Shown here piece by piece: positions 1 through 64,000 of a stretch of 64,000 nt of DNA. The notes beneath the pieces are model-generated. The model did not search any database. It saw only the letters and a list, made by a program, of their open reading frames with translations, and was not told where the DNA came from. The position numbers and the translations under genes are program-made. Each line of letters starts with the position of its first letter. Within the stretch, counting starts at the first letter, position 1. This DNA comes from a virus. The stretch lies in the IMG/VR virus record IMGVR_UViG_3300045988_136451, one strand, 5' to 3'.

Positions 1-966
1 CCCTATGTTGTCGAGAACCACGCCGTTGCCGACGTAGATTCCCACATGGCCGTACACGCATCCGGGGTTGCCGGAGTTGTCCCAGCCGTAGCCGAACACG
101 GCTGCTCCGACCTTGACCTTGCTCCAATCCGTCGATGCGCCCCACGCCCGCGCCGCCTCGCGCGCCGAAGACTTGCGGGGTATCTTGATTCCGGCAGCGT
201 CGAACACGTCGTCAACCCACTTCTGGCAGAAGCCGCCCTGCGTGGTTATGCCGTACCTCTCGGAGTTCTTCGCGACCTCGACGATCTTCTTCTGCGCCTC
301 GGTCACGTCGCCGTCGAACACGTCCCCGCCGAGGCCCCCGATGTCCCCCGTCGCCTCCGTGAAGGTAGGCCCCGACACCTGCAACATCGAGTAGATTTGA
401 TTCACCATGTCGGCTCCCTGCGTGTCGGCCAGCCTCGCATCGTACATCGACAGCGCCCACTCGATGACCTCGGTCGGTATCTGGCCCACGCTGATGCGCT
501 CGGCGGGCCAACCGGCGACGCTCATCAGGACGTTGGCTGCGGCGCGCCAGTAGCCGCCGTCCTGATCGGAGCTTTCGGCGCTCTGGAAAGTGACAAGCTC
601 GCGAGACGCGAGAAGGCCGCTGTCCCAGTAAAGGGCCTGCAAGCGCCATAGAACGTCCTTGCCCGTTATGGTGACGGGCTGCGAGTTCAGCATGAACATG
701 GGAACCTTCGTGACGTAGCCCGCTAGGACTTGGTAGCGGTTCGCCTTGGAGAGGTATATGGCTATCGCGTCCATGGGCTTGAACGCCCCGTCGTACTTGC
801 CGCCGACGTTCTGAAGCGTGAGCGAGAACGTGGAGCAGCCGTCGGTGTTCAGCGTCACGGAGAAGTCGGTGATGTCGTCGGTGAGGTCGTAGTACTTGTA
901 GCCGTTCGCCGTCTGCGCCCTCACCTGCGCGCTCACCATCGGCGTGTAGGCGAGTATGGCCGTCAT
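1..966 (-). CDS. Tail-associated protein with C-terminal NlpC/P60-like cysteine peptidase domain (partial, 3' end beyond window start)
   Basis: Open minus-strand frame from ATG at 966..964 to the window edge, absent from the ORF track because no stop lies inside the window. My own translation begins MTAILAYTPMVSAQ. It carries a GGFCQKWV Cys motif and ends GYGWDNSGNPGCVYGHVGIYVGNG, typical of an NlpC/P60 catalytic Cys/His region. The start overlaps the stop of the upstream gene. Confidence 0.55.
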   Translation of the reverse strand, partial: MTAILAYTPMVSAQVRAQTANGYKYYDLTDDITDFSVTLNTDGCSTFSLTLQNVGGKYDGAFKPMDAIAIYLSKANRYQVLAGYVTKVPMFMLNSQPVTITGKDVLWRLQALYWDSGLLASRELVTFQSAESSDQDGGYWRAAANVLMSVAGWPAERISVGQIPTEVIEWALSMYDARLADTQGADMVNQIYSMLQVSGPTFTEATGDIGGLGGDVFDGDVTEAQKKIVEVAKNSERYGITTQGGFCQKWVDDVFDAAGIKIPRKSSAREAARAWGASTDWSKVKVGAAVFGYGWDNSGNPGCVYGHVGIYVGNGVVLDNIG

Positions 967-1475
967 GCCCCGGTCGCCTCCCCACGGAACGCAGCGTCGC
1001 CCTGCGCCTTGATATCGTCCTGCTCAACCTTGTCGGCGGGGATGTCGCCAACGCCTCCGGTGTTCTCGCTCTCGTTGCCCTCCTCGCCCGTCTCGTCCTT
1101 GACGATGACGCACTGGTAGGAGTTCTGATAGACGGAATCGCCGAACTTCACGTCAACCGGGAAGCTGGTGAACGCGATGGAGTAGGACTTCTTTATGACG
1201 GGGATGGACAGCACCATGTGGCTCGGCTTGGTCATCGAGGTGAGGTACATGTGGTACTCGGCTATCCAGCGCGAGAACTCCAAGTACTCCTCCCGGCTCC
1301 TGAACGCGAGGCCGAGCGTTATGTCGCTCTTGCGCCAGTTGCGGGGGTACGCCGTCTGCCCCTGCCGCGCGTACGACGTTGCCGTGAGGCCGAGCGACAT
1401 GCCGAAGGCGAAGTCCTCGACTATGACATCCTTGCTCCTGCCGTTGTACGTCAGCGTCCCGTTGAACGTTCCCAT
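963..1475 (-). CDS. Hypothetical tail/baseplate protein (170 aa)
   Basis: Track ORF, tightly packed in the tail module downstream of the tape measure gene. No recognisable motif. Confidence 0.4.
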   Translation of the reverse strand: MGTFNGTLTYNGRSKDVIVEDFAFGMSLGLTATSYARQGQTAYPRNWRKSDITLGLAFRSREEYLEFSRWIAEYHMYLTSMTKPSHMVLSIPVIKKSYSIAFTSFPVDVKFGDSVYQNSYQCVIVKDETGEEGNESENTGGVGDIPADKVEQDDIKAQGDAAFRGEATGA

Positions 1476-1476
1476 G

Positions 1477-2190
1477 TCAGCTCACCCTGTTGTAGGAGCC
1501 GTCTTCGTTCCACACGTAGCGAACCATCTCCGACGTGCCGCCCGACACTTCGAGGCGCACCACGCCGTCGTCGGTCGTGACCTCTCCCTCGTCGTTCTGC
1601 CTGATCTTCTCGTACTGCTCGTAGAGGCTCGCGCCGTAAGCATCGTAGCTCCCGCTGTTCTCCACGACCTGCTTCAGCGCCTTCAGCATGTCTTCCCAGT
1701 TGTTCGTGTCGGGCGTGTTGTACACGCTGCGCGTCCACCCAACGCCGTCGGGGATGGCGTTGAGCGCGTCGGTCGCCACGATCTCCTTGATGGTGTCGAA
1801 GCCGGTATCGACGAAGAACGTGAGCTGGTAGCTTATGGCCGCGACCTTCGGGCTGTAGCTGAACTTCGACACGTCCTTCAGGAACACCTTCCCGTTCCAT
1901 CCGAGCACCGGGAAGTAGAACGTGACCGGGTTGCCGGTGTCCACGTGGTACTGCATGATGTCGGCCATCTTCTGCTGGAACTCCTCCATGCGCTGGTAGC
2001 GGTTCTCGTTCGTGAGGCCGCGCGCCGAGAGGTAGCCGGTGATGGTGAGGTCGCTGATGTTGCGCGCGATGATCTGGACGACGGTGCCGCCCTTCGTCTG
2101 AATCTTGTTCGTCTTCAGCTCGTAGCCCCATTTCGCCGTGCTGGGGTCGATGCCGAACGCGTAGTTGCCGAGCCTCGCCGTAGCCATCAC
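1477..2190 (-). CDS. Hypothetical distal tail protein (237 aa)
   Basis: Track ORF directly downstream of the tape measure gene with a 4-nt overlap. This position is typical for distal tail or baseplate hub proteins. Confidence 0.4.
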   Translation of the reverse strand: MMATARLGNYAFGIDPSTAKWGYELKTNKIQTKGGTVVQIIARNISDLTITGYLSARGLTNENRYQRMEEFQQKMADIMQYHVDTGNPVTFYFPVLGWNGKVFLKDVSKFSYSPKVAAISYQLTFFVDTGFDTIKEIVATDALNAIPDGVGWTRSVYNTPDTNNWEDMLKALKQVVENSGSYDAYGASLYEQYEKIRQNDEGEVTTDDGVVRLEVSGGTSEMVRYVWNEDGSYNRVS

Positions 2191-4397
2191 ATGCCCCCGT
2201 TGTCCGACTGCATCTGCTCGCGCCCGTTCTCGACCATGATGGCGAGCACCTTTTCAGCGTCGTCCTGCCACCTCACGGTCAGCGCCACGGGCGTTTCTCC
2301 CGTGTCGGAATCGGAGTAGCCGTACCACGCGCCCTTGTCCTGCCAGTCGAACTTGCCCGACAGGAACGACGCAGCGCCCGTCTGGTTGCCGAGCCAGTCC
2401 TTGCCGTACTCGCCGTAAGACCACGCGGTGTCGCTGAACATGCGGGCCATGCCCTCGTCGGTCATCCCGGCCATGTCCTCTGCGGTCACTTCGCCGGAAA
2501 GCTCCATGGCCTGCATGAAGATGGCCTTCTCGTCGTCCGACAGGCTCGCGTAGTCCTTCGACAGGATGTCCTTCAGAACCGCGTCGCCCTTCTTGTCGCC
2601 CATGCTAAGGCCGCTCACGTAGTTGGACATCCCGCTGACCTCGATGATGCCCGCCTCGGAGTACGTGTTGATGCTCGATGCCTCGGTGCTTCCGCCAAGC
2701 TCCTTCGCACGTTCGAGCATGGAGTTCACGCCGTCGCCGCCCACCGATTCCTGCTGGGCGCGGTTCGCGCCGCCCACGAGAACGTCGGACAGCATGTCGA
2801 ACACCCCGTCGGGGTCTTCTATGAGGCTCATTGGAAGCTGCTTCATGCCGAACAGGGACGCGAGCTGCTGCTGCACGCTTATCTGCTTCGCCATGCCGTC
2901 GATGCCGAGGCCGCTTGCGCTCTTCAGCTCGCCCACCACGCTGTTGAACTTGTCCCGGTCGCCGCTCATGACCGCGCCGATGAGCGCTTCCACGTCGCCG
3001 CCCTTCGTCTGCGCGGCGTACCCGACCGTCTGCTGTATGGCGGCTGCGTACGCCTGACCGGTGTCCATGCCCTGCGCGATGTTCTGCGACACGTTGTTCT
3101 GGAACATGGGGTTGCTCCCGTACGCGCTTATGAAGCCGTTGGCGGCGCTGTAGGTGTTGCCGCTCGCGTCGCCGAAGAAGCGGGTGAGGTCAACGCCGAC
3201 CTCCTGCGCCTCGACCGACGAGCCGGTAAGCCCCTCCATGGTCTTCGCGAAGCCCTCCTGCTGCTCCTGTATGGACGACAGGGACGCGCCCGTGCTCTCC
3301 GCCACCTGCGCGAGCGTGTCGAACTTCTCGTTCAGGTAATCGACGCTCTTGCCGCCCTTCACGACGGCCTTCACGTACTCGTCGGTCGCCTTCGAGGCGG
3401 ACAGGCCGCGCTCCTGCGTCGCGTTCACGACCCAATCGTATCCCTGTCCGTACGTCTCGCTGCCGTAGGTCGCGCCGCCCGACATGAGGCCCTGCTGAAT
3501 CGTCTGCACGTCCTTGTCCGAGAGGTTGGTCGTGAACTCCGTGAGCTTCGACTGGATGCCCTGCTCCACGCCGACGTTGAGGTTGCCGGTGCCGCCGGTC
3601 GCCTCCAACGAGGCGTTCTTCAGACCTTGGAACTGGTCGATGCCGCTCTCCACGAGGTTGAGACCCGCAACGGCGGTGCCGAGCACCGCGCCCACGGGGC
3701 CGAGGAACTTCAGCACGCCGCCCGCCTTTGAAAGGACGTTGGCGATGGTGCCCATGCCGCGCGTGCCGCCAGCCCCCAGAGCGCCTATGACGGACGTAGC
3801 GCCCTGCGCGACCTCCGCTGCGGTTCCCGCGCCCTGCATGACGCGATCTGCCGTGCTAGGCCCTTCATAGCTCTCCACAAGCCTATCGAAGGAGCTTTGC
3901 TGCGCAGACGCGCTGCCCTGACGCACGACGTTCGAGTACAGCTTGTCCATGAACTCGTCGTCGCGCGCCCGCATGTCCTCCGCCATCTGTCGGCGGTCGT
4001 CGTCGAGGGCGCGTATGAACTCATCGACCTTCTTGGTTCGCTCCGCCTGCTCCTTGTCGATCTTCTCCTGAAGACTGGCGAACGTCTCCCTCGTCTCGCG
4101 AGCGGCATCCGTCTGCTCCTCAACCGCCTTGGTGAGTTCGGGGGTTTCGAGAACCATGGCCGCGCCGGTGCCGTTGCCGTCGATGCCGACGCTGCCGCCT
4201 AGGTCGCGTATCTCCTCGATGTAGTCTTGGAACACCCCTATCTGCTTGGTCATCTTATCGACCTCGGAGACGAGGGAGGTTGCCGCCTCCTCGACAACGC
4301 TCTTCGACGCGTCGGCGCGCTGCACCAGCTCGCCCATGCGCTGCGCAACGTCCGTGGAGGACGTTACGGGCCTGCGTACCACGTTGTCTTCGGCCAT
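2187..4397 (-). CDS. Tail tape measure protein (736 aa)
   Basis: Long Gly/Ala/Ser-rich protein with coiled-coil-like segments (EEQTDAARETRETFASLQEKIDKEQAERTKK). It follows the G/GT chaperone pair and precedes the distal tail genes, the canonical tape-measure position. Confidence 0.7.
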   Translation of the reverse strand: MAEDNVVRRPVTSSTDVAQRMGELVQRADASKSVVEEAATSLVSEVDKMTKQIGVFQDYIEEIRDLGGSVGIDGNGTGAAMVLETPELTKAVEEQTDAARETRETFASLQEKIDKEQAERTKKVDEFIRALDDDRRQMAEDMRARDDEFMDKLYSNVVRQGSASAQQSSFDRLVESYEGPSTADRVMQGAGTAAEVAQGATSVIGALGAGGTRGMGTIANVLSKAGGVLKFLGPVGAVLGTAVAGLNLVESGIDQFQGLKNASLEATGGTGNLNVGVEQGIQSKLTEFTTNLSDKDVQTIQQGLMSGGATYGSETYGQGYDWVVNATQERGLSASKATDEYVKAVVKGGKSVDYLNEKFDTLAQVAESTGASLSSIQEQQEGFAKTMEGLTGSSVEAQEVGVDLTRFFGDASGNTYSAANGFISAYGSNPMFQNNVSQNIAQGMDTGQAYAAAIQQTVGYAAQTKGGDVEALIGAVMSGDRDKFNSVVGELKSASGLGIDGMAKQISVQQQLASLFGMKQLPMSLIEDPDGVFDMLSDVLVGGANRAQQESVGGDGVNSMLERAKELGGSTEASSINTYSEAGIIEVSGMSNYVSGLSMGDKKGDAVLKDILSKDYASLSDDEKAIFMQAMELSGEVTAEDMAGMTDEGMARMFSDTAWSYGEYGKDWLGNQTGAASFLSGKFDWQDKGAWYGYSDSDTGETPVALTVRWQDDAEKVLAIMVENGREQMQSDNGGM

Positions 4398-4398
4398 G

Positions 4399-5135
4399 CT
4401 ACACTCCCTGCTGCTCCATCATCCGCATAAGGCCCTCCATGGTGTCGGACGTGATGCACACGTCGTCCGCCTCCTGCGACTTGCGCCATTGGCGCATCTC
4501 AATCGACTTCTGGTAGCTGTCCGGGTGCTCGTAGGAAAGCCAGAAGTCCTTGTCCTCCCTATTATCGAGGAGTTCGCGCGCCCGTTCAAGACGCTTGGCG
4601 ATGTCGAGCGCCGTGATCTGCACGACGTTCAGGTCTCCTTCGAGCATCCGCCGATGATAGGCCTGCTGGCACTGCGAGAAGGCGAGCGCGACACCTCGCG
4701 GCAGCTCGTCCTCGCTGCCAGTCAGGCCGATTATTTTTTTAGCGCGCCCGCCACCTCGGCGCACGACCTGCTCATGGCCTTGTACTCGTCGTAAAGGAAC
4801 TCGACGACCGTGGCGTACCAGTTCTTCATCTGCTCCGCCTTGGTCGCGATGGGGTCTACCTCCGGCTGTATGCCGCCGAGCATCGACTGGCCGTCAACGC
4901 TCTGCACCGCCGCCGCGACGGTGTAGAGCTTCAGAGCGCTTATCTCGTTGCGGCAACCCACGTACTCGCGCGTGAGCTGCCCCACGCGCAGCTCCTCGCC
5001 CTGCGTGAGCGTCTTCAGCGCGATCTTGTGCCCCGCGTACTCAACGGTCTTCGTCATGGCCCCGACGTAAAGCAGCCCTAGGAAGGGCTGCTTGTATTCT
5101 TCGGGGAAGACCTCGCCGATAGCTTTCTCGGCCAT
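4399..5135 (-). CDS. Tail assembly chaperone G-T fusion produced by programmed -1 frameshift at A7 (slip site 4734..4740)
   Basis: The G frame ends CTA AAA AAA TAA. The -1 frame reads GCT AAA AAA ATA ATC and continues as the 121-aa track ORF 4399..4764 (RAKKIIGLTGSEDE...). This overlap is the conserved dsDNA-phage G/GT arrangement. Confidence 0.5.
4731..5135 (-). CDS. Tail assembly chaperone (G-like, 134 aa)
   Basis: Start adjusted to MAEKAIGEV at 5135, preceded by a GGGAGGA ribosome-binding site. The listed upstream extension is Arg/His-rich shadow sequence. The gene lies between tail tube and tape measure genes and ends in an A7 slippery run. Confidence 0.55.
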   Translation of the reverse strand: MAEKAIGEVFPEEYKQPFLGLLYVGAMTKTVEYAGHKIALKTLTQGEELRVGQLTREYVGCRNEISALKLYTVAAAVQSVDGQSMLGGIQPEVDPIATKAEQMKNWYATVVEFLYDEYKAMSRSCAEVAGALKK

Positions 5136-5155
5136 TGTTCGTCCTCCCTGTCGCG

Positions 5156-5731
5156 TTAGTATGTGATGCCGCCTGCGGTGTCGCGCTCGGCGACGGTGAG
5201 CGTCTGCACGAGGCGGCGGGTGTACTTGATCTCGATGTCCACGGTCATCTCCATGGTGCGGCTCTCGAACGTCTCCGGCTGGATGCAGTTCGTGATGACC
5301 GCGCCTTCGTAGGTGATGACCCTCCAAAGGTTGTCGCTCGCGCCGCTACCGGCCCGCTCGAACTTCTTCACGAGGATGCGGTTGCCCGCCTTGCGCTGCG
5401 CCTCGAACACCTCGTAGATGTTCACGAGGCGGTTGGCCTCCGTGGGGCCGCCGAGCACGTTGGTGTTCTCCAACGCCGTCGCGATGCCCTCCTTTCCCCA
5501 GAGCTGCCATACGCGGCAGCGGATGGTGCCGGAGCCTTGCACGACGGGCGGAACGATCTCGACGGGGCAGAACGAGCCTACCGGGATGATGTCAACGGCG
5601 CTCGTGACGGCGGTGCCGGGGGTGTCGGTCGCCTGCGCCATGAAGCGCATGGGCTTGGTGGAACCCCCTTCGTCGCCGATGGCGATGAACGTGTTGCCGC
5701 CGCCTGCGACGCGTACTTGGGAATCAGGCAT
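5156..5731 (-). CDS. Tail tube protein (191 aa)
   Basis: Sits immediately downstream of the sheath-like gene and upstream of the chaperones. Its size fits a tube protein. Confidence 0.5.
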   Translation of the reverse strand: MPDSQVRVAGGGNTFIAIGDEGGSTKPMRFMAQATDTPGTAVTSAVDIIPVGSFCPVEIVPPVVQGSGTIRCRVWQLWGKEGIATALENTNVLGGPTEANRLVNIYEVFEAQRKAGNRILVKKFERAGSGASDNLWRVITYEGAVITNCIQPETFESRTMEMTVDIEIKYTRRLVQTLTVAERDTAGGITY

Positions 5732-5744
5732 TTCTCACTCCTTC

Positions 5745-7676
5745 CTAGACTGCGGTGGTGCCGTTGATGGAGAACTTGATGTAGATGCGGTTGATGCCGT
5801 AGGTCGGCGTGTACCCCAAGCTGATGTTCACCTGCGTGGGGTCGGTCGCATCCTGCTCCACCGACGGGTCGGTGTACTCGGTCAGGTACCCGTCGGTCTG
5901 CATGCGCGACAGGAGCGCGGCGGTGCTGGACTTGATGTCGAGGAGCACCTGCGCGGTGGCGACAGAGCCGATGAAGCCCGACGCGAACGCGCGGCGCAGC
6001 GACTTCACGATGTAGAGCTTGCACATCTGGATGTTCAGCTCGCGCTTGACGACGGACGCGGTGGACGTGGTGATTCCTTGGATGACCGTCATGGCCGCGT
6101 TGATGTAGTCGATGAACAGAAGGCCGTTGTTCACTTGGTTCGTCTTGACCGTGGTGGTGAACGTCTCGTTCGGGCCGTACAGCCCGAGCACCTTCTTGTG
6201 CGTGAGCGGGTTGTACTGCGCCATGGATGACGCGAGACCGGCGACCGCCGCCGCGCCGTAGAAACCGGCGATTGCCTCGACCACGTTGGTCTGGCGGTTG
6301 CGGAACTGGAACGTCGCGGGCGAGACCAGCACGCAGTCCTCGCTCGCGATGGACTTCGCGTAGGCGATCATCTGGTCGGAGGTCACGGCCTCCTCGGTTC
6401 CGTCAGCGCCCATGAACGCTATGCGCTCGTCCGCGTTCTCCTTCATGGTGCGGATGTGCGCCTGCGCGGCGTTCCACACCTCCGGTGAGCCGGACACGGG
6501 GACAACGATGTCGATTCCCGAGACCTTGGTAAGCTGCTCGAACGCGTCCTCGAACGACTGGACGGTGTAGGTCGCGGCGCTGCCGCCCTGCGTGGCCGGG
6601 TTGCACGCAGCCGCGTAGAAGCCCGACAGGCCGCACAGCGACGCGATGTAGATCGCGAGGGACAGCGGGGACTGCACGTTGCCCGCAGCGTCCCACGGCA
6701 CGCCGTACACGTCGATGCACTCGTTGTAGGACGCGAAGTACTGCGGTGCGGTGTAAGCGTCCCCCTTGTAGTTGTACGAAACGACAACGCGGTCGCCGCT
6801 GCGGATGCCGCAATAGGCGTACGCGGCGTACATGTAGTTGCCCTTCGATTCGTCGAACGTCGGGATGCGGCTCGACGGCGTGCGCGATATGCGCCCCGTC
6901 TGGTAGTCCACAACGAAGTCGATGCCCTCGACGTATCCGCCCTCGACCTGACCGCTGCCGTTGCCGTCCGGAGTGTCGCCGTAGGCGTTGCCGTCGGTCG
7001 CGCTGGACACGATGACCACGGTGCTCTCGCCCGATTCGTCCTTCGACACGTAGGGATGGGAGAGCGTGTAGGCCGCCTCGCCGTTGAGCTGGACAGGCTC
7101 CGCCGTCGCCCAGTCGAACGATATGGACAGCTTGGTGTTGTTCGCCAGCGCCCCGCCGATCTTGGACGAGAACGTGCCCGTCTGGTAGTTGATGATGTAG
7201 TCGGTTCCCTCCACGTAGTTCTTCGACTTGTCGTCCTTGACCACGACCGTACCGGCGATGACGAAGCCCTCGATGGGGTTGTTCTCGCCGTCGAAGAGGA
7301 TGGAGAAGCTGGGCTGCGCGGAGAAATAGGTGTACTGCTTCTCCGTCACGGTATTCTTCGTGGTTGTGCTGCGCAGCAGCTTTCGCGCGATTGTCGCCTT
7401 CTGGTCTGCGCCCTGCACGACGGTGTAGTCCTGCTCGTTCACGAACTGAACGCCGCTGGACGCACTTGTGACGGTGTAGCTGTCGGCTATAACGCCCGCG
7501 TTGTTCAGCGGCACAGCGGTCACGCCTTCGAGCGTGATCTGCTGCGTGGCCGTGCGGAAGCCGATTGCGGGGCCGACGAAAGCGACCACGGCGTTCCCAC
7601 CCACTGTGGTATTCAGACGGGGGCCTTCTACTTCCTCCGTGTAGATACCCGGCAGCGAGTTGTTCAAATCAGCCAT
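5745..7676 (-). CDS. Tail sheath protein (about 643 aa)
   Basis: Start adjusted to MADLNNSLPGIYTEEV at 7676, with a GGAGAG ribosome-binding site. A large protein directly upstream of the tube gene implies a contractile tail. Confidence 0.55.
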   Translation of the reverse strand: MADLNNSLPGIYTEEVEGPRLNTTVGGNAVVAFVGPAIGFRTATQQITLEGVTAVPLNNAGVIADSYTVTSASSGVQFVNEQDYTVVQGADQKATIARKLLRSTTTKNTVTEKQYTYFSAQPSFSILFDGENNPIEGFVIAGTVVVKDDKSKNYVEGTDYIINYQTGTFSSKIGGALANNTKLSISFDWATAEPVQLNGEAAYTLSHPYVSKDESGESTVVIVSSATDGNAYGDTPDGNGSGQVEGGYVEGIDFVVDYQTGRISRTPSSRIPTFDESKGNYMYAAYAYCGIRSGDRVVVSYNYKGDAYTAPQYFASYNECIDVYGVPWDAAGNVQSPLSLAIYIASLCGLSGFYAAACNPATQGGSAATYTVQSFEDAFEQLTKVSGIDIVVPVSGSPEVWNAAQAHIRTMKENADERIAFMGADGTEEAVTSDQMIAYAKSIASEDCVLVSPATFQFRNRQTNVVEAIAGFYGAAAVAGLASSMAQYNPLTHKKVLGLYGPNETFTTTVKTNQVNNGLLFIDYINAAMTVIQGITTSTASVVKRELNIQMCKLYIVKSLRRAFASGFIGSVATAQVLLDIKSSTAALLSRMQTDGYLTEYTDPSVEQDATDPTQVNISLGYTPTYGINRIYIKFSINGTTAV

Positions 7677-7750
7677 GGGTACTCTCCTTCGATTGCTCGA
7701 CATTGACAATGACCCCATTTTAGACGAGAAAGATGCCCTCCGCCATGCCC

Positions 7751-8440
7751 TTAGATCGCAGGCTCGACGAACATGCCCTCCTCCGCCTGCTTCTCGCCCG
7801 TGATTATCACGTCAAGCTCGTCGGCGTCTATCATGAGATGCAGCTTGATCTTCTCGATGAACGTGGGGTTCACGCGGTCGATGTAGTAGAACTCGCCGCG
7901 CACCTTGAACGAGAACTGCTTGAACACCGTCACCAAGTCGTCGTCCCACGGAGTGCCCTTGCTGTCGTTGTTCGTCGTGTTCGATAGCGTCGCCATGTTA
8001 GGCTCTATGTTCACGTACGGGTTGTCCCGCAGGCACTGGCGGTACTTCGGGTCGATTCCGATTCCGCTCACGATGCAGTCGGCGAGGATGGCACCCTCGA
8101 CGGGGGAGTTCGCGTACACGTCGATGGTCACCCTGCCGCTGAAAACGTAGGCCGCAACGTCAACCCTGCCGCCGGTGCTCTTGTCGGTCACCATGACCCA
8201 CTCGTTCGGGGCGGCTGGCTGGAAGTCCTCGTTCACGTATCCCACGCGGACGTAGGGCCACGCCTCGGCCACGATGGGGTAGTCCGATTCGACCTTCAGG
8301 TCTTTGTAGCCGTGGACGGCGACCATCTCGGGAGATTGCAGGAACTTCCTGATGCTGTCGGTCGCAGCCGTAAGGCAGCTGTAGAAGTACCCCACGTGCT
8401 TCGGCTCGTGCCATACCATGTGCCCGTCGTTACTCATCAA
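7751..8440 (-). CDS. Hypothetical neck/tail-completion protein (229 aa)
   Basis: Track ORF between neck genes and the sheath gene. Confidence 0.3.
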   Translation of the reverse strand: MMSNDGHMVWHEPKHVGYFYSCLTAATDSIRKFLQSPEMVAVHGYKDLKVESDYPIVAEAWPYVRVGYVNEDFQPAAPNEWVMVTDKSTGGRVDVAAYVFSGRVTIDVYANSPVEGAILADCIVSGIGIDPKYRQCLRDNPYVNIEPNMATLSNTTNNDSKGTPWDDDLVTVFKQFSFKVRGEFYYIDRVNPTFIEKIKLHLMIDADELDVIITGEKQAEEGMFVEPAI

Positions 8441-10049
8441 TCCACTCCATCATCCCGCCGACGAAGGCGTAGTCTATGTCCTCGCTGTGCATCGCTATCG
8501 CGTCGTCTATCGCGTCGGCGATGAACTGCACGGGGCCGTGGCCCGGATGCACCCAGCTCCTCGATTGGCGCGTCTCCGGCATAAGCTCGCCGTCCTGACC
8601 GCGCACCCAGTACGTCTTCTCGCCCTTGCGCCACTGGTTGATGTTCGTCACCTTGCGGAACACGAGCTGGCCGCCGATCACCATGGGGACGGTGTTGTGC
8701 GTGACTATGTAATCGTTCGTGACGTACAACCCGTCCGCACTATCGACGAGGATGCAACGGCACTCCTCGCGTCCGGAAAAGGAAACGCTCTTGAATCTCC
8801 TGCACCAACACTTTGCGCTCTGATGCGCAACGTTGTCAAGATAGCGCTTCAGCTTCTTTTCGTAAGGGGCGAGGAACGGCACAACGCCGTTGTCGAACCT
8901 CATCTCGACGATGTACGCCACACCGTTTCGATATTTGCCGCTGCGCCTGTCCTCGTGAATATACGCATGGCCTCCGAGCGAAAGCGCTAGGCTCCGCACC
9001 TGCACCGCGAGGTCGCGGCACACCGTGGTGTACTGGCATATCGCACCGCGAGCGGCGCACGAGCCGTCCGTGTCCATGAGGCCCTGCAATAGAAGGACGC
9101 GATCTTCGACGCACGAAAGCATGTACTCTTCTGGGATGGTCTTGCCGTATGCGTCATGCCCCCATAGTCCGAGCGACCTGAACGCATCTATGAGCGGCGA
9201 TGTCGAATTGCCGCCGCGCCCCCAACGCGACGGCGCGGCATTGTAGCCGGGAGCGCCGCACGCCAACGCTATTCTAGCTCCATCTTCAGCGACCGCATGG
9301 GGGGTGACGCACTCCGGCACGAACCTCATGAACGTGTCGATGCCAGCCCCGTCATAACAGCAGAAGTACGGATACGGCCCCCGGAGGCATCCATCGCCTA
9401 TCATCGCTCCGACAAAATATGGATGCAATGGAAGATCGCGCTTGTCGAACATGATCTTCGGGGCAAGACGGATGCGCCAGCTATCGCCGTGCGTCCTCCC
9501 TATCCTTCCCATGAAGTCTTCTAACGGCATCACCCGATCATCGACCCATGCCCCGTTGCGCCTGACAGACCATAAGTGCTCTTTCGTGCATCTTGTATGG
9601 CCGCCGTCCGTGAACTCGACATCGTAAACGTCGCACATGCCCTGATCGTAAACATCGATCACCTTCACAGGCGCTCCGTCCGAGCCGATGACCAAGCATC
9701 CCGGCTCTATCTCCCCCATCGGCTTGAAGCCGTCGGGCGTGAGCACCGGCTCCGAGAGCGGCTGCGCCTTCCCGTACAGGCTCTTCATCGGGAACGTCTG
9801 GAAGCCGTTCTCTTGGTAGATGAGGTAGTGGTGCTCCGGCACGATGCCGACACCCGCGTAGCCAGCCGCGTAGTCGGGCGACGGGTAGAACGCCATCCTG
9901 CCGCCCTTGAACGTGGCGAATATGCCGCTTCCGTACTCCGCCGCGAGGTCGCATGCGGTCTCCGAAACCATGTCGAGCACGCGGTTCGCCAGACTTGTCC
10001 CGGTTAGGGGCATGTCGGCGTAAACGTCCTCGATCACTCGCTCGTCCAC
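8430..10049 (-). CDS. Neck/head-tail joining protein (about 204 aa of flanking host sequence) interrupted by an intein
   Basis: The flanking host sequence is 117 aa before and 87 aa after the intein. Block A at the intein N-terminus reads CLVIGSDGAPVKVIDV. LAGLIDADG motifs FVGAMIGDGCL and LLQGLMDTDGSC are present. The C-terminal junction is VTHN followed by T. Confidence 0.5.
   Translation of the reverse strand: MDERVIEDVYADMPLTGTSLANRVLDMVSETACDLAAEYGSGIFATFKGGRMAFYPSPDYAAGYAGVGIVPEHHYLIYQENGFQTFPMKSLYGKAQPLSEPVLTPDGFKPMGEIEPGCLVIGSDGAPVKVIDVYDQGMCDVYDVEFTDGGHTRCTKEHLWSVRRNGAWVDDRVMPLEDFMGRIGRTHGDSWRIRLAPKIMFDKRDLPLHPYFVGAMIGDGCLRGPYPYFCCYDGAGIDTFMRFVPECVTPHAVAEDGARIALACGAPGYNAAPSRWGRGGNSTSPLIDAFRSLGLWGHDAYGKTIPEEYMLSCVEDRVLLLQGLMDTDGSCAARGAICQYTTVCRDLAVQVRSLALSLGGHAYIHEDRRSGKYRNGVAYIVEMRFDNGVVPFLAPYEKKLKRYLDNVAHQSAKCWCRRFKSVSFSGREECRCILVDSADGLYVTNDYIVTHNTVPMVIGGQLVFRKVTNINQWRKGEKTYWVRGQDGELMPETRQSRSWVHPGHGPVQFIADAIDDAIAMHSEDIDYAFVGGMMEWIDE
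8694..9698 (-). mobile_element. Intein with LAGLIDADG homing endonuclease (about 335 aa) in the neck protein gene
   Basis: Hint N-terminal block, two LAGLIDADG motifs, and a C-terminal HN followed by Thr at the +1 position. Boundaries were placed by residue counting and are approximate. Confidence 0.5.
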
Positions 10050-10059
10050 GGGGAGCCTC

Positions 10060-10773
10060 CTACGGCCAAGACGGCTCGGACTGCCACTTGCCGCCGCTCT
10101 GGTTGTCGGAGTTCATGAGCTGCGGCGGGTCGCATACGTGGTCGCGCGACACCGTGAGCGAGTGCGGAGCGCCGCCCCACAGCTCGTCGGAATAGCGGAA
10201 GTCGGTAGGGAGCAGCAGCTTCGCCGTCCCGCTCTGCGACACGAGCATGCGCTGCAAGTTGGTCGTCATCTCGGTGTTGTTCGACGACACAACGCCCTGA
10301 ATCGTCTGGTACTTCACGGGGCCGTCCAGCTGGAAGATGCGACCGCGAAGCGTCACGAGCGTGCCGGTCATCTCCAACACCTCGCACAGCAGGTCGCCGT
10401 CGTGGTAGATCGGCTCGACCGCCATCTTCACCGTAACGTCGAACTTCTCGCGCGTGCCGTGGTTGTCGTACTCGGTGTTGTCGCTGCCGTTCTCGTTCAC
10501 CACCATGCGGCGCATCTCCAAAGGGCGGTAGCCTCCGTCGAACGTCGTGCCGTAGCAGTTCGGGCAGTCGTTCGGTCGCTTCGACTGGTGGTTCACCTCG
10601 TCCCAGCAGACCGGGCAGCGCTTCACGAGGCCGTCCGCGAGGTCTTGCAGCGTCCACATGCGGCGCACGAGCCACGTTGAGCCGCACAGCCTCATGCCGT
10701 CCTCGACGGCCTTCCTCGTGTAGAGGACTTCGCGGGAGACGTGCCCCGCGTCCCAGTAGGCGACCCGTCCCAT
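10060..10773 (-). CDS. Hypothetical protein with zinc-ribbon motif (237 aa)
   Basis: Track ORF containing CPVCWDEVNHQSKRPNDCPNCYG. Confidence 0.3.
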   Translation of the reverse strand: MGRVAYWDAGHVSREVLYTRKAVEDGMRLCGSTWLVRRMWTLQDLADGLVKRCPVCWDEVNHQSKRPNDCPNCYGTTFDGGYRPLEMRRMVVNENGSDNTEYDNHGTREKFDVTVKMAVEPIYHDGDLLCEVLEMTGTLVTLRGRIFQLDGPVKYQTIQGVVSSNNTEMTTNLQRMLVSQSGTAKLLLPTDFRYSDELWGGAPHSLTVSRDHVCDPPQLMNSDNQSGGKWQSEPSWP

Positions 10774-10774
10774 C

Positions 10775-11347
10775 CTAGCGCCCCCACCAAGGCAGGGCCT
10801 TCTCGTAGGAGCGGAAGAAGGGCCATCCCAGAGAGGCGTAGGGGGTGGATGCCCAGTCGATGAGCGCGATGGTGTTGTGCGCCGCGCTCATGTCCTGAAG
10901 GACGGTGGACAGCTTCTTGCCCGCCTCCTTCAGCTGGTTCTGGTAGTCGGTCAGCACGGACTGCCAGCGGTTGAGGTAGTCGCGGCGCACCACGTCCGGC
11001 GCGCCGACGCGGGACGTGTCCGGTATCTCGACGTAGCCGATTATGTACTGGCGTATTATCTCGATCTTCAAGGCGACCTCGAACGCCGCCGACAGGAATG
11101 GAACCGCCCACGGGAACGACTGCATGTCCCAGTTCGCGCTGGGGTGCATGCAGTACGTCATGAGGGTGCCGAGCGCCGCCGGGACGAGGGCAGCGTCAGC
11201 GTCGATGCTGTACGGCGTTACCTCTTCCAGAAACGGCCCCCAGTCGTTGTTGTCGAACTGCATGGTGAAGTAGGCGGCGACGTTGCGCACCGCCGACTGC
11301 GCGCCCTCCGGCAGGTCTGCGAACTTTATGCTTCCCTCTATCTCCAT
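10775..11347 (-). CDS. Hypothetical head-tail connector region protein (190 aa)
   Basis: Track ORF; position only. Confidence 0.3.
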   Translation of the reverse strand: MEIEGSIKFADLPEGAQSAVRNVAAYFTMQFDNNDWGPFLEEVTPYSIDADAALVPAALGTLMTYCMHPSANWDMQSFPWAVPFLSAAFEVALKIEIIRQYIIGYVEIPDTSRVGAPDVVRRDYLNRWQSVLTDYQNQLKEAGKKLSTVLQDMSAAHNTIALIDWASTPYASLGWPFFRSYEKALPWWGR

Positions 11348-11377
11348 GGTGCAGGCTCCTTCCCGCCGCGCCCAGAA

Positions 11378-11959
11378 CTACTCGTTGTCGAACACGGGAC
11401 GCGCGTCTGCGGGCGCGAGGGGCGACGTGGCGGCCTCTGCGGGCTTGGAAGCGTCCGAACCCTCTCCTTCTGCGTTCCCCGCCTCTGCGGGCTTCACAGG
11501 TGCCTCTGCGGGCTTCTTGGCGGCCTTCTCGTCGGCCTTCTTCGCCGCCGCGCCGGTCTTCGTCCACTTCCCGTCGATCAGCTCGTAGTCGTCGGGATTC
11601 TCGTCCTTGTGGCGACCGCAGAAGCGCGGAGCGTCCTCGTACCTCTCGCCCTCCGCGAGCTGCACGACGGCGTTGCACGGGTTGCCGTTCTTGAACACTC
11701 CGGGGCAGTGCACGGTGGTAAGAACCTCGGTGTCGCCCGCGTCGATGAGGTCGGCGACGGTCTCCTGCTCCTTCGCGGCCTTCGGCTTCTCGCCGTCCAC
11801 GATCTCGACGTAGCCGAGCGACACGAGCGTTCTGATCGCAGTGTCGTCCTCCTTCGCGTCGATCAGCGCCACGGTCTCGCCGGGTGCGATCTGGCGCTGG
11901 CGCTTGCCGTCGTTGTAGGCGAAGTTCTGGAATGTCTTGGACACGTTCTTCAAAAACAT
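11378..11959 (-). CDS. Hypothetical protein (about 193 aa)
   Basis: Start adjusted to MFLKNVSKTFQNF, preceded by an AAGGAGA ribosome-binding site. Has a Lys/Ala/Glu-rich C-terminal tail. Confidence 0.35.
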   Translation of the reverse strand: MFLKNVSKTFQNFAYNDGKRQRQIAPGETVALIDAKEDDTAIRTLVSLGYVEIVDGEKPKAAKEQETVADLIDAGDTEVLTTVHCPGVFKNGNPCNAVVQLAEGERYEDAPRFCGRHKDENPDDYELIDGKWTKTGAAAKKADEKAAKKPAEAPVKPAEAGNAEGEGSDASKPAEAATSPLAPADARPVFDNE

Positions 11960-12041
11960 GGCTTTCTCCTTACTTGCGGGTTGACTTTCCCTTGGTTGCA
12001 AAGTCTACCTCAAAACGGGAAGACGTGCGACATGCGCGGTG

Positions 12042-12057
12042 TCGATTAAATAATCGA
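12042..12057. repeat. AT-rich 16-bp palindrome TCGATTAAATAATCGA (site 1)
   Basis: Perfect 7-2-7 palindrome in a GC-rich intergenic region, 5 bp upstream of a TTGACA -35 box. Confidence 0.8.
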
Positions 12058-12062
12058 GGCCC

Positions 12063-12090
12063 TTGACAGGCCGTGCCCCCCCCCATAACG
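12063..12090 (+). promoter_or_regulatory. Orphan poly-C promoter-like element (TTGACA, 7 nt, C9 tract 12076..12084)
   Basis: Same TTGAC(A/T)-N7-C9 architecture as the four array promoters at 50.5-52.1 kb. No plus-strand ORF follows, and the shared terminator lies about 55 nt downstream. Confidence 0.45.
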
Positions 12091-12139
12091 GTTCCTTCGG
12101 GCGGCCAGATCAACATAGTCAGGCTCCCGACACCGGCGT

Positions 12140-12170
12140 AAAAAAAAGAACCCCTCTCGCGAGGGGTTCT
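12140..12170 (-). terminator. Rho-independent terminator downstream of the major capsid gene
   Basis: Hairpin GAACCCCTCTCGCGAGGGGTTC followed on the minus strand by T8. A 33-nt identical copy lies downstream of the endolysin gene at 52715..52746. Confidence 0.7.
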
Positions 12171-12183
12171 TCTCTTGCTGCGG

Positions 12184-13137
12184 TTAAGCTACATTCAAGT
12201 CCATGCGGACGACACCGTAGGAGTTGGCGATGATCTCGTTGATGAGTTCGCTGTACACCCAGCCGATGGTGAAGTTCTCGGCCTTGGGGTTGTCCACGCC
12301 GTCGAGCTGCTTCAGAATCGGCATCCAGCCAAGATACTCCGGCTCCGGAACGAGGTAAATCTTGTTCATCGGGCAGATGATCGAGGTCATGATGGAGAAG
12401 CGGCCCATCTTGGTGATCGGCTTGCCGTCCATCACGTCGTCGAGGAACTTAACGCCCGTGGTGTCGAGCTTCCACTTGTACAGGTCGTTCGCCGTCGCCG
12501 GGTTCATGATGACGCGGTTGGACTGCAAGCGGTTCTGGATGGCGATCTTCTCGGCATCGTAGAACGCGCCGGGGTTGATCTCGCCGGTGACCGTGGTCAC
12601 ATGCGAGGTGAGGCCCGCCCAGTCCGGGTTTTCGGAGGTGATCTTGGACACGGCAGCGTCGAGCGAGGAGAACAGGTAGCCGTCCTCCTGCTCCATGATG
12701 CGCTGCTCGGCCTCGCCCTTGGCGTAGTCCACCATGTTGATGGCGAGCTTGTAGATGTCCTCCTCGGCGATCTGGGGGAACGCCGCGATGCGGATGACCT
12801 CGTAGCGTACGCGGTTGCCCTCGTACTGCGCGATCTTCACTTCGTTGTCGTGCGGTTGCAGCTTGTAGGCCGCGCCGAACTCGGTGGTGATGTCGTAGAA
12901 CAGGCCAGCGCCCTGCGGCAGCGGGTCTTCCATCAGAACGGAGCGCACGATGCCCTCGTAGCGGAGACGCATGATGATCGGGCCTACCACGCCCTGCGCG
13001 ACCTTGGTGGACGCGAGACGCATGTCGTGGCGGTTGTCCGTCAGAATCTTGTTGAGCGCCGCCTGACGCTTCGCGGGGGACGACGGTTTCGCACCCATCT
13101 CCGCGACGATCTCGGCGGAAGTCTTAGGCATTGCCAT
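12184..13137 (-). CDS. Major capsid protein (317 aa)
   Basis: Follows the scaffold-like and decoration-like genes and is followed by a strong terminator. Its size and position match a major capsid protein. Family not identified. Confidence 0.5.
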   Translation of the reverse strand: MAMPKTSAEIVAEMGAKPSSPAKRQAALNKILTDNRHDMRLASTKVAQGVVGPIIMRLRYEGIVRSVLMEDPLPQGAGLFYDITTEFGAAYKLQPHDNEVKIAQYEGNRVRYEVIRIAAFPQIAEEDIYKLAINMVDYAKGEAEQRIMEQEDGYLFSSLDAAVSKITSENPDWAGLTSHVTTVTGEINPGAFYDAEKIAIQNRLQSNRVIMNPATANDLYKWKLDTTGVKFLDDVMDGKPITKMGRFSIMTSIICPMNKIYLVPEPEYLGWMPILKQLDGVDNPKAENFTIGWVYSELINEIIANSYGVVRMDLNVA

Positions 13138-13161
13138 TTCTCTGCACCTTCCCTTCTTATC

Positions 13162-13671
13162 TTAGCGGGCGAACGTGACGATGAGGGTGGAACCCTCCAT
13201 GCCGAGCAGTTCGCAGATGGTGTTCTCGGTCTTGGTCTGCGGCGCGGTTTCGAGCGTCAGCAGGCCCTTGGCGTTGGACTTCAGGTAGACGTTCTTGCCA
13301 GCCTTCAGGTTGGCGATCTCCGCCGTCCAACCGGCGCCCGTGTCGTACGCCGGGGGATAGATGGCGAACTGGCTGTCTTCGCCGCCGACCCACACGCCCA
13401 TCAGGTTGAGGCCGTTTTCGCGCACCTCGTCGATGTTCATGCCGGGAGCGCAGAAGCTGTCTGCGAGGCCGTAAGGGGCCTTCGTGCCGTCGCACAGGGT
13501 CACAACGCCGTTGCCGAGATAGGACATGACGCAGCCGGGGAGGATGTCTCCGGATGCGGCGGTGAACGTCGGGTCGAGCGTCATGGACTGGTTGGTGGCT
13601 TGGGTCTTCGCGTACAGCGGCTTGATGGTGCGGTGCTGCAAGGGGTTGTTGGCAGGAACCATGAGTGCCAT
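13162..13671 (-). CDS. Head decoration-like protein (about 169 aa)
   Basis: Start adjusted to MALMVPANNPLQHRTIKPLYAKTQAT, with an AAAGGAG ribosome-binding site. Its N-terminus is paralogous to the product of 19626..20537 (TLKPLFTKTQAT). Confidence 0.4.
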   Translation of the reverse strand: MALMVPANNPLQHRTIKPLYAKTQATNQSMTLDPTFTAASGDILPGCVMSYLGNGVVTLCDGTKAPYGLADSFCAPGMNIDEVRENGLNLMGVWVGGEDSQFAIYPPAYDTGAGWTAEIANLKAGKNVYLKSNAKGLLTLETAPQTKTENTICELLGMEGSTLIVTFAR

Positions 13672-13694
13672 AGTAACCACTCCTTTCTTTCGTC

Positions 13695-14642
13695 TTAGTA
13701 GAGCGCACCGAGTTCGGTGCGGGTTGCGGATACGGCCTTGCTCGCGGTCTTCGCCGCGACGTGCCGGGCCGGTGCGACACCGGCGACGCGCTGGGCGCTG
13801 CCCACGGCGCGCAGCTTCTCGGTCGCCAGCTTCATGGCCTCGACGGAGTAGCGGTTGGCGTACTCCTCGCACACGGCGGCATCGCGCACCGTCGGGGCGA
13901 GGACACCTGCGGCCTTCTCGACCTTCACGAGGTCGAGCGCGGCGCAGAACGTCGCCTTGGCGGCCTCCACGGACGCGGGCGGCTTAACGCCCTCGCCGTT
14001 GTCCTTGGTGGTGCCGTCGGGGGCGATGGACTTCTCTTCGAGGTCGTCGGAAACGGCGACCTCGGTTGCCGTGTCCTTCTGCGGAAGATCGGGGGCCTCT
14101 GCGGTGTCCTTCACGAGGTCGTCGGAGATTTCGCCGTCGGCGGTCTCCGCCTTCTTGCCGCGAGAGGCCACGCGCGCCCTGCGCGCCAGCTTCTTCTTCG
14201 ACGCGCTGCGCTTGACAGCCGCTTCCACGGCATCCTCCACAGCGTCCTCGATGATCTCGGCCAGCTCCTCCTCCGGCAGCGCTGCGGCTTCCGGTATCGC
14301 ATCGACGATGGCCTGCACGGCCTCGTCGGAAACGGCATCGGCAACGTCGTCTGCCACGTCCTCCTCCTCGTCATCCACGATGCGCTCGATCTCCTCGGCG
14401 TGCTCGTCCTGCGCGATCTTGTAGGCACGGCGCTTCAGCTTGCGGGCGAAACGCTTTGCCTCCTTGTCGTCGTCGGTCACGTCCTTGGTCTCGGTCTCCG
14501 TGACTTCCTTGGTCTCGTCGTAATCCTCTTGGGAAGTCTTGGCCGTGGGGCGAGCGGACTTGGGCATGGCGGATGCGTTCTTGCGCTTGGCAGCGATGGA
14601 GGCCAGCATAGACCTGCGCTGCTCTGCATTGAGCTTACCCAT
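13695..14642 (-). CDS. Scaffolding-like protein (about 315 aa)
   Basis: Start adjusted to MGKLNAEQRRSML, with an AAAGGAG ribosome-binding site. Highly charged Glu/Asp/Lys/Ala-rich protein upstream of the capsid gene. Confidence 0.45.
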   Translation of the reverse strand: MGKLNAEQRRSMLASIAAKRKNASAMPKSARPTAKTSQEDYDETKEVTETETKDVTDDDKEAKRFARKLKRRAYKIAQDEHAEEIERIVDDEEEDVADDVADAVSDEAVQAIVDAIPEAAALPEEELAEIIEDAVEDAVEAAVKRSASKKKLARRARVASRGKKAETADGEISDDLVKDTAEAPDLPQKDTATEVAVSDDLEEKSIAPDGTTKDNGEGVKPPASVEAAKATFCAALDLVKVEKAAGVLAPTVRDAAVCEEYANRYSVEAMKLATEKLRAVGSAQRVAGVAPARHVAAKTASKAVSATRTELGALY

Positions 14643-14822
14643 GTAACGCTCCTTTCGTGAAACTAGTGTCTCCTGAACGTGCACGCATGGTGCACGGCTC
14701 CATTTTGACACATACAGAAAATCGCGCAACATAGAAAGCGCCCCTCCGAAGAGGGGCGCTGCCGGTCTACCACTGGCCGTTCGGCTTATCAGGCTCGTTT
14801 CAACCCACGCCCTCGCGGGCGA

Positions 14823-15092
14823 CTAATCGTAGAAGTACAGTATGCTGCTGTCGTCGGTCACCATCGACGGGCTTACGCCGCCCCTATCGACGAACGGGTC
14901 GAGCACGGGCGTTGTGAACACCGCGTCGCCCTTCACGAAGTAATGCTCGCCGTCGGCGTAGAACGTGTCGTCCCACCTCGTCGATTCGAGCGCGCGGACG
15001 AACGCGTTGTCCGCCGGGGTGCTCCTGTCCCAAGCCTCGCGCAGGAAGTTGTAAAGTTCGAGGTCTGTCATCGCAAGCCCCTTCCTACGCAC
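14823..15092 (-). CDS. Hypothetical protein (89 aa)
   Basis: Track ORF. Confidence 0.3.
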   Translation of the reverse strand: MRRKGLAMTDLELYNFLREAWDRSTPADNAFVRALESTRWDDTFYADGEHYFVKGDAVFTTPVLDPFVDRGGVSPSMVTDDSSILYFYD

Positions 15093-17931
15093 CCAATGCC
15101 GCCTTGGAGCCGGTGCGCCTGCCGACCTCCTCGGTGACGGCGCTCTTCGCGCCCTCCAACGTGTCCTCGTCGCCCTCGGCCATCTTCTCGCCGGACGCGC
15201 CGCCGCTCGTCATGTCGATCAGCTCCCAGTGGTACTTTCCGGGCGTGGAGTAGTCGTAATCGACCTCCATCTCGTACGGGTGCTCGAACTTGGCCCACAC
15301 GCCGTCCTGCTCCTCCCAGCCGTCGTCGGCGGTCTTCGCGGAGGCGGTGCGGCCCAGAGCGTCGTCGATGGCGGCCTGCGCGCTCGGGAAGTACCCTTGG
15401 CGCGGATAGCCCTTCACTCCCACGTCTTCGGTGACCCAGTACCAGTTGTAGGTTCCGTCGGCCTCGACTTCGGCGTTCACGATCTTGCCGTCGCCCGTGA
15501 AGCGCCACGGGCTTCCGAGAGCGCCGCCGCCCATGGTCTCGAACTTCGTCCAGCCGTCGGGCGCGGGCGTTGAGCGCCCGGTGTCGTGCCCGTCGCTCGC
15601 CGCCGTCTTGGCGGGGAGGCGCTGGGCGTTCTGCGCCAGCCACTCGTCCGCGAGCCTCGCGCAGTACTCCATGGCAGGCTCGATCATGCAGAAGCCGTCC
15701 TCCGGGTTGTCGTACTTCGCCAGCAGCTGGTCGTACGGCATGCTTTCGACCTCGGCGTAGGGCAGGCCGTCGATTGAGACGGTCTTGACGCGGGCGATCT
15801 CCAAGCTCGGCTCGTACGCGCCGTCCAGCGTTCCGTCGTAATAGGCGTAGCAGCCCTTCGCGTCGTAGTAGAGGTTTCCGGGAAGGTTCGTCCAGCCAGC
15901 CCACGACACGTTGACGGTGGAGCCATCGCTTCCGACGTACTTGTACCAGTAGTCTTCGCCCGCATGCTCCCATCCGCCCATCTGCGCGGTCTTTCCGCCG
16001 ACGAGATGCAATCCTTCCGCCCTGTCGGAAAGCCAGTCGTGGGCATCGTACGTGGTGTCGAAGTACTCGACATCTTCGCCATCGGAGGCTTGCCAGCAAT
16101 CGTACTGGTCGTTCCACTCTATGGCATATCCGTCATAAGTGTACTTGGTGGTGCCGTCAGGCCCCGCGCCCGTCTGCCATGAATCGAGCGACGGAAGCGA
16201 TGCGGTCTTCGATGCCGTGGTGACGCGCACGGTCTTGGGAGGCGCTGCGGAAACGACCTCGTTGTACGTCATCTTCTCGAACCGCTCCGCCTGACGCAGG
16301 GCGTAGTCCATGTTCGGCATCATGCCGAACTCGTGCACCTGACCCTTGTCGGAGATGACGGTGAGCTGCGGCTTGGAGCCGATCTGCTGCTGGACGACAC
16401 CGATGGTCGCCCTCTTGTCCTTCGTCTGCCCTTCGTAGAAGGCGTAGAACGGCAGCTCCTCGTCATGGTAGCTAATCTCCGGGGCGAGGCCGCCGCTGGC
16501 CGTCTTGCGCGGCGCACGCCTCGCCTCCCTCATTATCCTCTCGATCTCGCTTTTCGCATCTTCCTCATAATCGTCCTCGCCCTCTGCGAGAACGTATCCA
16601 TAGGCATCCTCGACGAACCAAACCCCGTCTTCCGACAGAACCGCGCGGGTTCCGTTGTCGCCGGTCGCCTTCCACCCGTTATATCCGTTGTCCTTCCACA
16701 CGACATCAGCCGTCTTGCCGCGCGACGCGCGTTTTGCAGCGCCGACGAAAGACCGGACGGAAACGTCGATGTCCTTCCCGTCGTTGTATTCCTTCTCGAA
16801 GGAAACCGTGTATTCGTCCCAAACGGAGAAGTCGTCGAAAGGCGCTTCCCTGCCGGAGACCATCTGGGATATTTTGCGCGTCATCTCGCCGTCCAGCTCA
16901 ACGTCGCTCCGCATGTGCACGTTGATGCCGTCAAACACCTGCCCGTAATTGAACTCGGACGACACCTTCCTCGATGCCGTGCGGCGCGCGGAGCGCTTGC
17001 GCCCTGCGGAGCGGGCCGCCCTGTTCTCCGCGCTCTTCTTCTCCATGTCGTCGTCCTTTCCATCGGTCTCCCGCTCGACCTCTCCGATGCCTTCGTTGAA
17101 CTCGTCCTCCTCGGACGGGTCGAGGTCGATGAGCAGCTTGTGAAGCTCTCCGGCGTGCTCCTTCTCCTCGTCGCGTATGTCCTCCAAGCCCTTGCGCACG
17201 GGGTCGCCCTCGGGCAGGAGGTCGATGTAGGCGCTGTACATCAGGATAGCGTCGTTCTCCGCCTTCATGTTGTCGCGGATGGCGCGCTTCTTCAGCTCCT
17301 CCTCCGAAAGCTCCTCGGGGTCAACCGGCATCTGCTGCGCGGTCTTCCCCTCCTTCCATTCGCCCTCGATGCCGTCGGCTTCGAGCTTCGCCACGACGGC
17401 ATCGTACAGCTCGCCGCCGAGCGCGTCTTGGACGATCTGCCAGTAGCGGTTGTCGTGCTCCTCCATGGCGGTGCCGTGGTCGTATCCGGCCAAGTCCCCC
17501 GCCACGAGCCAGTCAACGACGGCCTGAACCGTGCGGTCGTCCGGCATGGACGCGCTCTTGGGCATCCTGCCGCTCCCTGACACCTCTTCTGTGTCCCTGC
17601 CGTACTCCGGCAGCGTTTTGAACTCGACGCGCCCCACATCGGCTCCTGTTCCCTCGGAGGCGGCGTTGCGCCCCATGCACAGGGGCAGCTTCCCGCTGCC
17701 CTCGATCAATTTGCAGAACTCGCGCGCCTCGTCCTCGTCCGCGCACACCTTGAACCGCGCCGCCTCGTTCGGCTTGTCCTTCTCGAAGACACCGGCCCAC
17801 ACGGTGTCGCCGGTCTTGTCTATCGAGTAGTTGAACGCCTCGCCGCACGATGTCAGGACGCGGGGCATCTCCTCTTTCCATCGCAGGGCCGTCTTCGCGC
17901 CCCGCTCGATTATTTTATCGGGCTTGCCCAT
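15085..17931 (-). CDS. Large virion-associated hypothetical protein (948 aa)
   Basis: Track ORF with acidic stretches and Trp/Tyr-rich C-terminal repeats. A TCGATTATTTTATCG variant of the palindrome overlaps codons 3-7, encoding DKIIE. Confidence 0.4.
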   Translation of the reverse strand: MGKPDKIIERGAKTALRWKEEMPRVLTSCGEAFNYSIDKTGDTVWAGVFEKDKPNEAARFKVCADEDEAREFCKLIEGSGKLPLCMGRNAASEGTGADVGRVEFKTLPEYGRDTEEVSGSGRMPKSASMPDDRTVQAVVDWLVAGDLAGYDHGTAMEEHDNRYWQIVQDALGGELYDAVVAKLEADGIEGEWKEGKTAQQMPVDPEELSEEELKKRAIRDNMKAENDAILMYSAYIDLLPEGDPVRKGLEDIRDEEKEHAGELHKLLIDLDPSEEDEFNEGIGEVERETDGKDDDMEKKSAENRAARSAGRKRSARRTASRKVSSEFNYGQVFDGINVHMRSDVELDGEMTRKISQMVSGREAPFDDFSVWDEYTVSFEKEYNDGKDIDVSVRSFVGAAKRASRGKTADVVWKDNGYNGWKATGDNGTRAVLSEDGVWFVEDAYGYVLAEGEDDYEEDAKSEIERIMREARRAPRKTASGGLAPEISYHDEELPFYAFYEGQTKDKRATIGVVQQQIGSKPQLTVISDKGQVHEFGMMPNMDYALRQAERFEKMTYNEVVSAAPPKTVRVTTASKTASLPSLDSWQTGAGPDGTTKYTYDGYAIEWNDQYDCWQASDGEDVEYFDTTYDAHDWLSDRAEGLHLVGGKTAQMGGWEHAGEDYWYKYVGSDGSTVNVSWAGWTNLPGNLYYDAKGCYAYYDGTLDGAYEPSLEIARVKTVSIDGLPYAEVESMPYDQLLAKYDNPEDGFCMIEPAMEYCARLADEWLAQNAQRLPAKTAASDGHDTGRSTPAPDGWTKFETMGGGALGSPWRFTGDGKIVNAEVEADGTYNWYWVTEDVGVKGYPRQGYFPSAQAAIDDALGRTASAKTADDGWEEQDGVWAKFEHPYEMEVDYDYSTPGKYHWELIDMTSGGASGEKMAEGDEDTLEGAKSAVTEEVGRRTGSKAALGA

Positions 17932-17989
17932 GCTCGCTCCTTCAAAAGTCCGAAGGGGAGGGGCCTCGCCCTCCCCTGAAAGCTGTCTC

Positions 17990-19615
17990 CTACCGGTTCC
18001 ACGCCGGGTCGTACGCGAACGGAACCTCGTACCACGGTTTGCCGTCGATCTCGTCGATGAACGTGCTCACTTGGTTCTTGAACTCGTATCCGTCGATGAT
18101 CGCGGTCGTCTCCGGGGTCACGCGCAGGTACAGATCGCTGTTCCAATGGCTGATGTCGCTGTCGGGAACGCCGCTGCGCTCGATCTCCTCGAACAGGCTT
18201 GCGGTCTTCTTGGTCATGGATGCGGCCTTCCTCTTGGTTTTCCTCGCTGCCGCCATCTTACCACAAGTCTTAACTTTTGTCTTAACTTTTTCTCCGACTT
18301 TTTCCCTTACGTTCTTCTCCGCCAAAGCGACCAGCATGCGCGCGTGGATGTCGTTGCCGAGCGCGGTGCGGGAGGCGACGCGGAACGCGAAGCCGTTGTC
18401 GATGGTGTAGCCGTCGTTGATAACGATGTCGCGCCCGAAGCCCTCGTAGTCGAAGTACATCTCCTTCTCGTCGTCGCTGATGCCGTCGAAGCCAAACTCA
18501 TCGACGATGCGGTACCCCAAGTCGCGCTCGTCGTACACGTCGCTCCAATAGTCAACGTCGTCGATGTGCTCGGCGACGTATTCAAGGCTTTCGTAGTCGA
18601 GCAGCGCGTCGAGCAGATCGTCGTCGAGGTCTGCGTCCTCTATGGCCTCCACCCACTCGTTCACGCTGTATATGTCGTCGTACTCGCCGACGCTGCTGCC
18701 AAGCCCGTCGGTGTCGGAGATCATGACCTCCTCGTAGAACTCGCCGTCGGGGCCGGTCTGCGCGCGCTCGATGGCCTCCTCGATCTCGCTCTCGGAGGCT
18801 GGCAGCTTCAACCAGTCGCCGTTGGTGGGGTTGGACACCGCGCCGATGAATATCTCGCAGTCGCCGCCGAACGCCACCTTGCGCGCGGCCCATGCCCTGT
18901 AGCGCGCCTCCTTCGTCGCGAGGCGCGGCTTGCGGGACGCGTGCTTCGGCATCTTCTCGACCTCGGCCTTGTACTCCGCATAGGCCTCCTTGTCGGTCAG
19001 CTTCGCGCAGGCGACCATGCCCACGGCGCAGCCCATGCCCGCGAGGTGGTGCAGCACCTCGTCGTTGACCTTCCTCGCCATGCGGCGCTCCGCCATGCGG
19101 GACGCAACCCATTCCGCCTTGGCGATCTCCCCTGCGGGCACGCCGTCGGGGTCTCCGTCCATGAGGTCGTCAGCCGCGTCGGTAAGCTCGTCGATGTCCT
19201 GCGCGACCCTGAACGCGGCGCTCTCCTTCTCGTGCGCCTTCAGGTGCTCTTCCAAAGCGTCGTCGGCATCGTTCTTGGCATCCTCGATGCTGTCGGAATG
19301 CCCGCTGTCCACGGTGCGGTCGTCGGTGTCCAGCACGTCCCAGCGGTAGCGCTTCTCGCCGCCGTCGTCCCACTTGACGGTCGCCTGATAGCCGCCGTCG
19401 TGCTTGCGCCACGTGGTGTCCTTCTCGTCCGGGTTCCCCTCGTTGTCTGCCTTCCATTCAGCGGCCATCTTGCGGCCTCCTTCCATGCGCTTCAGGCGCT
19501 TCAGCTCGTCTCGCTGGTGGTCTGTCTCGTCGTAGTCGTAAGGCAGCGCGAAGTCCGTCACGCAGTCGCCGTCGCCCTCGCGAGCCTTGCGGCTCATACC
19601 CTTAACAAGCTCCAT
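17990..19615 (-). CDS. Hypothetical protein (about 541 aa), possibly two fused genes
   Basis: Start adjusted to MELVKGMSRKA, with an AAGGAGA ribosome-binding site. An in-frame AT-rich element at 18243..18300 precedes an internal start MAAARKTKRK. Confidence 0.35.
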   Translation of the reverse strand: MELVKGMSRKAREGDGDCVTDFALPYDYDETDHQRDELKRLKRMEGGRKMAAEWKADNEGNPDEKDTTWRKHDGGYQATVKWDDGGEKRYRWDVLDTDDRTVDSGHSDSIEDAKNDADDALEEHLKAHEKESAAFRVAQDIDELTDAADDLMDGDPDGVPAGEIAKAEWVASRMAERRMARKVNDEVLHHLAGMGCAVGMVACAKLTDKEAYAEYKAEVEKMPKHASRKPRLATKEARYRAWAARKVAFGGDCEIFIGAVSNPTNGDWLKLPASESEIEEAIERAQTGPDGEFYEEVMISDTDGLGSSVGEYDDIYSVNEWVEAIEDADLDDDLLDALLDYESLEYVAEHIDDVDYWSDVYDERDLGYRIVDEFGFDGISDDEKEMYFDYEGFGRDIVINDGYTIDNGFAFRVASRTALGNDIHARMLVALAEKNVREKVGEKVKTKVKTCGKMAAARKTKRKAASMTKKTASLFEEIERSGVPDSDISHWNSDLYLRVTPETTAIIDGYEFKNQVSTFIDEIDGKPWYEVPFAYDPAWNR

Positions 19616-19625
19616 CTTTCTCTCC

Positions 19626-20537
19626 TTACTCGCCGAAGACGCAGGCGGTAAAATCGAACGTGTATTCCGTGCCGTCCGTCTTGCTCTCGGCATCCTCGGC
19701 GCTCGCGTACAGCGTCGCCGTGAACTCCTTCACATCCTTCTGAATGGCGGCGACGAGGTTGATGGCTCCCGGCCCGTCGCCCGTCTGGCCGAACACAAGC
19801 GTCTTCTCGCCGCTGCCGAGCGTCTGGCGGACGAACGCGGAGCCGTCAGCCGCCTTCATCTCGAACGCGGCGTAGTAGCCCGTTCTGTCCTCCTCTGCGG
19901 CGAAGAACTCCGTCCAGTCGGGAACGTGGTTGACGGTTCCACCGAAGACGACGTTCGTGCCTTCGACTCTCGCGGTGAGGCCGCTCGTCAGCTCGCCTAG
20001 GTTCTTACCGGCGAAGTTCGTTCCGGCGAAGTCCGTCTTCCCTATCGTCAGCGCCGCTGGCTGCGGCGGCTCCGCGACGAGGGCTTCCGGCGCTTCTGAA
20101 ACGGTTATCTTCGCCTGACCGACCGACATCAGCATGCACACCGGGTTCCCGTCGCCGACCGTCAAGCGACCGTTGGCATCCGATTCGAGCAGCACGCGGC
20201 CTCCCGACTTCAACGTCGCCTCCGCCGCCTCCCAGTCAGCATCCTTGTCGATGACGGAGCGCGACACGTCCGCCATCGCCCCGCCTCCGAAGACGAGAAC
20301 GCCAGCGCTGGGAACCTCCCAGACATTGTGCGTCCTGTACGTCGAGAACAGCCCCAAGGGGCGCTCCGCCCCGGTTGACGGCCTCACCCCGTCAGGCCCC
20401 ATGCAGGCGACCATGCCCGGCATGATGTCGTGCCTCGAAGGGTCAACGGGCCAATCTTGGAACGTCGCCTGCGTCTTCGTGAACAATGGTTTCAGGGTTC
20501 GATGCTCCTGCGTTGCGAAATTTGACACTATAGCCAT
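19626..20537 (-). CDS. Head decoration-like paralog with C-terminal extension (303 aa)
   Basis: Its N-terminus MAIVSNFATQEHRTLKPLFTKTQATFQ is paralogous to the product of 13162..13671. Confidence 0.4.
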   Translation of the reverse strand: MAIVSNFATQEHRTLKPLFTKTQATFQDWPVDPSRHDIMPGMVACMGPDGVRPSTGAERPLGLFSTYRTHNVWEVPSAGVLVFGGGAMADVSRSVIDKDADWEAAEATLKSGGRVLLESDANGRLTVGDGNPVCMLMSVGQAKITVSEAPEALVAEPPQPAALTIGKTDFAGTNFAGKNLGELTSGLTARVEGTNVVFGGTVNHVPDWTEFFAAEEDRTGYYAAFEMKAADGSAFVRQTLGSGEKTLVFGQTGDGPGAINLVAAIQKDVKEFTATLYASAEDAESKTDGTEYTFDFTACVFGE

Positions 20538-23500
20538 CTGCTTTCCTTTCCGATAACTCCGCCGCGCATCAATTCGTCAAGCGATGCGGAGTAAGAGGCG
20601 ATCTTACCTCCGCTCGCAAGATCGTAGTCTATGCCCTCTGCGTACCCGGCATCGGCGAGCGCCGCGAGCACGGTGCCCTGATCGTCCGGAACGTCGAACA
20701 GGCGGGCCGCGATGCGGGCATCGTCGGTGTCCTCCGCGTACTCCTCCTCGGCATCTTCGGTCACCTCCGCGTCAGGCTCCTCCGCATCGTCCAAGTCCTT
20801 GCGCAGCTCCTTGTTCTCCTGCGCCTCCTCCGTGTCGATGTCGCCGAAGCCCTCGGCGTACTCGACGTACTCGCACACGTCGCAGTAGATGCCGTCGAAG
20901 TCGGGGCTTCCGCATATCGGGCACACGCGGTCGGAGTTCTGCATGTCCACCTCTTCGGGGATGCGCAGCTTGTTCACCATGTTGTCGGCCAGCTTGTAGT
21001 GACCGGCGATCTCTTGGAGGGCATCGGCGTAGAACTCCTCGTCGGCATCGGCGGCCTCCTCGACGGCGCTCCACACCTCTGCGGCAAGCTCGTCGTAGCT
21101 GTCGAAGGACAGGCCGAGGCTGTCGTACTCCTCGATGAAGTCGTTGGCGAAGCCGCTTGCGTCGTCTGCGGAGCCTTCCTTGCCCTCGCCGAACGGCTCG
21201 ATGCCGAACCTCCTGCACGCGGCGTTCACCTTGTCGATGACGGCCTGCCTGTCATCGGACGGTATCTCGACCTTGTTCCCGCGATAGCCCTTGCCGAGCG
21301 CGGCCTTCGCCGCAGCGGCATGGTCTTTGTCCGAGATGTCCAGCTTCCAATCGCTCGGATTGTCGGTCGGAGTGTACGCATAGTCCGACTTGCTCTTCTC
21401 CGCCGCCGTCACCCGAAGCAGCGTCCGCGCCTCGTCGTATACTTCATCGTTCATGTCGGTGTGCCTCCATTGCATCGTCCCGAACATATGGTCGGCAAGC
21501 GTCCCGTCTGCTCCGCTGCCCACGTAGCTCTCCACCACGTCGTTCACTTTCTTGTCGAAGATGCAGTCGTAGTTCTCCGTGTTCTCGAAGTCAGACCACC
21601 TCGCATAGCCGTACAGCTCGCCGCCGTACATCTGCCTGTTGATGCCGTCGAGGTACCAGTTGCACCCGCCAACGCCGTAGCCCCAATGGTCGGAGCCGCG
21701 AACAACGCCGTCAGGGAAGTACCAGTACTCGGAGCCTGATTCGCTCGTGTAGTCGGGAGCGCCCTGCGGCCTGTCCTCCACCTCCGCGAAGTCCGCCTCG
21801 GTCTCTATGTAGAAGTTGTCGGGGCCGAACTCCCTTTCCTTCGCGGCGACCTTGGCGGTCTTCGCCTCGGCCTCCAACGCCTGCACGGTGGCCGTCGGGT
21901 CTGCCGGGTCGTACACCCAGCTCTCCTCGAAGAACGCTATGCCGTTGCATATCTCGAACGCGAGAACGCCGTCGAACTCGCGCCCCTTCTGCTTGATGTG
22001 GTTGCAGAACTGGGCGGGCTGCTCTGCCACGTTCCCGCACACCGAGCACGTCGTGGTCTCGCAATTATGAACGGCATACCCCTCGGCAATATAACTATGA
22101 TCTTCCTCAACTTCAAAGTTATACACCATCCCCGTGTACGGAAGAACCCTTATGCGGTCTATGCGCCTCCAAGTGCCTTGTTCGTCAACATAGCACATCA
22201 TCATTTTCTTCTGTTCTTCGGAGCGATCTCCATAAGAGACGTAACGTGTGTGTTTGGCAATATCGGATATTCTCTCGGAAGACCTAGCGATTGGTTTGGA
22301 CATCTTGATGCCAAGTTGAGTGCATATTGAAAATATCTGATATGCAAGGTCTTTTGAAACGGTGGAATATGCGACCCTGCGATCATCAATGTAATGTCCG
22401 TCTCCATTAAGATACGCTTCGACAAGATCGCCAAGACACTCATCATCCCAGCGCATTGCTTCGTCGCTTATTCTTTTCCCATGGGAATACTTCCCACCAT
22501 GCTCTAACATCATATTTGCAAGTTCCGGTGAATTGCACCTTATCGTAGCAGCTCCACGCTTGATATACGGCCCAACCGCCTTATATCCGAGTTCAGAGCA
22601 AAGCGCCATGACTTCATCGTGATAATCAGTCTCGCTATCGCAAAACGTCCACTCGACAAACGCTGGTGCGCCAACACCAATGTTCAGCTTTTTGTCATAT
22701 CCGAAGTTTCCCTCTGCGAGATAGTATCCAAGGAGCCTTGCGAACGCGCGATTCCCGCCACGCGATGTGCGAACGGGCTTCGGGTCGAGAACGTAATCTC
22801 CAACCTCCAAGTCACTCGCAATGACCCATCCTTCAAAATCGGGCTGGTATCCATGGCCGTCAACGCCGTTCTTCGCGGCCTCGCGCACATGCGCCGCAAG
22901 GCTTCTATGGCTCTTGAACGAGCGCCCGCAAATGCAAGAATGCTCTGCATTGTCGCCATCATGAGCTATCCTGCTTTCACGTATGGTTCGCATCGCGTCG
23001 TTCTTCATTCGACGCACCCAGACGGGATGCTCGTCGGTAAGAACCATCGGACGTTTGCTTCCATAAGATCGCACCTCATACACGATTCCGGAATGCAAGC
23101 TCGCCATCGTGTCGGCAACCCTTCGCACGTTCCCAAGATGCGTTATAACCTCATCGCCGACCGCAACGTCTTCGATGTTTTTGACGGTGCCGTTTGACAT
23201 AGTTATATGCGTTCCGGGAACAAAGCAGTTGAGGCCCATGGAAACGGTGTCGATGTCGCCGCTGCGGATGAGCGCGCACAGCCTCGGGAACGTAACCTCG
23301 TCCATCTCCATCAGAATCTCTATCCAACGGTCTTCCGGGTCTTCGTCGTGGTACACCGCGTCGATGATGTAGCCGCGCGCCCTGTCGAGGTTCGTGTTCG
23401 AGTGGTTCACGTACACCGGCTTGCCGACGAACGTGCGGTACGCGGTCTTCAGCTCCTCGTGCGGCAGCATGTCGAAGTTCAGGTTCGGAACGTCTGCGGT

Positions 23501-23641
23501 GCATGCGCGGACGGAGACGTACAGGAACCCGTCGCCGCGATCATCGTACTCGAACGAGCCGAGGGCCTTGCGCGCGGCGACGCGCCCGGTCGTCCCGAAG
23601 CTCGTTCCGATTATGGAGCAGTTGGAGAACTTAACGAACAT
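20528..23641 (-). CDS. Head morphogenesis protein (protease/scaffold-like, about 649 aa outside the intein) interrupted by an intein
   Basis: A 138-aa N-terminal segment precedes the intein. After it comes a long, very acidic C-terminal segment. The position is between the portal-proximal genes and the head genes. The functional name rests on position and composition only. Confidence 0.4.
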   Translation of the reverse strand: MFVKFSNCSIIGTSFGTTGRVAARKALGSFEYDDRGDGFLYVSVRACTADVPNLNFDMLPHEELKTAYRTFVGKPVYVNHSNTNLDRARGYIIDAVYHDEDPEDRWIEILMEMDEVTFPRLCALIRSGDIDTVSMGLNCFVPGTHITMSNGTVKNIEDVAVGDEVITHLGNVRRVADTMASLHSGIVYEVRSYGSKRPMVLTDEHPVWVRRMKNDAMRTIRESRIAHDGDNAEHSCICGRSFKSHRSLAAHVREAAKNGVDGHGYQPDFEGWVIASDLEVGDYVLDPKPVRTSRGGNRAFARLLGYYLAEGNFGYDKKLNIGVGAPAFVEWTFCDSETDYHDEVMALCSELGYKAVGPYIKRGAATIRCNSPELANMMLEHGGKYSHGKRISDEAMRWDDECLGDLVEAYLNGDGHYIDDRRVAYSTVSKDLAYQIFSICTQLGIKMSKPIARSSERISDIAKHTRYVSYGDRSEEQKKMMMCYVDEQGTWRRIDRIRVLPYTGMVYNFEVEEDHSYIAEGYAVHNCETTTCSVCGNVAEQPAQFCNHIKQKGREFDGVLAFEICNGIAFFEESWVYDPADPTATVQALEAEAKTAKVAAKEREFGPDNFYIETEADFAEVEDRPQGAPDYTSESGSEYWYFPDGVVRGSDHWGYGVGGCNWYLDGINRQMYGGELYGYARWSDFENTENYDCIFDKKVNDVVESYVGSGADGTLADHMFGTMQWRHTDMNDEVYDEARTLLRVTAAEKSKSDYAYTPTDNPSDWKLDISDKDHAAAAKAALGKGYRGNKVEIPSDDRQAVIDKVNAACRRFGIEPFGEGKEGSADDASGFANDFIEEYDSLGLSFDSYDELAAEVWSAVEEAADADEEFYADALQEIAGHYKLADNMVNKLRIPEEVDMQNSDRVCPICGSPDFDGIYCDVCEYVEYAEGFGDIDTEEAQENKELRKDLDDAEEPDAEVTEDAEEEYAEDTDDARIAARLFDVPDDQGTVLAALADAGYAEGIDYDLASGGKIASYSASLDELMRGGVIGKESRWL
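22064..23227 (-). mobile_element. Intein with LAGLIDADG homing endonuclease (about 388 aa)
   Basis: Begins CFVPGTHITMSNGTVKNIEDVAVGDEVITH. Motifs LLGYYLAEGNF and LEAYLNGDGHY are present. Ends AVHN followed by C. Confidence 0.6.
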
Positions 23642-24227
23642 GCTTGCCCTTCTTCCTCGCCTTATACGCCATGTAGCAGTTCACGATCAAAGCGGCCTCC
23701 ATGAGCGCCACCAGAGCCATTTTGACGACGAGAAGCGCGTTCGGGCCCGGCAGGCCTATGAACGCGCTGTCGGCCAGCGTCACGACCGCGAGAACGCCCA
23801 TTATGAGCGCTATGAGCATCTTGTCGTTCGCATAGTAGCGGATTGCCATGACGGCGAAGCCCGCGAAGACGACGAACGCCGACGGCATGACGACCGAGTG
23901 CGGCGCTCGCGTGAAGAAGCCGCCGATGACCGACGACATGAAGACGAACACGACGAGCAGCAGCATGTCTATCGAACGCCAGCTCTTGTCGGTCGCCCCC
24001 GCGAACATGAAGACACCCGCCATGCCGTAGGCTGCGAGCGAGAAGAAGCGGGCGAACATGTCGTGCTCGCCCGCCGATGCGATGATCGAGGCGGAGAGCG
24101 CCATCGAGGCGAGCGCTGCGGCCATGTAGGGCATGCTCTTGTCCCCGCACGTCCTGACGCTCAACGCGGACGCGATGACGAATATCGGAAAAGTCGCTCC
24201 GAAGATCGAGAGGACAGCGGCGTTCAT
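23631..24227 (-). CDS. Polytopic membrane protein (about 198 aa)
   Basis: Start adjusted to MNAAVLSIFGATFPIF. Five to six hydrophobic segments. Start overlaps the upstream stop (ATGA). Confidence 0.4.
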   Translation of the reverse strand: MNAAVLSIFGATFPIFVIASALSVRTCGDKSMPYMAAALASMALSASIIASAGEHDMFARFFSLAAYGMAGVFMFAGATDKSWRSIDMLLLVVFVFMSSVIGGFFTRAPHSVVMPSAFVVFAGFAVMAIRYYANDKMLIALIMGVLAVVTLADSAFIGLPGPNALLVVKMALVALMEAALIVNCYMAYKARKKGKHVR

Positions 24228-24592
24228 CGCTTTTCGCCTCCCTTCGAGGAGCTTGCTTCGTCCTTCGAGCCTCCGAACTTCGATTCGAGCGAGTTTATGA
24301 TCTGCTCCAATATCATGGGGGCTATGATGGCCGAAGAGAAGGCCGTCCAGATCGACTGATCGACTATCACGCCGACCGCGCCGCCCATTATCAGCGACGC
24401 TACGAAGCCGAGATGGACGTACACGCCTCCGTCGTCCTTGCGCTCGATGCGCAGCGGAAGCTCCAAGCAGCCGTCGTTCACGCAGATGTCGCGGACGAAC
24501 GCACCGCAAGCACCGGCGAGGAACAGGAACAAAGCCTGCTCGAAGCTGGTTATCTCGCTCATGTGCACGAGCGATGCGAAAAGTTCGTCCAC
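24224..24592 (-). CDS. Small membrane protein (122 aa)
   Basis: Track ORF with two to three hydrophobic segments. Confidence 0.35.
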   Translation of the reverse strand: MDELFASLVHMSEITSFEQALFLFLAGACGAFVRDICVNDGCLELPLRIERKDDGGVYVHLGFVASLIMGGAVGVIVDQSIWTAFSSAIIAPMILEQIINSLESKFGGSKDEASSSKGGEKR

Positions 24593-24607
24593 GCTACGCT
24601 CCCTTCT

Positions 24608-25591
24608 TTAGTAAAGGGAGGCATCTTCTCCCTTGTAGCGGTCTCTGTTGCGAGCCAACTGGCCGGTGCTCTCCTCTTGGAGTTCCTTCTGCTCCTGCTG
24701 GCTGAATATCCTTGTGGCGCTTTTATTGTATCCGCTGTTGCTTTTCGCCGCCACTGGCAACGCGACGCGCCGAGCGCCCGCAGACACGCACATGACACCG
24801 CCGTACTCGTGGACGCGCATCGCCTCGCGGATGCCGCGCTGCATCGTCTCGGGGGCCGATTCGTCGAGGAACGCGACGGCCTCGCGCCTCTCGCCCTCGT
24901 TGGTCGAGTACAGGCGCGCGACCATGGCGTTGAACACCTCGTCCTCGAAGCAGTCGGGGCACAGTTCGTGCAGCCCATCGCGCTCGCCGTATTTCCCGCA
25001 GTGCGAGCAGAAGCCCGTCTCGTTGTAAACCATGCTTGCCGTCCTATCTCCGAAGAACTCTTTCCTCGCCCTCGCGTTGCTCACCATGAGCGTCGCGAGC
25101 GCGTGGCTGCACATCCTGCCGCCCCAGCCGCTCCTGCTGCTGTGGCCCGGAGCGCCGTCGTAGTAGCTGCCCCACTTGCAATCGCACAGGTAGCCCTGAA
25201 CCCATCCGCCGTAGTTAGGCGACTTGTTCCATCCCTTGCGCGCGAGTATCACGCCGTAGGGGCCTCCGCGATAGACGGGGAAGCGCCCCGCCACCTGCGC
25301 GCTCGTGACGACGGCATCGACCTCCTCGCTGTCGTCGCGGGTGATGACAACGCCGCCCGTGGCGGCTATGGCCTCGGCCTTCGCCTTCACGTCCGCCCAT
25401 GCCGCGCGCTTCTCCAACATCGACGTTTTCCGCATGTCGTCTGCCACCGCGAGCGGGCAGTGCAGCAGGCGCTCGTCGGAGCGTTCGTAGGAGCATGCGC
25501 CAAGCTCGACGCTCGCCGTCCTCTCCGACACGTCAACCCTCTGCACGCACCGCCCGCAGTCCCAGAACATGCAGTCGCATCCGCTACTCAT
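24608..25591 (-). CDS. SWIM zinc-finger domain protein (about 327 aa)
   Basis: Start adjusted to MSSGCDCMFW, overlapping the portal stop (ATGAGTAG). A CxCxnCxH motif (CDCKWGSYY...CSHALA) follows the portal gene, the usual place for a head morphogenesis protein. Confidence 0.4.
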   Translation of the reverse strand: MSSGCDCMFWDCGRCVQRVDVSERTASVELGACSYERSDERLLHCPLAVADDMRKTSMLEKRAAWADVKAKAEAIAATGGVVITRDDSEEVDAVVTSAQVAGRFPVYRGGPYGVILARKGWNKSPNYGGWVQGYLCDCKWGSYYDGAPGHSSRSGWGGRMCSHALATLMVSNARARKEFFGDRTASMVYNETGFCSHCGKYGERDGLHELCPDCFEDEVFNAMVARLYSTNEGERREAVAFLDESAPETMQRGIREAMRVHEYGGVMCVSAGARRVALPVAAKSNSGYNKSATRIFSQQEQKELQEESTGQLARNRDRYKGEDASLY

Positions 25592-28500
25592 CGCCGCCGT
25601 CCTCCGCGACCAACGGCACGCCCTGCTCCACCAGAGATGCCGTTCGCTTGCTGCGGACGCTTGCGCGGTGGTTGGCGACCACGGAGCGCTTCGTGCTCCC
25701 AACGTCCTTCATGGCGCTTCTGGCGGCCTCGTGCGGGATGTCTCCGCCCTTCGCCGCGAACGTGCCCGGAGCGTCCATGTCCTCGCGCCTCTCGTCCGAC
25801 ACGTCGGGTCTTGCGCCGTCTCCGGGGGCGTACTCCTCCTCGTCCACCACGTCGGTCACCGCTTCGAGCTGCGATACCGCCTCCTCTTCGGGCGACTTCC
25901 CGAACGGGCCGTCCTTGCCGTCGTCCTCCTTCGGGGCTATCTTCTTCAGAAGCTCCTGCTCTTCCAACGGCGCTATGCCGTCCTTCATGAACTTCACCGT
26001 GTCGGGAGGAACGGGAACGCCCTTCTCGACGCACGCGCGGAAGATCGCGGCGTGCTCCTCCGCGCGCTGCACGGCATCGTGTATGGCATCCTGCGATGCC
26101 TGCTCCGCCGTCGCACGGTAGTCGATGTCGGTTCCCATGAAGAACGCCTGACGGGCGATTGGCACGCCCTGCTTCTGCAACTGCATGAGGAAGTCGCGCG
26201 TCTTCTCCGTCGTGTTGAAGTTGATCGTCTCCATGCGCAGCTCCGGATAGAGCAGCTTGGGAACCTCCTTGATGACGTAGCCGCCCTCTCCGTCGTTGAC
26301 CGATTCGTCCCACACCTCGCGCCACTCGGTCTTGTCGATCTTGACCCCGCCTATGATGTCGTAGTCGTAGATGCCGTTCGCCTCGGCGACGAACGCCGCG
26401 CGGCGGTTGTACAGCTCGCACAGGCACTTCTGGTAGCTGCGGAGCATCTGGCTCGCCAGCTCGAACTCCATGGCCGACGTTGCGTACGGGCCGCTCGCAG
26501 GCTTCAAGATCGACGATGAGAGGCCCCACGCCATGAACAGGCGGTCGTCGTACATGTCGATGTCGTTCTTGAAGTTCGCCATCTTGTCGCCGCGTATGAC
26601 CTCCTGCACGTTCACAAACTGGTTTGTGACCAAGGCTCGGAAGTCGGACGAAAGCGCCTCGTCGAGACGCGTTCGGAAGGTAGCTATGGCGTTCGGAGAC
26701 GGGATGTAGGGGCTTCCGTCGGCAAGGTTGCCTCCGAGCGAGAACAAGAGGAGCGGCGCGTACATGCGGTCTGCCGTCGCGAGCATGGCCGACTGAAGGC
26801 GCTCCTCCAACCGCAGGGTGTTCCAAGCGCGCAGGGCGACCGGCGTTCCGTGAAGGTCTCGCACGCTGTCCTTGTTCGCGAGGTGGACGCATCGGTCTGG
26901 CGATATGAGGATGTCCTTTCCGGTCTTCACCAGCTCGGCGAACTCCGGGTTCTCCTCCTCGAAGATGCGCCCTGCAACGTCCATGCTGTTGACGATGCGC
27001 TTCATGTCCTCGTCGGGAACGAACTTCAAGATGTTCTCCGATGAGAACGGCACCCTTATTATCTCCATCTGGCGCGGGTCTAAAAGCTCCTCGCCCGTCC
27101 ATATGCCCAAGCTGTCGTCCCACACGCCGTTGGCGAACACCTCTCCGTACTGCCAGTACTCGCGGCCAACGTCGATCAGGAAGTTCTCGTAGTCCAAGTC
27201 CTCGAAGAAAATCTGCTCGAAGAAGTCTTTCACGTCCTTGTTCTTGCATTCGAGGTGCGCGCCTGCGGTGGGGTACCTCGCGTACACCTCCAAGCAGTTG
27301 TGAGACGCGAAGCCGTCGGCTAGATAGCTATGGTCTTCATCGACCTCCAAGTTGTACACGGCCCCCTCGAACCTCTCGACGGACACCGACTTCACCGCGA
27401 AGTGCATGTAGTCGCCGCTTAGGAAGCCGAGGGAGACGCGCGAGTACGGGCGCTTCTCGCGCTCGTGCCGTATACCATTGTCGTCGCGAAAAGAGCATGC
27501 CGATGCCCCGCTGTACCTCACAGCGCCGAGCGACGTTTGCACGATGGACGCTTTCTCATTGTCCGCGACGAACCTCTCGAACATGCAGTTCCGAGGCCAT
27601 TTCACGCACACCTCGTAACCGCACCTGATCGAAATAGCGGCAAGGCCGTTCACAAGATCGCGGGAGACGCTGTTCATCACGATCTCGTTCTTCCCGTTGC
27701 AGCCGTCTCCACGGAAGAACCCGACAAGCAGCTGACGCTGCTTCTCGATTGGAAGCTCCTGAACCCATAGCGGTATGCGCTTCGAGTGAGCGCCGCACAA
27801 AAACTCATCGCGCAGCCATTGGGCGAGCGGCGCGGAGTTCACATCGACGACCCACATGTTCCTGCGCCCGTCTCTGCGAGCCTTCGCCTCGATGCCGAGG
27901 CATTCGCGGCATATCCTCTTAACGTCATCAACGTACTCGACCTCATGCGCGCCGAAGCAGATGCTCGTCCTGTTGCCCGATGCCGCTCCGTCAGAGAGAT
28001 GGTATCCCACGAACCTGAAGAAGTCTGCATTCGCCTTGATCTCCAACCGCATCGAACGCTTCGACTTCGTTGGGGGGACGACCTTGCCCGTCTTCGTCTT
28101 GTACGAACCCTGAACCCATTCGACATCGCGCTTCGCGACGATACGCTCGACATCCTCGACGCTTTTGCCGACCGGCATCACAAGATAGTCTCCGATGCGA
28201 ACCTCGCTCGCCGAAACCCACTTGTACTCGCCCTCCGGCAGCGCTCCGTCAAGGTACGTCGTGCCGCCCGTGCGTCTGAACACGTACAGGTTGTGGTCTT
28301 CGGTGCAGCGCAGCTCCGAATCGCTCTGATGCACCTTGAACGAATACATGTCCCCGTCATACCCGAACGCCATTGTTTCGAGAACCTTGCGGTAGCGCCC
28401 AGCATGCGTCTTTACCTCGTCTCCGACCGCCACGTCCTCGATGGGCACGAGAGACCCTTCGACATCGACGAGCGTCCCGGCGGGGTGGCACGCGCGCATG

Positions 28501-28805
28501 ACGGGGTTGGTCTTCATGATGACCTCAACGCCGTCGAGGAGGTTCTTCCTCGCCTCCTCGTTGTGGTCGATGTCCATGTAGTTGTTGTAGCCGTAGCCTC
28601 TAAGGCCGATGCGCTTCTGGCGCGCCGGGTCGAATATGCGCGGTATGGCGAACTCCGCCCCCGGCTCCCCGAACGCCGCCGTGTGCTCGAACTTCGAGCT
28701 TGCCGGTGCCGCCTGCTCAACGAGCACGCGAAGATGGGACGCGTCGTGCGCCTGCACCTGACGGGTGGGGAGGTTGACTATCGCCTTCTTGCCTTTAGAT
28801 TCCAT
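25584..28805 (-). CDS. Portal protein (about 675 aa outside the intein) interrupted by an intein
   Basis: Large protein downstream of the terminase region with an acidic C-terminus. The intein is inserted after residue 105. Confidence 0.5.
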   Translation of the reverse strand: MESKGKKAIVNLPTRQVQAHDASHLRVLVEQAAPASSKFEHTAAFGEPGAEFAIPRIFDPARQKRIGLRGYGYNNYMDIDHNEEARKNLLDGVEVIMKTNPVMRACHPAGTLVDVEGSLVPIEDVAVGDEVKTHAGRYRKVLETMAFGYDGDMYSFKVHQSDSELRCTEDHNLYVFRRTGGTTYLDGALPEGEYKWVSASEVRIGDYLVMPVGKSVEDVERIVAKRDVEWVQGSYKTKTGKVVPPTKSKRSMRLEIKANADFFRFVGYHLSDGAASGNRTSICFGAHEVEYVDDVKRICRECLGIEAKARRDGRRNMWVVDVNSAPLAQWLRDEFLCGAHSKRIPLWVQELPIEKQRQLLVGFFRGDGCNGKNEIVMNSVSRDLVNGLAAISIRCGYEVCVKWPRNCMFERFVADNEKASIVQTSLGAVRYSGASACSFRDDNGIRHEREKRPYSRVSLGFLSGDYMHFAVKSVSVERFEGAVYNLEVDEDHSYLADGFASHNCLEVYARYPTAGAHLECKNKDVKDFFEQIFFEDLDYENFLIDVGREYWQYGEVFANGVWDDSLGIWTGEELLDPRQMEIIRVPFSSENILKFVPDEDMKRIVNSMDVAGRIFEEENPEFAELVKTGKDILISPDRCVHLANKDSVRDLHGTPVALRAWNTLRLEERLQSAMLATADRMYAPLLLFSLGGNLADGSPYIPSPNAIATFRTRLDEALSSDFRALVTNQFVNVQEVIRGDKMANFKNDIDMYDDRLFMAWGLSSSILKPASGPYATSAMEFELASQMLRSYQKCLCELYNRRAAFVAEANGIYDYDIIGGVKIDKTEWREVWDESVNDGEGGYVIKEVPKLLYPELRMETINFNTTEKTRDFLMQLQKQGVPIARQAFFMGTDIDYRATAEQASQDAIHDAVQRAEEHAAIFRACVEKGVPVPPDTVKFMKDGIAPLEEQELLKKIAPKEDDGKDGPFGKSPEEEAVSQLEAVTDVVDEEEYAPGDGARPDVSDERREDMDAPGTFAAKGGDIPHEAARSAMKDVGSTKRSVVANHRASVRSKRTASLVEQGVPLVAEDGGDE
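27297..28490 (-). mobile_element. Intein with LAGLIDADG homing endonuclease (about 398 aa) in the portal gene
   Basis: Begins CHPAGTLVDVEGSLVPIEDVAVGDEVKTH. Motifs FVGYHLSDGAA and LLVGFFRGDGC are present. Ends ASHN followed by C. Confidence 0.6.
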
Positions 28806-31155
28806 GGACTTCGCATCCTATCTCCTTGTAGCTGCTGCCGTCGCTTAGTATGTACGGCTTCACGCTGTACTCGACCTCGCTGTTCATCAGCGTGGCGCTC
28901 GACTGCTCCAACCGCAGCGCGTTCTTTCCGCTAATTATACAGTCTTCAACGGTGAACCCGTCGCAATCGTAGAGGTACACGCCGGTGTCCACCGCCCGGT
29001 AAGAGTAGTAGACGGTGTTGGAAAGCTCGGAGACGGTGCCCTGCTTGTCTATCGCCCCTATGCGGAACGCGTTGTCCTTCGAGGAAAGGGCGGTCTCCAT
29101 GAACACGACGGTGCCGTAGCTCGCCTTGCCCTTGCGCCAATCCGTCGCCGCCAGACCGTTCACGTAGATTCGGTACTTGTAGTACGTTCCGTCGTCCGTC
29201 CACGGCGCGCCCTCGCTCGCCGGGTTGAAGGCGAGTATCGCCTTCGAGCTGTCGGTTGACGAGCGCGTGACCGTGAGCAGCACCGGCGGCTTCACGTGCG
29301 GCGGGTTGTACTGGTACTCCACGCGCCCCGGCACGCTGGCCCAGTCGTTGTACGCCGTGACCGTGAAGGTCGTCAGCTCGACCTCGAACCAATCGACGGC
29401 CAGCGTGTAGTCGGTCTGCCCGCTCACGTATTGGACGGTGAACGAGCGCGAGTTCACGTTGTTGGTTATCACGAACCGCGTGGGGGCAACGTCGATGATC
29501 GCGGAGAACGACAGCACCAGCTTCGTTATCTCCCGATCTTCGTAGTTGTTGTCCTGACGCGCGCGCACCCAGTTGAAGCCCATGGGAGGGCTTTTCAGCG
29601 TGAGGGTGGCGCTGTAGGGCGAGTATCGACCGGACACGGAGCTGTAGACGCGCGCCCTCACGTAATAGGTGAGGTACTGCGTCGTGAGCGAGCCGTTGAA
29701 CGATGTCCACGTGCTGTTGTTCGTCGAGTATTCGAGCTGCACGACCGAGCTGTAGGTGTTTCCAGCGTCGTTCTTCGACGATGCGGACAGCGACGTGCCG
29801 GAGCGCGAGCCTGTCGGGGTCGCCGGGGCGTAGAGGGTGCCGTACCCCGTGACGCTGCCGGAGTTCGCCGTGCCGCCCGTGCCGTACGCCTGCACGTACA
29901 CGCTGCCGGTCTTGCCCTTGATCGAGGAGGGCCAGCTGATCGAATAAGATGCGCCGGAAACCGCGCCCGAAGCGCTCGCCACCGTCTTGACCAGCGAGCC
30001 GCCAGCGTAGATTCTGAACCCCGTTCGCGGCTTCGACGCGGTTGGCGCGTTCGCCGAGAACGTGACGGTCGCCGTCGTGTCGGTGACCGACGAGAGCGAA
30101 AGGCCGTAGGGAGCGTCGGGCGCTACCGCGCCGTTCGCCAGCGAGACCGTCGATATGCTTCCCGCGAAGCCGTCGAGGTGCGCGTACGTCGCGTAGCTCG
30201 CTTTGTCGGAGCGCTTCCAAGCGGCGTAGCTCGACACCTGCACGAGGCTGAACTTCTTCGTCTCGTAGCCGCCCGTGGTGCTCCAAATGCTCGCGTTGCT
30301 GTAGGTCGCAACGCCGGGTTCCAGCTTCGCAAGCAGCTTCGCGCTGCCAGCGTTCAGCTTGCCGTTCGAGGAGACGGACACCGTTCCCTCGTAGATGTAG
30401 GTGTAGTAATCGGTGAGCGACTGGGTGTTCTTCCACGTGAACGTAGCCCCGAACGTGGTGTTCGCCTTGACCGAGAAGCCGGTGGGGGCGCTCGGCCTCG
30501 TCAGGAGCGCAACGGTCTGCGACAGCTTCCAAGAGCCTGTCTTGCCGTACGTCGCTATCCTTCGAGAGCTGACGTTGCCGTTCGCGCTCACGCTGTTCGT
30601 CCACGGGTTGGCGCTGATCTGCGAGCCAGACCATCCCGGAGATGCCGCGTCGCTGCCGAACACGGCAACGTCAACGTTCGTCTGCGTGGCGGGTGCCTGC
30701 GCGGTCGAATGCGTGTCGTACGCAAGGCTCTCGCTCGTGCCGTTCGACGACGTGTACGACGTGATCGTCGGGGTCGCCTGCGTCGCCCAAGTAGCGTCGA
30801 AGTAAGTCCTGAAGTCGGGAATATCGACGGAGCCTGTCACGTTCGACGAGCCGGAAACGCCGCCGTCGCAGAACGTCGTGTAGTAGTCGGCATCGTAGCC
30901 GGGGTACAGCGTCACGCTCCACGTCTGGCTCCCGCTGCCAGCCTCGGTGTTGCTCCACGAGAACCGATGGGAGTTCCCGCCGATGGTGACGTTCACGTAC
31001 CTCTCGTCGGAGTAGAGCCACGCGTTGTAGGTCTCGTAGTAGGCCGTGACCCTGAACGTGACTGCGGTGCCGGAGCGGGACGTGACCGACGTATCGACGT
31101 AGAAGCGAACGCCCCATCCTCCCTTGTTGTACGCAGACCAGCCGGAGTTAGCCAT
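28795..31155 (-). CDS. Ser/Thr-rich repeat protein with fibronectin-III-like modules (786 aa), possible fibre or depolymerase body
   Basis: Track ORF whose ATG overlaps the stop of the upstream beta-helix fragment (ATGGCTAA). Confidence 0.4.
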   Translation of the reverse strand: MANSGWSAYNKGGWGVRFYVDTSVTSRSGTAVTFRVTAYYETYNAWLYSDERYVNVTIGGNSHRFSWSNTEAGSGSQTWSVTLYPGYDADYYTTFCDGGVSGSSNVTGSVDIPDFRTYFDATWATQATPTITSYTSSNGTSESLAYDTHSTAQAPATQTNVDVAVFGSDAASPGWSGSQISANPWTNSVSANGNVSSRRIATYGKTGSWKLSQTVALLTRPSAPTGFSVKANTTFGATFTWKNTQSLTDYYTYIYEGTVSVSSNGKLNAGSAKLLAKLEPGVATYSNASIWSTTGGYETKKFSLVQVSSYAAWKRSDKASYATYAHLDGFAGSISTVSLANGAVAPDAPYGLSLSSVTDTTATVTFSANAPTASKPRTGFRIYAGGSLVKTVASASGAVSGASYSISWPSSIKGKTGSVYVQAYGTGGTANSGSVTGYGTLYAPATPTGSRSGTSLSASSKNDAGNTYSSVVQLEYSTNNSTWTSFNGSLTTQYLTYYVRARVYSSVSGRYSPYSATLTLKSPPMGFNWVRARQDNNYEDREITKLVLSFSAIIDVAPTRFVITNNVNSRSFTVQYVSGQTDYTLAVDWFEVELTTFTVTAYNDWASVPGRVEYQYNPPHVKPPVLLTVTRSSTDSSKAILAFNPASEGAPWTDDGTYYKYRIYVNGLAATDWRKGKASYGTVVFMETALSSKDNAFRIGAIDKQGTVSELSNTVYYSYRAVDTGVYLYDCDGFTVEDCIISGKNALRLEQSSATLMNSEVEYSVKPYILSDGSSYKEIGCEVHGI

Positions 31156-31615
31156 GGTTTCCCCTCAACGTCATGCGGTATATGCCGGAGCGCGAGCCGC
31201 TTACCGACAGTATGGCGGAATCTTCCCCGGCCTTCTGCTTCAGAACGGTGTGCTCCTTGCTCTGACCTTCGAGCGACACGTTCCCGCTCACGACGATGCG
31301 CGTCACGACGTACACGCCGATGGAGAACTCGACTATCCCGCCGCCGAATCCCTCAACGTAGTCGATGGCCGACTGTATCGCCAGCGTGTCGTCGGCTATG
31401 CCGTCGCCCTTCGCGCCGAAGTCGGCGACGGACGCGTGGCGAAGCCCCGATTCGTACGCCGAAACGCTTATGGGGAGGGCGGACAGGTCGTTGCCCATCG
31501 CTATCGACAGGTAGTCGTCGTACGGCATCGACACCGAGGCGTTCGGGGCTATCGACTTGTCCCCGACCTGAATGCGGTAGTTCGCCAAGTTGCGTATTTC
31601 CATGAAACGAAGCAC
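31148..31615 (-). CDS. Pectate-lyase-like beta-helix N-terminal fragment (155 aa)
   Basis: Carries FGAKGDGIADDTLAIQSAIDY, a hallmark of the pectate lyase and tailspike superfamily. It is too short to form a complete beta-helix and continues in another frame as 28795..31155. Confidence 0.4.
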   Translation of the reverse strand: MLRFMEIRNLANYRIQVGDKSIAPNASVSMPYDDYLSIAMGNDLSALPISVSAYESGLRHASVADFGAKGDGIADDTLAIQSAIDYVEGFGGGIVEFSIGVYVVTRIVVSGNVSLEGQSKEHTVLKQKAGEDSAILSVSGSRSGIYRMTLRGNHG

Positions 31616-31700
31616 TGGCCGCCCTTTGCCCTTCTCTCGCTTTTACCCGATAATTGTACTCAAAACAAGGTCGCTCGGATAGCGGCCCGGAAGGAGCGCC

Positions 31701-32048
31701 ATGAAGTACAGGGTTGACGATATATTCGCAACGCCGAGCGAGCAGGCGCGCGGCCTCATGTTCAGGGAGGACTATCCGGAGGACGCTTGCGCCGCGTTCC
31801 TCTACCACGACGAGCCGCGCGTGCTGTCGTTCCACGGGCGCAACTGCCTGTTCCCGATCATCGCGGCGTTCTTCAGGAAGGACTTGACGCTCGACTGCTG
31901 GCACGTCCTCGAACCCGACGGGGAACCGGCCTCGTCGGTCGGCGAATGCTCCCTCGTCGTCGAGGTCAAGGCGACCGAGCGCAACATCGCGGTCGTCTCG
32001 CAGTGCGTGAGGGCCGCAATCGACAAGAACTGCATATCCCTCCTGTAA
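31701..32048 (+). CDS. Small plus-strand moron, DUF192-like (115 aa)
   Basis: The only plus-strand gene in the 0-50 kb block. Motifs GLMFRE and NCLFPIIAAFF are present, and the gene has its own terminator. Confidence 0.3.
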   Translation: MKYRVDDIFATPSEQARGLMFREDYPEDACAAFLYHDEPRVLSFHGRNCLFPIIAAFFRKDLTLDCWHVLEPDGEPASSVGECSLVVEVKATERNIAVVSQCVRAAIDKNCISLL

Positions 32049-32054
32049 AACGAA

Positions 32055-32074
32055 AGAGGCCCCTCACGGGGCCT
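32055..32074. terminator. Bidirectional hairpin terminator GAGGCCCCTCACGGGGCCTC
   Basis: Lies between the convergent genes 31701..32048 (plus) and 32092..32469 (minus). A T-rich tract follows the hairpin on the minus strand. Confidence 0.5.
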
Positions 32075-32091
32075 CTCGCTGCCTCTTACGG

Positions 32092-32469
32092 CTATTCTTT
32101 CTTCGCGTGCTTCGCCTCGCCAACGTCCTCGGCCTCGCCGCCGATGGGCAGCTCCGCCTTGTCGTCGCTTGTGAAGTGAAAGAACTTGTCGAGCCATTCG
32201 TCTGTAACGCCAATCGCCTTGAACAGGTTGTAAGCCGCCTGAACTCCGCCCACCACGGCGGCCACCCAGAGCACGAACGTCTCCGGTGTCGGCGCTCCGC
32301 TGATGAAGGCGGTGAAAACGCCAGCGGCCAGCGATATGACCACGGCTATCGTCCAGTTGACCTTCTTAGACCAACCGCCGCGCTTGACGAGCTGAACGAC
32401 ATAGGGCAGGAAAAGCGAGAAGAACACGGCAGCGATAGCCGGAACCCACGCCTCGAAACCCTCGAACAT
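32092..32469 (-). CDS. Small membrane protein, holin-like (125 aa)
   Basis: Three hydrophobic segments and a charged C-terminus. Confidence 0.3.
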   Translation of the reverse strand: MFEGFEAWVPAIAAVFFSLFLPYVVQLVKRGGWSKKVNWTIAVVISLAAGVFTAFISGAPTPETFVLWVAAVVGGVQAAYNLFKAIGVTDEWLDKFFHFTSDDKAELPIGGEAEDVGEAKHAKKE

Positions 32470-32539
32470 AGCGTCTCCTCTCTTCGGGGTCTTTCCGCCC
32501 CGCCTCGCGGGGCCTTCGGGACATTATACGCCGAAGCCG

Positions 32540-35527
32540 CTACAGGCCGCCACACCACGGCCTCCCGGCCCATCCGTCGGTGAGGCCCATCTGCCTCTCG
32601 AACTCCATGGAGCGCTCGAAGTAGAACTGCTCCTTCGCAAGGTTCTCCCTCATGCCGACCTCCGGCATGTAGCCGCCCTGCGCCGCGCCGGTGATGCGCA
32701 GCAGGGTTCCCTCTCCAAGCGCCTCGACCTGATCTGACAGGAGGTTCACGCACACCGTCGAAACGCAGTCCGCCATGTCGTTGTGACAGTTTCCGGAAAT
32801 GAGAATCTTGCCGTTCCTGCGCGTGACAAGCGTTCCATTTTGAACCTCGAAGCAATACACCATGCCGTCGTATCGGCTTATATCGACCTTACTTCTCTCA
32901 ACCGCCGATTCTTTGCGACCGAGAAGGCATATTTCGTGAAATTCCCCGCCCGACGGCGTTTTGCAATCATAGTATGACGTTGCGGTTCCGTTTGTCATAA
33001 ATACGGCCTGCATCGCATCGGCAACGCCCTTGTCCTTTATCCCCGCTCTGATGTAAGCGTTCTTGTCCTTGCTAAAGGTGCCGTCTCCATGCAGGAAGCC
33101 ATCTATGAAGCAGTCCTGCTCCTTCTTGCCCCATTCCACGAAAATCTCCGAAGGTATTGCAAGGTCACCAGCTCCATCGAAAAACCTTTCCAGCGTCCAG
33201 TCTGCAAGCCATTTGCTATACACCTTGTATTCGTATAGCACTTTCCTCTGATATCCGCTTTTCTTGCACTCTCGTTTAGACCACTCGAAGCCAGACCCAT
33301 CAAGAGCCGCCTCGATATACACGATTCCATCTTCCTTCGACTGCGAGATTATAAAAACTCCATCACGCCGAAGCGCAATCTTTCCGCCATCCGCCAACCA
33401 GAAACCGACGATCCTTGCAAAGCAGCCGAAATCAACTCCGCTCGGAAGATCGACCAAAGCACCTGCATTCCCGTTTTCACCACACCTTGGGATGAAGAAC
33501 TTAGACCGATTGGCCAAGATGCCATCAATAGGGGACTTCATAAGCTCAGTCATCTTCCCGTGGTTGCACAGCCTGTACAGCATCCTATGATTCGGTGTCA
33601 CCTTGAAATCGACAAGACGGTTCGAGTATCCGTACATTTCGCCATGGTACTCGTATGCGATTTTCCTGATCGGCTGCTGCCACTCGATCTTGCCGTCCTT
33701 TGAATACGTTGCGACGCGTCTGCCCATGACGGCATCTTTGAACAGAACCCATCCATCCTCCGTCAAAACCTCCGTTGCGGCATCGTGACATACGTCGCCC
33801 GTCTCCGGGTGGTCTACCTTCTTGCCGTTCTTCAGGATGAGGAACTTCAGCTCCTTCTCCAACATGCACACCTCGCCGAGACCCAGTATGTCGTCTATCA
33901 CGAACGGGGCGTGAACCCATCCTTGGTAGAGGGCCTGCTTGAACCGCTCCCAGCGCTTCATGTTCTTCTTCTCGGTGGCGGTGTCCTCCTCGATGACGAC
34001 CGAGCCGTTGAGGAACGTCCCCATCGTCCTCTCCAAGTTCAGCGTGTCGATGAGCGACGCGCTCTGGTACTGGTCGAACGTGCAGCGGACGATGTTGAAC
34101 AGCTTCAGGTACTCGATGATCTGCTTCTGCACGACCGTGTAGTTGATGCGCCGAACGCCGTGCTCGTCGGGAGGGAAGTCCTTCGCTTGGAAAATCTTCT
34201 GCACGTCGATGAAGGCGTGGAAGAAGCCGTCCTCGCACAGCTCCTTGTGGCCGATTGCTATGCAGAAGTTGTCGTTCACGCGCCCAGCGTCGCAGTGCAT
34301 GACGTACTGGCGGTCGATGCGCCCGTGCCTAGCCGGGACGTTCGCGTTGCCCTGAAGGTCTGGGTACGCGTTGAACATCTTCTCAACCATGTCGGGGTTC
34401 AGGTACGCGTCCTGCGACTTGGCGAACTGCGCGCGGTACTCAACCCTGAACTTCTCCGGGTCGCGCTCCTCCTCCATGGCGAACGATTCGTCCTGCTCCG
34501 GAGGAAGCAGCAGGGGCTTGCCTATCGCCGGTACGTACTGGCCGTCCGTGAACAGCTCCCACGACGGCGCTTGCATGCAGAACATGTCGGGGTGCTTCGA
34601 GCTGCCGTCCTCGTCGCGCTCGAAGGCGTTCTTGAACAGCTTGTAGAACATGCCCACCTCCGACACGGGGGTGGACGGGACGACTATCATGGCCTCCTTG
34701 CCGACCTGACGCAGCGACGGCGTTAGGGCCTTCCAGATCGCCTCCGACGATGCCTTCAGGCCGTCGTCGCGACCGTAGGCGAACTCGTCGTACGCCTGTA
34801 TGATCGAGGCGTTGCCTCGCGCGGAATCGGGGTTGGCGGCCTTCGGCTCGACGAGAAGCGATGCCCTGCGCCTTATGTTCTTCCTGATGCCCGATTCGAT
34901 CTGCCGCATCTCCTCGCGCTCGTTGAACACCTTGTCCGCAGCCGTTTCCAGCTTTATCGCGGTCTCGGACAGCGAGCTAGTCCACGGGTCGAACCACGAG
35001 CACTCTATGATGGTGTTCAGGATGTCGAGGTACAGCGCGGACTTCGCTTGGCTGAACGTCGTCGCCATGACATCGACGTGCATCTCCTTGCCGTCCGGCA
35101 GGTGGAGGACGCGCTGGGGGTTGCCGAGCGAGAGCATCTGGGCCAGCTTGTAGTCGATGAGGTGCGACACGGTGAAGCCCTTTGAGCCGCGTCGCCCGAG
35201 GCAGAAGATGTTCTCGCGGAAGTGCTTGTATCCGCGCTTCTTCAGCCACTCGATGCGGTCGAAGATGTCGAGCGGAATCTTCACCGGGCCGCCGTTGCGC
35301 GTGCTCTCGCGCCACCCTTCTATCACTTGGAAGTCGTACCGGTTCATCTGGTCGATCTCCAAGAAGATGATCTTCATGAGCGTCTTCTGGCGGGGGTACA
35401 GCGGTGTCCATTGCAGGGACGGCGTGTACATGTCGTAGAAGTCGCAGATCGGCGGGAGCCGTTCGAGCGCCAGCTTCGGGGCCGCCAGCGACGAGAAGAC
35501 ATCTATGCCGTGCTTGATCTCGCCCAT
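32540..35527 (-). CDS. terL: Terminase large subunit (about 661 aa outside the intein) interrupted by an intein
   Basis: Walker A-like motif GRRGSKG and Walker B-like motif IIQAYDEF. The intein is inserted in the C-terminal nuclease domain. Confidence 0.65.
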   Translation of the reverse strand: MGEIKHGIDVFSSLAAPKLALERLPPICDFYDMYTPSLQWTPLYPRQKTLMKIIFLEIDQMNRYDFQVIEGWRESTRNGGPVKIPLDIFDRIEWLKKRGYKHFRENIFCLGRRGSKGFTVSHLIDYKLAQMLSLGNPQRVLHLPDGKEMHVDVMATTFSQAKSALYLDILNTIIECSWFDPWTSSLSETAIKLETAADKVFNEREEMRQIESGIRKNIRRRASLLVEPKAANPDSARGNASIIQAYDEFAYGRDDGLKASSEAIWKALTPSLRQVGKEAMIVVPSTPVSEVGMFYKLFKNAFERDEDGSSKHPDMFCMQAPSWELFTDGQYVPAIGKPLLLPPEQDESFAMEEERDPEKFRVEYRAQFAKSQDAYLNPDMVEKMFNAYPDLQGNANVPARHGRIDRQYVMHCDAGRVNDNFCIAIGHKELCEDGFFHAFIDVQKIFQAKDFPPDEHGVRRINYTVVQKQIIEYLKLFNIVRCTFDQYQSASLIDTLNLERTMGTFLNGSVVIEEDTATEKKNMKRWERFKQALYQGWVHAPFVIDDILGLGEVCMLEKELKFLILKNGKKVDHPETGDVCHDAATEVLTEDGWVLFKDAVMGRRVATYSKDGKIEWQQPIRKIAYEYHGEMYGYSNRLVDFKVTPNHRMLYRLCNHGKMTELMKSPIDGILANRSKFFIPRCGENGNAGALVDLPSGVDFGCFARIVGFWLADGGKIALRRDGVFIISQSKEDGIVYIEAALDGSGFEWSKRECKKSGYQRKVLYEYKVYSKWLADWTLERFFDGAGDLAIPSEIFVEWGKKEQDCFIDGFLHGDGTFSKDKNAYIRAGIKDKGVADAMQAVFMTNGTATSYYDCKTPSGGEFHEICLLGRKESAVERSKVDISRYDGMVYCFEVQNGTLVTRRNGKILISGNCHNDMADCVSTVCVNLLSDQVEALGEGTLLRITGAAQGGYMPEVGMRENLAKEQFYFERSMEFERQMGLTDGWAGRPWCGGL
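32789..33790 (-). mobile_element. Intein with LAGLIDADG homing endonuclease (about 334 aa) in terL
   Basis: Begins CHDAATEVLTEDGWVLFKD. Motifs FARIVGFWLADGG and FIDGFLHGDGTF are present. Ends ISGN followed by C. Confidence 0.55.
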
Positions 35528-35528
35528 G

Positions 35529-35948
35529 CTACTGAAGCAGGTTGGTGTCCCAACCCATGTCCTTCATCTGCTTCGAGCTGTAGCGCTGCGCGTCGTACGC
35601 CTTGCGCTCGATGTCCACGCCCTCGTCGAGGTACGCCTGCTGGCGCTTGTCGAGGCGGCCCGTGACCGTCACGACCGGGTAGAAGGTCTCGGTCTCCCTG
35701 CCGGGGACGATGAGGCCGGCGACGGCCACCGGCTCCTTCTTCGATTCTATCCCTATGTAGCCGTCGAGGCCGAGCCTGTCGTGGAGGTAGGCGAGCGACC
35801 ACTTCAGCATGTCGGCAACCAAGTCGATCTTCTGCTTGCGGTCGTCGCAGGTGCGGCCTTCGTACCGCGCGGAGAAGTCCCGCTTGAACTGCTCTATGCG
35901 CCTCTGGTCGTCGGAGTTGATTCCCACGTTCGCCATTCTGTCCTCCAA
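35529..35948 (-). CDS. Putative terminase small subunit (139 aa)
   Basis: Called only from its position immediately upstream of terL. Confidence 0.25.
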   Translation of the reverse strand: MEDRMANVGINSDDQRRIEQFKRDFSARYEGRTCDDRKQKIDLVADMLKWSLAYLHDRLGLDGYIGIESKKEPVAVAGLIVPGRETETFYPVVTVTGRLDKRQQAYLDEGVDIERKAYDAQRYSSKQMKDMGWDTNLLQ

Positions 35949-35982
35949 AAGTGAAACGGCGCTCCCGCGCCAAGTCGATTCC

Positions 35983-36207
35983 CTATGACGGGCCGTTGCC
36001 CATGTACCGCTCCGTCCAGTCGCCTATCTCGTCGTCGCGGTTGGCGTAGCCCCCGCAGTTGCCGGAGTTCGGTTCGACGATCAGCTCCGGAACGTCGGCA
36101 TCGCAGGCGCAGCCGAAGAAGCAGACGGCGAAGTTGTTCACGCCGTCTATCCTCCTCCCGTGGAAGCACGAGAAGCACGACTGTTTCCTGTTGCCCGCCT
36201 TTTTCAA
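35983..36207 (-). CDS. Small Cys-rich protein (74 aa)
   Basis: Track ORF. Confidence 0.25.
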   Translation of the reverse strand: MKKAGNRKQSCFSCFHGRRIDGVNNFAVCFFGCACDADVPELIVEPNSGNCGGYANRDDEIGDWTERYMGNGPS

Positions 36208-36275
36208 ACCGCTCCTTCAAGAAAGCCCCGGCACGGATGCCGGGGCATAGTATCGCACAGAACAGCGCGCCGCCG

Positions 36276-37367
36276 CTACACCTCGTCTATCAGGATGGCG
36301 TCGCAGTTGTTGCATCGGTGCTCCTTGTGAGACTTCACCACGACGTAACCGGCGAGGCGCTGTAGCTTGCGCACGCTGTTGGGCTTGATCTCGGCGATGA
36401 AGCAGCTCGACGTGATGAGGTCGATAAGCTCGCCGGTCGTCCCGTGCTCGCCCGCCGACGTGCCGAGGCGGTATTCGTCGAAGCACGTGAGCGACGTTGC
36501 GCGCACGCGGGCGGGCAGTCCGTGCTCGGAGTACATGTGCATGATGCGCTTGCGCATGCGCGGTATCTCCTCGCCGTAGACCTCCCTCATGGTGTACGCG
36601 AGGCCTTCCAAGCTGTCAACGGCGTTCTCGACCTTCTCGCCGATGACGCGGAGGATGTCGTCGTACGATAGGTCGCGGATGTTGATCGGGTCTAGGTAGT
36701 CGTCGCACTCGATGATGCCGCAGCTCGCCTCGTTGAGGAAGATCGGGGACACCTCCGGCGCTTGGAACTTGCGCTTGTGTACGAAGCGGATGCCAGCCAT
36801 GTAGGTCTCCCCCACGTCGTAGCGCTTGTCGGGGATGAGGATGTCGATCTGGGTGTGCCCCAGCGAGCTGTCGGTTCGGATGATCTGGGCGCTTCCGCCG
36901 ACCTTCTCGTAGAGCACCTTCAGGCAGTCCACGAAGTCGATGTTCTGGCGCTTCGCCTCGCCGAACTCGACGAGGTTGGGGGTCGTCTCGTCGCCGGAGC
37001 GGCGCGTTCCGAGCGCGAACTTCCTGTCGCCCTCCTTCTTCAGCCAGTAGTTGATGTTGTCGGCCCGCATGTCAGGCCCCAAGCGCACGAGGTACGGCAC
37101 GGGAATCTTCAGCAGCGCGCCGATCTTGTCGTAGCACGCGATGTGCCCGACCAGATCAAGCTTCTCCTCGCCCATGGCGTTCTTGCCCACGAGGTACATG
37201 TCCTCGTTCTTCACGCGCATCTCGCTCCCGAGCGCTTCGGAGCGCTCGACCGCATCGTAGGCCTTCTTGGCGCGCTCGTAGGCCTGCCTGACCGTGATGA
37301 TCTCCTTGCCAGCCTCGTTCACGTACTCCTCTATCGTCTTGCCGAGGTCTGTGTATGCGTCTGCCAT
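36276..37367 (-). CDS. Hypothetical protein (363 aa)
   Basis: Track ORF. Confidence 0.35.
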   Translation of the reverse strand: MADAYTDLGKTIEEYVNEAGKEIITVRQAYERAKKAYDAVERSEALGSEMRVKNEDMYLVGKNAMGEEKLDLVGHIACYDKIGALLKIPVPYLVRLGPDMRADNINYWLKKEGDRKFALGTRRSGDETTPNLVEFGEAKRQNIDFVDCLKVLYEKVGGSAQIIRTDSSLGHTQIDILIPDKRYDVGETYMAGIRFVHKRKFQAPEVSPIFLNEASCGIIECDDYLDPINIRDLSYDDILRVIGEKVENAVDSLEGLAYTMREVYGEEIPRMRKRIMHMYSEHGLPARVRATSLTCFDEYRLGTSAGEHGTTGELIDLITSSCFIAEIKPNSVRKLQRLAGYVVVKSHKEHRCNNCDAILIDEV

Positions 37368-37371
37368 CTCC

Positions 37372-37806
37372 CTAGCCTTCCTTCGATTGTCTCTCTATGG
37401 TCTCGACGGCGACAGCCGCCTTCCTCGCGGAGTTCATCATGTCGGCGTAAAGCCCTCCGCGCGAAACGCCCATGCTCTCCGGCGTGAGCTGCGCCACCAC
37501 GTTGACCGTCCCGACGGGGACGAGCAGGCAGCTAACGCCAGCGCCCACCATCGCGTCGCTTATCGCGCCGACGGCCTCTTGGCCGATGTCCGCGCTCACC
37601 TCGACGACGTAGGTGGGCCTGCCTATGTCGTTCTGAAGCTCCATGACGCGCTCGACGTACTCCGCCGCCGCCCCGACGGCATCGAACCCGGCCTTGTCGG
37701 CGACGTACTCCGCAAGCGCCGCCCTGTCCCACACGACGCATCCGCCCTGCGGCTCCCGCCGTGGTGCCTCGTCGCGCTCCTCGCGCCTCCTACGGAACAA
37801 GCCCAT
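37372..37806 (-). CDS. Hypothetical protein (144 aa)
   Basis: Track ORF. Confidence 0.3.
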   Translation of the reverse strand: MGLFRRRREERDEAPRREPQGGCVVWDRAALAEYVADKAGFDAVGAAAEYVERVMELQNDIGRPTYVVEVSADIGQEAVGAISDAMVGAGVSCLLVPVGTVNVVAQLTPESMGVSRGGLYADMMNSARKAAVAVETIERQSKEG

Positions 37807-38113
37807 GCGGCACCTCGCCTTCTATCTCCTTGAACATGTCGAGCGCCATGGAGAGCGCCTTGCGCGACGGGTTGCCGAACTCGTCGCCGTCGGGAACCGC
37901 CCAAGCTGGCGCGGACATGTCGATAGGCTCGCACCGCCTCTTGCACGGGTACCACTTCCGGTCGATGCGGACGCTGAAGGTGAACTCCCATTCGGCCCCC
38001 AAGTCATCGTAGCCGATCAGGATGCCGTCCGCGCCGTCCGTCTTGACGCAGTTGCGCCACCCGTTCACCAGAGAGCGCTCGACGAGCGCGGAAAACCTCT
38101 CGAAGTCGTTCAT
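37790..38113 (-). CDS. Hypothetical protein (107 aa)
   Basis: Track ORF. Confidence 0.3.
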   Translation of the reverse strand: MNDFERFSALVERSLVNGWRNCVKTDGADGILIGYDDLGAEWEFTFSVRIDRKWYPCKRRCEPIDMSAPAWAVPDGDEFGNPSRKALSMALDMFKEIEGEVPHGLVP

Positions 38114-38436
38114 GCGAACACCTCCTCGTCCGCCATGCCGCCGCTGGCGACGTGAACGCCCATGATTCCCTTCACGTTGTCGGAGACTATGGCGTTGATC
38201 TCATCGACGGCCTGCGGGTCGTCGGCGTGCGAGGATGCCATCGACCGGAACTTCTCCCTAGCCGCCTCCTCGCGGTTGGCAGCGTCGGCGGACTTGACTT
38301 CGAGCGCCCGAATCGTCTCCGCGAGCGACGCTATCCTGCCCTCGCACTCCGAGCACTCGTCGAACGCCTCGCGCCATTCCTGCATGACCTTGGTGATCGC
38401 GCTCCGCGAAGCGCCGTCAAGACCGGGCATCGTCAC
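38110..38436 (-). CDS. Hypothetical protein (108 aa)
   Basis: Track ORF. Confidence 0.3.
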   Translation of the reverse strand: MTMPGLDGASRSAITKVMQEWREAFDECSECEGRIASLAETIRALEVKSADAANREEAAREKFRSMASSHADDPQAVDEINAIVSDNVKGIMGVHVASGGMADEEVFA

Positions 38437-39074
38437 ACCGCCGGTGTCGTAGTCGAGAAGTCGTACACGGAGGCGAGCGATGGTTCTATCAGCGTCTCGG
38501 CACCGTCGTCTTCGAGGGTCGCCGCGACCGCTCCGGGCTTCGCCTGCTCCTGCTTCCGGTTCTGCTGCGCCGCGCGCTTCAGCGGCTTAGGCCCGGAAGA
38601 TGCCCTCTGCGGGGCGCTGACGGCCTTCTGGGGGGCGCTGGGCTGCTTTTCGGGTTCGGGTGCCGCCTCGTCCGCTTCGGGGGCGCAGAACAGCTTTGAG
38701 GGCTTCACGGCTATCTCCGCCGCCGCCTCGCTCCTTCCCCTGCTCTCCGCAGCCACCTCCTCGATGCCGCCGGGAATCTTCACCTCGCGCTTGCGGGAGG
38801 GCTTCTGCCCCTCCGCCGGTGCGGCCTTCTTGGCCGGTGCGGCCTTCTCGGAGTTCGCTGCGCCGCCCTGCGAGAGGAAGCCCTTCACGACCGCCTCGAA
38901 CTGCTCGCGGTGCCTCGCGCACACGTCGTCGAGGAGCATGTACCTCTCGCCGTCGATAAGAACCTCGATTGCGGCGGGCTTGTCCTCGCCGTACTCTTCC
39001 AGAATCGCCTCGGTCTCCTCCGGGGATATGACATCCCCGCAACCGGGCACGTCGCACACCAACGCTATGCCCAT
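38433..39074 (-). CDS. Lsr2-like nucleoid-associated protein candidate (213 aa)
   Basis: The N-terminus (GIALVCDVPGCGDVISPEETEAILEEYGEDKPAAIEVLIDGERYMLLDD) resembles the Lsr2 dimerisation domain. The C-terminus is Lys/Pro/Ala-rich with an SRGRS motif. The operator-like palindrome at 39098..39113 lies in its promoter region. Confidence 0.3.
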   Translation of the reverse strand: MGIALVCDVPGCGDVISPEETEAILEEYGEDKPAAIEVLIDGERYMLLDDVCARHREQFEAVVKGFLSQGGAANSEKAAPAKKAAPAEGQKPSRKREVKIPGGIEEVAAESRGRSEAAAEIAVKPSKLFCAPEADEAAPEPEKQPSAPQKAVSAPQRASSGPKPLKRAAQQNRKQEQAKPGAVAATLEDDGAETLIEPSLASVYDFSTTTPAV

Positions 39075-39097
39075 GAGCTTCCATCTCCTTTGAACGC

Positions 39098-39113
39098 TCG
39101 ATTATTTAATCGA
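39098..39113. repeat. AT-rich palindrome TCGATTATTTAATCGA (site 2)
   Basis: Lies between an upstream TACAAT and the ribosome-binding site of gene 38433..39074. Confidence 0.8.
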
Positions 39114-39120
39114 CATTGTA

Positions 39121-39942
39121 TCACAGCCACTTGCCCTCGGTTGAGAATCTTTGCCAGTCGCCGGAGGCGAGCACGTTGCCGAGCGTCGGGCACCAGTCGC
39201 CGCGCCTGTTGTCCATGAGCCACTTCCGGAAGTCGGGGTTGCGAAGCGCCCGCAGAACGTCCTCCCTCCAACGCCCAACGCCGTCGCCCGCAGCCTCTGC
39301 CGCCTCGGCCACGATCTCCCGCTCGCGCTCCAAGAAGCTCTCGTTCTGGTACCGCAGCGGAACGTCCGGGTACGCCTCCCTGAAGTCCCGATGCGCAGCG
39401 TCGATTAAATAATCGAGTTCTGCGGTGCCCTGCCCTTGGGTGTCTGCGGAGATTTTCCGCGCGCGCGCGCGTTCATTCGTTCCTCCCTCATGTCCATCTC
39501 TGTCAGGAGTGGTTTGGTTGTTACAGGTGGGGCTTTGGTTGATGTTACTTTGGTTGATATTACTTTGTGTCGTGTTATCCGACGACGGGTTATCCGATGA
39601 CGGGTTTTCCGTCATCGGGGCTGAACTGGTGTTTTCCGTGTACGGCCTGATAAAGTATCTTACGCCGCTGAACGTGCCGTCATTCTCGCTTTTAACGGTT
39701 TCTCGTCGGACGTATCCAAGCTCTTCGAGTTCCTTGACGGCGCTGCGCACGGCATCGCGCCCGTCGGCCATGCACTTCGATATGCCGTTGATCGAATAGT
39801 CCCACTCTTCGGAGCAGGAGAGCATGAAGGCGAGAACCCCCATCGCTTTGGCGCTCAACCTCTTGTCTCGTAGAAAGTCGATCTTGACGACCATGAAGCC
39901 GTCTGCGCCGGTGTCCACCATGCATTGCTTGTCTGCTCTCAT
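39121..39942 (-). CDS. Replication initiator or organiser-like protein with winged-helix N-terminus (about 274 aa)
   Basis: Start uncertain (MRADKQCMVDTGADGFMVVKIDF...). Carries KAMGVLAFML and SKCMADGRDAVRSAVKELEELGYVRRE motifs typical of DnaD or replisome-organiser wHTH domains. Has a Ser/Asn/Gln-rich linker. Confidence 0.35.
   Translation of the reverse strand: MRADKQCMVDTGADGFMVVKIDFLRDKRLSAKAMGVLAFMLSCSEEWDYSINGISKCMADGRDAVRSAVKELEELGYVRRETVKSENDGTFSGVRYFIRPYTENTSSAPMTENPSSDNPSSDNTTQSNINQSNINQSPTCNNQTTPDRDGHEGGTNERARARKISADTQGQGTAELDYLIDAAHRDFREAYPDVPLRYQNESFLEREREIVAEAAEAAGDGVGRWREDVLRALRNPDFRKWLMDNRRGDWCPTLGNVLASGDWQRFSTEGKWL
39401..39416. repeat. AT-rich palindrome TCGATTAAATAATCGA (site 3)
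   Basis: Perfect copy inside the 39121..39942 coding region. Confidence 0.8.
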
Positions 39943-40092
39943 TGCACACCCCATAACAAAAAAAAAGAACCCGTTGCATGTCTTCGCGTAGGGGTGCACG
40001 ATAGAATACAATGGGTCTAACCGAAATTGTATCCTATCACGCACCCCTACGCAAGACCCCATTGTATACCCAAGCGCCCAGAGATTACAAGA

Positions 40093-40407
40093 TCATAACG
40101 CGTCGGACGGCATCCATTCGATTCTGTCCATCACGGCGCGCTCGGTTCTCCCGTCAATCGCGTCGCCCTCGAACCGAAGCTCGATGCCCGTCTTCCCTCC
40201 AAGGCCGCGCTCGATGTACGCTTCGAGCACCTTCTGCGCCTCGCTGTCGATGACCGATGCCCTGTGCATCTGCTCGACGGTCAGGCCGCAGCCGGTGAGC
40301 ATGTCTATCCACTCCTTGGTGGCGACGGTCGAGTATGCTATGGGGCGCTTCAGCCCCGGAGCGTGCCACTCCACGTCGTGGCAGTCCCAATCGCTCTTCC
40401 TCGTCAT
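40093..40407 (-). CDS. Hypothetical protein (about 104 aa)
   Basis: Start adjusted to MTRKSDWDCHD, overlapping the upstream stop. Confidence 0.3.
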   Translation of the reverse strand: MTRKSDWDCHDVEWHAPGLKRPIAYSTVATKEWIDMLTGCGLTVEQMHRASVIDSEAQKVLEAYIERGLGGKTGIELRFEGDAIDGRTERAVMDRIEWMPSDAL

Positions 40408-40721
40408 CGCGGCAGCCTCGCTCCCGGCGCGTAGCGGCAACGGCAGCGGTTGCGGTCGTACACGTCGCGCCCCGCCTGCTCCATGGACGCTCCGTAGCGC
40501 TCCAAGAGCCTCTTGCCCTGCTCCACGGCGTGGTCGATGTCCATGAACTCCTCGACGAGCCGCACGTGGTCTGCGTGGTCGCCGGTCTTGGCGAACTCCT
40601 CGAACGCCTCGCGCGCCTCGGCCAGCTCCTCGGCGACCTTGCGCAGCTGCGTGTCGATGTCGGCGTACTCGCAGCCCGTGAAAAGCCCCGGCATCTCCGG
40701 GTAGTTGTAGCGGTGGCGCAT
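40404..40721 (-). CDS. MazG-like nucleotide pyrophosphohydrolase (about 105 aa)
   Basis: Start adjusted to MRHRYNYPEMPGLF. Acidic EE..E...EE.GD helix pattern (VAEELAEAREAFEEFAKTGDHADHVRLVEEFMDIDHA). Confidence 0.4.
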   Translation of the reverse strand: MRHRYNYPEMPGLFTGCEYADIDTQLRKVAEELAEAREAFEEFAKTGDHADHVRLVEEFMDIDHAVEQGKRLLERYGASMEQAGRDVYDRNRCRCRYAPGARLPR

Positions 40722-40802
40722 GCCAGATTCCTCCTTACTCGGAACGTGAAAAGGGCACCCTCTCGGGTGCCCTTCGATGTTACATCCCATAGGCGCTCGG
40801 CG

Positions 40803-41927
40803 CTAGATGGCGACGTAGCCCTTTTCGTCGATCATGGCGTAGAACTCCTGCACCGGGAGCCACTTGGCGGCACCCTCGTTGAACATGGAGGCAGCGCTGG
40901 CGGTGTCTGCGTACTGCACCATGCCCTCGCCCTTCGCCATGACCTCTATCACGTTGCCGTCGTCGCCTTGGTACTGGCTCCCCTCGACGGCAACGTCGGC
41001 GTACACGTCGTGGCGGGCGCTCCTGATGATGTCGCCGCGCTCGATCTGCCCGACGAGGGCGGCTGCGGTCGCGGTGAACAGCGCGCCGCTGTCGAGCTGC
41101 ACGCCGCTCACGGAGTTGCCGGAGACGGACGCTATGCGCATCTTGGAACCGGTGTGGGCCGACGCGTACACGTCGCCCTCGGCGATGCCTATGTAGCGGT
41201 CGTACCACGTCTGGCAGTGGTCTAGCGCCTCCGCGTACCCCTGCGCCGAACCGCTCGACACCTCGATGCCCTCCAACGTCACGCACCACGACACCCCGTC
41301 AGGCCCGAACGAGATGTGCGATTCTATGCCGGGGCTGAACTCCATCGTGTCGGTCACCGGCTCGACGGCCATCGTGCCCATCGAATGGTCTACCGAGAAG
41401 GACGTTCCGCACTCGTTGCACATGAAGGTGTCTGCGGGAGCGTCCTCGTACACCATGGTGGTGTTGGCGGAGGAGCACATGGGGCAGCACGTCGGGTCTT
41501 GCGGCCCCATGAGGTATTCGATGCTGCCGATGTCCCCTGCGGTGACGTAGCGCCCCGCCACGTCCATCTGGGAGGCGTAGAGCCTAGATGCGAGCGTGGA
41601 CGGGCGCTTCGCGAGCGCGCTGAACCGGTACTTCCTGCCGTCCTTCAGGGCGTAGCGCTCGTCCGCCTCCTCGAACACAGCGTCGAGGTCGGCGAAGTCC
41701 TCCTCCGTCGCCTGAACGATCTCCAAGTCGTCGTCGAAGACGACCTCCGGCTCCGTGAACGGTGCCACAAGCTCCTCGATCTCGTCGCGGCACAGAAGCC
41801 GTTCGTACTCCACGATGGCATCGGATATGGCCTCGCGGGCCTCGGCCTCGGCCTCGTCCATCGTGTACACGTCCTCCACGCCTTCGGCGACCTGCGCGAG
41901 AACGTCTTGCCTGTGTCCCATAATCAC
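40803..41927 (-). CDS. Hypothetical protein with zinc-ribbon (374 aa)
   Basis: Track ORF with CCPMCSS...CNECG. Palindrome site 4 and a TAAAAT box lie about 100 nt upstream. Confidence 0.35.
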   Translation of the reverse strand: MIMGHRQDVLAQVAEGVEDVYTMDEAEAEAREAISDAIVEYERLLCRDEIEELVAPFTEPEVVFDDDLEIVQATEEDFADLDAVFEEADERYALKDGRKYRFSALAKRPSTLASRLYASQMDVAGRYVTAGDIGSIEYLMGPQDPTCCPMCSSANTTMVYEDAPADTFMCNECGTSFSVDHSMGTMAVEPVTDTMEFSPGIESHISFGPDGVSWCVTLEGIEVSSGSAQGYAEALDHCQTWYDRYIGIAEGDVYASAHTGSKMRIASVSGNSVSGVQLDSGALFTATAAALVGQIERGDIIRSARHDVYADVAVEGSQYQGDDGNVIEVMAKGEGMVQYADTASAASMFNEGAAKWLPVQEFYAMIDEKGYVAI

Positions 41928-42001
41928 TGCTCCTTCATGCGCATGCGGGTTCTGCTTGAGATTTTAGCAGCAAAAGAAAAGCGGCGCACCCCAGTAGGCC
42001 C

Positions 42002-42017
42002 TCGATTAAATAATCGA
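42002..42017. repeat. AT-rich palindrome TCGATTAAATAATCGA (site 4)
   Basis: Intergenic, upstream of gene 40803..41927. Confidence 0.8.
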
Positions 42018-42049
42018 GCCTGCGGGGCGCGCCGCCTCGTTCCTCGGAA

Positions 42050-42352
42050 TCAGTCCAAGTAGCGCAGGTCTGAAAGCGCCTGCCGCACGTCCATGTCCGG
42101 GCACGCCTTCAGTATCGCGAGAACGCCGGGCACCTCGCGCTCCTCCATCCTCACCAATTCGAGCTGCCCGTGCGAATGCTGCTTCCACTCGTGGAACGCG
42201 ATATCGACGATGGCCTGCGCGGTCATCTCGCGCGGCCTCGTCGGCTTGACGAGGATGACGGTTCTCCCCGTCCTGTCCAGCTCCTCCGCCTTGGCCTTGC
42301 GCTCCTCCTTCGACATGCCGTCGAACTGCGTTATGTCTATGAGCCTGCCCAT
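42050..42352 (-). CDS. Hypothetical protein (100 aa)
   Basis: Track ORF. Confidence 0.3.
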   Translation of the reverse strand: MGRLIDITQFDGMSKEERKAKAEELDRTGRTVILVKPTRPREMTAQAIVDIAFHEWKQHSHGQLELVRMEEREVPGVLAILKACPDMDVRQALSDLRYLD

Positions 42353-42377
42353 GTCTCCATCTCCTTTCAGCTCAACG

Positions 42378-42908
42378 TCACATGTAGTCGTTGAGGTTTA
42401 TGCCGGTGCCGTTCGAGAAGTCCCAAATCTCCTCCTCGAAGCGCGAAAGGCCGACTTCTACGGCCTCCTGCTCGTCGGAGAAGATGTTCGACACGTCGAA
42501 CACGATCTGGCCCCTGTCGTTCTTCCAGAAGCCAACGACCACCTCGCCGTCGGACATCAGGCGGCGCGCCTCCTCGTCCATAAGCTCGACGACGGCGCGC
42601 AGGTCTTGCGGGTCTTCGATGTCGTCGGCGGACACGGCGAACTCCTCGGCGCGCCGGAAGCCCCCTTCGTAGCCTCCGACGGCGTAGCCGCGCACGGCGC
42701 GCTGCCCGTCGAGGTAGTAGGAGCCTCCCGGCTCCCCGCGCTCGATGTCCTCGAATATGTTCTCCATGAGCGCGTCGGCGAACGCCGTCTTGCGCGACGA
42801 CGCGCTCCTGCGCATCGCGGCGACCTCGCGCCTGCCGACCTCGCGCACGACGGACGCACCGGCCTCGACGCGGCGCTGCCTGTAGTTCGCGTACTCAATC
42901 CAACCCAT
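42378..42908 (-). CDS. Hypothetical protein (176 aa)
   Basis: Track ORF. Confidence 0.3.
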   Translation of the reverse strand: MGWIEYANYRQRRVEAGASVVREVGRREVAAMRRSASSRKTAFADALMENIFEDIERGEPGGSYYLDGQRAVRGYAVGGYEGGFRRAEEFAVSADDIEDPQDLRAVVELMDEEARRLMSDGEVVVGFWKNDRGQIVFDVSNIFSDEQEAVEVGLSRFEEEIWDFSNGTGINLNDYM

Positions 42909-42922
42909 CGCTTCGTTCCTTT

Positions 42923-43153
42923 CTACGGCTGCATGTCCTCGAACGCCCGCTGCACGACCGCGTGAGCGTCGGCGTAGCCTTCGAGGTATCCCATCATATA
43001 CGCCCTGTCGTCCACGGAGAACGATTCTAAGGTGCGCTTTAGCTGCTCCTCGACATCCGCATCGACGGAGCCTAGAACTAGGTCTAAGATCGTCTCCTTG
43101 TCATCTCGGCTGACGCTCACCGCTTGTTCCACCTTCTCTCCGCAACGGCCCAA
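42923..43153 (-). CDS. Hypothetical protein (76 aa)
   Basis: Track ORF. Confidence 0.25.
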   Translation of the reverse strand: MGRCGEKVEQAVSVSRDDKETILDLVLGSVDADVEEQLKRTLESFSVDDRAYMMGYLEGYADAHAVVQRAFEDMQP

Positions 43154-44004
43154 TGGTATCCTCCTGCCGACTGCCTGCGTCCTTTGAGGCAGTCGCCTAT
43201 GTTGTGCGGTTTCTTGATTCCCTTCGCCTTCGCTGCATCCGATATGCAGGGAAAGCTCTCACCCGTTTCGACGCATACGACGGGCACGCCCTGCTTGCAG
43301 TTCGCCTTGCGCGTCGAGAGAACCCTTTCGCGATACTCCGGGTCTTCCCATCTTGCGATAAGACGCTCCGATGCAAGCCTGCGCTCTTCCTCGCGCTGGA
43401 AGCGCTTATGATTGCCCTCGGATATTGCCGCGCTTATTGCCGCCTTTTCCTCTGGCGTTCTGTTCGAGGCGCGACGTTTCGCTGATGCTGATATTTTCTT
43501 CCTTACATCGTCAGGACGTTTCTTGCCGATATGAGTAGCAAGAAGCGCAGCGCGCGTGTTCGGGTGCATCGGCATACTGTGCTTGCCACGGCTCTTCATG
43601 CCGATCTTCGCGTAGCGGTCGGGAGAACTCATGGCGTGCCCGCGCTTCGATGCGGCGCTCAACTTCGCCCTAGTCTCCTCCGACACGACGTATTCCCTCT
43701 CTTGGCTCGCCACTAGGTTGTAGCCGTTCGGGGACAAGGTGCCGTACTCGATGATCTTCTCCGTTTCCAACGCGCAAAGCTCTTCGACGGGAACGCCCTC
43801 GGCAATCGTCTCGACGGTGAACGAATCTGCGCCGTACTTCGCTATGGCGCGGTCTATGGCGCTGTTGTTCGTGATTCCGTGCAGGGCGCAGTAGCAGTGA
43901 TCGTACCAGCGCTCCTTCACCGTCCTGATCGTCTGGCCTACGTACTGCTTGCCGTTGGCATTGTTCGTCGCCAAGTATATGCTTCCTACCTTTTCAGCCA
44001 TCGT
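43117..44004 (-). mobile_element. Free-standing GIY-YIG homing endonuclease gene (about 295 aa)
   Basis: Start adjusted to MAEKVGSIYLATNNANGKQYVGQT, the GIY-YIG motif. Followed by NUMOD-like repeats (SEETRAKLSAASKRGH, TPEEKAAISAAISEG) and a C-terminal DNA-binding module. Confidence 0.55.
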
Positions 44005-44540
44005 CTCTCCATGTAAGGCAGAAATAAAATTTTCCTTCCCTCCGACCCCCAAGAAGCGCTCTGGCGCGGCTGGTAGTACGTGTAGGTGTCCACGACGTAG
44101 CGCACGATCTCCTCGCCCGTCGAAGGCTCGTTGAAGTAGAGCCACAGCTTCAGCGTGAACTTCAGGCTCTGGTTGTACTGAACCTGCGTCCCACGGTAGC
44201 CCGCGTCCCAGTCGGTCGCCGCCTCCTGCTTCTCGTGGTAAGCGTCCTGCCAGTACGGGTAGACCAGCGCGCTCGGGTACATCCAGAACTCGACCGCAGC
44301 GCCCGCCTCTTCCGGCTTCGCCGGGTCGTAGTCCTTAACGTCGTTGCGCCATATCTGCGCCATGCCGAACTTGGGCGCTCCGCACCGGTCGAGGACTTCC
44401 TGCGCGTCACCGGCGACGGGGACAGGCTCGTCCCACACCAGCTTGCACATGGTCGTCTGCTCGATCTGCTGCACGGCCATGCCAGCGCTGAAGTCGCCGA
44501 GCGATCGCTTGTCGAACATCGTCACACCTGCCTTACGCAT
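43986..44540 (-). CDS. Hypothetical protein (about 184 aa)
   Basis: Start adjusted to MRKAGVTMFDKRS; the coordinate is approximate. Confidence 0.3.
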   Translation of the reverse strand: MRKAGVTMFDKRSLGDFSAGMAVQQIEQTTMCKLVWDEPVPVAGDAQEVLDRCGAPKFGMAQIWRNDVKDYDPAKPEEAGAAVEFWMYPSALVYPYWQDAYHEKQEAATDWDAGYRGTQVQYNQSLKFTLKLWLYFNEPSTGEEIVRYVVDTYTYYQPRQSASWGSEGRKILFLPYMERRWLKR

Positions 44541-44850
44541 TCCATGGTCAAATCTCCGGGCCTGCTGTCGCGAAGGTACGCCGCCGTCCCGCACAGGGGG
44601 TAGTCGTCGCAGGCTAGGCAGCATTGTCTCACGTCTTGCTCGCCGAAGATATTCACTTTGCCGTCGCCGCACTCGCGCATGACCGACCAGCACGATTCGC
44701 ACCACGTCATGCTCCTGCGCTCGCCGAACTCCGACACGTGCCTGCGGTGTATGTCGGAGCCTTTCGGCAGGAGCCTTCCGCATCCGTCGCACAGTCGCTC
44801 CTTGCGCAGCCTCGTCAGCTTCGGGTTCCCGGTGTCGATCATCGCGCACA
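44522..44850 (-). CDS. Small Cys-rich protein (about 108 aa)
   Basis: Start near MCAMIDTGNPKLTRL. Contains multiple CxxC pairs. The Arg-rich N-terminal extension in the track is shadow sequence. Confidence 0.3.
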
Positions 44851-45014
44851 TTCCGCCGCCCCGTTCTCCGGGCATTCCGCGCAGTCGCGCCAAGGCGACA
44901 CGTGGCCGCCCTTCAGCGCGCAGGTGTAGCTGACCGTCTCGACCGCCCTGCCGGGCCGATGGCCGTGCTCGGCGTAGTGCTCGCACTCCACCTCGACCCT
45001 CTCGAACGAGGAGC

Positions 45015-46238
45015 CTATTTCTTCCACGGCGGCACCGCCTCCTCCTCCGCCTTGAAGTTGTACACCGGTCGCATGACCTGCACAACGTCCACCGTGTCGG
45101 CCACGCTCTCGATTATTTTATCGGCATCCTTGTACGCGCCGGGTGCCTCGTCGAGCGTCGAGGAGCCTATGCACGAAGACCAAACGCCGTCCATCTGCTC
45201 GCGGTAGTCCTTGACGCGGAGGCTCCGCTTCGCCTTCGCGCGGGACATCTTGCGCCCGGCCCCGTGCGGGGCAGACCAGTTGTAGTCCTCGTTGCCCTTC
45301 CCGATGCCGATGACGCAGCCCTTCGCCATGTTGAGCGGGATGATGACCTTCTGGCCCTCGTACGCCGCTATAGCGCCCTTGCGGATGATGCGGTTCGCCG
45401 TATCGACGTAGTTGTGCGTCGAGGAGACCATATCGTCCCAGCCGCCCCATCCCATGCCGGAAAATATCTCGCGCGCCATCGTCTCGCGGTTGGCCGACGC
45501 GTACATCTGGCAGAAGTCGCAGTCGTGAAGGTACTCTTCGAGCAGCCTGCCTTCGGCCCATGCCAGCTCCTTGCCGACCGAATGCTCGCGCTGTATGCCG
45601 TTCATCGTTTGCAGCACGTAGCCGATAAGCTCCTGCTTGCCGTCGGCCTTCAGGCGCTCTATGAAGCCCTCCTTCAGGTACCCGGTCGATTGGATGCCGA
45701 CGCGGGAAAGCTCCTCGTGCGCCGCCTTCTGGTACACGCCGCACACCTGCGAGCCGAGGTTGCGCGAGCCGGAATGGATGACCAGCCACAGGTTGCCGTC
45801 CATGTCCTCGTCGATCTCGATGAAGTGGTTGCCGCCTCCGAGCGTCCCCACCGACCTCTTGATTCGGTCGAGGTCGTGCAGGCGGTCGATGCAGGCGAGG
45901 TCGTCCCATCCGAACCAGAAGTCCTGCTGCTCGTTTTCGCGCCAGCTCATGCCGGACGGTATGCGCTCGCGCACCACGTCGTCGAGCGTCTGGAAGTCCA
46001 CGCGCCTCTTGCCCACGAGGTAGGCGTTCACGCCGCACGATATGTCAACGCCGACGACGTTGGGTATGACGGCATCGCCGAACGTTGACGTGAGGCCCAC
46101 CACGCATCCGATGCCAGCGTGGGCATCGGGCATGACGCGTATGCGCTGCCCCTTGAACGGTCGGAGCGCCGCAAGCTCCTCGACCTGCCTGCGCGCCTCG
46201 TCCTCGATCTCCTCCGCGTAGATTTTAACGTCTTCCAT
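45015..46238 (-). CDS. rtcB: RtcB family 3'-phosphate RNA ligase (407 aa)
   Basis: Carries the RtcB signature motifs MPDAHAGIG, GGGNHFIEIDED, IHSGSRNLG and NWSAPHGAGR. Confidence 0.75.
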   Translation of the reverse strand: MEDVKIYAEEIEDEARRQVEELAALRPFKGQRIRVMPDAHAGIGCVVGLTSTFGDAVIPNVVGVDISCGVNAYLVGKRRVDFQTLDDVVRERIPSGMSWRENEQQDFWFGWDDLACIDRLHDLDRIKRSVGTLGGGNHFIEIDEDMDGNLWLVIHSGSRNLGSQVCGVYQKAAHEELSRVGIQSTGYLKEGFIERLKADGKQELIGYVLQTMNGIQREHSVGKELAWAEGRLLEEYLHDCDFCQMYASANRETMAREIFSGMGWGGWDDMVSSTHNYVDTANRIIRKGAIAAYEGQKVIIPLNMAKGCVIGIGKGNEDYNWSAPHGAGRKMSRAKAKRSLRVKDYREQMDGVWSSCIGSSTLDEAPGAYKDADKIIESVADTVDVVQVMRPVYNFKAEEEAVPPWKK

Positions 46239-46240
46239 CT

Positions 46241-46621
46241 TCAGCCTTCCTCATCGCAGTAATAGCGCCAGCGCTCCTCGATGCACTCGACGCTGACGAC
46301 CTTCGGCGACAGGCGGTAGTCCTCCATGTCCTCCATGTAGGCGACGGCGAGCGGCCTCCTGCCGAAAAGCTCCTTCGACATGACCGCCGTCAGCATGAGG
46401 CCGTACGGCACCCCGCCCTCCTTGCCGACGGCGTGCGAGCCGAACGCGTCGAGCAGCCGTTCAACGTCCCTCTTGAAGAACGTCGCCTCCTCCATGGGCA
46501 GCGACATGCCGAACATCGGGGAGTACCCGGCTCCGGGCCTCGCCTCGACGCAGTACATGAACGCGAGGTCTCCCGTCTCCGTCGCCTGAAGCTCTACGCA
46601 CGCGCGCAGCCTCCGCTCCAT
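46241..46621 (-). CDS. Hypothetical protein adjacent to rtcB (126 aa)
   Basis: Track ORF with no recognisable archease motif. Confidence 0.3.
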   Translation of the reverse strand: MERRLRACVELQATETGDLAFMYCVEARPGAGYSPMFGMSLPMEEATFFKRDVERLLDAFGSHAVGKEGGVPYGLMLTAVMSKELFGRRPLAVAYMEDMEDYRLSPKVVSVECIEERWRYYCDEEG

Positions 46622-46697
46622 AAAGCCTCCTTCCAGAACCTTTGACGACAGTCTACCATGTAAGAGAAGAAATTAAAAGAAGAATTAAGAATAAAAC

Positions 46698-46725
46698 GGG
46701 AACCCCCGCCGAAGCGGGGGTTCCG
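46698..46725 (-). terminator. Hairpin terminator downstream of the tail fibre gene
   Basis: Hairpin GGGAACCCCCGCCGAAGCGGGGGTTCC, followed on the minus strand by a T-rich tract. Confidence 0.5.
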
Positions 46726-46732
46726 GGAGGCC

Positions 46733-49700
46733 CTACGGCTCGATTATGAGAACCGCGTTCGCCGGTGCCGACGACGCGGCACCCACGTATATCTCCTTGG
46801 CCGTCGATGCCAAGGTGGTCGCCGTCACGGCGGTGACGTTGATCGAGATGTTGCCCGACAGGTCTCCGGCTCCGGAGCCTGCCGCGTTGCCGGTGAGCGA
46901 GAACGTCCGGGAAGCCGACAGCTTGCCAGCGCTCGTGGCGCTCGTGGCGGTGGTCGCGTTGCCCGACAGCGCGCCGTAGAACGTCGTGGCGTACATCGCC
47001 AAGAACTTGTTCGCGCTCGTGCCGACGGTCTTGGTGTTCGTGGCGGACGACAGGATGTTCCCAACGCCCGACATGTCGCCGGAGACGGCGGCGCTGCCGT
47101 CGAAGCTCTGCCCCCATAGGCCGCGCGCCGTGGCGAGCTTCGTTGCCGTCCCGGCGTTGCCGCTCACGGTCTTCTGCACGGGGTGCACGTGGTCTTCCCT
47201 CGCCCACTTCGTCGCCGTGCCGACCGCCGCCGTGGCCGCGACCTTCGGCGCTGCGGTTCCAGCGTAGGGAACGCCGACCGTCGTCCACGCCTCCGCGACC
47301 GTCGTGCCGCCGAAGCCGCCCTTCGACACCGCCACCGGGCTGATGAAGTCGGTTCCGCCGTTGGGCTGAACGTCTCCGACCACCACGAACTGCGTGCCGT
47401 CGTACATGACGAGGTACGGCACGGAGAGCCTGAAGTAGCCAGCCGTCGGGACGGCCACCGGCGTGCCGGTCTGGGTGAAGCGGCGTATGTTCTTCGCGCC
47501 GAGCGAGTTGATGTTGAGCGTCACGTCAACGCTCGCCGACGTGACCGACGGGACGATCACCAGCAAGCGCCCCTTCAGGCCCGCGAGCGTCGTTGCCCAC
47601 GGAGGCCCGGAGAGCGTGCCCGTGTACGCCGACGACGTTCCGGCGAGCGTGACGACGGGCGCGGACATGCGACCGTCAACCGTGTTGAGCGATATGAGGC
47701 CGTTCACGCTCGCGGACGCGACCGGTATCGCGGCAACCGTGTCCGAGACGATCTGGCGCTGGTCTGCGTCAGTCCAGTAGTCAACGCCGCGCACGGGCGT
47801 GTCGCCCTTCGGGATGCCGAACTCCAACTGCGCCGCGTTCGACGTTCCGGCGTTCACGACGGTCGCTTGGCTCCCCGGCGAGAGGGTCGTGGTTGACTTG
47901 ACGACGACGGTTGCGGCAGCGCCGTCAGCGCCCTTAGCGCCGGTCGCGCCCCTGTCGCCCTGCTCGCCCTTGTCGCCCTTCGCGCCGGTCTGGCCGACGG
48001 GGATGCCGAAGTCGAAGATCGCGTTCGACGACGTTCCGGCGTTCGTGACCGTGGGCGTGCTCCCCGGCGCGAGCTGCCGCACCGTTCCGACGGCGACGGT
48101 CGCCGCCAAGCCCGTGTCGCCCTTCGCCCCGGGGTCGCCCTTCTCGCCCTTAGCGCCGGTCGCGCCCTGCGGTATGCCGAAGTTGAACTGCGCCGCCGAT
48201 GCCGTTCCGACGTTCGCGACCGTGGCGCTGCTTCCCGGAGGCAGGGTCGTGACCGTGCCGACGGCGACGGTCGCGGCGGTTCCCGGTATGCCTTGGTCGC
48301 CCTTTGCTCCCGTGTCGCCCTTCGGCCCCTTCTCGCCGGTGTCGCCCTTGTCTCCCTTCGCGCCAGTGCCCCCCTTCGGGATGCCGAAGTCGAAGCGCGC
48401 TGCGGTCGCCGTGCCGACGTTGGACACCGTGGGCTGCGAGCCTGCGGGGAGGCTCGTCACGGTGCCGACCGTTATGGTCGCGGCGGTGCCGGGAACGCCC
48501 TGCGCGCCCTGCGGTATGGCGAAGTCGAGGATTGCCGCGTTCTCGGTGCCCTTGTTCACGACGGATGCGGGAGACCCGGCAGCGCCGGTCGTGACCGTGC
48601 CCACGTCTATCGTGGCCGCTTGGCCCTGCGCGCCCTGCGGGCCGCGCTCTCCCTGCGGGCCGGGGTCGCCCTTCTCGCCTTGCACGCCCTGCCCCCCTTG
48701 CGGGCCGCGCTCTCCCTGCTTGCCCTCGACCAAGCCGAAGTCGAGCACCGCCGCGCTCGCCGTGCCCTTGTTCTCGACAGTCGGCGAGCTTCCCGGAGGC
48801 AGCGACGTGACCTTGCCCACCGACACCGTTGCAGCGTCTCCCTTGTCGCCCTTCGCCCCCGTGTCGCCCTTGGCACCGGTGTCGCCCTTGTCGCCCTTGG
48901 GGATGGTGAAGTCGAGCACGGCGGAAGAGGACGTTCCGGAGTTGACGATCTGGGCCTCGCTCCCGGCAGCGCCGGTGGTGACCGTGCCGACCGACACCGT
49001 TGCAGCCTGTCCCGGTATTCCTTGGTCGCCCTGCGGGCCTTGGTCGCCCTGCTGGCCTTGGATTGGGCCGACGTTCTGCCAGTCGTTCGTGCTCCCGGCG
49101 ACCCACACCCACAAGTCGCCCTTGATCGTGTAAGCGTCGCCGACCTCGCCCGTGGGATGGGCCGCCTTCAGCTCCTCGTAGGAGCCGTACGTTCCTTTGA
49201 TGACGACGCTCGTGCCGTCGGCACCCTTGTCGCCCGGGTCGCCCTTGTCCCCCTTGGGGCCTTGGGGTATGCCGAAGTTGAACAGCGCCGCGTTCGGCGT
49301 GCCCGCGTTGTCAACGGTCGCTTTGCTTCCAGCAGGGAGCGTCGTCGTGGTTCCAACGGTGATCGTGGCCGCTTGGCCCTGCTGCCCTTGCGGCCCCGTG
49401 TCCCCCTTCGCGCCCGTCTCGCCCTTCTCGCCCTGAACCAAGCCGAAGTCGAGCACGGCGGAAAGCGACGAGCCGGAGTTCACGACAGTCGGCGAGCTTC
49501 CCGGAGGCAGCGACGTGACCGTGCCGACCGTTACGGTCGCGGCCTGTCCGGGCGCGCCGGTGTCGCCCTTGTCGCCCTTCGCGCCGTCTTGGCCCGCAAG
49601 ACCCTGCGGCCCTCTCTCGCCCTGCATGCCCTGTATGCCCTGCGGGCCTTGGGGTATCGTGAAGTTGAACACCGCGTTCGTGGTGTCGCCGGAGTTCGTG

Positions 49701-50485
49701 ACCTGCGCTGCCGTGCCGGGGTCTCCGGTCGTGACCGTGCCCACCGCGATGGTGGCGGCTATGCCGGGGTCTCCCTTGTCGCCCTGCTCGCCCTGCAAGC
49801 CGCGCGGCCCAGTCGCTCCCGTGTCGCCCTTCGGGCCTTGCTCGCCCCTCTCCCCTTGCTCGCCCTTCGGGCCTTGCTCTCCCTGCGGCCCCCTCTCGCC
49901 CTGTATGCCCTGCGGCCCCTGCTCGCCCTGCTCGCCCTTGTCGCCCTTCGCGCCCTTGGGCAGGAAGAAGTTCAGAACGGGGTTCTGCACCGTGCCGGTG
50001 ATCGTCACCTGCGGGGTGTCCGACGTTGCGACGGTTCCGATGGTGAAGTGCGGTATCAGCTCGCCGCTGTCGAGGCGGTCGTTTATCTCCTTGATCTGCG
50101 CGTATATCTGGGCGAGAATCTTGTTGAACTCGTCCTGCGTCTGGTTCACCTCGTAAAGGTGGGCGCGCATGATGCGGCGGGCGAACGCGATGTAGGCCAC
50201 GCGGTAGAACTTCGTGTTGTAGTCGTAGGCGAGGAAGTCGCCCATGATGTCGGTTATGGTCTCGTCGGCTGGGTTGACCACGTAGTGGTCGCTGATCTCG
50301 TTCGCCTTGATGTCAACCTGCTGCTTCTGGTCTGGGTCGAAAATCTCGTCGATCTTCGCGCACAGCGCCGCGAGGTCGGTCACTTCCAAGACCTCGTACA
50401 AAGCGCCCGTGAGGGTGTTCGTAATCCAGTCGCCGAGATTGACGGCTGTTCCGTTCTTGTCTACCAGCATCTCGCGCTCCTTCAA
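46733..50485 (-). CDS. Collagen-like modular tail fibre protein (1250 aa)
   Basis: The N-terminal region is globular. After it come about 12 tandem units of G-X-Y collagen triplets followed by a roughly 35-aa module [38 protein letters not shown]. The C-terminal region is Ala/Thr/Ser/Gly-rich. Confidence 0.7.
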
Positions 50486-50545
50486 TCCGATGTTGCCTCC
50501 ATTGTATGAAAAAGGCGGGGTTCGCGCTATGGAGCTGGCGCGCCC

Positions 50546-50576
50546 TTGACATACGTTGCCCCCCCCCAGTTACGAT
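50546..50576 (+). promoter_or_regulatory. Array promoter 1: TTGACA, 19-bp spacer containing C9 (50559..50567), TACGAT
   Basis: Consensus -35 and a TAnnnT -10, but a non-optimal 19-bp spacing because of the C9 tract. Sits 36 nt upstream of ATG 50612. Confidence 0.55.
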
Positions 50577-50611
50577 AGTCCCGAAACGGAGGCTGATGCG
50601 GAGGAGCGGCA

Positions 50612-51052
50612 ATGGCGGTGTTGAAGTATCGAGGTTCGGGCGGAACTATCCAGACCCTCTTGGACGTGACCGGCACGCTGGCGCGCATCGGCGCGTTGGA
50701 GACGAAGACGAACAACCTCCAAACGACCGTCAACGCCCTCAACGCCTCCTCCGGCTGGAAAAGGCTGTCGAAGAACTGCTGGTACAAGAAGGTCGGCCTG
50801 TGGTGCACAGTCCAATGCGACTACATAAGCCTGTCGGCGAGCACGTGGAAGACCCTCGGAACCCTCCCTGCCGGTTACAGGCCGGTGGTCACGGGGCTGA
50901 CCGACGAGGGCAAAGTCGTGTCGGGCGCGGCGTTCCATCGCGGCGAGAACAACATAGGCCTAATCGAGATTAACGGCTCCGGCGTGGTGAGCATGTACGC
51001 GACCGTCGCGAGCGATTATTGGTCTGCGAACATCGTGTTCCCCTGCGCTTGA
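50612..51052 (+). CDS. Array paralog 1 (146 aa): conserved N-terminal helix and variable C-terminal beta-rich domain
   Basis: Starts MAVLKYRGSGGTIQTLLDVTGTLARIGALETK, shared with paralogs 3 and 4. The C-terminal domain is unique and Trp/Cys-rich. Confidence 0.6.
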   Translation: MAVLKYRGSGGTIQTLLDVTGTLARIGALETKTNNLQTTVNALNASSGWKRLSKNCWYKKVGLWCTVQCDYISLSASTWKTLGTLPAGYRPVVTGLTDEGKVVSGAAFHRGENNIGLIEINGSGVVSMYATVASDYWSANIVFPCA

Positions 51053-51079
51053 CAACGCTTGCCCCCCCCCAGTTACCAT
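51049..51079 (+). promoter_or_regulatory. Array promoter 2: TTGACA, 19-bp spacer containing C9 (51062..51070), TACCAT
   Basis: Same architecture as promoter 1. Confidence 0.55.
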
Positions 51080-51106
51080 TGCCGGGTAAACGGACGGAGG
51101 GCTGCA

Positions 51107-51607
51107 ATGGCGAAGTTGAAGTACCGCAAAGGCTCTGACATATTCGAGATTTTCGACACGGACGACATCAAGGCGCTCCAAACGAAGGTGGACGAGGTGC
51201 CGAGGCTCCCGACGTTCGGCTCGACCTCCGGCAACTGGCCCTTCGGAGTGGTCTACTGGAACGTCAGCGCCGACAAGAAGCGCCTGTCGCTCCATGGGAA
51301 CATCTACTTCGACAGCTGCGGCGACGCGTGGAGCGCCATGAAGGCGATACCGGGCGGAGCGTCGAACGAGTGGGGCTTGCAGGTCGCAACTCCGCTCGGA
51401 GCGCAATCCAAAGCCCTCTGGATACCTGCCGTCGGCTTCTCCACCACGAACTCCACCATATCGGCCCAGAACTTCGGTCGCCTTACCATGAAGATAGGCA
51501 CCGACGGCTACTGCTACGTATTCCCGACGACGACAAAGCCGGAGGGCGACGGCCCGTTCTCGTGCTTCATAGATTGCTGGTACATGAGCATAGCGGACTA
51601 CGCTTGA
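51107..51607 (+). CDS. Array paralog 2 (166 aa)
   Basis: ATG at 51107 (MAKLKYRKGSDIFEIFDTDDIKALQTKVDEV). The track ORF 51059..51607 includes an upstream extension. Confidence 0.55.
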   Translation: MAKLKYRKGSDIFEIFDTDDIKALQTKVDEVPRLPTFGSTSGNWPFGVVYWNVSADKKRLSLHGNIYFDSCGDAWSAMKAIPGGASNEWGLQVATPLGAQSKALWIPAVGFSTTNSTISAQNFGRLTMKIGTDGYCYVFPTTTKPEGDGPFSCFIDCWYMSIADYA

Positions 51608-51634
51608 CATTTTCTGCCCCCCCCCTGTTACGAT
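51604..51634 (+). promoter_or_regulatory. Array promoter 3: TTGACA, 19-bp spacer containing C9 (51617..51625), TACGAT
   Basis: Same architecture as promoter 1. Confidence 0.55.
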
Positions 51635-51659
51635 CTTCGCCGATGAAAGGAAGGGTCGA

Positions 51660-52103
51660 ATGGCAATCATCAAGTACAGGGGCAGCGGCGGCGTTGTCGA
51701 ACTGCTCGACGTGGGGGCGCTGCTGGGCCGGGTGAGCGCCTTGGAAACGAAGGTCGCGTCGTTCGACCGGGCGACATCGGGGATATGGAAATACGAGAAG
51801 CGCTCCGACGGCACCTGCGTCTGCGAGGGCCAGCAGACGCGCACGGTCAACATAGAGAACATATATTCGGGGAACATCTACTACGGCGACTTCGCCGCCG
51901 TCTCGTTCCCCAGCGGGCTGTTCACCGCAGTGCCGGACGTTCGCGCGACGATTCAATCGGCACCAGCGACCGTGTGGGTCGCGACGGCCTCGAACTCGAA
52001 GCCGTCAACGTCGTCAACGCAGACGGTGCGCCTGCTGTCGGGCGGCCCGGAGACGAGCATATCCGTCACGGTCTCCTACCGCGCGGTCGGTCGCTGGAAG
52101 TAG
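51660..52103 (+). CDS. Array paralog 3 (147 aa)
   Basis: Starts MAIIKYRGSGGVVELLDVGALLGRVSALETKVASFDRA and then has a unique C-terminal domain. Confidence 0.6.
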   Translation: MAIIKYRGSGGVVELLDVGALLGRVSALETKVASFDRATSGIWKYEKRSDGTCVCEGQQTRTVNIENIYSGNIYYGDFAAVSFPSGLFTAVPDVRATIQSAPATVWVATASNSKPSTSSTQTVRLLSGGPETSISVTVSYRAVGRWK

Positions 52104-52104
52104 C

Positions 52105-52135
52105 CTTGACTTTCCGTGCCCCCCCCCTGTTACGC
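52105..52135 (+). promoter_or_regulatory. Array promoter 4: TTGACT, 19-bp spacer containing C9 (52118..52126), TACGCT
   Basis: Same architecture as promoter 1. Confidence 0.5.
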
Positions 52136-52164
52136 TTTCCCGAAACACTCGGAAGGGAGAGGGA

Positions 52165-52638
52165 ATGGCGAAGCTGAAGTACAGGGGCACGGGCGGCGTG
52201 GTCGAGCTTCTTGACATCTCGAACGTTCTCAACCGCCTGTCGTCGCTCGAAGCCAAGATGACGGCGGTCGAGACAAAGCTGACGGTCAAGTCCGACGGTT
52301 TATGGCGTTATCTCGTCCTCGGCTCCTTCGTCATCGGATGGCGCACCGACCGTTTCGTCGTGCCGCAATGGAACTCGTGGGGCAATCTCTGGGAAAGCTC
52401 CGCAAAGCTCTCTTCGGTCATCTATCCGGGCGGCTATCAGGGGAAGTTCTCGCAAGTCGCCCTGTTCTGCAACGCCAAGAACGTCGGAGAGGTCACATCG
52501 TGCGGCGTGGAGTTCGAGGACAGCTCGACCCCGGACGTTCTCAACAAGTTTCCCAACGTGTACCTGCTGCGCCCGAACAACGCGGGCACGAACGTGACGT
52601 ACGACGTGTACCGCATGTTCATAGGTCAGCTCAAATGA
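52165..52638 (+). CDS. Array paralog 4 (157 aa)
   Basis: Starts MAKLKYRGTGGVVELLDISNVLNRLSSLEAKMTAVETKL and then has a unique C-terminal domain. Confidence 0.6.
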   Translation: MAKLKYRGTGGVVELLDISNVLNRLSSLEAKMTAVETKLTVKSDGLWRYLVLGSFVIGWRTDRFVVPQWNSWGNLWESSAKLSSVIYPGGYQGKFSQVALFCNAKNVGEVTSCGVEFEDSSTPDVLNKFPNVYLLRPNNAGTNVTYDVYRMFIGQLK

Positions 52639-52714
52639 CGGCTTGACAACCTCCGCCCCAGCTGAACAGAACGTCGTACGCGACCGAAGTGCCCGTCAAC
52701 TTGATTGGCGGCGT

Positions 52715-52746
52715 AAAAAAAAGAACCCCTCTCGCGAGGGGTTCTT
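52715..52746. terminator. Bidirectional terminator shared by the paralog array and the endolysin gene
   Basis: AAAAAAAAGAACCCCTCTCGCGAGGGGTTCTTC, identical over 33 nt to the terminator at 12140..12170. Confidence 0.65.
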
Positions 52747-52760
52747 CATTCGCTGCGGCT

Positions 52761-53930
52761 TTACAGGTAGATGACCTGACCGGGGTAGATCACGTTCGGG
52801 TCGGAGATGCCGTTCTTCGCGGCGAGGCCCATGTAGTTGGAACCCCAGCCGTTGCTCGCGGCGATTGCGGAAAGGTTGTCGCCCTCCCGAACCGTGTAGG
52901 TTCCGCCTCCGCCGACCTCCGCCGCCGCGCCGCCGTTGGTCAGGGCGATGTTGCCGATGTCGATTGCTGCGGTCACCTGACCGTCTCGACCGATCACCGC
53001 GCGGCGACCGTCAAGCTCCATCACGACGTAGGTGCCGTGGACGGCGAGCGGGGTGCCGTTCTCGTCAACGGGCGTGACGACCTTGACAAGCGAGCCGACC
53101 GAGATTGTCGGGGAGCCGCCGGAGCCGCCGCCGACCTTCGCGAGGTTGGAAGCGTCGATGGCCGCAGTGACCTGACCGCCGCGACCGATCACTATGCGGT
53201 TGCCGGACACCTCCATCACCTCGTATGTGCCGGAGGTCGCGAGCGACGTGCCGTTCACATCGACGGGGTTGGTCACGGTCACGATGTCGCCGACGCTGAA
53301 GGAGGCCGACGGCGCTGGCTCCGGGGAAGGCTCCGGCGGGACGTAGCTGCCGCCGTGAATCTCCTGCGGGAAGTCCCTGTAGCACTCGTTCGCGTCCAGA
53401 GGGCCGATGCCGCCGATGTAGGCGGTCGAGGTGTACTGCCAGATGTCCGCCGTGCCGTTGTAGGACAGGTCGGCACCGTACTCGGCGACCCAAGCGGTGT
53501 AGGGCAGGATGCGCATGTCCTGCGCGTTCGCGTTGTAGCGCCCGGTGTACCAGCCGAACCAGTACCCGGCGGCCTCGATCTGCGGGCCGACGACCTCGCA
53601 CGCGCGACGGTAGAACCATTCCAGACCCGGCTCCTCAACGTCGAGGTAGGCGGGGAAGCCCATCTCGGACGGGTCGGGGAGCAGGCGCAGCATGTGGGCC
53701 GCCTCGCTGTTCGCCATGGAATCGTTCGACGCGTAAGAGTACAGGTACACGCCGAAGGGGATGCCGAGGCGCTTGCACTCGGACATGTTGCGATGGTACT
53801 GCCGGTCGTCTTGGTTCGCGTAGTCGCTGCCGTAGCCGCAGGACAGGATTGCCCCGTCGATTCGGCCCACGAGGGCATCCCAGTTGATGGTGCCCTGATG
53901 GTGCGATACGTCGATGAGCGTCATTGTCAT
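52761..53930 (-). CDS. Endolysin: GH25 muramidase, two roughly 55-aa binding repeats and a C-terminal LysM (389 aa)
   Basis: N-terminus LIDVSHHQGTINWDALVGRIDGAILSCGYG. Two tandem repeats xSVGxxVxVxxPVDxNGTxLAxxGTYxVMExxGxRxVIGRxGQVTAAID. C-terminal LysM (TYTVREGDNLSAIA...GISDPNVIYPGQVIYL). Confidence 0.75.
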   Translation of the reverse strand: MTMTLIDVSHHQGTINWDALVGRIDGAILSCGYGSDYANQDDRQYHRNMSECKRLGIPFGVYLYSYASNDSMANSEAAHMLRLLPDPSEMGFPAYLDVEEPGLEWFYRRACEVVGPQIEAAGYWFGWYTGRYNANAQDMRILPYTAWVAEYGADLSYNGTADIWQYTSTAYIGGIGPLDANECYRDFPQEIHGGSYVPPEPSPEPAPSASFSVGDIVTVTNPVDVNGTSLATSGTYEVMEVSGNRIVIGRGGQVTAAIDASNLAKVGGGSGGSPTISVGSLVKVVTPVDENGTPLAVHGTYVVMELDGRRAVIGRDGQVTAAIDIGNIALTNGGAAAEVGGGGTYTVREGDNLSAIAASNGWGSNYMGLAAKNGISDPNVIYPGQVIYL

Positions 53931-53994
53931 GGTGTTTCTCTCCTTTCGCTCGATGGGGACATTCTACCACCGAGGAGGGAGGAGGGACACGCGG

Positions 53995-54177
53995 TCACGA
54001 AACGGGCAGGTAGTCCTTCAGGACTTCCTTCGTGTTCGCGTCGCGCCTGACGATGACGGGCTGCGGGATGCCGTTGACGATCTTCACGCCGAAGACGACC
54101 TCCTGCACGGGGTGCGCGGTGTCGGCGGTCTTGTATCCGCTCGAAGCAACAACGTCGATGGGGTCTGCGGTCGCCAT
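53995..54177 (-). CDS. Hypothetical small protein (60 aa)
   Basis: Track ORF. Confidence 0.25.
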   Translation of the reverse strand: MATADPIDVVASSGYKTADTAHPVQEVVFGVKIVNGIPQPVIVRRDANTKEVLKDYLPVS

Positions 54178-54181
54178 CGCC

Positions 54182-54676
54182 CTACCAAGCGTCGGCGTGG
54201 ACTTCGACGGCCATGCCGTCCACCGTCTTGATTCTAAGGCCGTCCACGGCCTCCCAGCCGCCCGAAGGAACCGTTATGGGGGCGCAGGCCGCCTTGCGGT
54301 AAACCATGGCCTTGGAGACGTTCAGGGAGGCTCTGGCGTATATGCGCGTGCCCGCGTACTCGCCAAGGTATCTCTCCTCGTCGTCGAGAGCGTCCACCGC
54401 CTCGGACATCGCCCTCTCGACATCGGTCTCCCCGAGCGGGTTGTCGCCAACCCCCTCCAAGCCGAGCATCTGGTACATCTGCTCGCGCTCGATCACTTGG
54501 ATGCGGTCGTCGTACTCGTCGCGACCGTGGTAGAGGACGCGGAAGTCGTCGTCTCCCTCTTCGAGGACTTCGAGCGACCGGTACTTGCCTCCGGGAAGGT
54601 AGTAGGGGTTTGCGAAGTCGGAAGGCTCGAACACGGCCCCCGGCTTGATCTCGTCGTACGAAACGGGCGTAGCCAT
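54182..54676 (-). CDS. Hypothetical protein (164 aa)
   Basis: Track ORF. Confidence 0.3.
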   Translation of the reverse strand: MATPVSYDEIKPGAVFEPSDFANPYYLPGGKYRSLEVLEEGDDDFRVLYHGRDEYDDRIQVIEREQMYQMLGLEGVGDNPLGETDVERAMSEAVDALDDEERYLGEYAGTRIYARASLNVSKAMVYRKAACAPITVPSGGWEAVDGLRIKTVDGMAVEVHADAW

Positions 54677-54879
54677 CAGCGCTTCTCCCCTATCAGGAAC
54701 ACGATCACGACGAGGCAGGTGAGCAGGAGCGTAAGGTAGGCCTCCATGATTCCCTGCGAGGCCACGGCCACCGCGATCACGGCGAGCGCTATGTAGGACG
54801 GCAACCGCAGGTCTTTCGTCCGCTTGCCCCCGTTCCCGCGCATAAGCTCGTAACGCTCCTTGGTGGTCATCTCAAACAC
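54676..54879 (-). CDS. Small membrane protein, holin candidate (67 aa)
   Basis: Charged N-terminus followed by two hydrophobic segments. Lies two genes upstream of the endolysin. Confidence 0.35.
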   Translation of the reverse strand: MFEMTTKERYELMRGNGGKRTKDLRLPSYIALAVIAVAVASQGIMEAYLTLLLTCLVVIVFLIGEKR

Positions 54880-54937
54880 CCGCCTTTCTTGTCCCTTTCG
54901 CTAAGGATAGCAGGAAGTCGGCTCGCCGCGCAACGGG

Positions 54938-55261
54938 TTAGCCGCACAGGCGGTCGATGACGAGGGCCTTGTCAATCGCCACCATCTCCGAATCGACGAC
55001 GTACGCCTTGAACTTGTCGAGCATCACGCGGGTGTTGCGGAAGTACAGGCTGAACGGCATGTCCTCCAAGCGCAGCGTGGCGCGCACGAAGCCGTTCTTC
55101 ATGAACTCGACCGTCGCCGGGAACTCCATCCCGCTCTCGATCAGGGCCGCCTCGCCCTGCCCGACGGAGAAGAACGTGTCAACGCCCCGCCACATCAGCG
55201 TAAGCCCGTACTCGCCGTCGCCCACCGCGTACCTGCCGTTCGCCCCGGTGACATGCACCAT
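54938..55261 (-). CDS. Hypothetical protein (107 aa)
   Basis: Track ORF. Confidence 0.3.
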   Translation of the reverse strand: MVHVTGANGRYAVGDGEYGLTLMWRGVDTFFSVGQGEAALIESGMEFPATVEFMKNGFVRATLRLEDMPFSLYFRNTRVMLDKFKAYVVDSEMVAIDKALVIDRLCG

Positions 55262-55273
55262 TGTCGGCCTCCT

Positions 55274-55468
55274 TTAGTCTCGAATCTCCAAGTTGGAGCT
55301 GATGCGCGCCGTCAGGTTGCGCTCGCTGAAGCAATGCTCCTGAACGGTGACGACGTGGCGCTTGCCGAACTTGTCCCTGTAGCGGACGCGCCTGCCCTTC
55401 CGCGACACGACCGTTATCAGGTCGCCGTCGAGCGTCTTGTAGCTCTGCCCGCCTCGAACTTGGTGCAC
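55274..55468 (-). CDS. Hypothetical small protein (64 aa)
   Basis: Track ORF. Confidence 0.25.
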   Translation of the reverse strand: MHQVRGGQSYKTLDGDLITVVSRKGRRVRYRDKFGKRHVVTVQEHCFSERNLTARISSNLEIRD

Positions 55469-55494
55469 ATGCCGCCGCCCTTCATCTCTGGCTC

Positions 55495-56001
55495 CTACTT
55501 CCTGCCATTCTCCTTGTCGGCGGCCTTCTCCGCAAGCCGCTTCTCCGCCTCGGCGCGGCGCGCTTCGTATGCCGCAGCCATCTCGTCGCGGAAGAGGGAC
55601 AGCACATCCACGACGCTCAAATTCTCGGGCAGCATGCAGCCGTCAATCGCATCGCGGCACCACCTGTCGAACGGCTCGACCGCATCGACGCGCCCGCCGT
55701 GATCGAACTCCGTCATGGTCGCCGGTCTGCCGAAGTTCACGGCCCGGCGCGCCGTCTCGATGCCCAAGGCGCGCAGCTTGTCGGACAGGATGTCGGGCCG
55801 CTCCGCGCGGCCTCCCTCCATGGCCGCCGTCAAGCGGTCGGACAGACGGGCGTTCTCCGCCGTCAGCGCGTCGATGGTGCGGTACGCCCGCATGATCTCC
55901 GACACCACCGCCTCCCCGCTCATCGGCGCTGCCGCCTCGTGCGCCCGCGTCTTCTTGATGCTGCCGCCCAGCGTCGGCACGCTCTTGTGCTCCACAGCCA
56001 T
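55495..56001 (-). CDS. Hypothetical protein (168 aa)
   Basis: ATG at 56001, preceded by a GAAGGAG ribosome-binding site and a TCGATTATTTTATCGA palindrome variant. Confidence 0.35.
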   Translation of the reverse strand: MAVEHKSVPTLGGSIKKTRAHEAAAPMSGEAVVSEIMRAYRTIDALTAENARLSDRLTAAMEGGRAERPDILSDKLRALGIETARRAVNFGRPATMTEFDHGGRVDAVEPFDRWCRDAIDGCMLPENLSVVDVLSLFRDEMAAAYEARRAEAEKRLAEKAADKENGRK

Positions 56002-56015
56002 GTCTTTGCTCCTTC

Positions 56016-56031
56016 TCGATTATTTTATCGA
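56016..56031. repeat. AT-rich palindrome variant TCGATTATTTTATCGA (site 8)
   Basis: Sits immediately upstream of the ribosome-binding site of gene 55495..56001. Confidence 0.7.
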
Positions 56032-56053
56032 GCGCGCCAAAGGCGCTCGCTCC

Positions 56054-56392
56054 TTACTGGTATCCGTCGTACGTCTTGCCCTTCGGCTCGTTGAGCGAAA
56101 GGCGGAGCGCGAGGCCGCTGCCGACGCATCCGTCGCGGTCGAACTCCGTTTCCGGCGAGTTGAAGAAGCCGTCCGCGTCGAAGCCGAAGCGGTAGTCGGT
56201 GCCGGTCACCTTGAACCCTCTCGACATCAGGTCGGCGGCGCGCTCGTTGAACCTTTGCAGCGCCTCCCCGAACTGGTGAAGCTCCTCCATCGTCTCCTCC
56301 TCGATGAACGAAGTCTCGACGAAGCAGCCGCCCTCGGCAGGCTCCCACGCGCTGCCGTAGTGCTCGACGTACAGATAGATCGTGTTCAGCAT
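56054..56392 (-). CDS. Hypothetical protein (112 aa)
   Basis: Track ORF. Confidence 0.3.
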   Translation of the reverse strand: MLNTIYLYVEHYGSAWEPAEGGCFVETSFIEEETMEELHQFGEALQRFNERAADLMSRGFKVTGTDYRFGFDADGFFNSPETEFDRDGCVGSGLALRLSLNEPKGKTYDGYQ

Positions 56393-56405
56393 GGCCCTCT
56401 CCTCC

Positions 56406-56618
56406 CTACAGCTCCGGTGCCAGATAGCACTTGCCGCCCAGCGCCTTGTACGCGCCGTATCGCTCGTCGGACATGCCGACGTAGGAGAAGCTGCAACCTT
56501 CCAGCTCCGAACGGAGGTACTGGCGCATCTCCTCCTCGGTGCCGTACACGGCCATGACGCTCTCGAAGCCGTTGGCCATGAGCCTCACGAGCCAGTTCCC
56601 ACGATAGCCGTCCAGCAT
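56406..56618 (-). CDS. Hypothetical small protein (70 aa)
   Basis: Track ORF. Confidence 0.25.
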   Translation of the reverse strand: MLDGYRGNWLVRLMANGFESVMAVYGTEEEMRQYLRSELEGCSFSYVGMSDERYGAYKALGGKCYLAPEL

Positions 56619-56720
56619 GGTGCTCCTCCTAAACGAAACGGGCGGTGCCTTTTGACATCGCCCATTCTACAGGATGTAAAACAAGAAGTAAAGAGAAAAG
56701 TTAAGAAAAGAAATTAAGGC

Positions 56721-56954
56721 TTAACTTGCCAGATTGACGGTTGCATAGAAATGCTCGCCATAATATTCGAGGGTAAAATGAAACCCATTCGGCTTGTCGT
56801 CGAAAATGAACTCGCAGGTGCCGACGATGTTCGGCTTTGGCTCTGCGAACGCACTAAGAAGCGCCTCGTCCGGGGTCTCCCCGGTCACGCTGAAGCGATC
56901 TAGCGTTTCTCTATTCTCCGTCTTGGTCTTTACTTCGACATTGTAAACGTTCAT
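56721..56954 (-). CDS. Hypothetical small protein (77 aa)
   Basis: Track ORF. Confidence 0.25.
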   Translation of the reverse strand: MNVYNVEVKTKTENRETLDRFSVTGETPDEALLSAFAEPKPNIVGTCEFIFDDKPNGFHFTLEYYGEHFYATVNLAS

Positions 56955-57015
56955 CGTTCCATCTCCCTTTGTCGTTGCTTGCCTAAAATCGGCCTTTCAA
57001 AAGGTCAATAGAAAT

Positions 57016-57603
57016 TTACGAATAGCCCTCGATAACGTCCTGTCCGAGCGCGTCGAACAACGCGTCCCAAGCGTCGGCCCATTCGCCGACCCACGCCGAA
57101 GGCTCGCCGCCGATCTTGGCGCAGCGCTCGCACGTCTGGCGCTCGCACTTGATGTCGCGGGCGATGACGTACCTCGCCCGGTCGTCGAGCGATTCCACGT
57201 GCCTCTCGATGAAGCGCGCGCAATCGACCGACACGTGGTTGCCGCGTCCGATGGCGTAGCGCTCGGCGTTGATGCACATGTCGGAGAACTCGTTCGCTTT
57301 CAGCTCGACGGTCTTTGGGTCGTCCGCGCGCGCGGCCTGCGCCTCCTTCGTGTCAATCCAGACCAAGCACGGCTCGCCGCCGTCGTCGCTCTTCGGAGAA
57401 TGGAACGCGCCCGTCATGTCGCAGTGCCCGAAGAAGCCCCAATCGGACACGACGTGCTCCGCATGGGAGCGGTACGCGTCCTTGACGCGCATGGGCTTCC
57501 CGTCGATCTTCACCCTGCGCTTGTCGTCGTCCGTGAGCGCCAGCAGCGCGCCCACCGTGATCTCGCATTCTCCGTCCCATAGGTGCTGGTCTTTGATCTT
57601 CAT
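57016..57603 (-). CDS. Hypothetical protein (about 195 aa)
   Basis: Start near MGMKIKDQHLWDGECE. Cys/His-rich. Confidence 0.3.
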   Translation of the reverse strand: MKIKDQHLWDGECEITVGALLALTDDDKRRVKIDGKPMRVKDAYRSHAEHVVSDWGFFGHCDMTGAFHSPKSDDGGEPCLVWIDTKEAQAARADDPKTVELKANEFSDMCINAERYAIGRGNHVSVDCARFIERHVESLDDRARYVIARDIKCERQTCERCAKIGGEPSAWVGEWADAWDALFDALGQDVIEGYS

Positions 57604-58432
57604 GCCCATGCCCTGAACCTTGCCCTTTCCTCGCGCCGATACGCCAGCAGCTCCCTGTGCTGCCAGCATTCCTGATACTCGACCCGCCTCCCGTAGGAGC
57701 GCAGAAGCCGCTCGTGCTCCTTCAGGTCGTCCGGGCAGATGTGTCGCCGCTGCGGCCCTCCGGAATCATGACCTTGCAATGGCCCTCGTACGCCATTTCC
57801 CCCTCCTTACGCCGACAGCAGCACGGCCATGACGAACCCGCCGAGCAGGAACGCGACGGCGCACGGCACGACGAACGGCTCGACCTCCCGCTGCCACGCC
57901 TCGCGCCACTCCTGCTCGGTCATGCGCCCCCTGCCGTCCCCGAACTTCCTTGGAACGCGCCTCTGGCGGCTTCTGACGGCCCTGTGGGCCGAGTTGTCGG
58001 TATACATGGTGTCTTCCTTCCTACGCCCGTCTATAGGGCGTTACGCGAAGCCCTGCGGCTTCATTCTACACGATGTAAGATAAGAAGTAAAGAGAATAAA
58101 TTAAGAAAAGAAATTAAGATGGGCGCGGGCATGCTGCGTGTCCGAGGAGGGAAAGGCCAATGGATGCCCGTAGGCTGGGTTCGCCCGCGCCCGCACCGAT
58201 TGTCTCACGTCCGGGCTGCGGGCGAAAGCACCGTTTCACCGCTCGGACAAATCGAGGCGGGGAAGAATGTCGGCTGTCAGCTGGAACCCCTTCATGCATC
58301 CGAACCTGTCGGCTCCGAGCCGGTACGAGCCGAACGCGCACCCGGCGCACCCATCGTCGCCCATTTGCGGACGCATTCGCCGACGCTCGCGCATCCGCGC
58401 GCCATCCTGCACGCGTCCTCCTGTCGTCGTTC

Positions 58433-58474
58433 AAAAAAAACGGGCGGCGGCAACCATCCATCGAACCGCCGCCC
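58433..58474 (-). terminator. Rho-independent terminator with embedded GGTTCGATGG
   Basis: Hairpin GGGCGGCGG...CCGCCGCCC followed by T8 on the minus strand. It ends the long non-coding minus transcript that includes tRNA-Arg. Confidence 0.55.
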
Positions 58475-59066
58475 TTGGGAGCCGCATTGAGCGCGCGCTG
58501 GCTCCCTTCCACTTCCGGCAAAGGCTTCTAAGGTCAAGCAGCCCTACTCCCGTTCGGGAACCCAGCCGGTCGCGGCATCCGCGCTCATGATCGCCTCCGC
58601 CGCGTGCTTTGCGCCCAGCCGCACCTCGATTCAGTGGCGTAGGACTGTGCCTGTCCACCATGCACGAATAGTGCCGCCCGCCCCTATGCCGGGTCTTTCG
58701 CATAGGGTTCGATGGGCGCTCCGCCCCTCCGAACAGAGCGCGCATCGAACCTCATGCCGAAGGGAAGAGCGCGGGACGGCGGAGGAATCGAACCGCCTGA
58801 TCGCCGACCACCTCAATCAAGGCGAACCCGCCCGACGACGCTTCCCGCCCTCAACGTATCGCCCTGCCGTCGCAAGGGGTATCCAGTGGGCATCCAACGC
58901 CGCATGCGAGCCGTCCCGCTCCCCGCAGGACGCGTTTTCGGGCTTAGGTGACTCACCCTACTTGCATCCCGCTGACAGTGCCGTTCCGGCTATTCACAGC
59001 CTTGCAGTGAGTGGTCGGCCTGTATGCCGCATCTCAACCGACTTGACCGCAAGGCGACTGCTCGTC

Positions 59067-59143
59067 TGGCACCCCCGGTAGGAATCGAACCTACGACCTG
59101 ATTCTTAGGAGGAATCTGCCCTTCCGCTGGGCTACGGGGGTGC
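59067..59143 (-). tRNA. tRNA-Arg (anticodon CCU)
   Basis: Acceptor stem GCACCCC/GGGGTGC. Anticodon stem GATTC/GAATC with loop CTCCTAA. T-arm GTAGG-TTCGATT-CCTAC. CCA is encoded. The D-arm region is 1-2 nt longer than canonical. Confidence 0.6.
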
Positions 59144-59462
59144 GTTTTCAACGTTTCGTCCGGGAGGGTGTACGGCCCTCCCGGCTCCGGGCATCCCCGT
59201 CGCGCTTGACCGCTCTCCTCCCTCCACGGGAGGTGCGGACATGGGCGCTCCGAACGCCGTTGGGCGGGCATTGCCCCGCCGCCGCAACGGTACGCGTACC
59301 TCGCTCCGGCGCGCTCGTCCTTCGTGCGCGCCGCCGAGCGTCTTATCTCGCCGGTGCGTCGCCCATGTTACCACACTTCTTAACTCTTGTCTTAACCTTT
59401 TCTTTCTTTTTTTTATCTTACAAAAGAAAGGCCCGCGATTGCGGGCCGTGGCTTCAGTCCGG

Positions 59463-59545
59463 GAGGGCGGGAATCGAACCCGCACATGCTGTACCTGTTA
59501 TGGCGCGCCCAGTGCTCTGCCGTTGAGCTACCTCCCGATGCATGG
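59463..59545 (-). ncRNA. tRNA-like element with an atypical anticodon region (possible pseudo-tRNA)
   Basis: Has an acceptor half CGGGAGG/CCTCCCG, a canonical D-arm GCTCAACGGCAGAGC and a T-arm GCGGG-TTCGATT-CCCGC. The central 29 nt contain the palindrome GGCGCGCC and cannot be folded into an anticodon arm. Confidence 0.35.
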
Positions 59546-59964
59546 GAAGCGCCGGAGGAAGGTGCAATGCGCACCGTTCGGGCGCTTCCCAAGTTCGCTG
59601 CGGGTGCCCTCGCCGTCCGCAGTCAGGATGCCCACCGATGATGACTTTCGGCATCCTCCCTCGCCCCTCTGCGCGGCCCGTTCGCAGCGGCCCGTGCTCG
59701 GAACCCGCGTTCGGGAAACTACCGGATAACGGCGTCCTCCCACCGCGTACCCCGCTCGCCTCCTCTGCGAAAGTCGGCCACGGGGGTGCCTTCGTGGATG
59801 CGCGCGAGCGTCACGTCCGATTCGTCCATAGCCCTAGCCATCGAAGGCCTAGCGCCGCATCCCAAGGCATCAGCTTCGTCGCTGACGGAAAGTCGAGGGC
59901 GGGGAGCTGCGGGCCGACGATGCGACGGCGCGCCCCTCATCCTTTCGGGCAGAACGGCGCGACC

Positions 59965-59980
59965 TCGATTAAATAATCGA
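59965..59980. repeat. AT-rich palindrome TCGATTAAATAATCGA (site 5)
   Basis: Perfect copy in the non-coding tRNA region. Confidence 0.8.
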
Positions 59981-60048
59981 CATGTCGCATCAACCGCCCT
60001 CGGCCTTCCGTCAGCGGGCACCTTTCGATGCCGCGCTGTTTGTCCGTA

Positions 60049-60123
60049 TGGTACGGGGTGCAGGTGTCGAACCTGCGGCCAAGGAATTATGAGTTCCCTG
60101 CTCTACCGTTGAGCTAACCCCGC
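60049..60123 (-). tRNA. tRNA-Met (anticodon CAU)
   Basis: Acceptor stem GCGGGGT/ACCCCGT with a G1-U72 wobble. D-arm GCTCAACGGTAGAGC. Anticodon stem GGGAA/TTCCT with loop CTCATAA. T-arm GCAGG-TTCGACA-CCTGC. CCA is encoded. Could instead be a lysidine-modified Ile tRNA. Confidence 0.65.
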
Positions 60124-60287
60124 ATGGATGTCAAAGAGCGTTCAAACGACGCTTCGATGCGTTCTTCGTTGCCTTACCGCACCTATTGTGTCCAAGCATA
60201 CGCCATATCGTTTGGAAAGCGCCGTATACGGTTCGGCGCTTTCCCTTATATGCCGCACATCGTCGTTTGTCAGCTTGCGTCTTCCGC

Positions 60288-60701
60288 TCAACTTCCTGCC
60301 AAGCACATCGCGAGCGTGCAAGATGTTCTCTCTCGACCGGTGCACCATTCAAGGTTCTCGACAGCGTTGTTGGCCTTGTCGCCGTCGATGTGGTTCACTT
60401 GCGGCTTGCCATCGTCGTTCGGTATGAACGCCTCTGCGACAAGCCTGTGGATGCACTTTGTTTCCGTTGCGCCCATGTTGCTCAACAGAACAAGATGGTA
60501 TCCGTATGTGTTCACCCGGTCGGCAAGAATCTTTTCCGATTGCATGCGATGGAGGCTTCCATCCGCCCTGTAAATAGGGCGTTCGAGGCTTTTGACGCGA
60601 CCGCAACTGGATACTTGATAGCATCCTTCGCAGCCTGCTATGCCGCGCCATTCCTCCATCGCATGCACCTTCTCCACCTTGCGCTGCCTCGCAACGGGCA
60701 T
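60288..60701 (-). mobile_element. HNH homing endonuclease (137 aa; the true start may be MEEWRGIAG at about 60659)
   Basis: Motifs CEGCYQVSSCGRVKS, CIHRLVAEAF and VNHIDGDKANNAVENLEW. Confidence 0.6.
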
Positions 60702-60862
60702 CCTATCACGTGTTAAGAAAAGAAGTCAAGTGAAAAGTGGGAAATATGAAGGGTATATGTAAAACAAGAATGTAAGAGAATAATTTAAGAAAAGAAGTTG
60801 AGATTAAAACCGATAGCGTGCAACATGGACGGCATCGGAGCGAACGAAGCGAAGGAGCGACC

Positions 60863-61143
60863 ATGAAGACGAACGAGACCGAGGCGCGCGAGATGGCCGA
60901 CGAGGGGATGCCGGTCGAGACGCGAAGATCGTGTCGAGCGACCTGCTGCCCGGCTGCTGGGACGTGGTGCTGAACGGCGAGAGGAAGGGCACCATCGGCA
61001 TCGACCGCCAAGGCGAGTTCAACGTGTCCATGAAGGACGGCATCGAAACCTACGGCGAGGGATACCGCCTCGATTCTCTGCGCAAGGCGAGCGAATGGGC
61101 GATAACCCATCTCGCGCACGAGGAGATAGGGAAGGGGTGGTAG
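60863..61143 (+). CDS. Small ORF(s): ATG 60863 with a strong ribosome-binding site (36 aa), overlapping a GTG-start 70-aa ORF at 60931..61143
   Basis: GAAGGAG precedes the ATG by 6 nt. The two frames are related by a -1 shift and may form one roughly 93-aa product. Confidence 0.3.
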
Positions 61144-61145
61144 CC

Positions 61146-61607
61146 ATGGAGTGGTACGGGAGCGTCGAGAACCGCATGGACGAGGGCAAGCAGGTCGGCG
61201 CGCTGCGCGTGGGCATGGGCGCGACGGAGATGATGTACTCCGACCGCGAGCCGTACACGGTGCAGAAGGTCGTCAGCCCCTCCCGCGTGATCGTGACCAA
61301 GGACAAGTGGACGCGCGTCGATTCCAACGGGCGAAGCGAGTGCCAAGAGTACGCTTGCGAGAGCGTTCCGCTGACCGTCGGCGAGAAGAAGCGGCGCTGC
61401 ACGCACATGCTCTTCATGCAGATCGGAACCGACAGATGCGACGACAGGGGCGAGACGGACGGCTGCGGCGGCTGCAAGTGGCTCAGGGAGACCGCGCCAA
61501 CCAACGGCGTGACGCTCGTCAAGACCAAGCGGGGGTGGAAGGCGCTCGGGCAAGACCGACGGTTCGCGCTGGGCATCCGCGAGAAGTGCGAAGACCCGAC
61601 GTTCTAG
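61146..61607 (+). CDS. Hypothetical Cys-rich protein (about 153 aa)
   Basis: ATG at 61146 (MEWYGSVENRMDEGKQ), preceded by a GGAAGGGG ribosome-binding site. Confidence 0.4.
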   Translation: MEWYGSVENRMDEGKQVGALRVGMGATEMMYSDREPYTVQKVVSPSRVIVTKDKWTRVDSNGRSECQEYACESVPLTVGEKKRRCTHMLFMQIGTDRCDDRGETDGCGGCKWLRETAPTNGVTLVKTKRGWKALGQDRRFALGIREKCEDPTF

Positions 61608-61621
61608 GAAGGAGCAGGGAG

Positions 61622-61915
61622 ATGATCTGCCAGTTGGAGGCCATGCACGACGCGAGGAAGTCGTTCTACGGGAAGGCGCTCGTGGAATCGGGGGGGGGCA
61701 CCCTGACGCTGTACGGCTACGGCGCTAAGGTGGCCGAGACGCAGGGGCAGGGCCGCATCGCGCTCTACCCGGACGCGGACTACAGCCCGACCACGCGCAG
61801 GCACGTGAAGGAGTTCGCCAAGCAGCAGGCCGGGAAGTCCATATCGACCGAGGAGCTGCGCGCCGTCGTCGATGGGCGCATGCGCTTCGAGGACGCGGGC
61901 AAGCCGCTCGCGTAA
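61622..61915 (+). CDS. Hypothetical protein (97 aa) with an in-frame G9 homopolymer at 61690..61698
   Basis: ATG at 61622 preceded by GGAAGGAG. The G9 run encodes SGGG. Confidence 0.4.
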   Translation: MICQLEAMHDARKSFYGKALVESGGGTLTLYGYGAKVAETQGQGRIALYPDADYSPTTRRHVKEFAKQQAGKSISTEELRAVVDGRMRFEDAGKPLA

Positions 61916-61916
61916 C

Positions 61917-61939
61917 GGGGGGGGGCTTCGGCCCCCCCT
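61917..61939. terminator. Bidirectional hairpin G9-CTTCGG-C8
   Basis: Lies between the convergent genes 61622..61915 (plus) and 61939..62691 (minus). Confidence 0.5.
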
Positions 61940-62691
61940 TACGCGTCGAGGATGCCGTTCAGCTCCTCCTCGTCCGTCATAACGCCAGCGGCCACAAGCT
62001 CCTCGCGCGTCCGGGCGCGACCGAGCCTGTCGTAGTCGTCGGCGATAACGTCGTAGTCTATCTCCGTCACGGACTGCGCGGCCTGAACGGGGATGGCCGT
62101 GAAGTCCATCTTCATGCCGATGGCCTGCGAGCGGGCGATGATCGAGGCGAGCTGTTCGGGCGTTACCACGCTCTTGACCGCCTCGCCGATTGCCGCCAAG
62201 GCCATGTAGAAGCCCTGACGGTCGCCGTCGGCCATGAAGTCCCTCTCCTCCTGCGCCTTCTGCAAGCGTTCCATCGCCTCCATGATCTGCAACATCTCGC
62301 CGACGTTGCGCGGCCTTATCTTGCCCTCCGCAACGTCGCGCGCTCCCTGTATGAACATCGTCTGAAGCATGGACTGCGCCGTGATTCGCGGGGTCTCGCC
62401 GTCCTCGTTCACGATGCCCTTCATGATGATGCCCGCCTCCAAGGCGGTCTCTTCGAGATGGTGGTTCGCCATGTGGTTCTGAAGCGTGCGCGCTCGGAAG
62501 TCGGTGCCGTACGCCTTGTTGACGACGGACGCAAGCTCCGTCCACGACAGCGCCGCGCCGGTGACGCACGTCATCTCGATTGCCGCGCGGTCTGGGTGCG
62601 AGCACACCTTGCACTTCGCGGGCCTTCCCTTGCGTATGTTCTTCTGTGCGGTCATGTCGGCAATTCTACGACAAACCACCCATGAAAGCAA
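61939..62691 (-). CDS. DNA-binding protein with N-terminal basic/zinc motif, terminase-small-subunit-like (250 aa)
   Basis: N-terminus MTAQKNIRKGRPAKCKVCSHPDRAAIE; the rest is helical. Confidence 0.3.
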   Translation of the reverse strand: MLSWVVCRRIADMTAQKNIRKGRPAKCKVCSHPDRAAIEMTCVTGAALSWTELASVVNKAYGTDFRARTLQNHMANHHLEETALEAGIIMKGIVNEDGETPRITAQSMLQTMFIQGARDVAEGKIRPRNVGEMLQIMEAMERLQKAQEERDFMADGDRQGFYMALAAIGEAVKSVVTPEQLASIIARSQAIGMKMDFTAIPVQAAQSVTEIDYDVIADDYDRLGRARTREELVAAGVMTDEEELNGILDA

Positions 62692-62737
62692 AAGACCCCG
62701 CCTTACGCGGGGTCTCCGTGGCTCCTATGGGCGTTCG

Positions 62738-63211
62738 CTAGGGTTGCAGCCTGCTCGCCATGACCGTCTCCACGAGGGAGCGCGCCGCGATCTCGCAGTT
62801 GCCCTTGACGACCGACAGCGGGTCTTCCCCGTCGAGCGCGCCAGCGTCGAACGTGACGGAGGTCGTCAGCTCGAAGAGCTGGCCCCCGAACGAGAGGCCG
62901 ACGAGGATGCCCGACGCGAGGCGGTCGCCGTCGATTCCCTCGTTGGCCGGTACGGTGTACACGAGGTTTCCGTGCAGGTTGCGCGCGACCAGAGCGCCGC
63001 TGACGGCCAGCGCCAGCTCGCGGCGCACTGCGCCCGTCCAGCGCTTGCAGCCGCTTCCAACGCCCTCGCCCGACGCGGCGGGCAGCTTGGCGACGGCGTT
63101 GCCGTTGTAGGCGCACACGATCTCGCGCCCGTCCACGCGCGCGGCGTACGGGCTTCCATCGCCGCCAAGAACGGCCTCCGTGACCTTCTCGGCCTTACCC
63201 TTGCTCGCCAT
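62738..63211 (-). CDS. Hypothetical protein (157 aa)
   Basis: Track ORF. Confidence 0.3.
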   Translation of the reverse strand: MASKGKAEKVTEAVLGGDGSPYAARVDGREIVCAYNGNAVAKLPAASGEGVGSGCKRWTGAVRRELALAVSGALVARNLHGNLVYTVPANEGIDGDRLASGILVGLSFGGQLFELTTSVTFDAGALDGEDPLSVVKGNCEIAARSLVETVMASRLQP

Positions 63212-63998
63212 CTCGCACCGCCCTCTCGCATACCTTGCGGTAGCCTTCCAGCTTACACAGCTCGTCCTCTATGCGCTCCTTGCAAATCTCAACGCCAAGA
63301 TCGTGGTCGTAGTTGTCCGGGTCGATGCACGCGCTCTGCTCGGTGATCGTCCAGCCGTTGGGCAGCTTGGCCGTGACCACCGTGGTGTTGCCGTAGAGCT
63401 TGCAGTCGGAGAACTCGGCGGCCTCCATGAGCGCGTCGATCTCCTCGCCCGTCACGCGGTTGTCGGTCTGGCCGGTCTCCAGCGGCTTCGGCTCGAAGTC
63501 CGGGCAACCCTCGCAGCGCTGCGAGCCGACCAGCTCCCTGATGAGGTCGATGCTCTCCACGCGGTCTTTCAGCGCGTCGAGGGCGGCGTTGCGCTCGCCG
63601 CAGAAGCCGCCGTGCACCTCCTTGCGGTAGAATTTGGCGATGTGCTTGACGAGCCTGCGCGCCTTGCGCTCGATCTCCTCGTCGTCGGGCCAGCCGTTGA
63701 ACGCCATCTCGTACTGGAACGACATGGTGTACTTGCCCTCGGAAGGGTCGAAGTCGCACTCGGTCTTCTTCAGCACCTCGAACGCCTCGTCGATCTTGCG
63801 CCCGGCGATCTCGGCGGTCGCGCGGTACGTGATGCCGCCTTTCCAGAAGTCGGTCACGACGAGCTGCGCGTCCACGACGCAGCACCCGTCCTCCTCAATG
63901 CGCAGCTGCGGCATGCCGTGTAGCCTGTCAGCGACCAGCTCTGCGACGTTCGCGGGCGACAGCGCGCACGGCAGCTTCGCCGTCTTCGTCTTTCCCAT
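63195..63998 (-). CDS. Hypothetical protein (267 aa), start at the window edge
   Basis: Track ORF. Multiple Cys pairs (CEGCPDF, CGERN). Confidence 0.3.
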   Translation of the reverse strand: MGKTKTAKLPCALSPANVAELVADRLHGMPQLRIEEDGCCVVDAQLVVTDFWKGGITYRATAEIAGRKIDEAFEVLKKTECDFDPSEGKYTMSFQYEMAFNGWPDDEEIERKARRLVKHIAKFYRKEVHGGFCGERNAALDALKDRVESIDLIRELVGSQRCEGCPDFEPKPLETGQTDNRVTGEEIDALMEAAEFSDCKLYGNTTVVTAKLPNGWTITEQSACIDPDNYDHDLGVEICKERIEDELCKLEGYRKVCERAVRDGEQG

Positions 63999-64000
63999 GA

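Follow-up and report, generated by a model that had tools for sequence, protein, structure and literature searches.

Organization of the locus

The window, by which we mean the whole 64,000-nucleotide stretch of viral DNA analysed here (IMG/VR record IMGVR_UViG_3300045988_136451), is 99.4% identical to Eggerthella phage LE2-3, a 112 kb phage that encodes a tail sheath and whose host is the human gut bacterium Eggerthella lenta; our literature search found no paper on LE2-3. As a preliminary description of this DNA had reported, four plus-strand genes of 146, 166, 147 and 157 aa are present as open reading frames between a collagen-like tail fibre gene and an endolysin gene, each preceded by a promoter-like element of the form TTGAC(A/T)-N7-C9-(A/T)GT-TAC(G/C)(A/C)T with a 19-bp spacer. 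The features are as follows.

12063..12084, plus strand: orphan copy, TTGACA-ggccgtg-C9, with no -10 hexamer
46733..50485, minus strand: collagen-like tail fibre gene, an ORF that is divergent from the array and annotated in LE2-3 as LE23_40, 'putative tail fiber protein 1'
50546..50576, plus strand: promoter-like element 1, TTGACA (50546-50551), N7, C9 (50559-50567), AGT, TACGAT (50571-50576); 19-bp spacer
50612..51052, plus strand: gene 1 (146 aa), receptor-binding protein whose beta-sandwich head follows an N-terminal beta-hairpin and a helix (residues 19-47)
51049..51079, plus strand: promoter-like element 2, TTGACA, N7, C9 (51062-51070), AGT, TACCAT
51107..51607, plus strand: gene 2 (166 aa), cassette protein whose N-terminal anchor is more divergent
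51604..51634, plus strand: promoter-like element 3, TTGACA, N7, C9 (51617-51625), TGT, TACGAT
51660..52103, plus strand: gene 3 (147 aa), tail-fibre-tip-like protein
52106..52136, plus strand: promoter-like element 4, TTGACT, N7, C9 (52119-52127), TGT, TACGCT
52165..52638, plus strand: gene 4 (157 aa), cassette protein with the common N-terminal anchor
52643..52670, plus strand: decayed fifth promoter copy after gene 4, TTGACA-acctccg-CCCC-agc-TGAACA, with no gene behind it
52720..52747, no strand assigned: hairpin terminator closing the array; on the minus strand it is strong and serves the endolysin (T8 tail), on the plus strand it is weak
52761..53930, minus strand: endolysin with GH25 and LysM, convergent with the array

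Two positional details had to be corrected: the array had been placed upstream of the endolysin, which in fact lies on the minus strand and converges on the array rather than following it codirectionally, and the fourth tract, first given as 52118-52126, lies at 52119-52127. It is the 5' end of the fibre gene, not the 3' end, that borders on the cassettes, and orthologues of this collagen-like fibre match Pfam Collagen and Phage_fiber_2.

The pattern TTGAC-N8-C9-N-GTTAC has exactly four matches in the window (at 50546, 51049, 51604 and 52106) where 0.01 are expected by chance, none of 100 shuffles reached four, and a repeat search recovers the elements as a four-copy family of 35 nt at intervals of 503, 555 and 502 nt. 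The distance between the -35-like and -10-like hexamers is 19 bp in each. The TGA within the TTGACA of element 2 is the stop codon of gene 1, while the TTGACA of element 3 overlaps the stop codon of gene 2 and a TGn precedes its -10 hexamer. Judged by these motifs, the paired hexamers would form a working promoter. The C tracts end 44-51 nt before the start codons and thus lie outside the ORFs.

Three features had escaped the preliminary description. The decayed copy at 52643 (C4) is kept in the window's lineage only and is absent from the three other lineages (B, C and D) described below. The orphan copy at 12063-12084 lies between the terminator of the major capsid gene and the next gene, is homologous to 52643-52760, and has a C10 tract in LE2-3. 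Moreover, the window holds seven G/C runs longer than 7 nt, every one of exactly 9 nt. In the LE2-3 genome, G/C runs number 119 at length 5, 5 at length 6, none at length 7 and 16 at lengths 8-10; outside such tracts the genome avoids long G/C runs.

The cassette proteins

The common N-terminus proposed for the four proteins holds: genes 1 and 3 are 54% identical over 37 aa and genes 3 and 4 47% over 49 aa, with gene 2 weaker. Their C-terminal parts, rich in Trp, Tyr and Cys as described (8-14% together), had been called unrelated, and this stands to the extent that they show no mutual BLAST similarity, although both gene 1 and gene 3 correspond, by model or by match, to receptor-binding or fibre-tip domains. 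We conclude that genes 1 and 3 encode receptor-binding or fibre-tip proteins. Assignment to families by sequence failed otherwise: Pfam and PDB sequence searches gave no match for any cassette protein, and among PHROGs only gene 3 matched (phrog_2712, tail fiber).

In modelled form the gene 1 protein carries a beta-sandwich head after a helical neck, of the kind found in BppL (ORF49) of the lactococcal siphophage TP901-1. Unlike BppL and gp15 of Listeria phage PSA, which belong to siphoviruses, the array comes from a phage encoding a tail sheath and consists of several variable paralogues, each with its own promoter-like element, and there is no match to either at the level of Pfam or PDB sequences. 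The cassette proteins are probably small, trimeric receptor-binding proteins with a common hairpin and helix anchor and differing C-terminal heads. They would be part of the virion, and may occupy one common docking site there. The LE2-3 annotation uses the label 'structural protein'. Candidate docking partners were compared with the cassette N-terminal profile and set aside: the baseplate-module protein LE23_99 gave a weak match over 16 residues (E 3.5e-4), the N-terminus of the collagen-like fibre did not match the profile (E 0.073), and the match of the Gp10_C-type paralogue LE23_97 was not significant (E 0.017).

Conservation of the elements in relatives

We tabulated 105 elements from four lineages, between which orthologues are only about 52-65% identical. 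Cassette number at the same site ranges from 1 to 7 (1, 4, 5 or 7), and cassettes have been gained, lost and swapped; about seven further cassette types occur in the relatives. An element stands before every cassette in all four lineages, and all 105 fit TTGAC(N)-N0..7-C6..11-N2..4-TAnnAT, with an uninterrupted C tract of modal length C9; a simple repeat thus separates the predicted -35 and -10 hexamers in every case. The -10 hexamers match TATAAT at 3-5 of 6 positions, and in lineages B and D the majority of cassettes reach 5 of 6 (TATGAT, TACAAT, TAGAAT, TATCAT); they lie 19-41 nt 5' of a start codon that is preceded by a Shine-Dalgarno sequence.

The bases flanking the tract have freely diverged between lineages. 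The distance from TTGAC to the -10 hexamer spans 12-21 bp overall, with C9 modal in all multi-cassette lineages, and spacers cluster at 14-16 and 18-20 bp, only 2 of the 105 having 17 bp; this distribution does not fit a simple 17-bp optimum. The three other lineages hold the same modal C9 within spacers of 12-18 bp because their flanking bases differ. We also considered whether flanking bases compensate for tract length so as to hold spacing constant, and inspection of the table gave a weak trend only. In the single-cassette lineage the spacer is 18 bp long in 6/6 contigs, and one cassette of the cultured isolate LE2-3 is spaced likewise; this predicted spacing is consistent with use.

Instability of the C tracts

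The polymorphism in tract length that had been anticipated is seen between near-identical genomes. Genomes with 0-1 substitutions over 2.8-10 kb often differ in tract length only: L020 and L021 show no substitution in 2788 bp and differ solely by C8 against C9, L023 and L025 show none in 5052 bp and differ solely by C6 against C7, and the window has 1 substitution relative to L047 in about 7.7 kb, yet C9 against C11 (at element 4). In the pairs L011/L012 and L012/L013 all four small indels of each pair fall within tracts, and in lineage B every small indel does so. Element 1 has C8 in two relatives (L004 and L020) and C9 in the remaining lineage-A genomes; element 2 of L020 and L021 has N3 instead of N7, giving a 15-bp spacer with C9 unchanged; and element 3, the most variable tract of its lineage, has C8 once (in LE2-3), C9 four times and C10 three times. 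The tracts are therefore conserved yet unstable.

As recorded in these consensus assemblies, the tracts change in length much more quickly than the sequence around them. An A run varies too: the A8 run of the terminator is A9 in 5 of 15 relatives (10 vs 5), varying as often as the C tracts. Length variation hence belongs to long homopolymers in general, or to sequencing and assembly, and in itself is no evidence of use.

Comparison with known systems

Repeats in promoter spacers cause phase variation in Neisseria meningitidis (porA and opc), Haemophilus influenzae (hifA/B), Mycoplasma hyorhinis (vlp) and Bordetella pertussis (fim). The Bordetella tracts are treated in PMC1891110. As in these systems, the surface-recognition genes of the array are preceded by a homopolymer that separates -35-like from -10-like hexamers, tract length is polymorphic in near-clonal genomes, and several paralogues have a tract each; unlike them, the array has a lytic phage as its carrier, predicted virion receptor-binding proteins as its products, and spacers that are almost never 17 bp. 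A scan of bacterial genomes for TTGAC-N-C9-N-TAnnAT found at least 120 loci in many phyla, with a few Coriobacteriia among the matches listed, which shows only that a promoter-like design of the TTGAC-polyC-TATAAT type is widespread in bacterial genomes.

Among phages, Campylobacter Fletchervirus is reported to have polyG tracts that are hypermutable and lie within the genes of its receptor-binding proteins (Sorensen et al. 2021, as cited in PMC12633550). Both cases involve G/C homopolymers of 7-11 nt at host-recognition genes, with subpopulations as the result or, for the array, the predicted result, and the same Eggerthella phage has coding G7-G10 tracts in a second array; unlike the Fletchervirus tracts, those studied here lie in predicted promoter spacers and would tune transcription instead of shifting a reading frame. 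None of the four cassettes has a tract within its receptor-binding ORF. The second array, of baseplate paralogues, does: its tracts differ in length among relatives, some copies are frameshifted, and LE23_93 and LE23_97, both outside the window, have a homopolymer tract within the ORF as in phage coding polyG loci. The same preprint describes contingency loci in coliphages T2, T4 and other phages, mostly short A/T runs within ORFs that act by frameshift, and finds repeats under-represented in tail fibre genes; the word 'promoter' is absent from it (PMC12633550). The array would share with these loci homopolymer slippage in phage replication as bet-hedging, and differs in having C runs in promoter spacers and not A/T runs in ORFs. 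Our best reading is that the array would join a mechanism known from bacteria, phase variation through promoter spacers, to one known from phages, the coding polyG switch; our literature search found no paper on a phage arrangement of this kind, with poly-C promoters on receptor-binding genes.

A possible mechanism and its rivals

We give about even credence to the reading, made from sequence comparison, that the elements are promoter-level contingency loci tuning alternative receptor-binding proteins. The array would then be a set of independent transcription units (four here, 1-7 in relatives), each gene under its own host-type promoter (TTGACA-like -35, TAnnAT -10) whose spacer is mostly a homopolymeric C tract. 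Slippage of the tract in phage DNA replication would move the two hexamers closer together or further apart in steps of 1-2 bp and, we propose, re-set the strength of each promoter heritably and reversibly. Altered strengths would change the mix of receptor-binding proteins competing for a common docking site on progeny virions, with bet-hedging against a host of varying surface as the likely role. The four promoters of the window, all in the modal C9/19-bp state, would probably be weak, and one-step variants (18 bp) probably stronger.

The preliminary description had gone further, taking C9 at 19 bp as OFF and the loss of 1-2 C, back to 17 bp, as ON. This is not supported: C7 occurs in none of the approximately 65 tracts of the window's lineage (all C8-C11), the commonest genotype is all-C9, and C9 is kept in varied spacers elsewhere, which together point to a conserved tract and not to a 17-bp target. 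With 17 bp in so few elements, the textbook rule would make most cassettes weak or off in the majority of genomes. Sequence by itself does not tell which lengths are ON, and tract length may alter transcription. Further observations count against the contingency reading itself: all-C9 as the commonest genotype, without C7, fits C9 as the preferred working state, and lineages whose total spacing differs by 5 bp retain the same modal C9, so that the tract and not the spacing could matter.

These same observations favour a reading that we consider unlikely but to be taken seriously, in which a tract of about C9 is a fixed cis-element, that is, a binding site or structural spacer for a phage or host factor at activator-dependent promoters, a phage-encoded activator being the alternative offered in the preliminary description; TTGAC need not then act as a -35, and length changes would be noise. 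C9/G9 runs also occur where spacing cannot matter, namely in the orphan copy at 12076 and a terminator hairpin at 61917, and in LE2-3 three replication-module genes have G8-G9 runs directly before their start codons, where no action through spacing is possible. Moreover, the phage has almost no other TTGACN-N16-18-TAnnnT sites, and the repeated palindrome of its own, TCGATTATTTAATCGA, that it carries at other places makes its use of non-host signals clear. Against this, our analysis yielded no candidate for the factor, a pure homopolymer is more than a binding site would need and C6-C11 more variation than it would tolerate, the near-consensus -35-like and -10-like hexamers are kept in every cassette, and the spacing of the single-cassette lineage is a conventional 18 bp.

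It is improbable, in our judgement, that promoter, tract and N-terminal coding sequence serve chiefly as short homology for swapping, gaining or losing cassettes between co-infecting phages, with the tract a recombination junction and not a switch. The locus does hold 1, 4, 5 or 7 cassettes; the extra cassette of L002 joins at the tract, its N7 coming from the left neighbour and its -10 from the new gene, and the replacement of gene 3 in L020 is likewise joined there; and database proteins fuse halves of genes 1-4 (P0001-P0003, P0007, P0025). The fused proteins may, however, be metagenome misassemblies, and since junctions in a tandem array must map to sequence that the units share, their mapping to the tract is partly automatic. 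Recombination leaves the conserved hexamers and the need for a pure homopolymer unexplained, and it is compatible with a switch. We find it quite improbable that the tracts are functionless, copied along with the promoter on cassette duplication and following neutral homopolymer dynamics, with length differences due to sequencing or assembly error. The equally variable A8/A9 run, the reliance of all comparative data on consensus assemblies and the persistence of the orphan C9/C10 copy with no gene behind it speak for this; yet 105 of 105 elements are uninterrupted across lineages with fully diverged flanks, G/C run lengths are strongly bimodal, the gene-less copy after the last cassette has decayed to C4, and differences of 2-3 nt (C6 vs C9, C9 vs C11) exceed the typical consensus error of plus or minus one.

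Programmed diversification of phage host-range determinants otherwise proceeds through invertible tail-fibre segments (Mu Gin, P1 Cin) and diversity-generating retroelements. Neither was found here, in agreement with the preliminary description. Unlike those systems, the region 46000-54500 lacks both inverted repeats flanking the cassettes and a template/variable repeat pair: an invertible segment or shufflon is opposed by inverted matches that are weak (72-84% complementary, 18-35 nt) and never bracket a cassette, and a retroelement by the lack of a long near-identical direct repeat pair beyond the promoter and N-terminal homology. The LE2-3 annotation has no recombinase near the array and no reverse transcriptase. 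We also discarded an RNA-level role of the C tract through ribosome-binding-site pairing in read-through transcripts, the four intergenic folds being no better than shuffles (z -1.5 to +0.6); an Rfam search gave a sub-threshold match on the terminator only.

To return to the contingency reading, we can extend it tentatively, and with rather more doubt than belief, to a two-tier, slippage-driven host-range lottery in an abundant gut phage: promoter poly-C would dose TP901-1-type receptor-binding proteins, coding polyG would switch the second baseplate array, and the combinatorial virions would track the phase-variable capsule of E. lenta. E. lenta does phase-vary its capsule and so escapes another phage (PMC13131767); E. 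lenta phage KL11, described in a preprint, is an unrelated 44-kb siphovirus. If true, the two-tier scheme would be the first contingency switch at the level of transcription to be described in a virus. It would also reveal by what means a common gut phage keeps up with a host that phase-varies its surface, and would be relevant to phage-based editing of this drug-metabolising bacterium. If tract length sets promoter strength, phage host range would be varied by heritable and reversible tuning of transcription, beside the known routes of frameshifts, inversions and retroelements. The contingency reading predicts that lysates are mixtures of tract genotypes with differing adsorption spectra, and that passage on a host variant enriches specific tract lengths. 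As a caution for assembly, homopolymer lengths in phage genomes should not be "polished away".

The cassette array and its closest relative

Four consecutive plus-strand genes with a promoter-like element before each had been proposed from the sequence, and both points are borne out by the ORFs between the collagen-like fibre gene and the endolysin and by the element TTGAC(A/T)-N7-C9-(A/T)GT-TAC(G/C)(A/C)T, which is present in 4/4 cases (a gene together with its element is here called a cassette).

46733-50485, minus strand, collagen-like fibre gene (1250 aa), divergent from the array
50612-51052, plus strand, gene 1, ORF of 146 aa
51107-51607, plus strand, gene 2, ORF of 166 aa
51660-52103, plus strand, gene 3, ORF of 147 aa
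52165-52638, plus strand, gene 4, ORF of 157 aa
52761-53930, minus strand, GH25/LysM endolysin, convergent with the array

We found four matches to TTGAC-N8-C9-N-GTTAC in the 64 kb where chance predicts 0.01, a count reached by no shuffle, and a repeat search of the window returned the same four elements as 35-nt copies at intervals of 503, 555 and 502 nt. The fourth C tract occupies 52119-52127, one base to the right of where the preliminary description had put it. The TTGACA that follows genes 1 and 2 contains the stop codon of the preceding gene, TGn stands directly before the -10 hexamer in elements 3 and 4, and the window hexamers (TACGAT, TACCAT, TACGCT) match TATAAT at 3-4 of six positions.

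The window shares 99.4% identity with Eggerthella phage LE2-3 (MW679026.1), recorded as a 112-kb circular genome with E. lenta DSM 2243 as isolation host and carrying a tail sheath gene and a large baseplate module. Its database annotation, the basis of which is not stated, labels gene 1 'structural protein' and gene 3 'tail fiber protein'. A literature search for LE2-3 found no paper, the genome being deposited but unpublished, and according to a 2026 preprint PMBT5 is the only E. lenta phage isolation published previously. Relatives are common in human gut metagenomes; a single baseplate protein encoded by the window appears in 900 index blocks.

Conservation of the elements across four lineages

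Loci of relatives were collected via the DNA pattern, homologues of the four cassette proteins and the neighbouring endolysin. They form four lineages (A-D), in all of which the array holds the same position between fibre gene and endolysin.

Cassettes and spacing (distance from the TTGAC(N) hexamer to the -10) by lineage; L numbers are database contigs
A: window, LE2-3 and about 15 others; 2-5 cassettes, mostly 4-5; 18-21 bp, mode 19, one cassette variant 15
B: L011-L013; 5 cassettes; 14-17 bp
C: L014-L019; 1 cassette; 18 bp
D: L023-L027; 7 cassettes; 12-16 bp

In L014, of the single-cassette lineage, an IS200/IS605-type element (Y1 transposase and TnpB-like OrfB, 480-1996) lies about 110 bp past the 3' end of the fibre gene.

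Across all cassettes and lineages, 105/105 elements combine TTGAC(N), an uninterrupted C tract and a -10 hexamer, the last matching TATAAT at 3-5 of six positions (5/6 in most lineage B and D cassettes, as TATGAT, TACAAT, TAGAAT or TATCAT) and followed, after 19-41 nt, by a start codon that has a Shine-Dalgarno sequence. Tracts range from C6 to C11, the modal length being C8 in lineage C and C9 in the three others. Their flanks, 0-7 nt on the TTGAC side and 2-4 nt on the -10 side, have diverged freely; the tract itself is kept.

Near-clonal contigs were compared by pairwise alignment, and tract length was often their sole difference. Over these pairs about 1/7 of tract comparisons differ, against about 5 substitutions per 100,000 sites, all lengths being taken from consensus assemblies rather than reads.

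Pairwise differences between near-clonal contigs
L020 vs L021: 0 substitutions in 2788 bp; C8 vs C9
L023 vs L025: 0 substitutions in 5052 bp; C6 vs C7
L023 vs L024: 1 substitution in 8519 bp; C8 vs C9, and one single-base deletion in a cassette ORF
L011 vs L012: 93 substitutions in 12.4 kb; 4/4 small indels in tracts
L012 vs L013: 17 substitutions in 8.7 kb; 4/4 small indels in tracts
Window vs L047: 1 substitution in about 7.7 kb; C9 vs C11
Window vs L043: 0 substitutions in about 10 kb; no tract difference

As an internal control for homopolymer variation in assemblies we used the A8 run of the endolysin terminator (52716-52723); it is A9 in 5/15 relatives, and therefore long homopolymers (at least 8 nt) vary generally in these assemblies. 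A coding C6 run was invariant (7/7). Conservation is a stronger argument for selection on the tracts than length variation, because all 105 are uninterrupted despite saturated flank divergence, because G/C run lengths in LE2-3 are bimodal (119 runs of 5 nt, five of 6 nt and 16 of 8-10 nt, with 7-nt runs absent), and because the geneless copy beyond the last cassette has decayed to C4 and no longer has a -10.

Cassette turnover

Comparison of the arrays indicates that cassette content changes at the tracts. That junctions map to the tract is to some extent automatic, since this is the longest sequence shared by the units. L002 has an extra cassette whose promoter joins the N7 of its left neighbour to its own -10, L020 and L044 have gene 3 replaced by this same cassette type, and L048 and L049 have two cassettes only. 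Five database proteins (P0001-P0003, P0007 and P0025) fuse parts of different cassettes of genes 1-4, for example gene 2 residues 1-121 with gene 4 residues 26-157, and may be either real recombinants or products of metagenome misassembly across the N-terminus they have in common. Cassette 4 of L023 and L025 is, from its reading frame, inactivated within the coding sequence: a single A is lost relative to L024 (CCACCCC to CCCCCC, L023 4750-4755), cutting the ORF from 119 to 67 aa.

The cassette proteins

The restriction of similarity to the N-terminus was confirmed, with about 35-50 residues in common and no similarity detectable by BLAST beyond them; the motif (L/I)KYRxGxxxxxxLLD is common to at least 10 head types. 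A model of gene 1 built with 13 orthologues (pLDDT 86.7) comprises a beta-hairpin (residues 3-18), a helix (19-47) and a beta-sandwich (50-145). Adenovirus and reovirus knobs are among the lower-ranked matches to the model. BFVD matches were receptor-binding proteins of Lactococcus/Leuconostoc phages and minor tail proteins of actinobacteriophages. Family searches with genes 2 and 4 gave no match, and these are assigned to the family because of their N-terminus. From the model, the BFVD matches and the shared N-terminus we conclude, in line with the earlier guess, that the cassettes encode receptor-binding or fibre-tip proteins which are alternatives to one another and share an anchor. Profile comparisons with the fibre N-terminus and the LE2-3 proteins LE23_99 and LE23_97 identified no docking partner. 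At its N-terminus the baseplate-module protein LE23_99 resembles the cassette proteins (MYLKYRNSSG; hhalign E 3.5e-4).

How the promoters may work

We consider the best explanation, with confidence evenly balanced, to be promoter-spacer phase variation, in which slippage of the C tract would change the -35/-10 spacing and with it promoter strength, and so alter the proportions in which receptor-binding proteins compete for one common site. The arrangement resembles bacterial promoter-spacer phase variation in its near-consensus -35 and -10, short leader and hypermutable homopolymer filling the spacer. The case at the level of sequence is strong; the link from tract length to expression we infer entirely. 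In agreement with a spacing model, single-cassette lineage C stands at 18 bp in 6/6 contigs, the cultured LE2-3 is one of several lineage-A genomes with just a single cassette at 18 bp, and in lineage B, where flanks are short, long tracts (C10-C11) reach 16-17 bp. A spacing of 17 bp occurs in only 2/105 elements. The preliminary description had read C9 with 19 bp as OFF and the loss of one or two C as ON, which does not hold: no C7 occurs among about 65 lineage-A tracts, expansions there exceed contractions (about seven C10 and one C11 vs three C8), all-C9 is the commonest genotype, and the same C9 yields 14-15 bp in lineages B and D. On one of two readings that accommodate these facts, the modal state would be weak by design and slippage dynamics would set the mode.

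It is also conceivable, though we think it unlikely, that the run of about nine C is itself a functional element required by some putative factor. In its favour, other TTGACN-N16-18-TAnnnT sites are almost absent from the phage, C9/G9 runs are also found where spacing is irrelevant, and the phage has an AT-rich palindrome, TCGATTATTTAATCGA, that is probably its own promoter or operator motif, with about nine window sites at up to 3 mismatches (0.16 expected by chance), among them 12042, 17906, 39098, 39401, 42002, 45109, 56016 and 59965, and none in the cassette array. An RNA-level role of the C tract was not supported.

Deliberate G/C slippage at host-recognition genes becomes more credible for this phage through a second array in LE2-3, made of small baseplate paralogues (Pfam Gp10_C) that number 2 to about 10 in relatives and whose coding sequences carry G7-G10 tracts of differing length among relatives.

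L029 20381-24373 (LE2-3 70381-74373) and L031-L040 about 12750-17600, second array, mostly outside the window

LE23_93 and LE23_97 are read frameshifted past their tracts, and these coding tracts are of the Fletchervirus type. Phase variation of capsule loci, through which E. lenta escapes another phage (PMC13131767), fits the slippage reading. Promoter-spacer repeats are known and widespread in bacteria (at least 120 loci in a scan of bacterial genomes). Also known are phage receptor-binding genes with polyG tracts in their coding sequence (Sorensen 2021, as cited in PMC12633550) and T-even phage contingency loci, likewise coding (PMC12633550). The word 'promoter' is absent from PMC12633550, and our literature search found no account of phage receptor-binding genes whose promoters contain homopolymer tracts. 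The tract-length prediction is directly testable.

Other homopolymers in the genome

One orphan copy of the element lacks a -10.

12063-12084, plus strand, TTGACA-N7-C9, between the major capsid gene terminator and the next gene

Together with the next hairpin (12136-12170) it is homologous to 52643-52760, its tract is C10 in LE2-3, and it may be a recombination relic or the start of a short transcript. A G9 at 61690-61698 encodes Gly-Gly-Gly in a small plus-strand ORF (homologue of LE23_16, 97 aa) and a G9/C7 hairpin at 61917-61938 lies between convergent genes; both G9 runs have identical lengths in LE2-3. Three further G8-G9 runs of LE2-3, 3-6 nt upstream of the start codons of DNA polymerase III alpha, LE23_127 and LE23_137, look like ribosome-binding sites.
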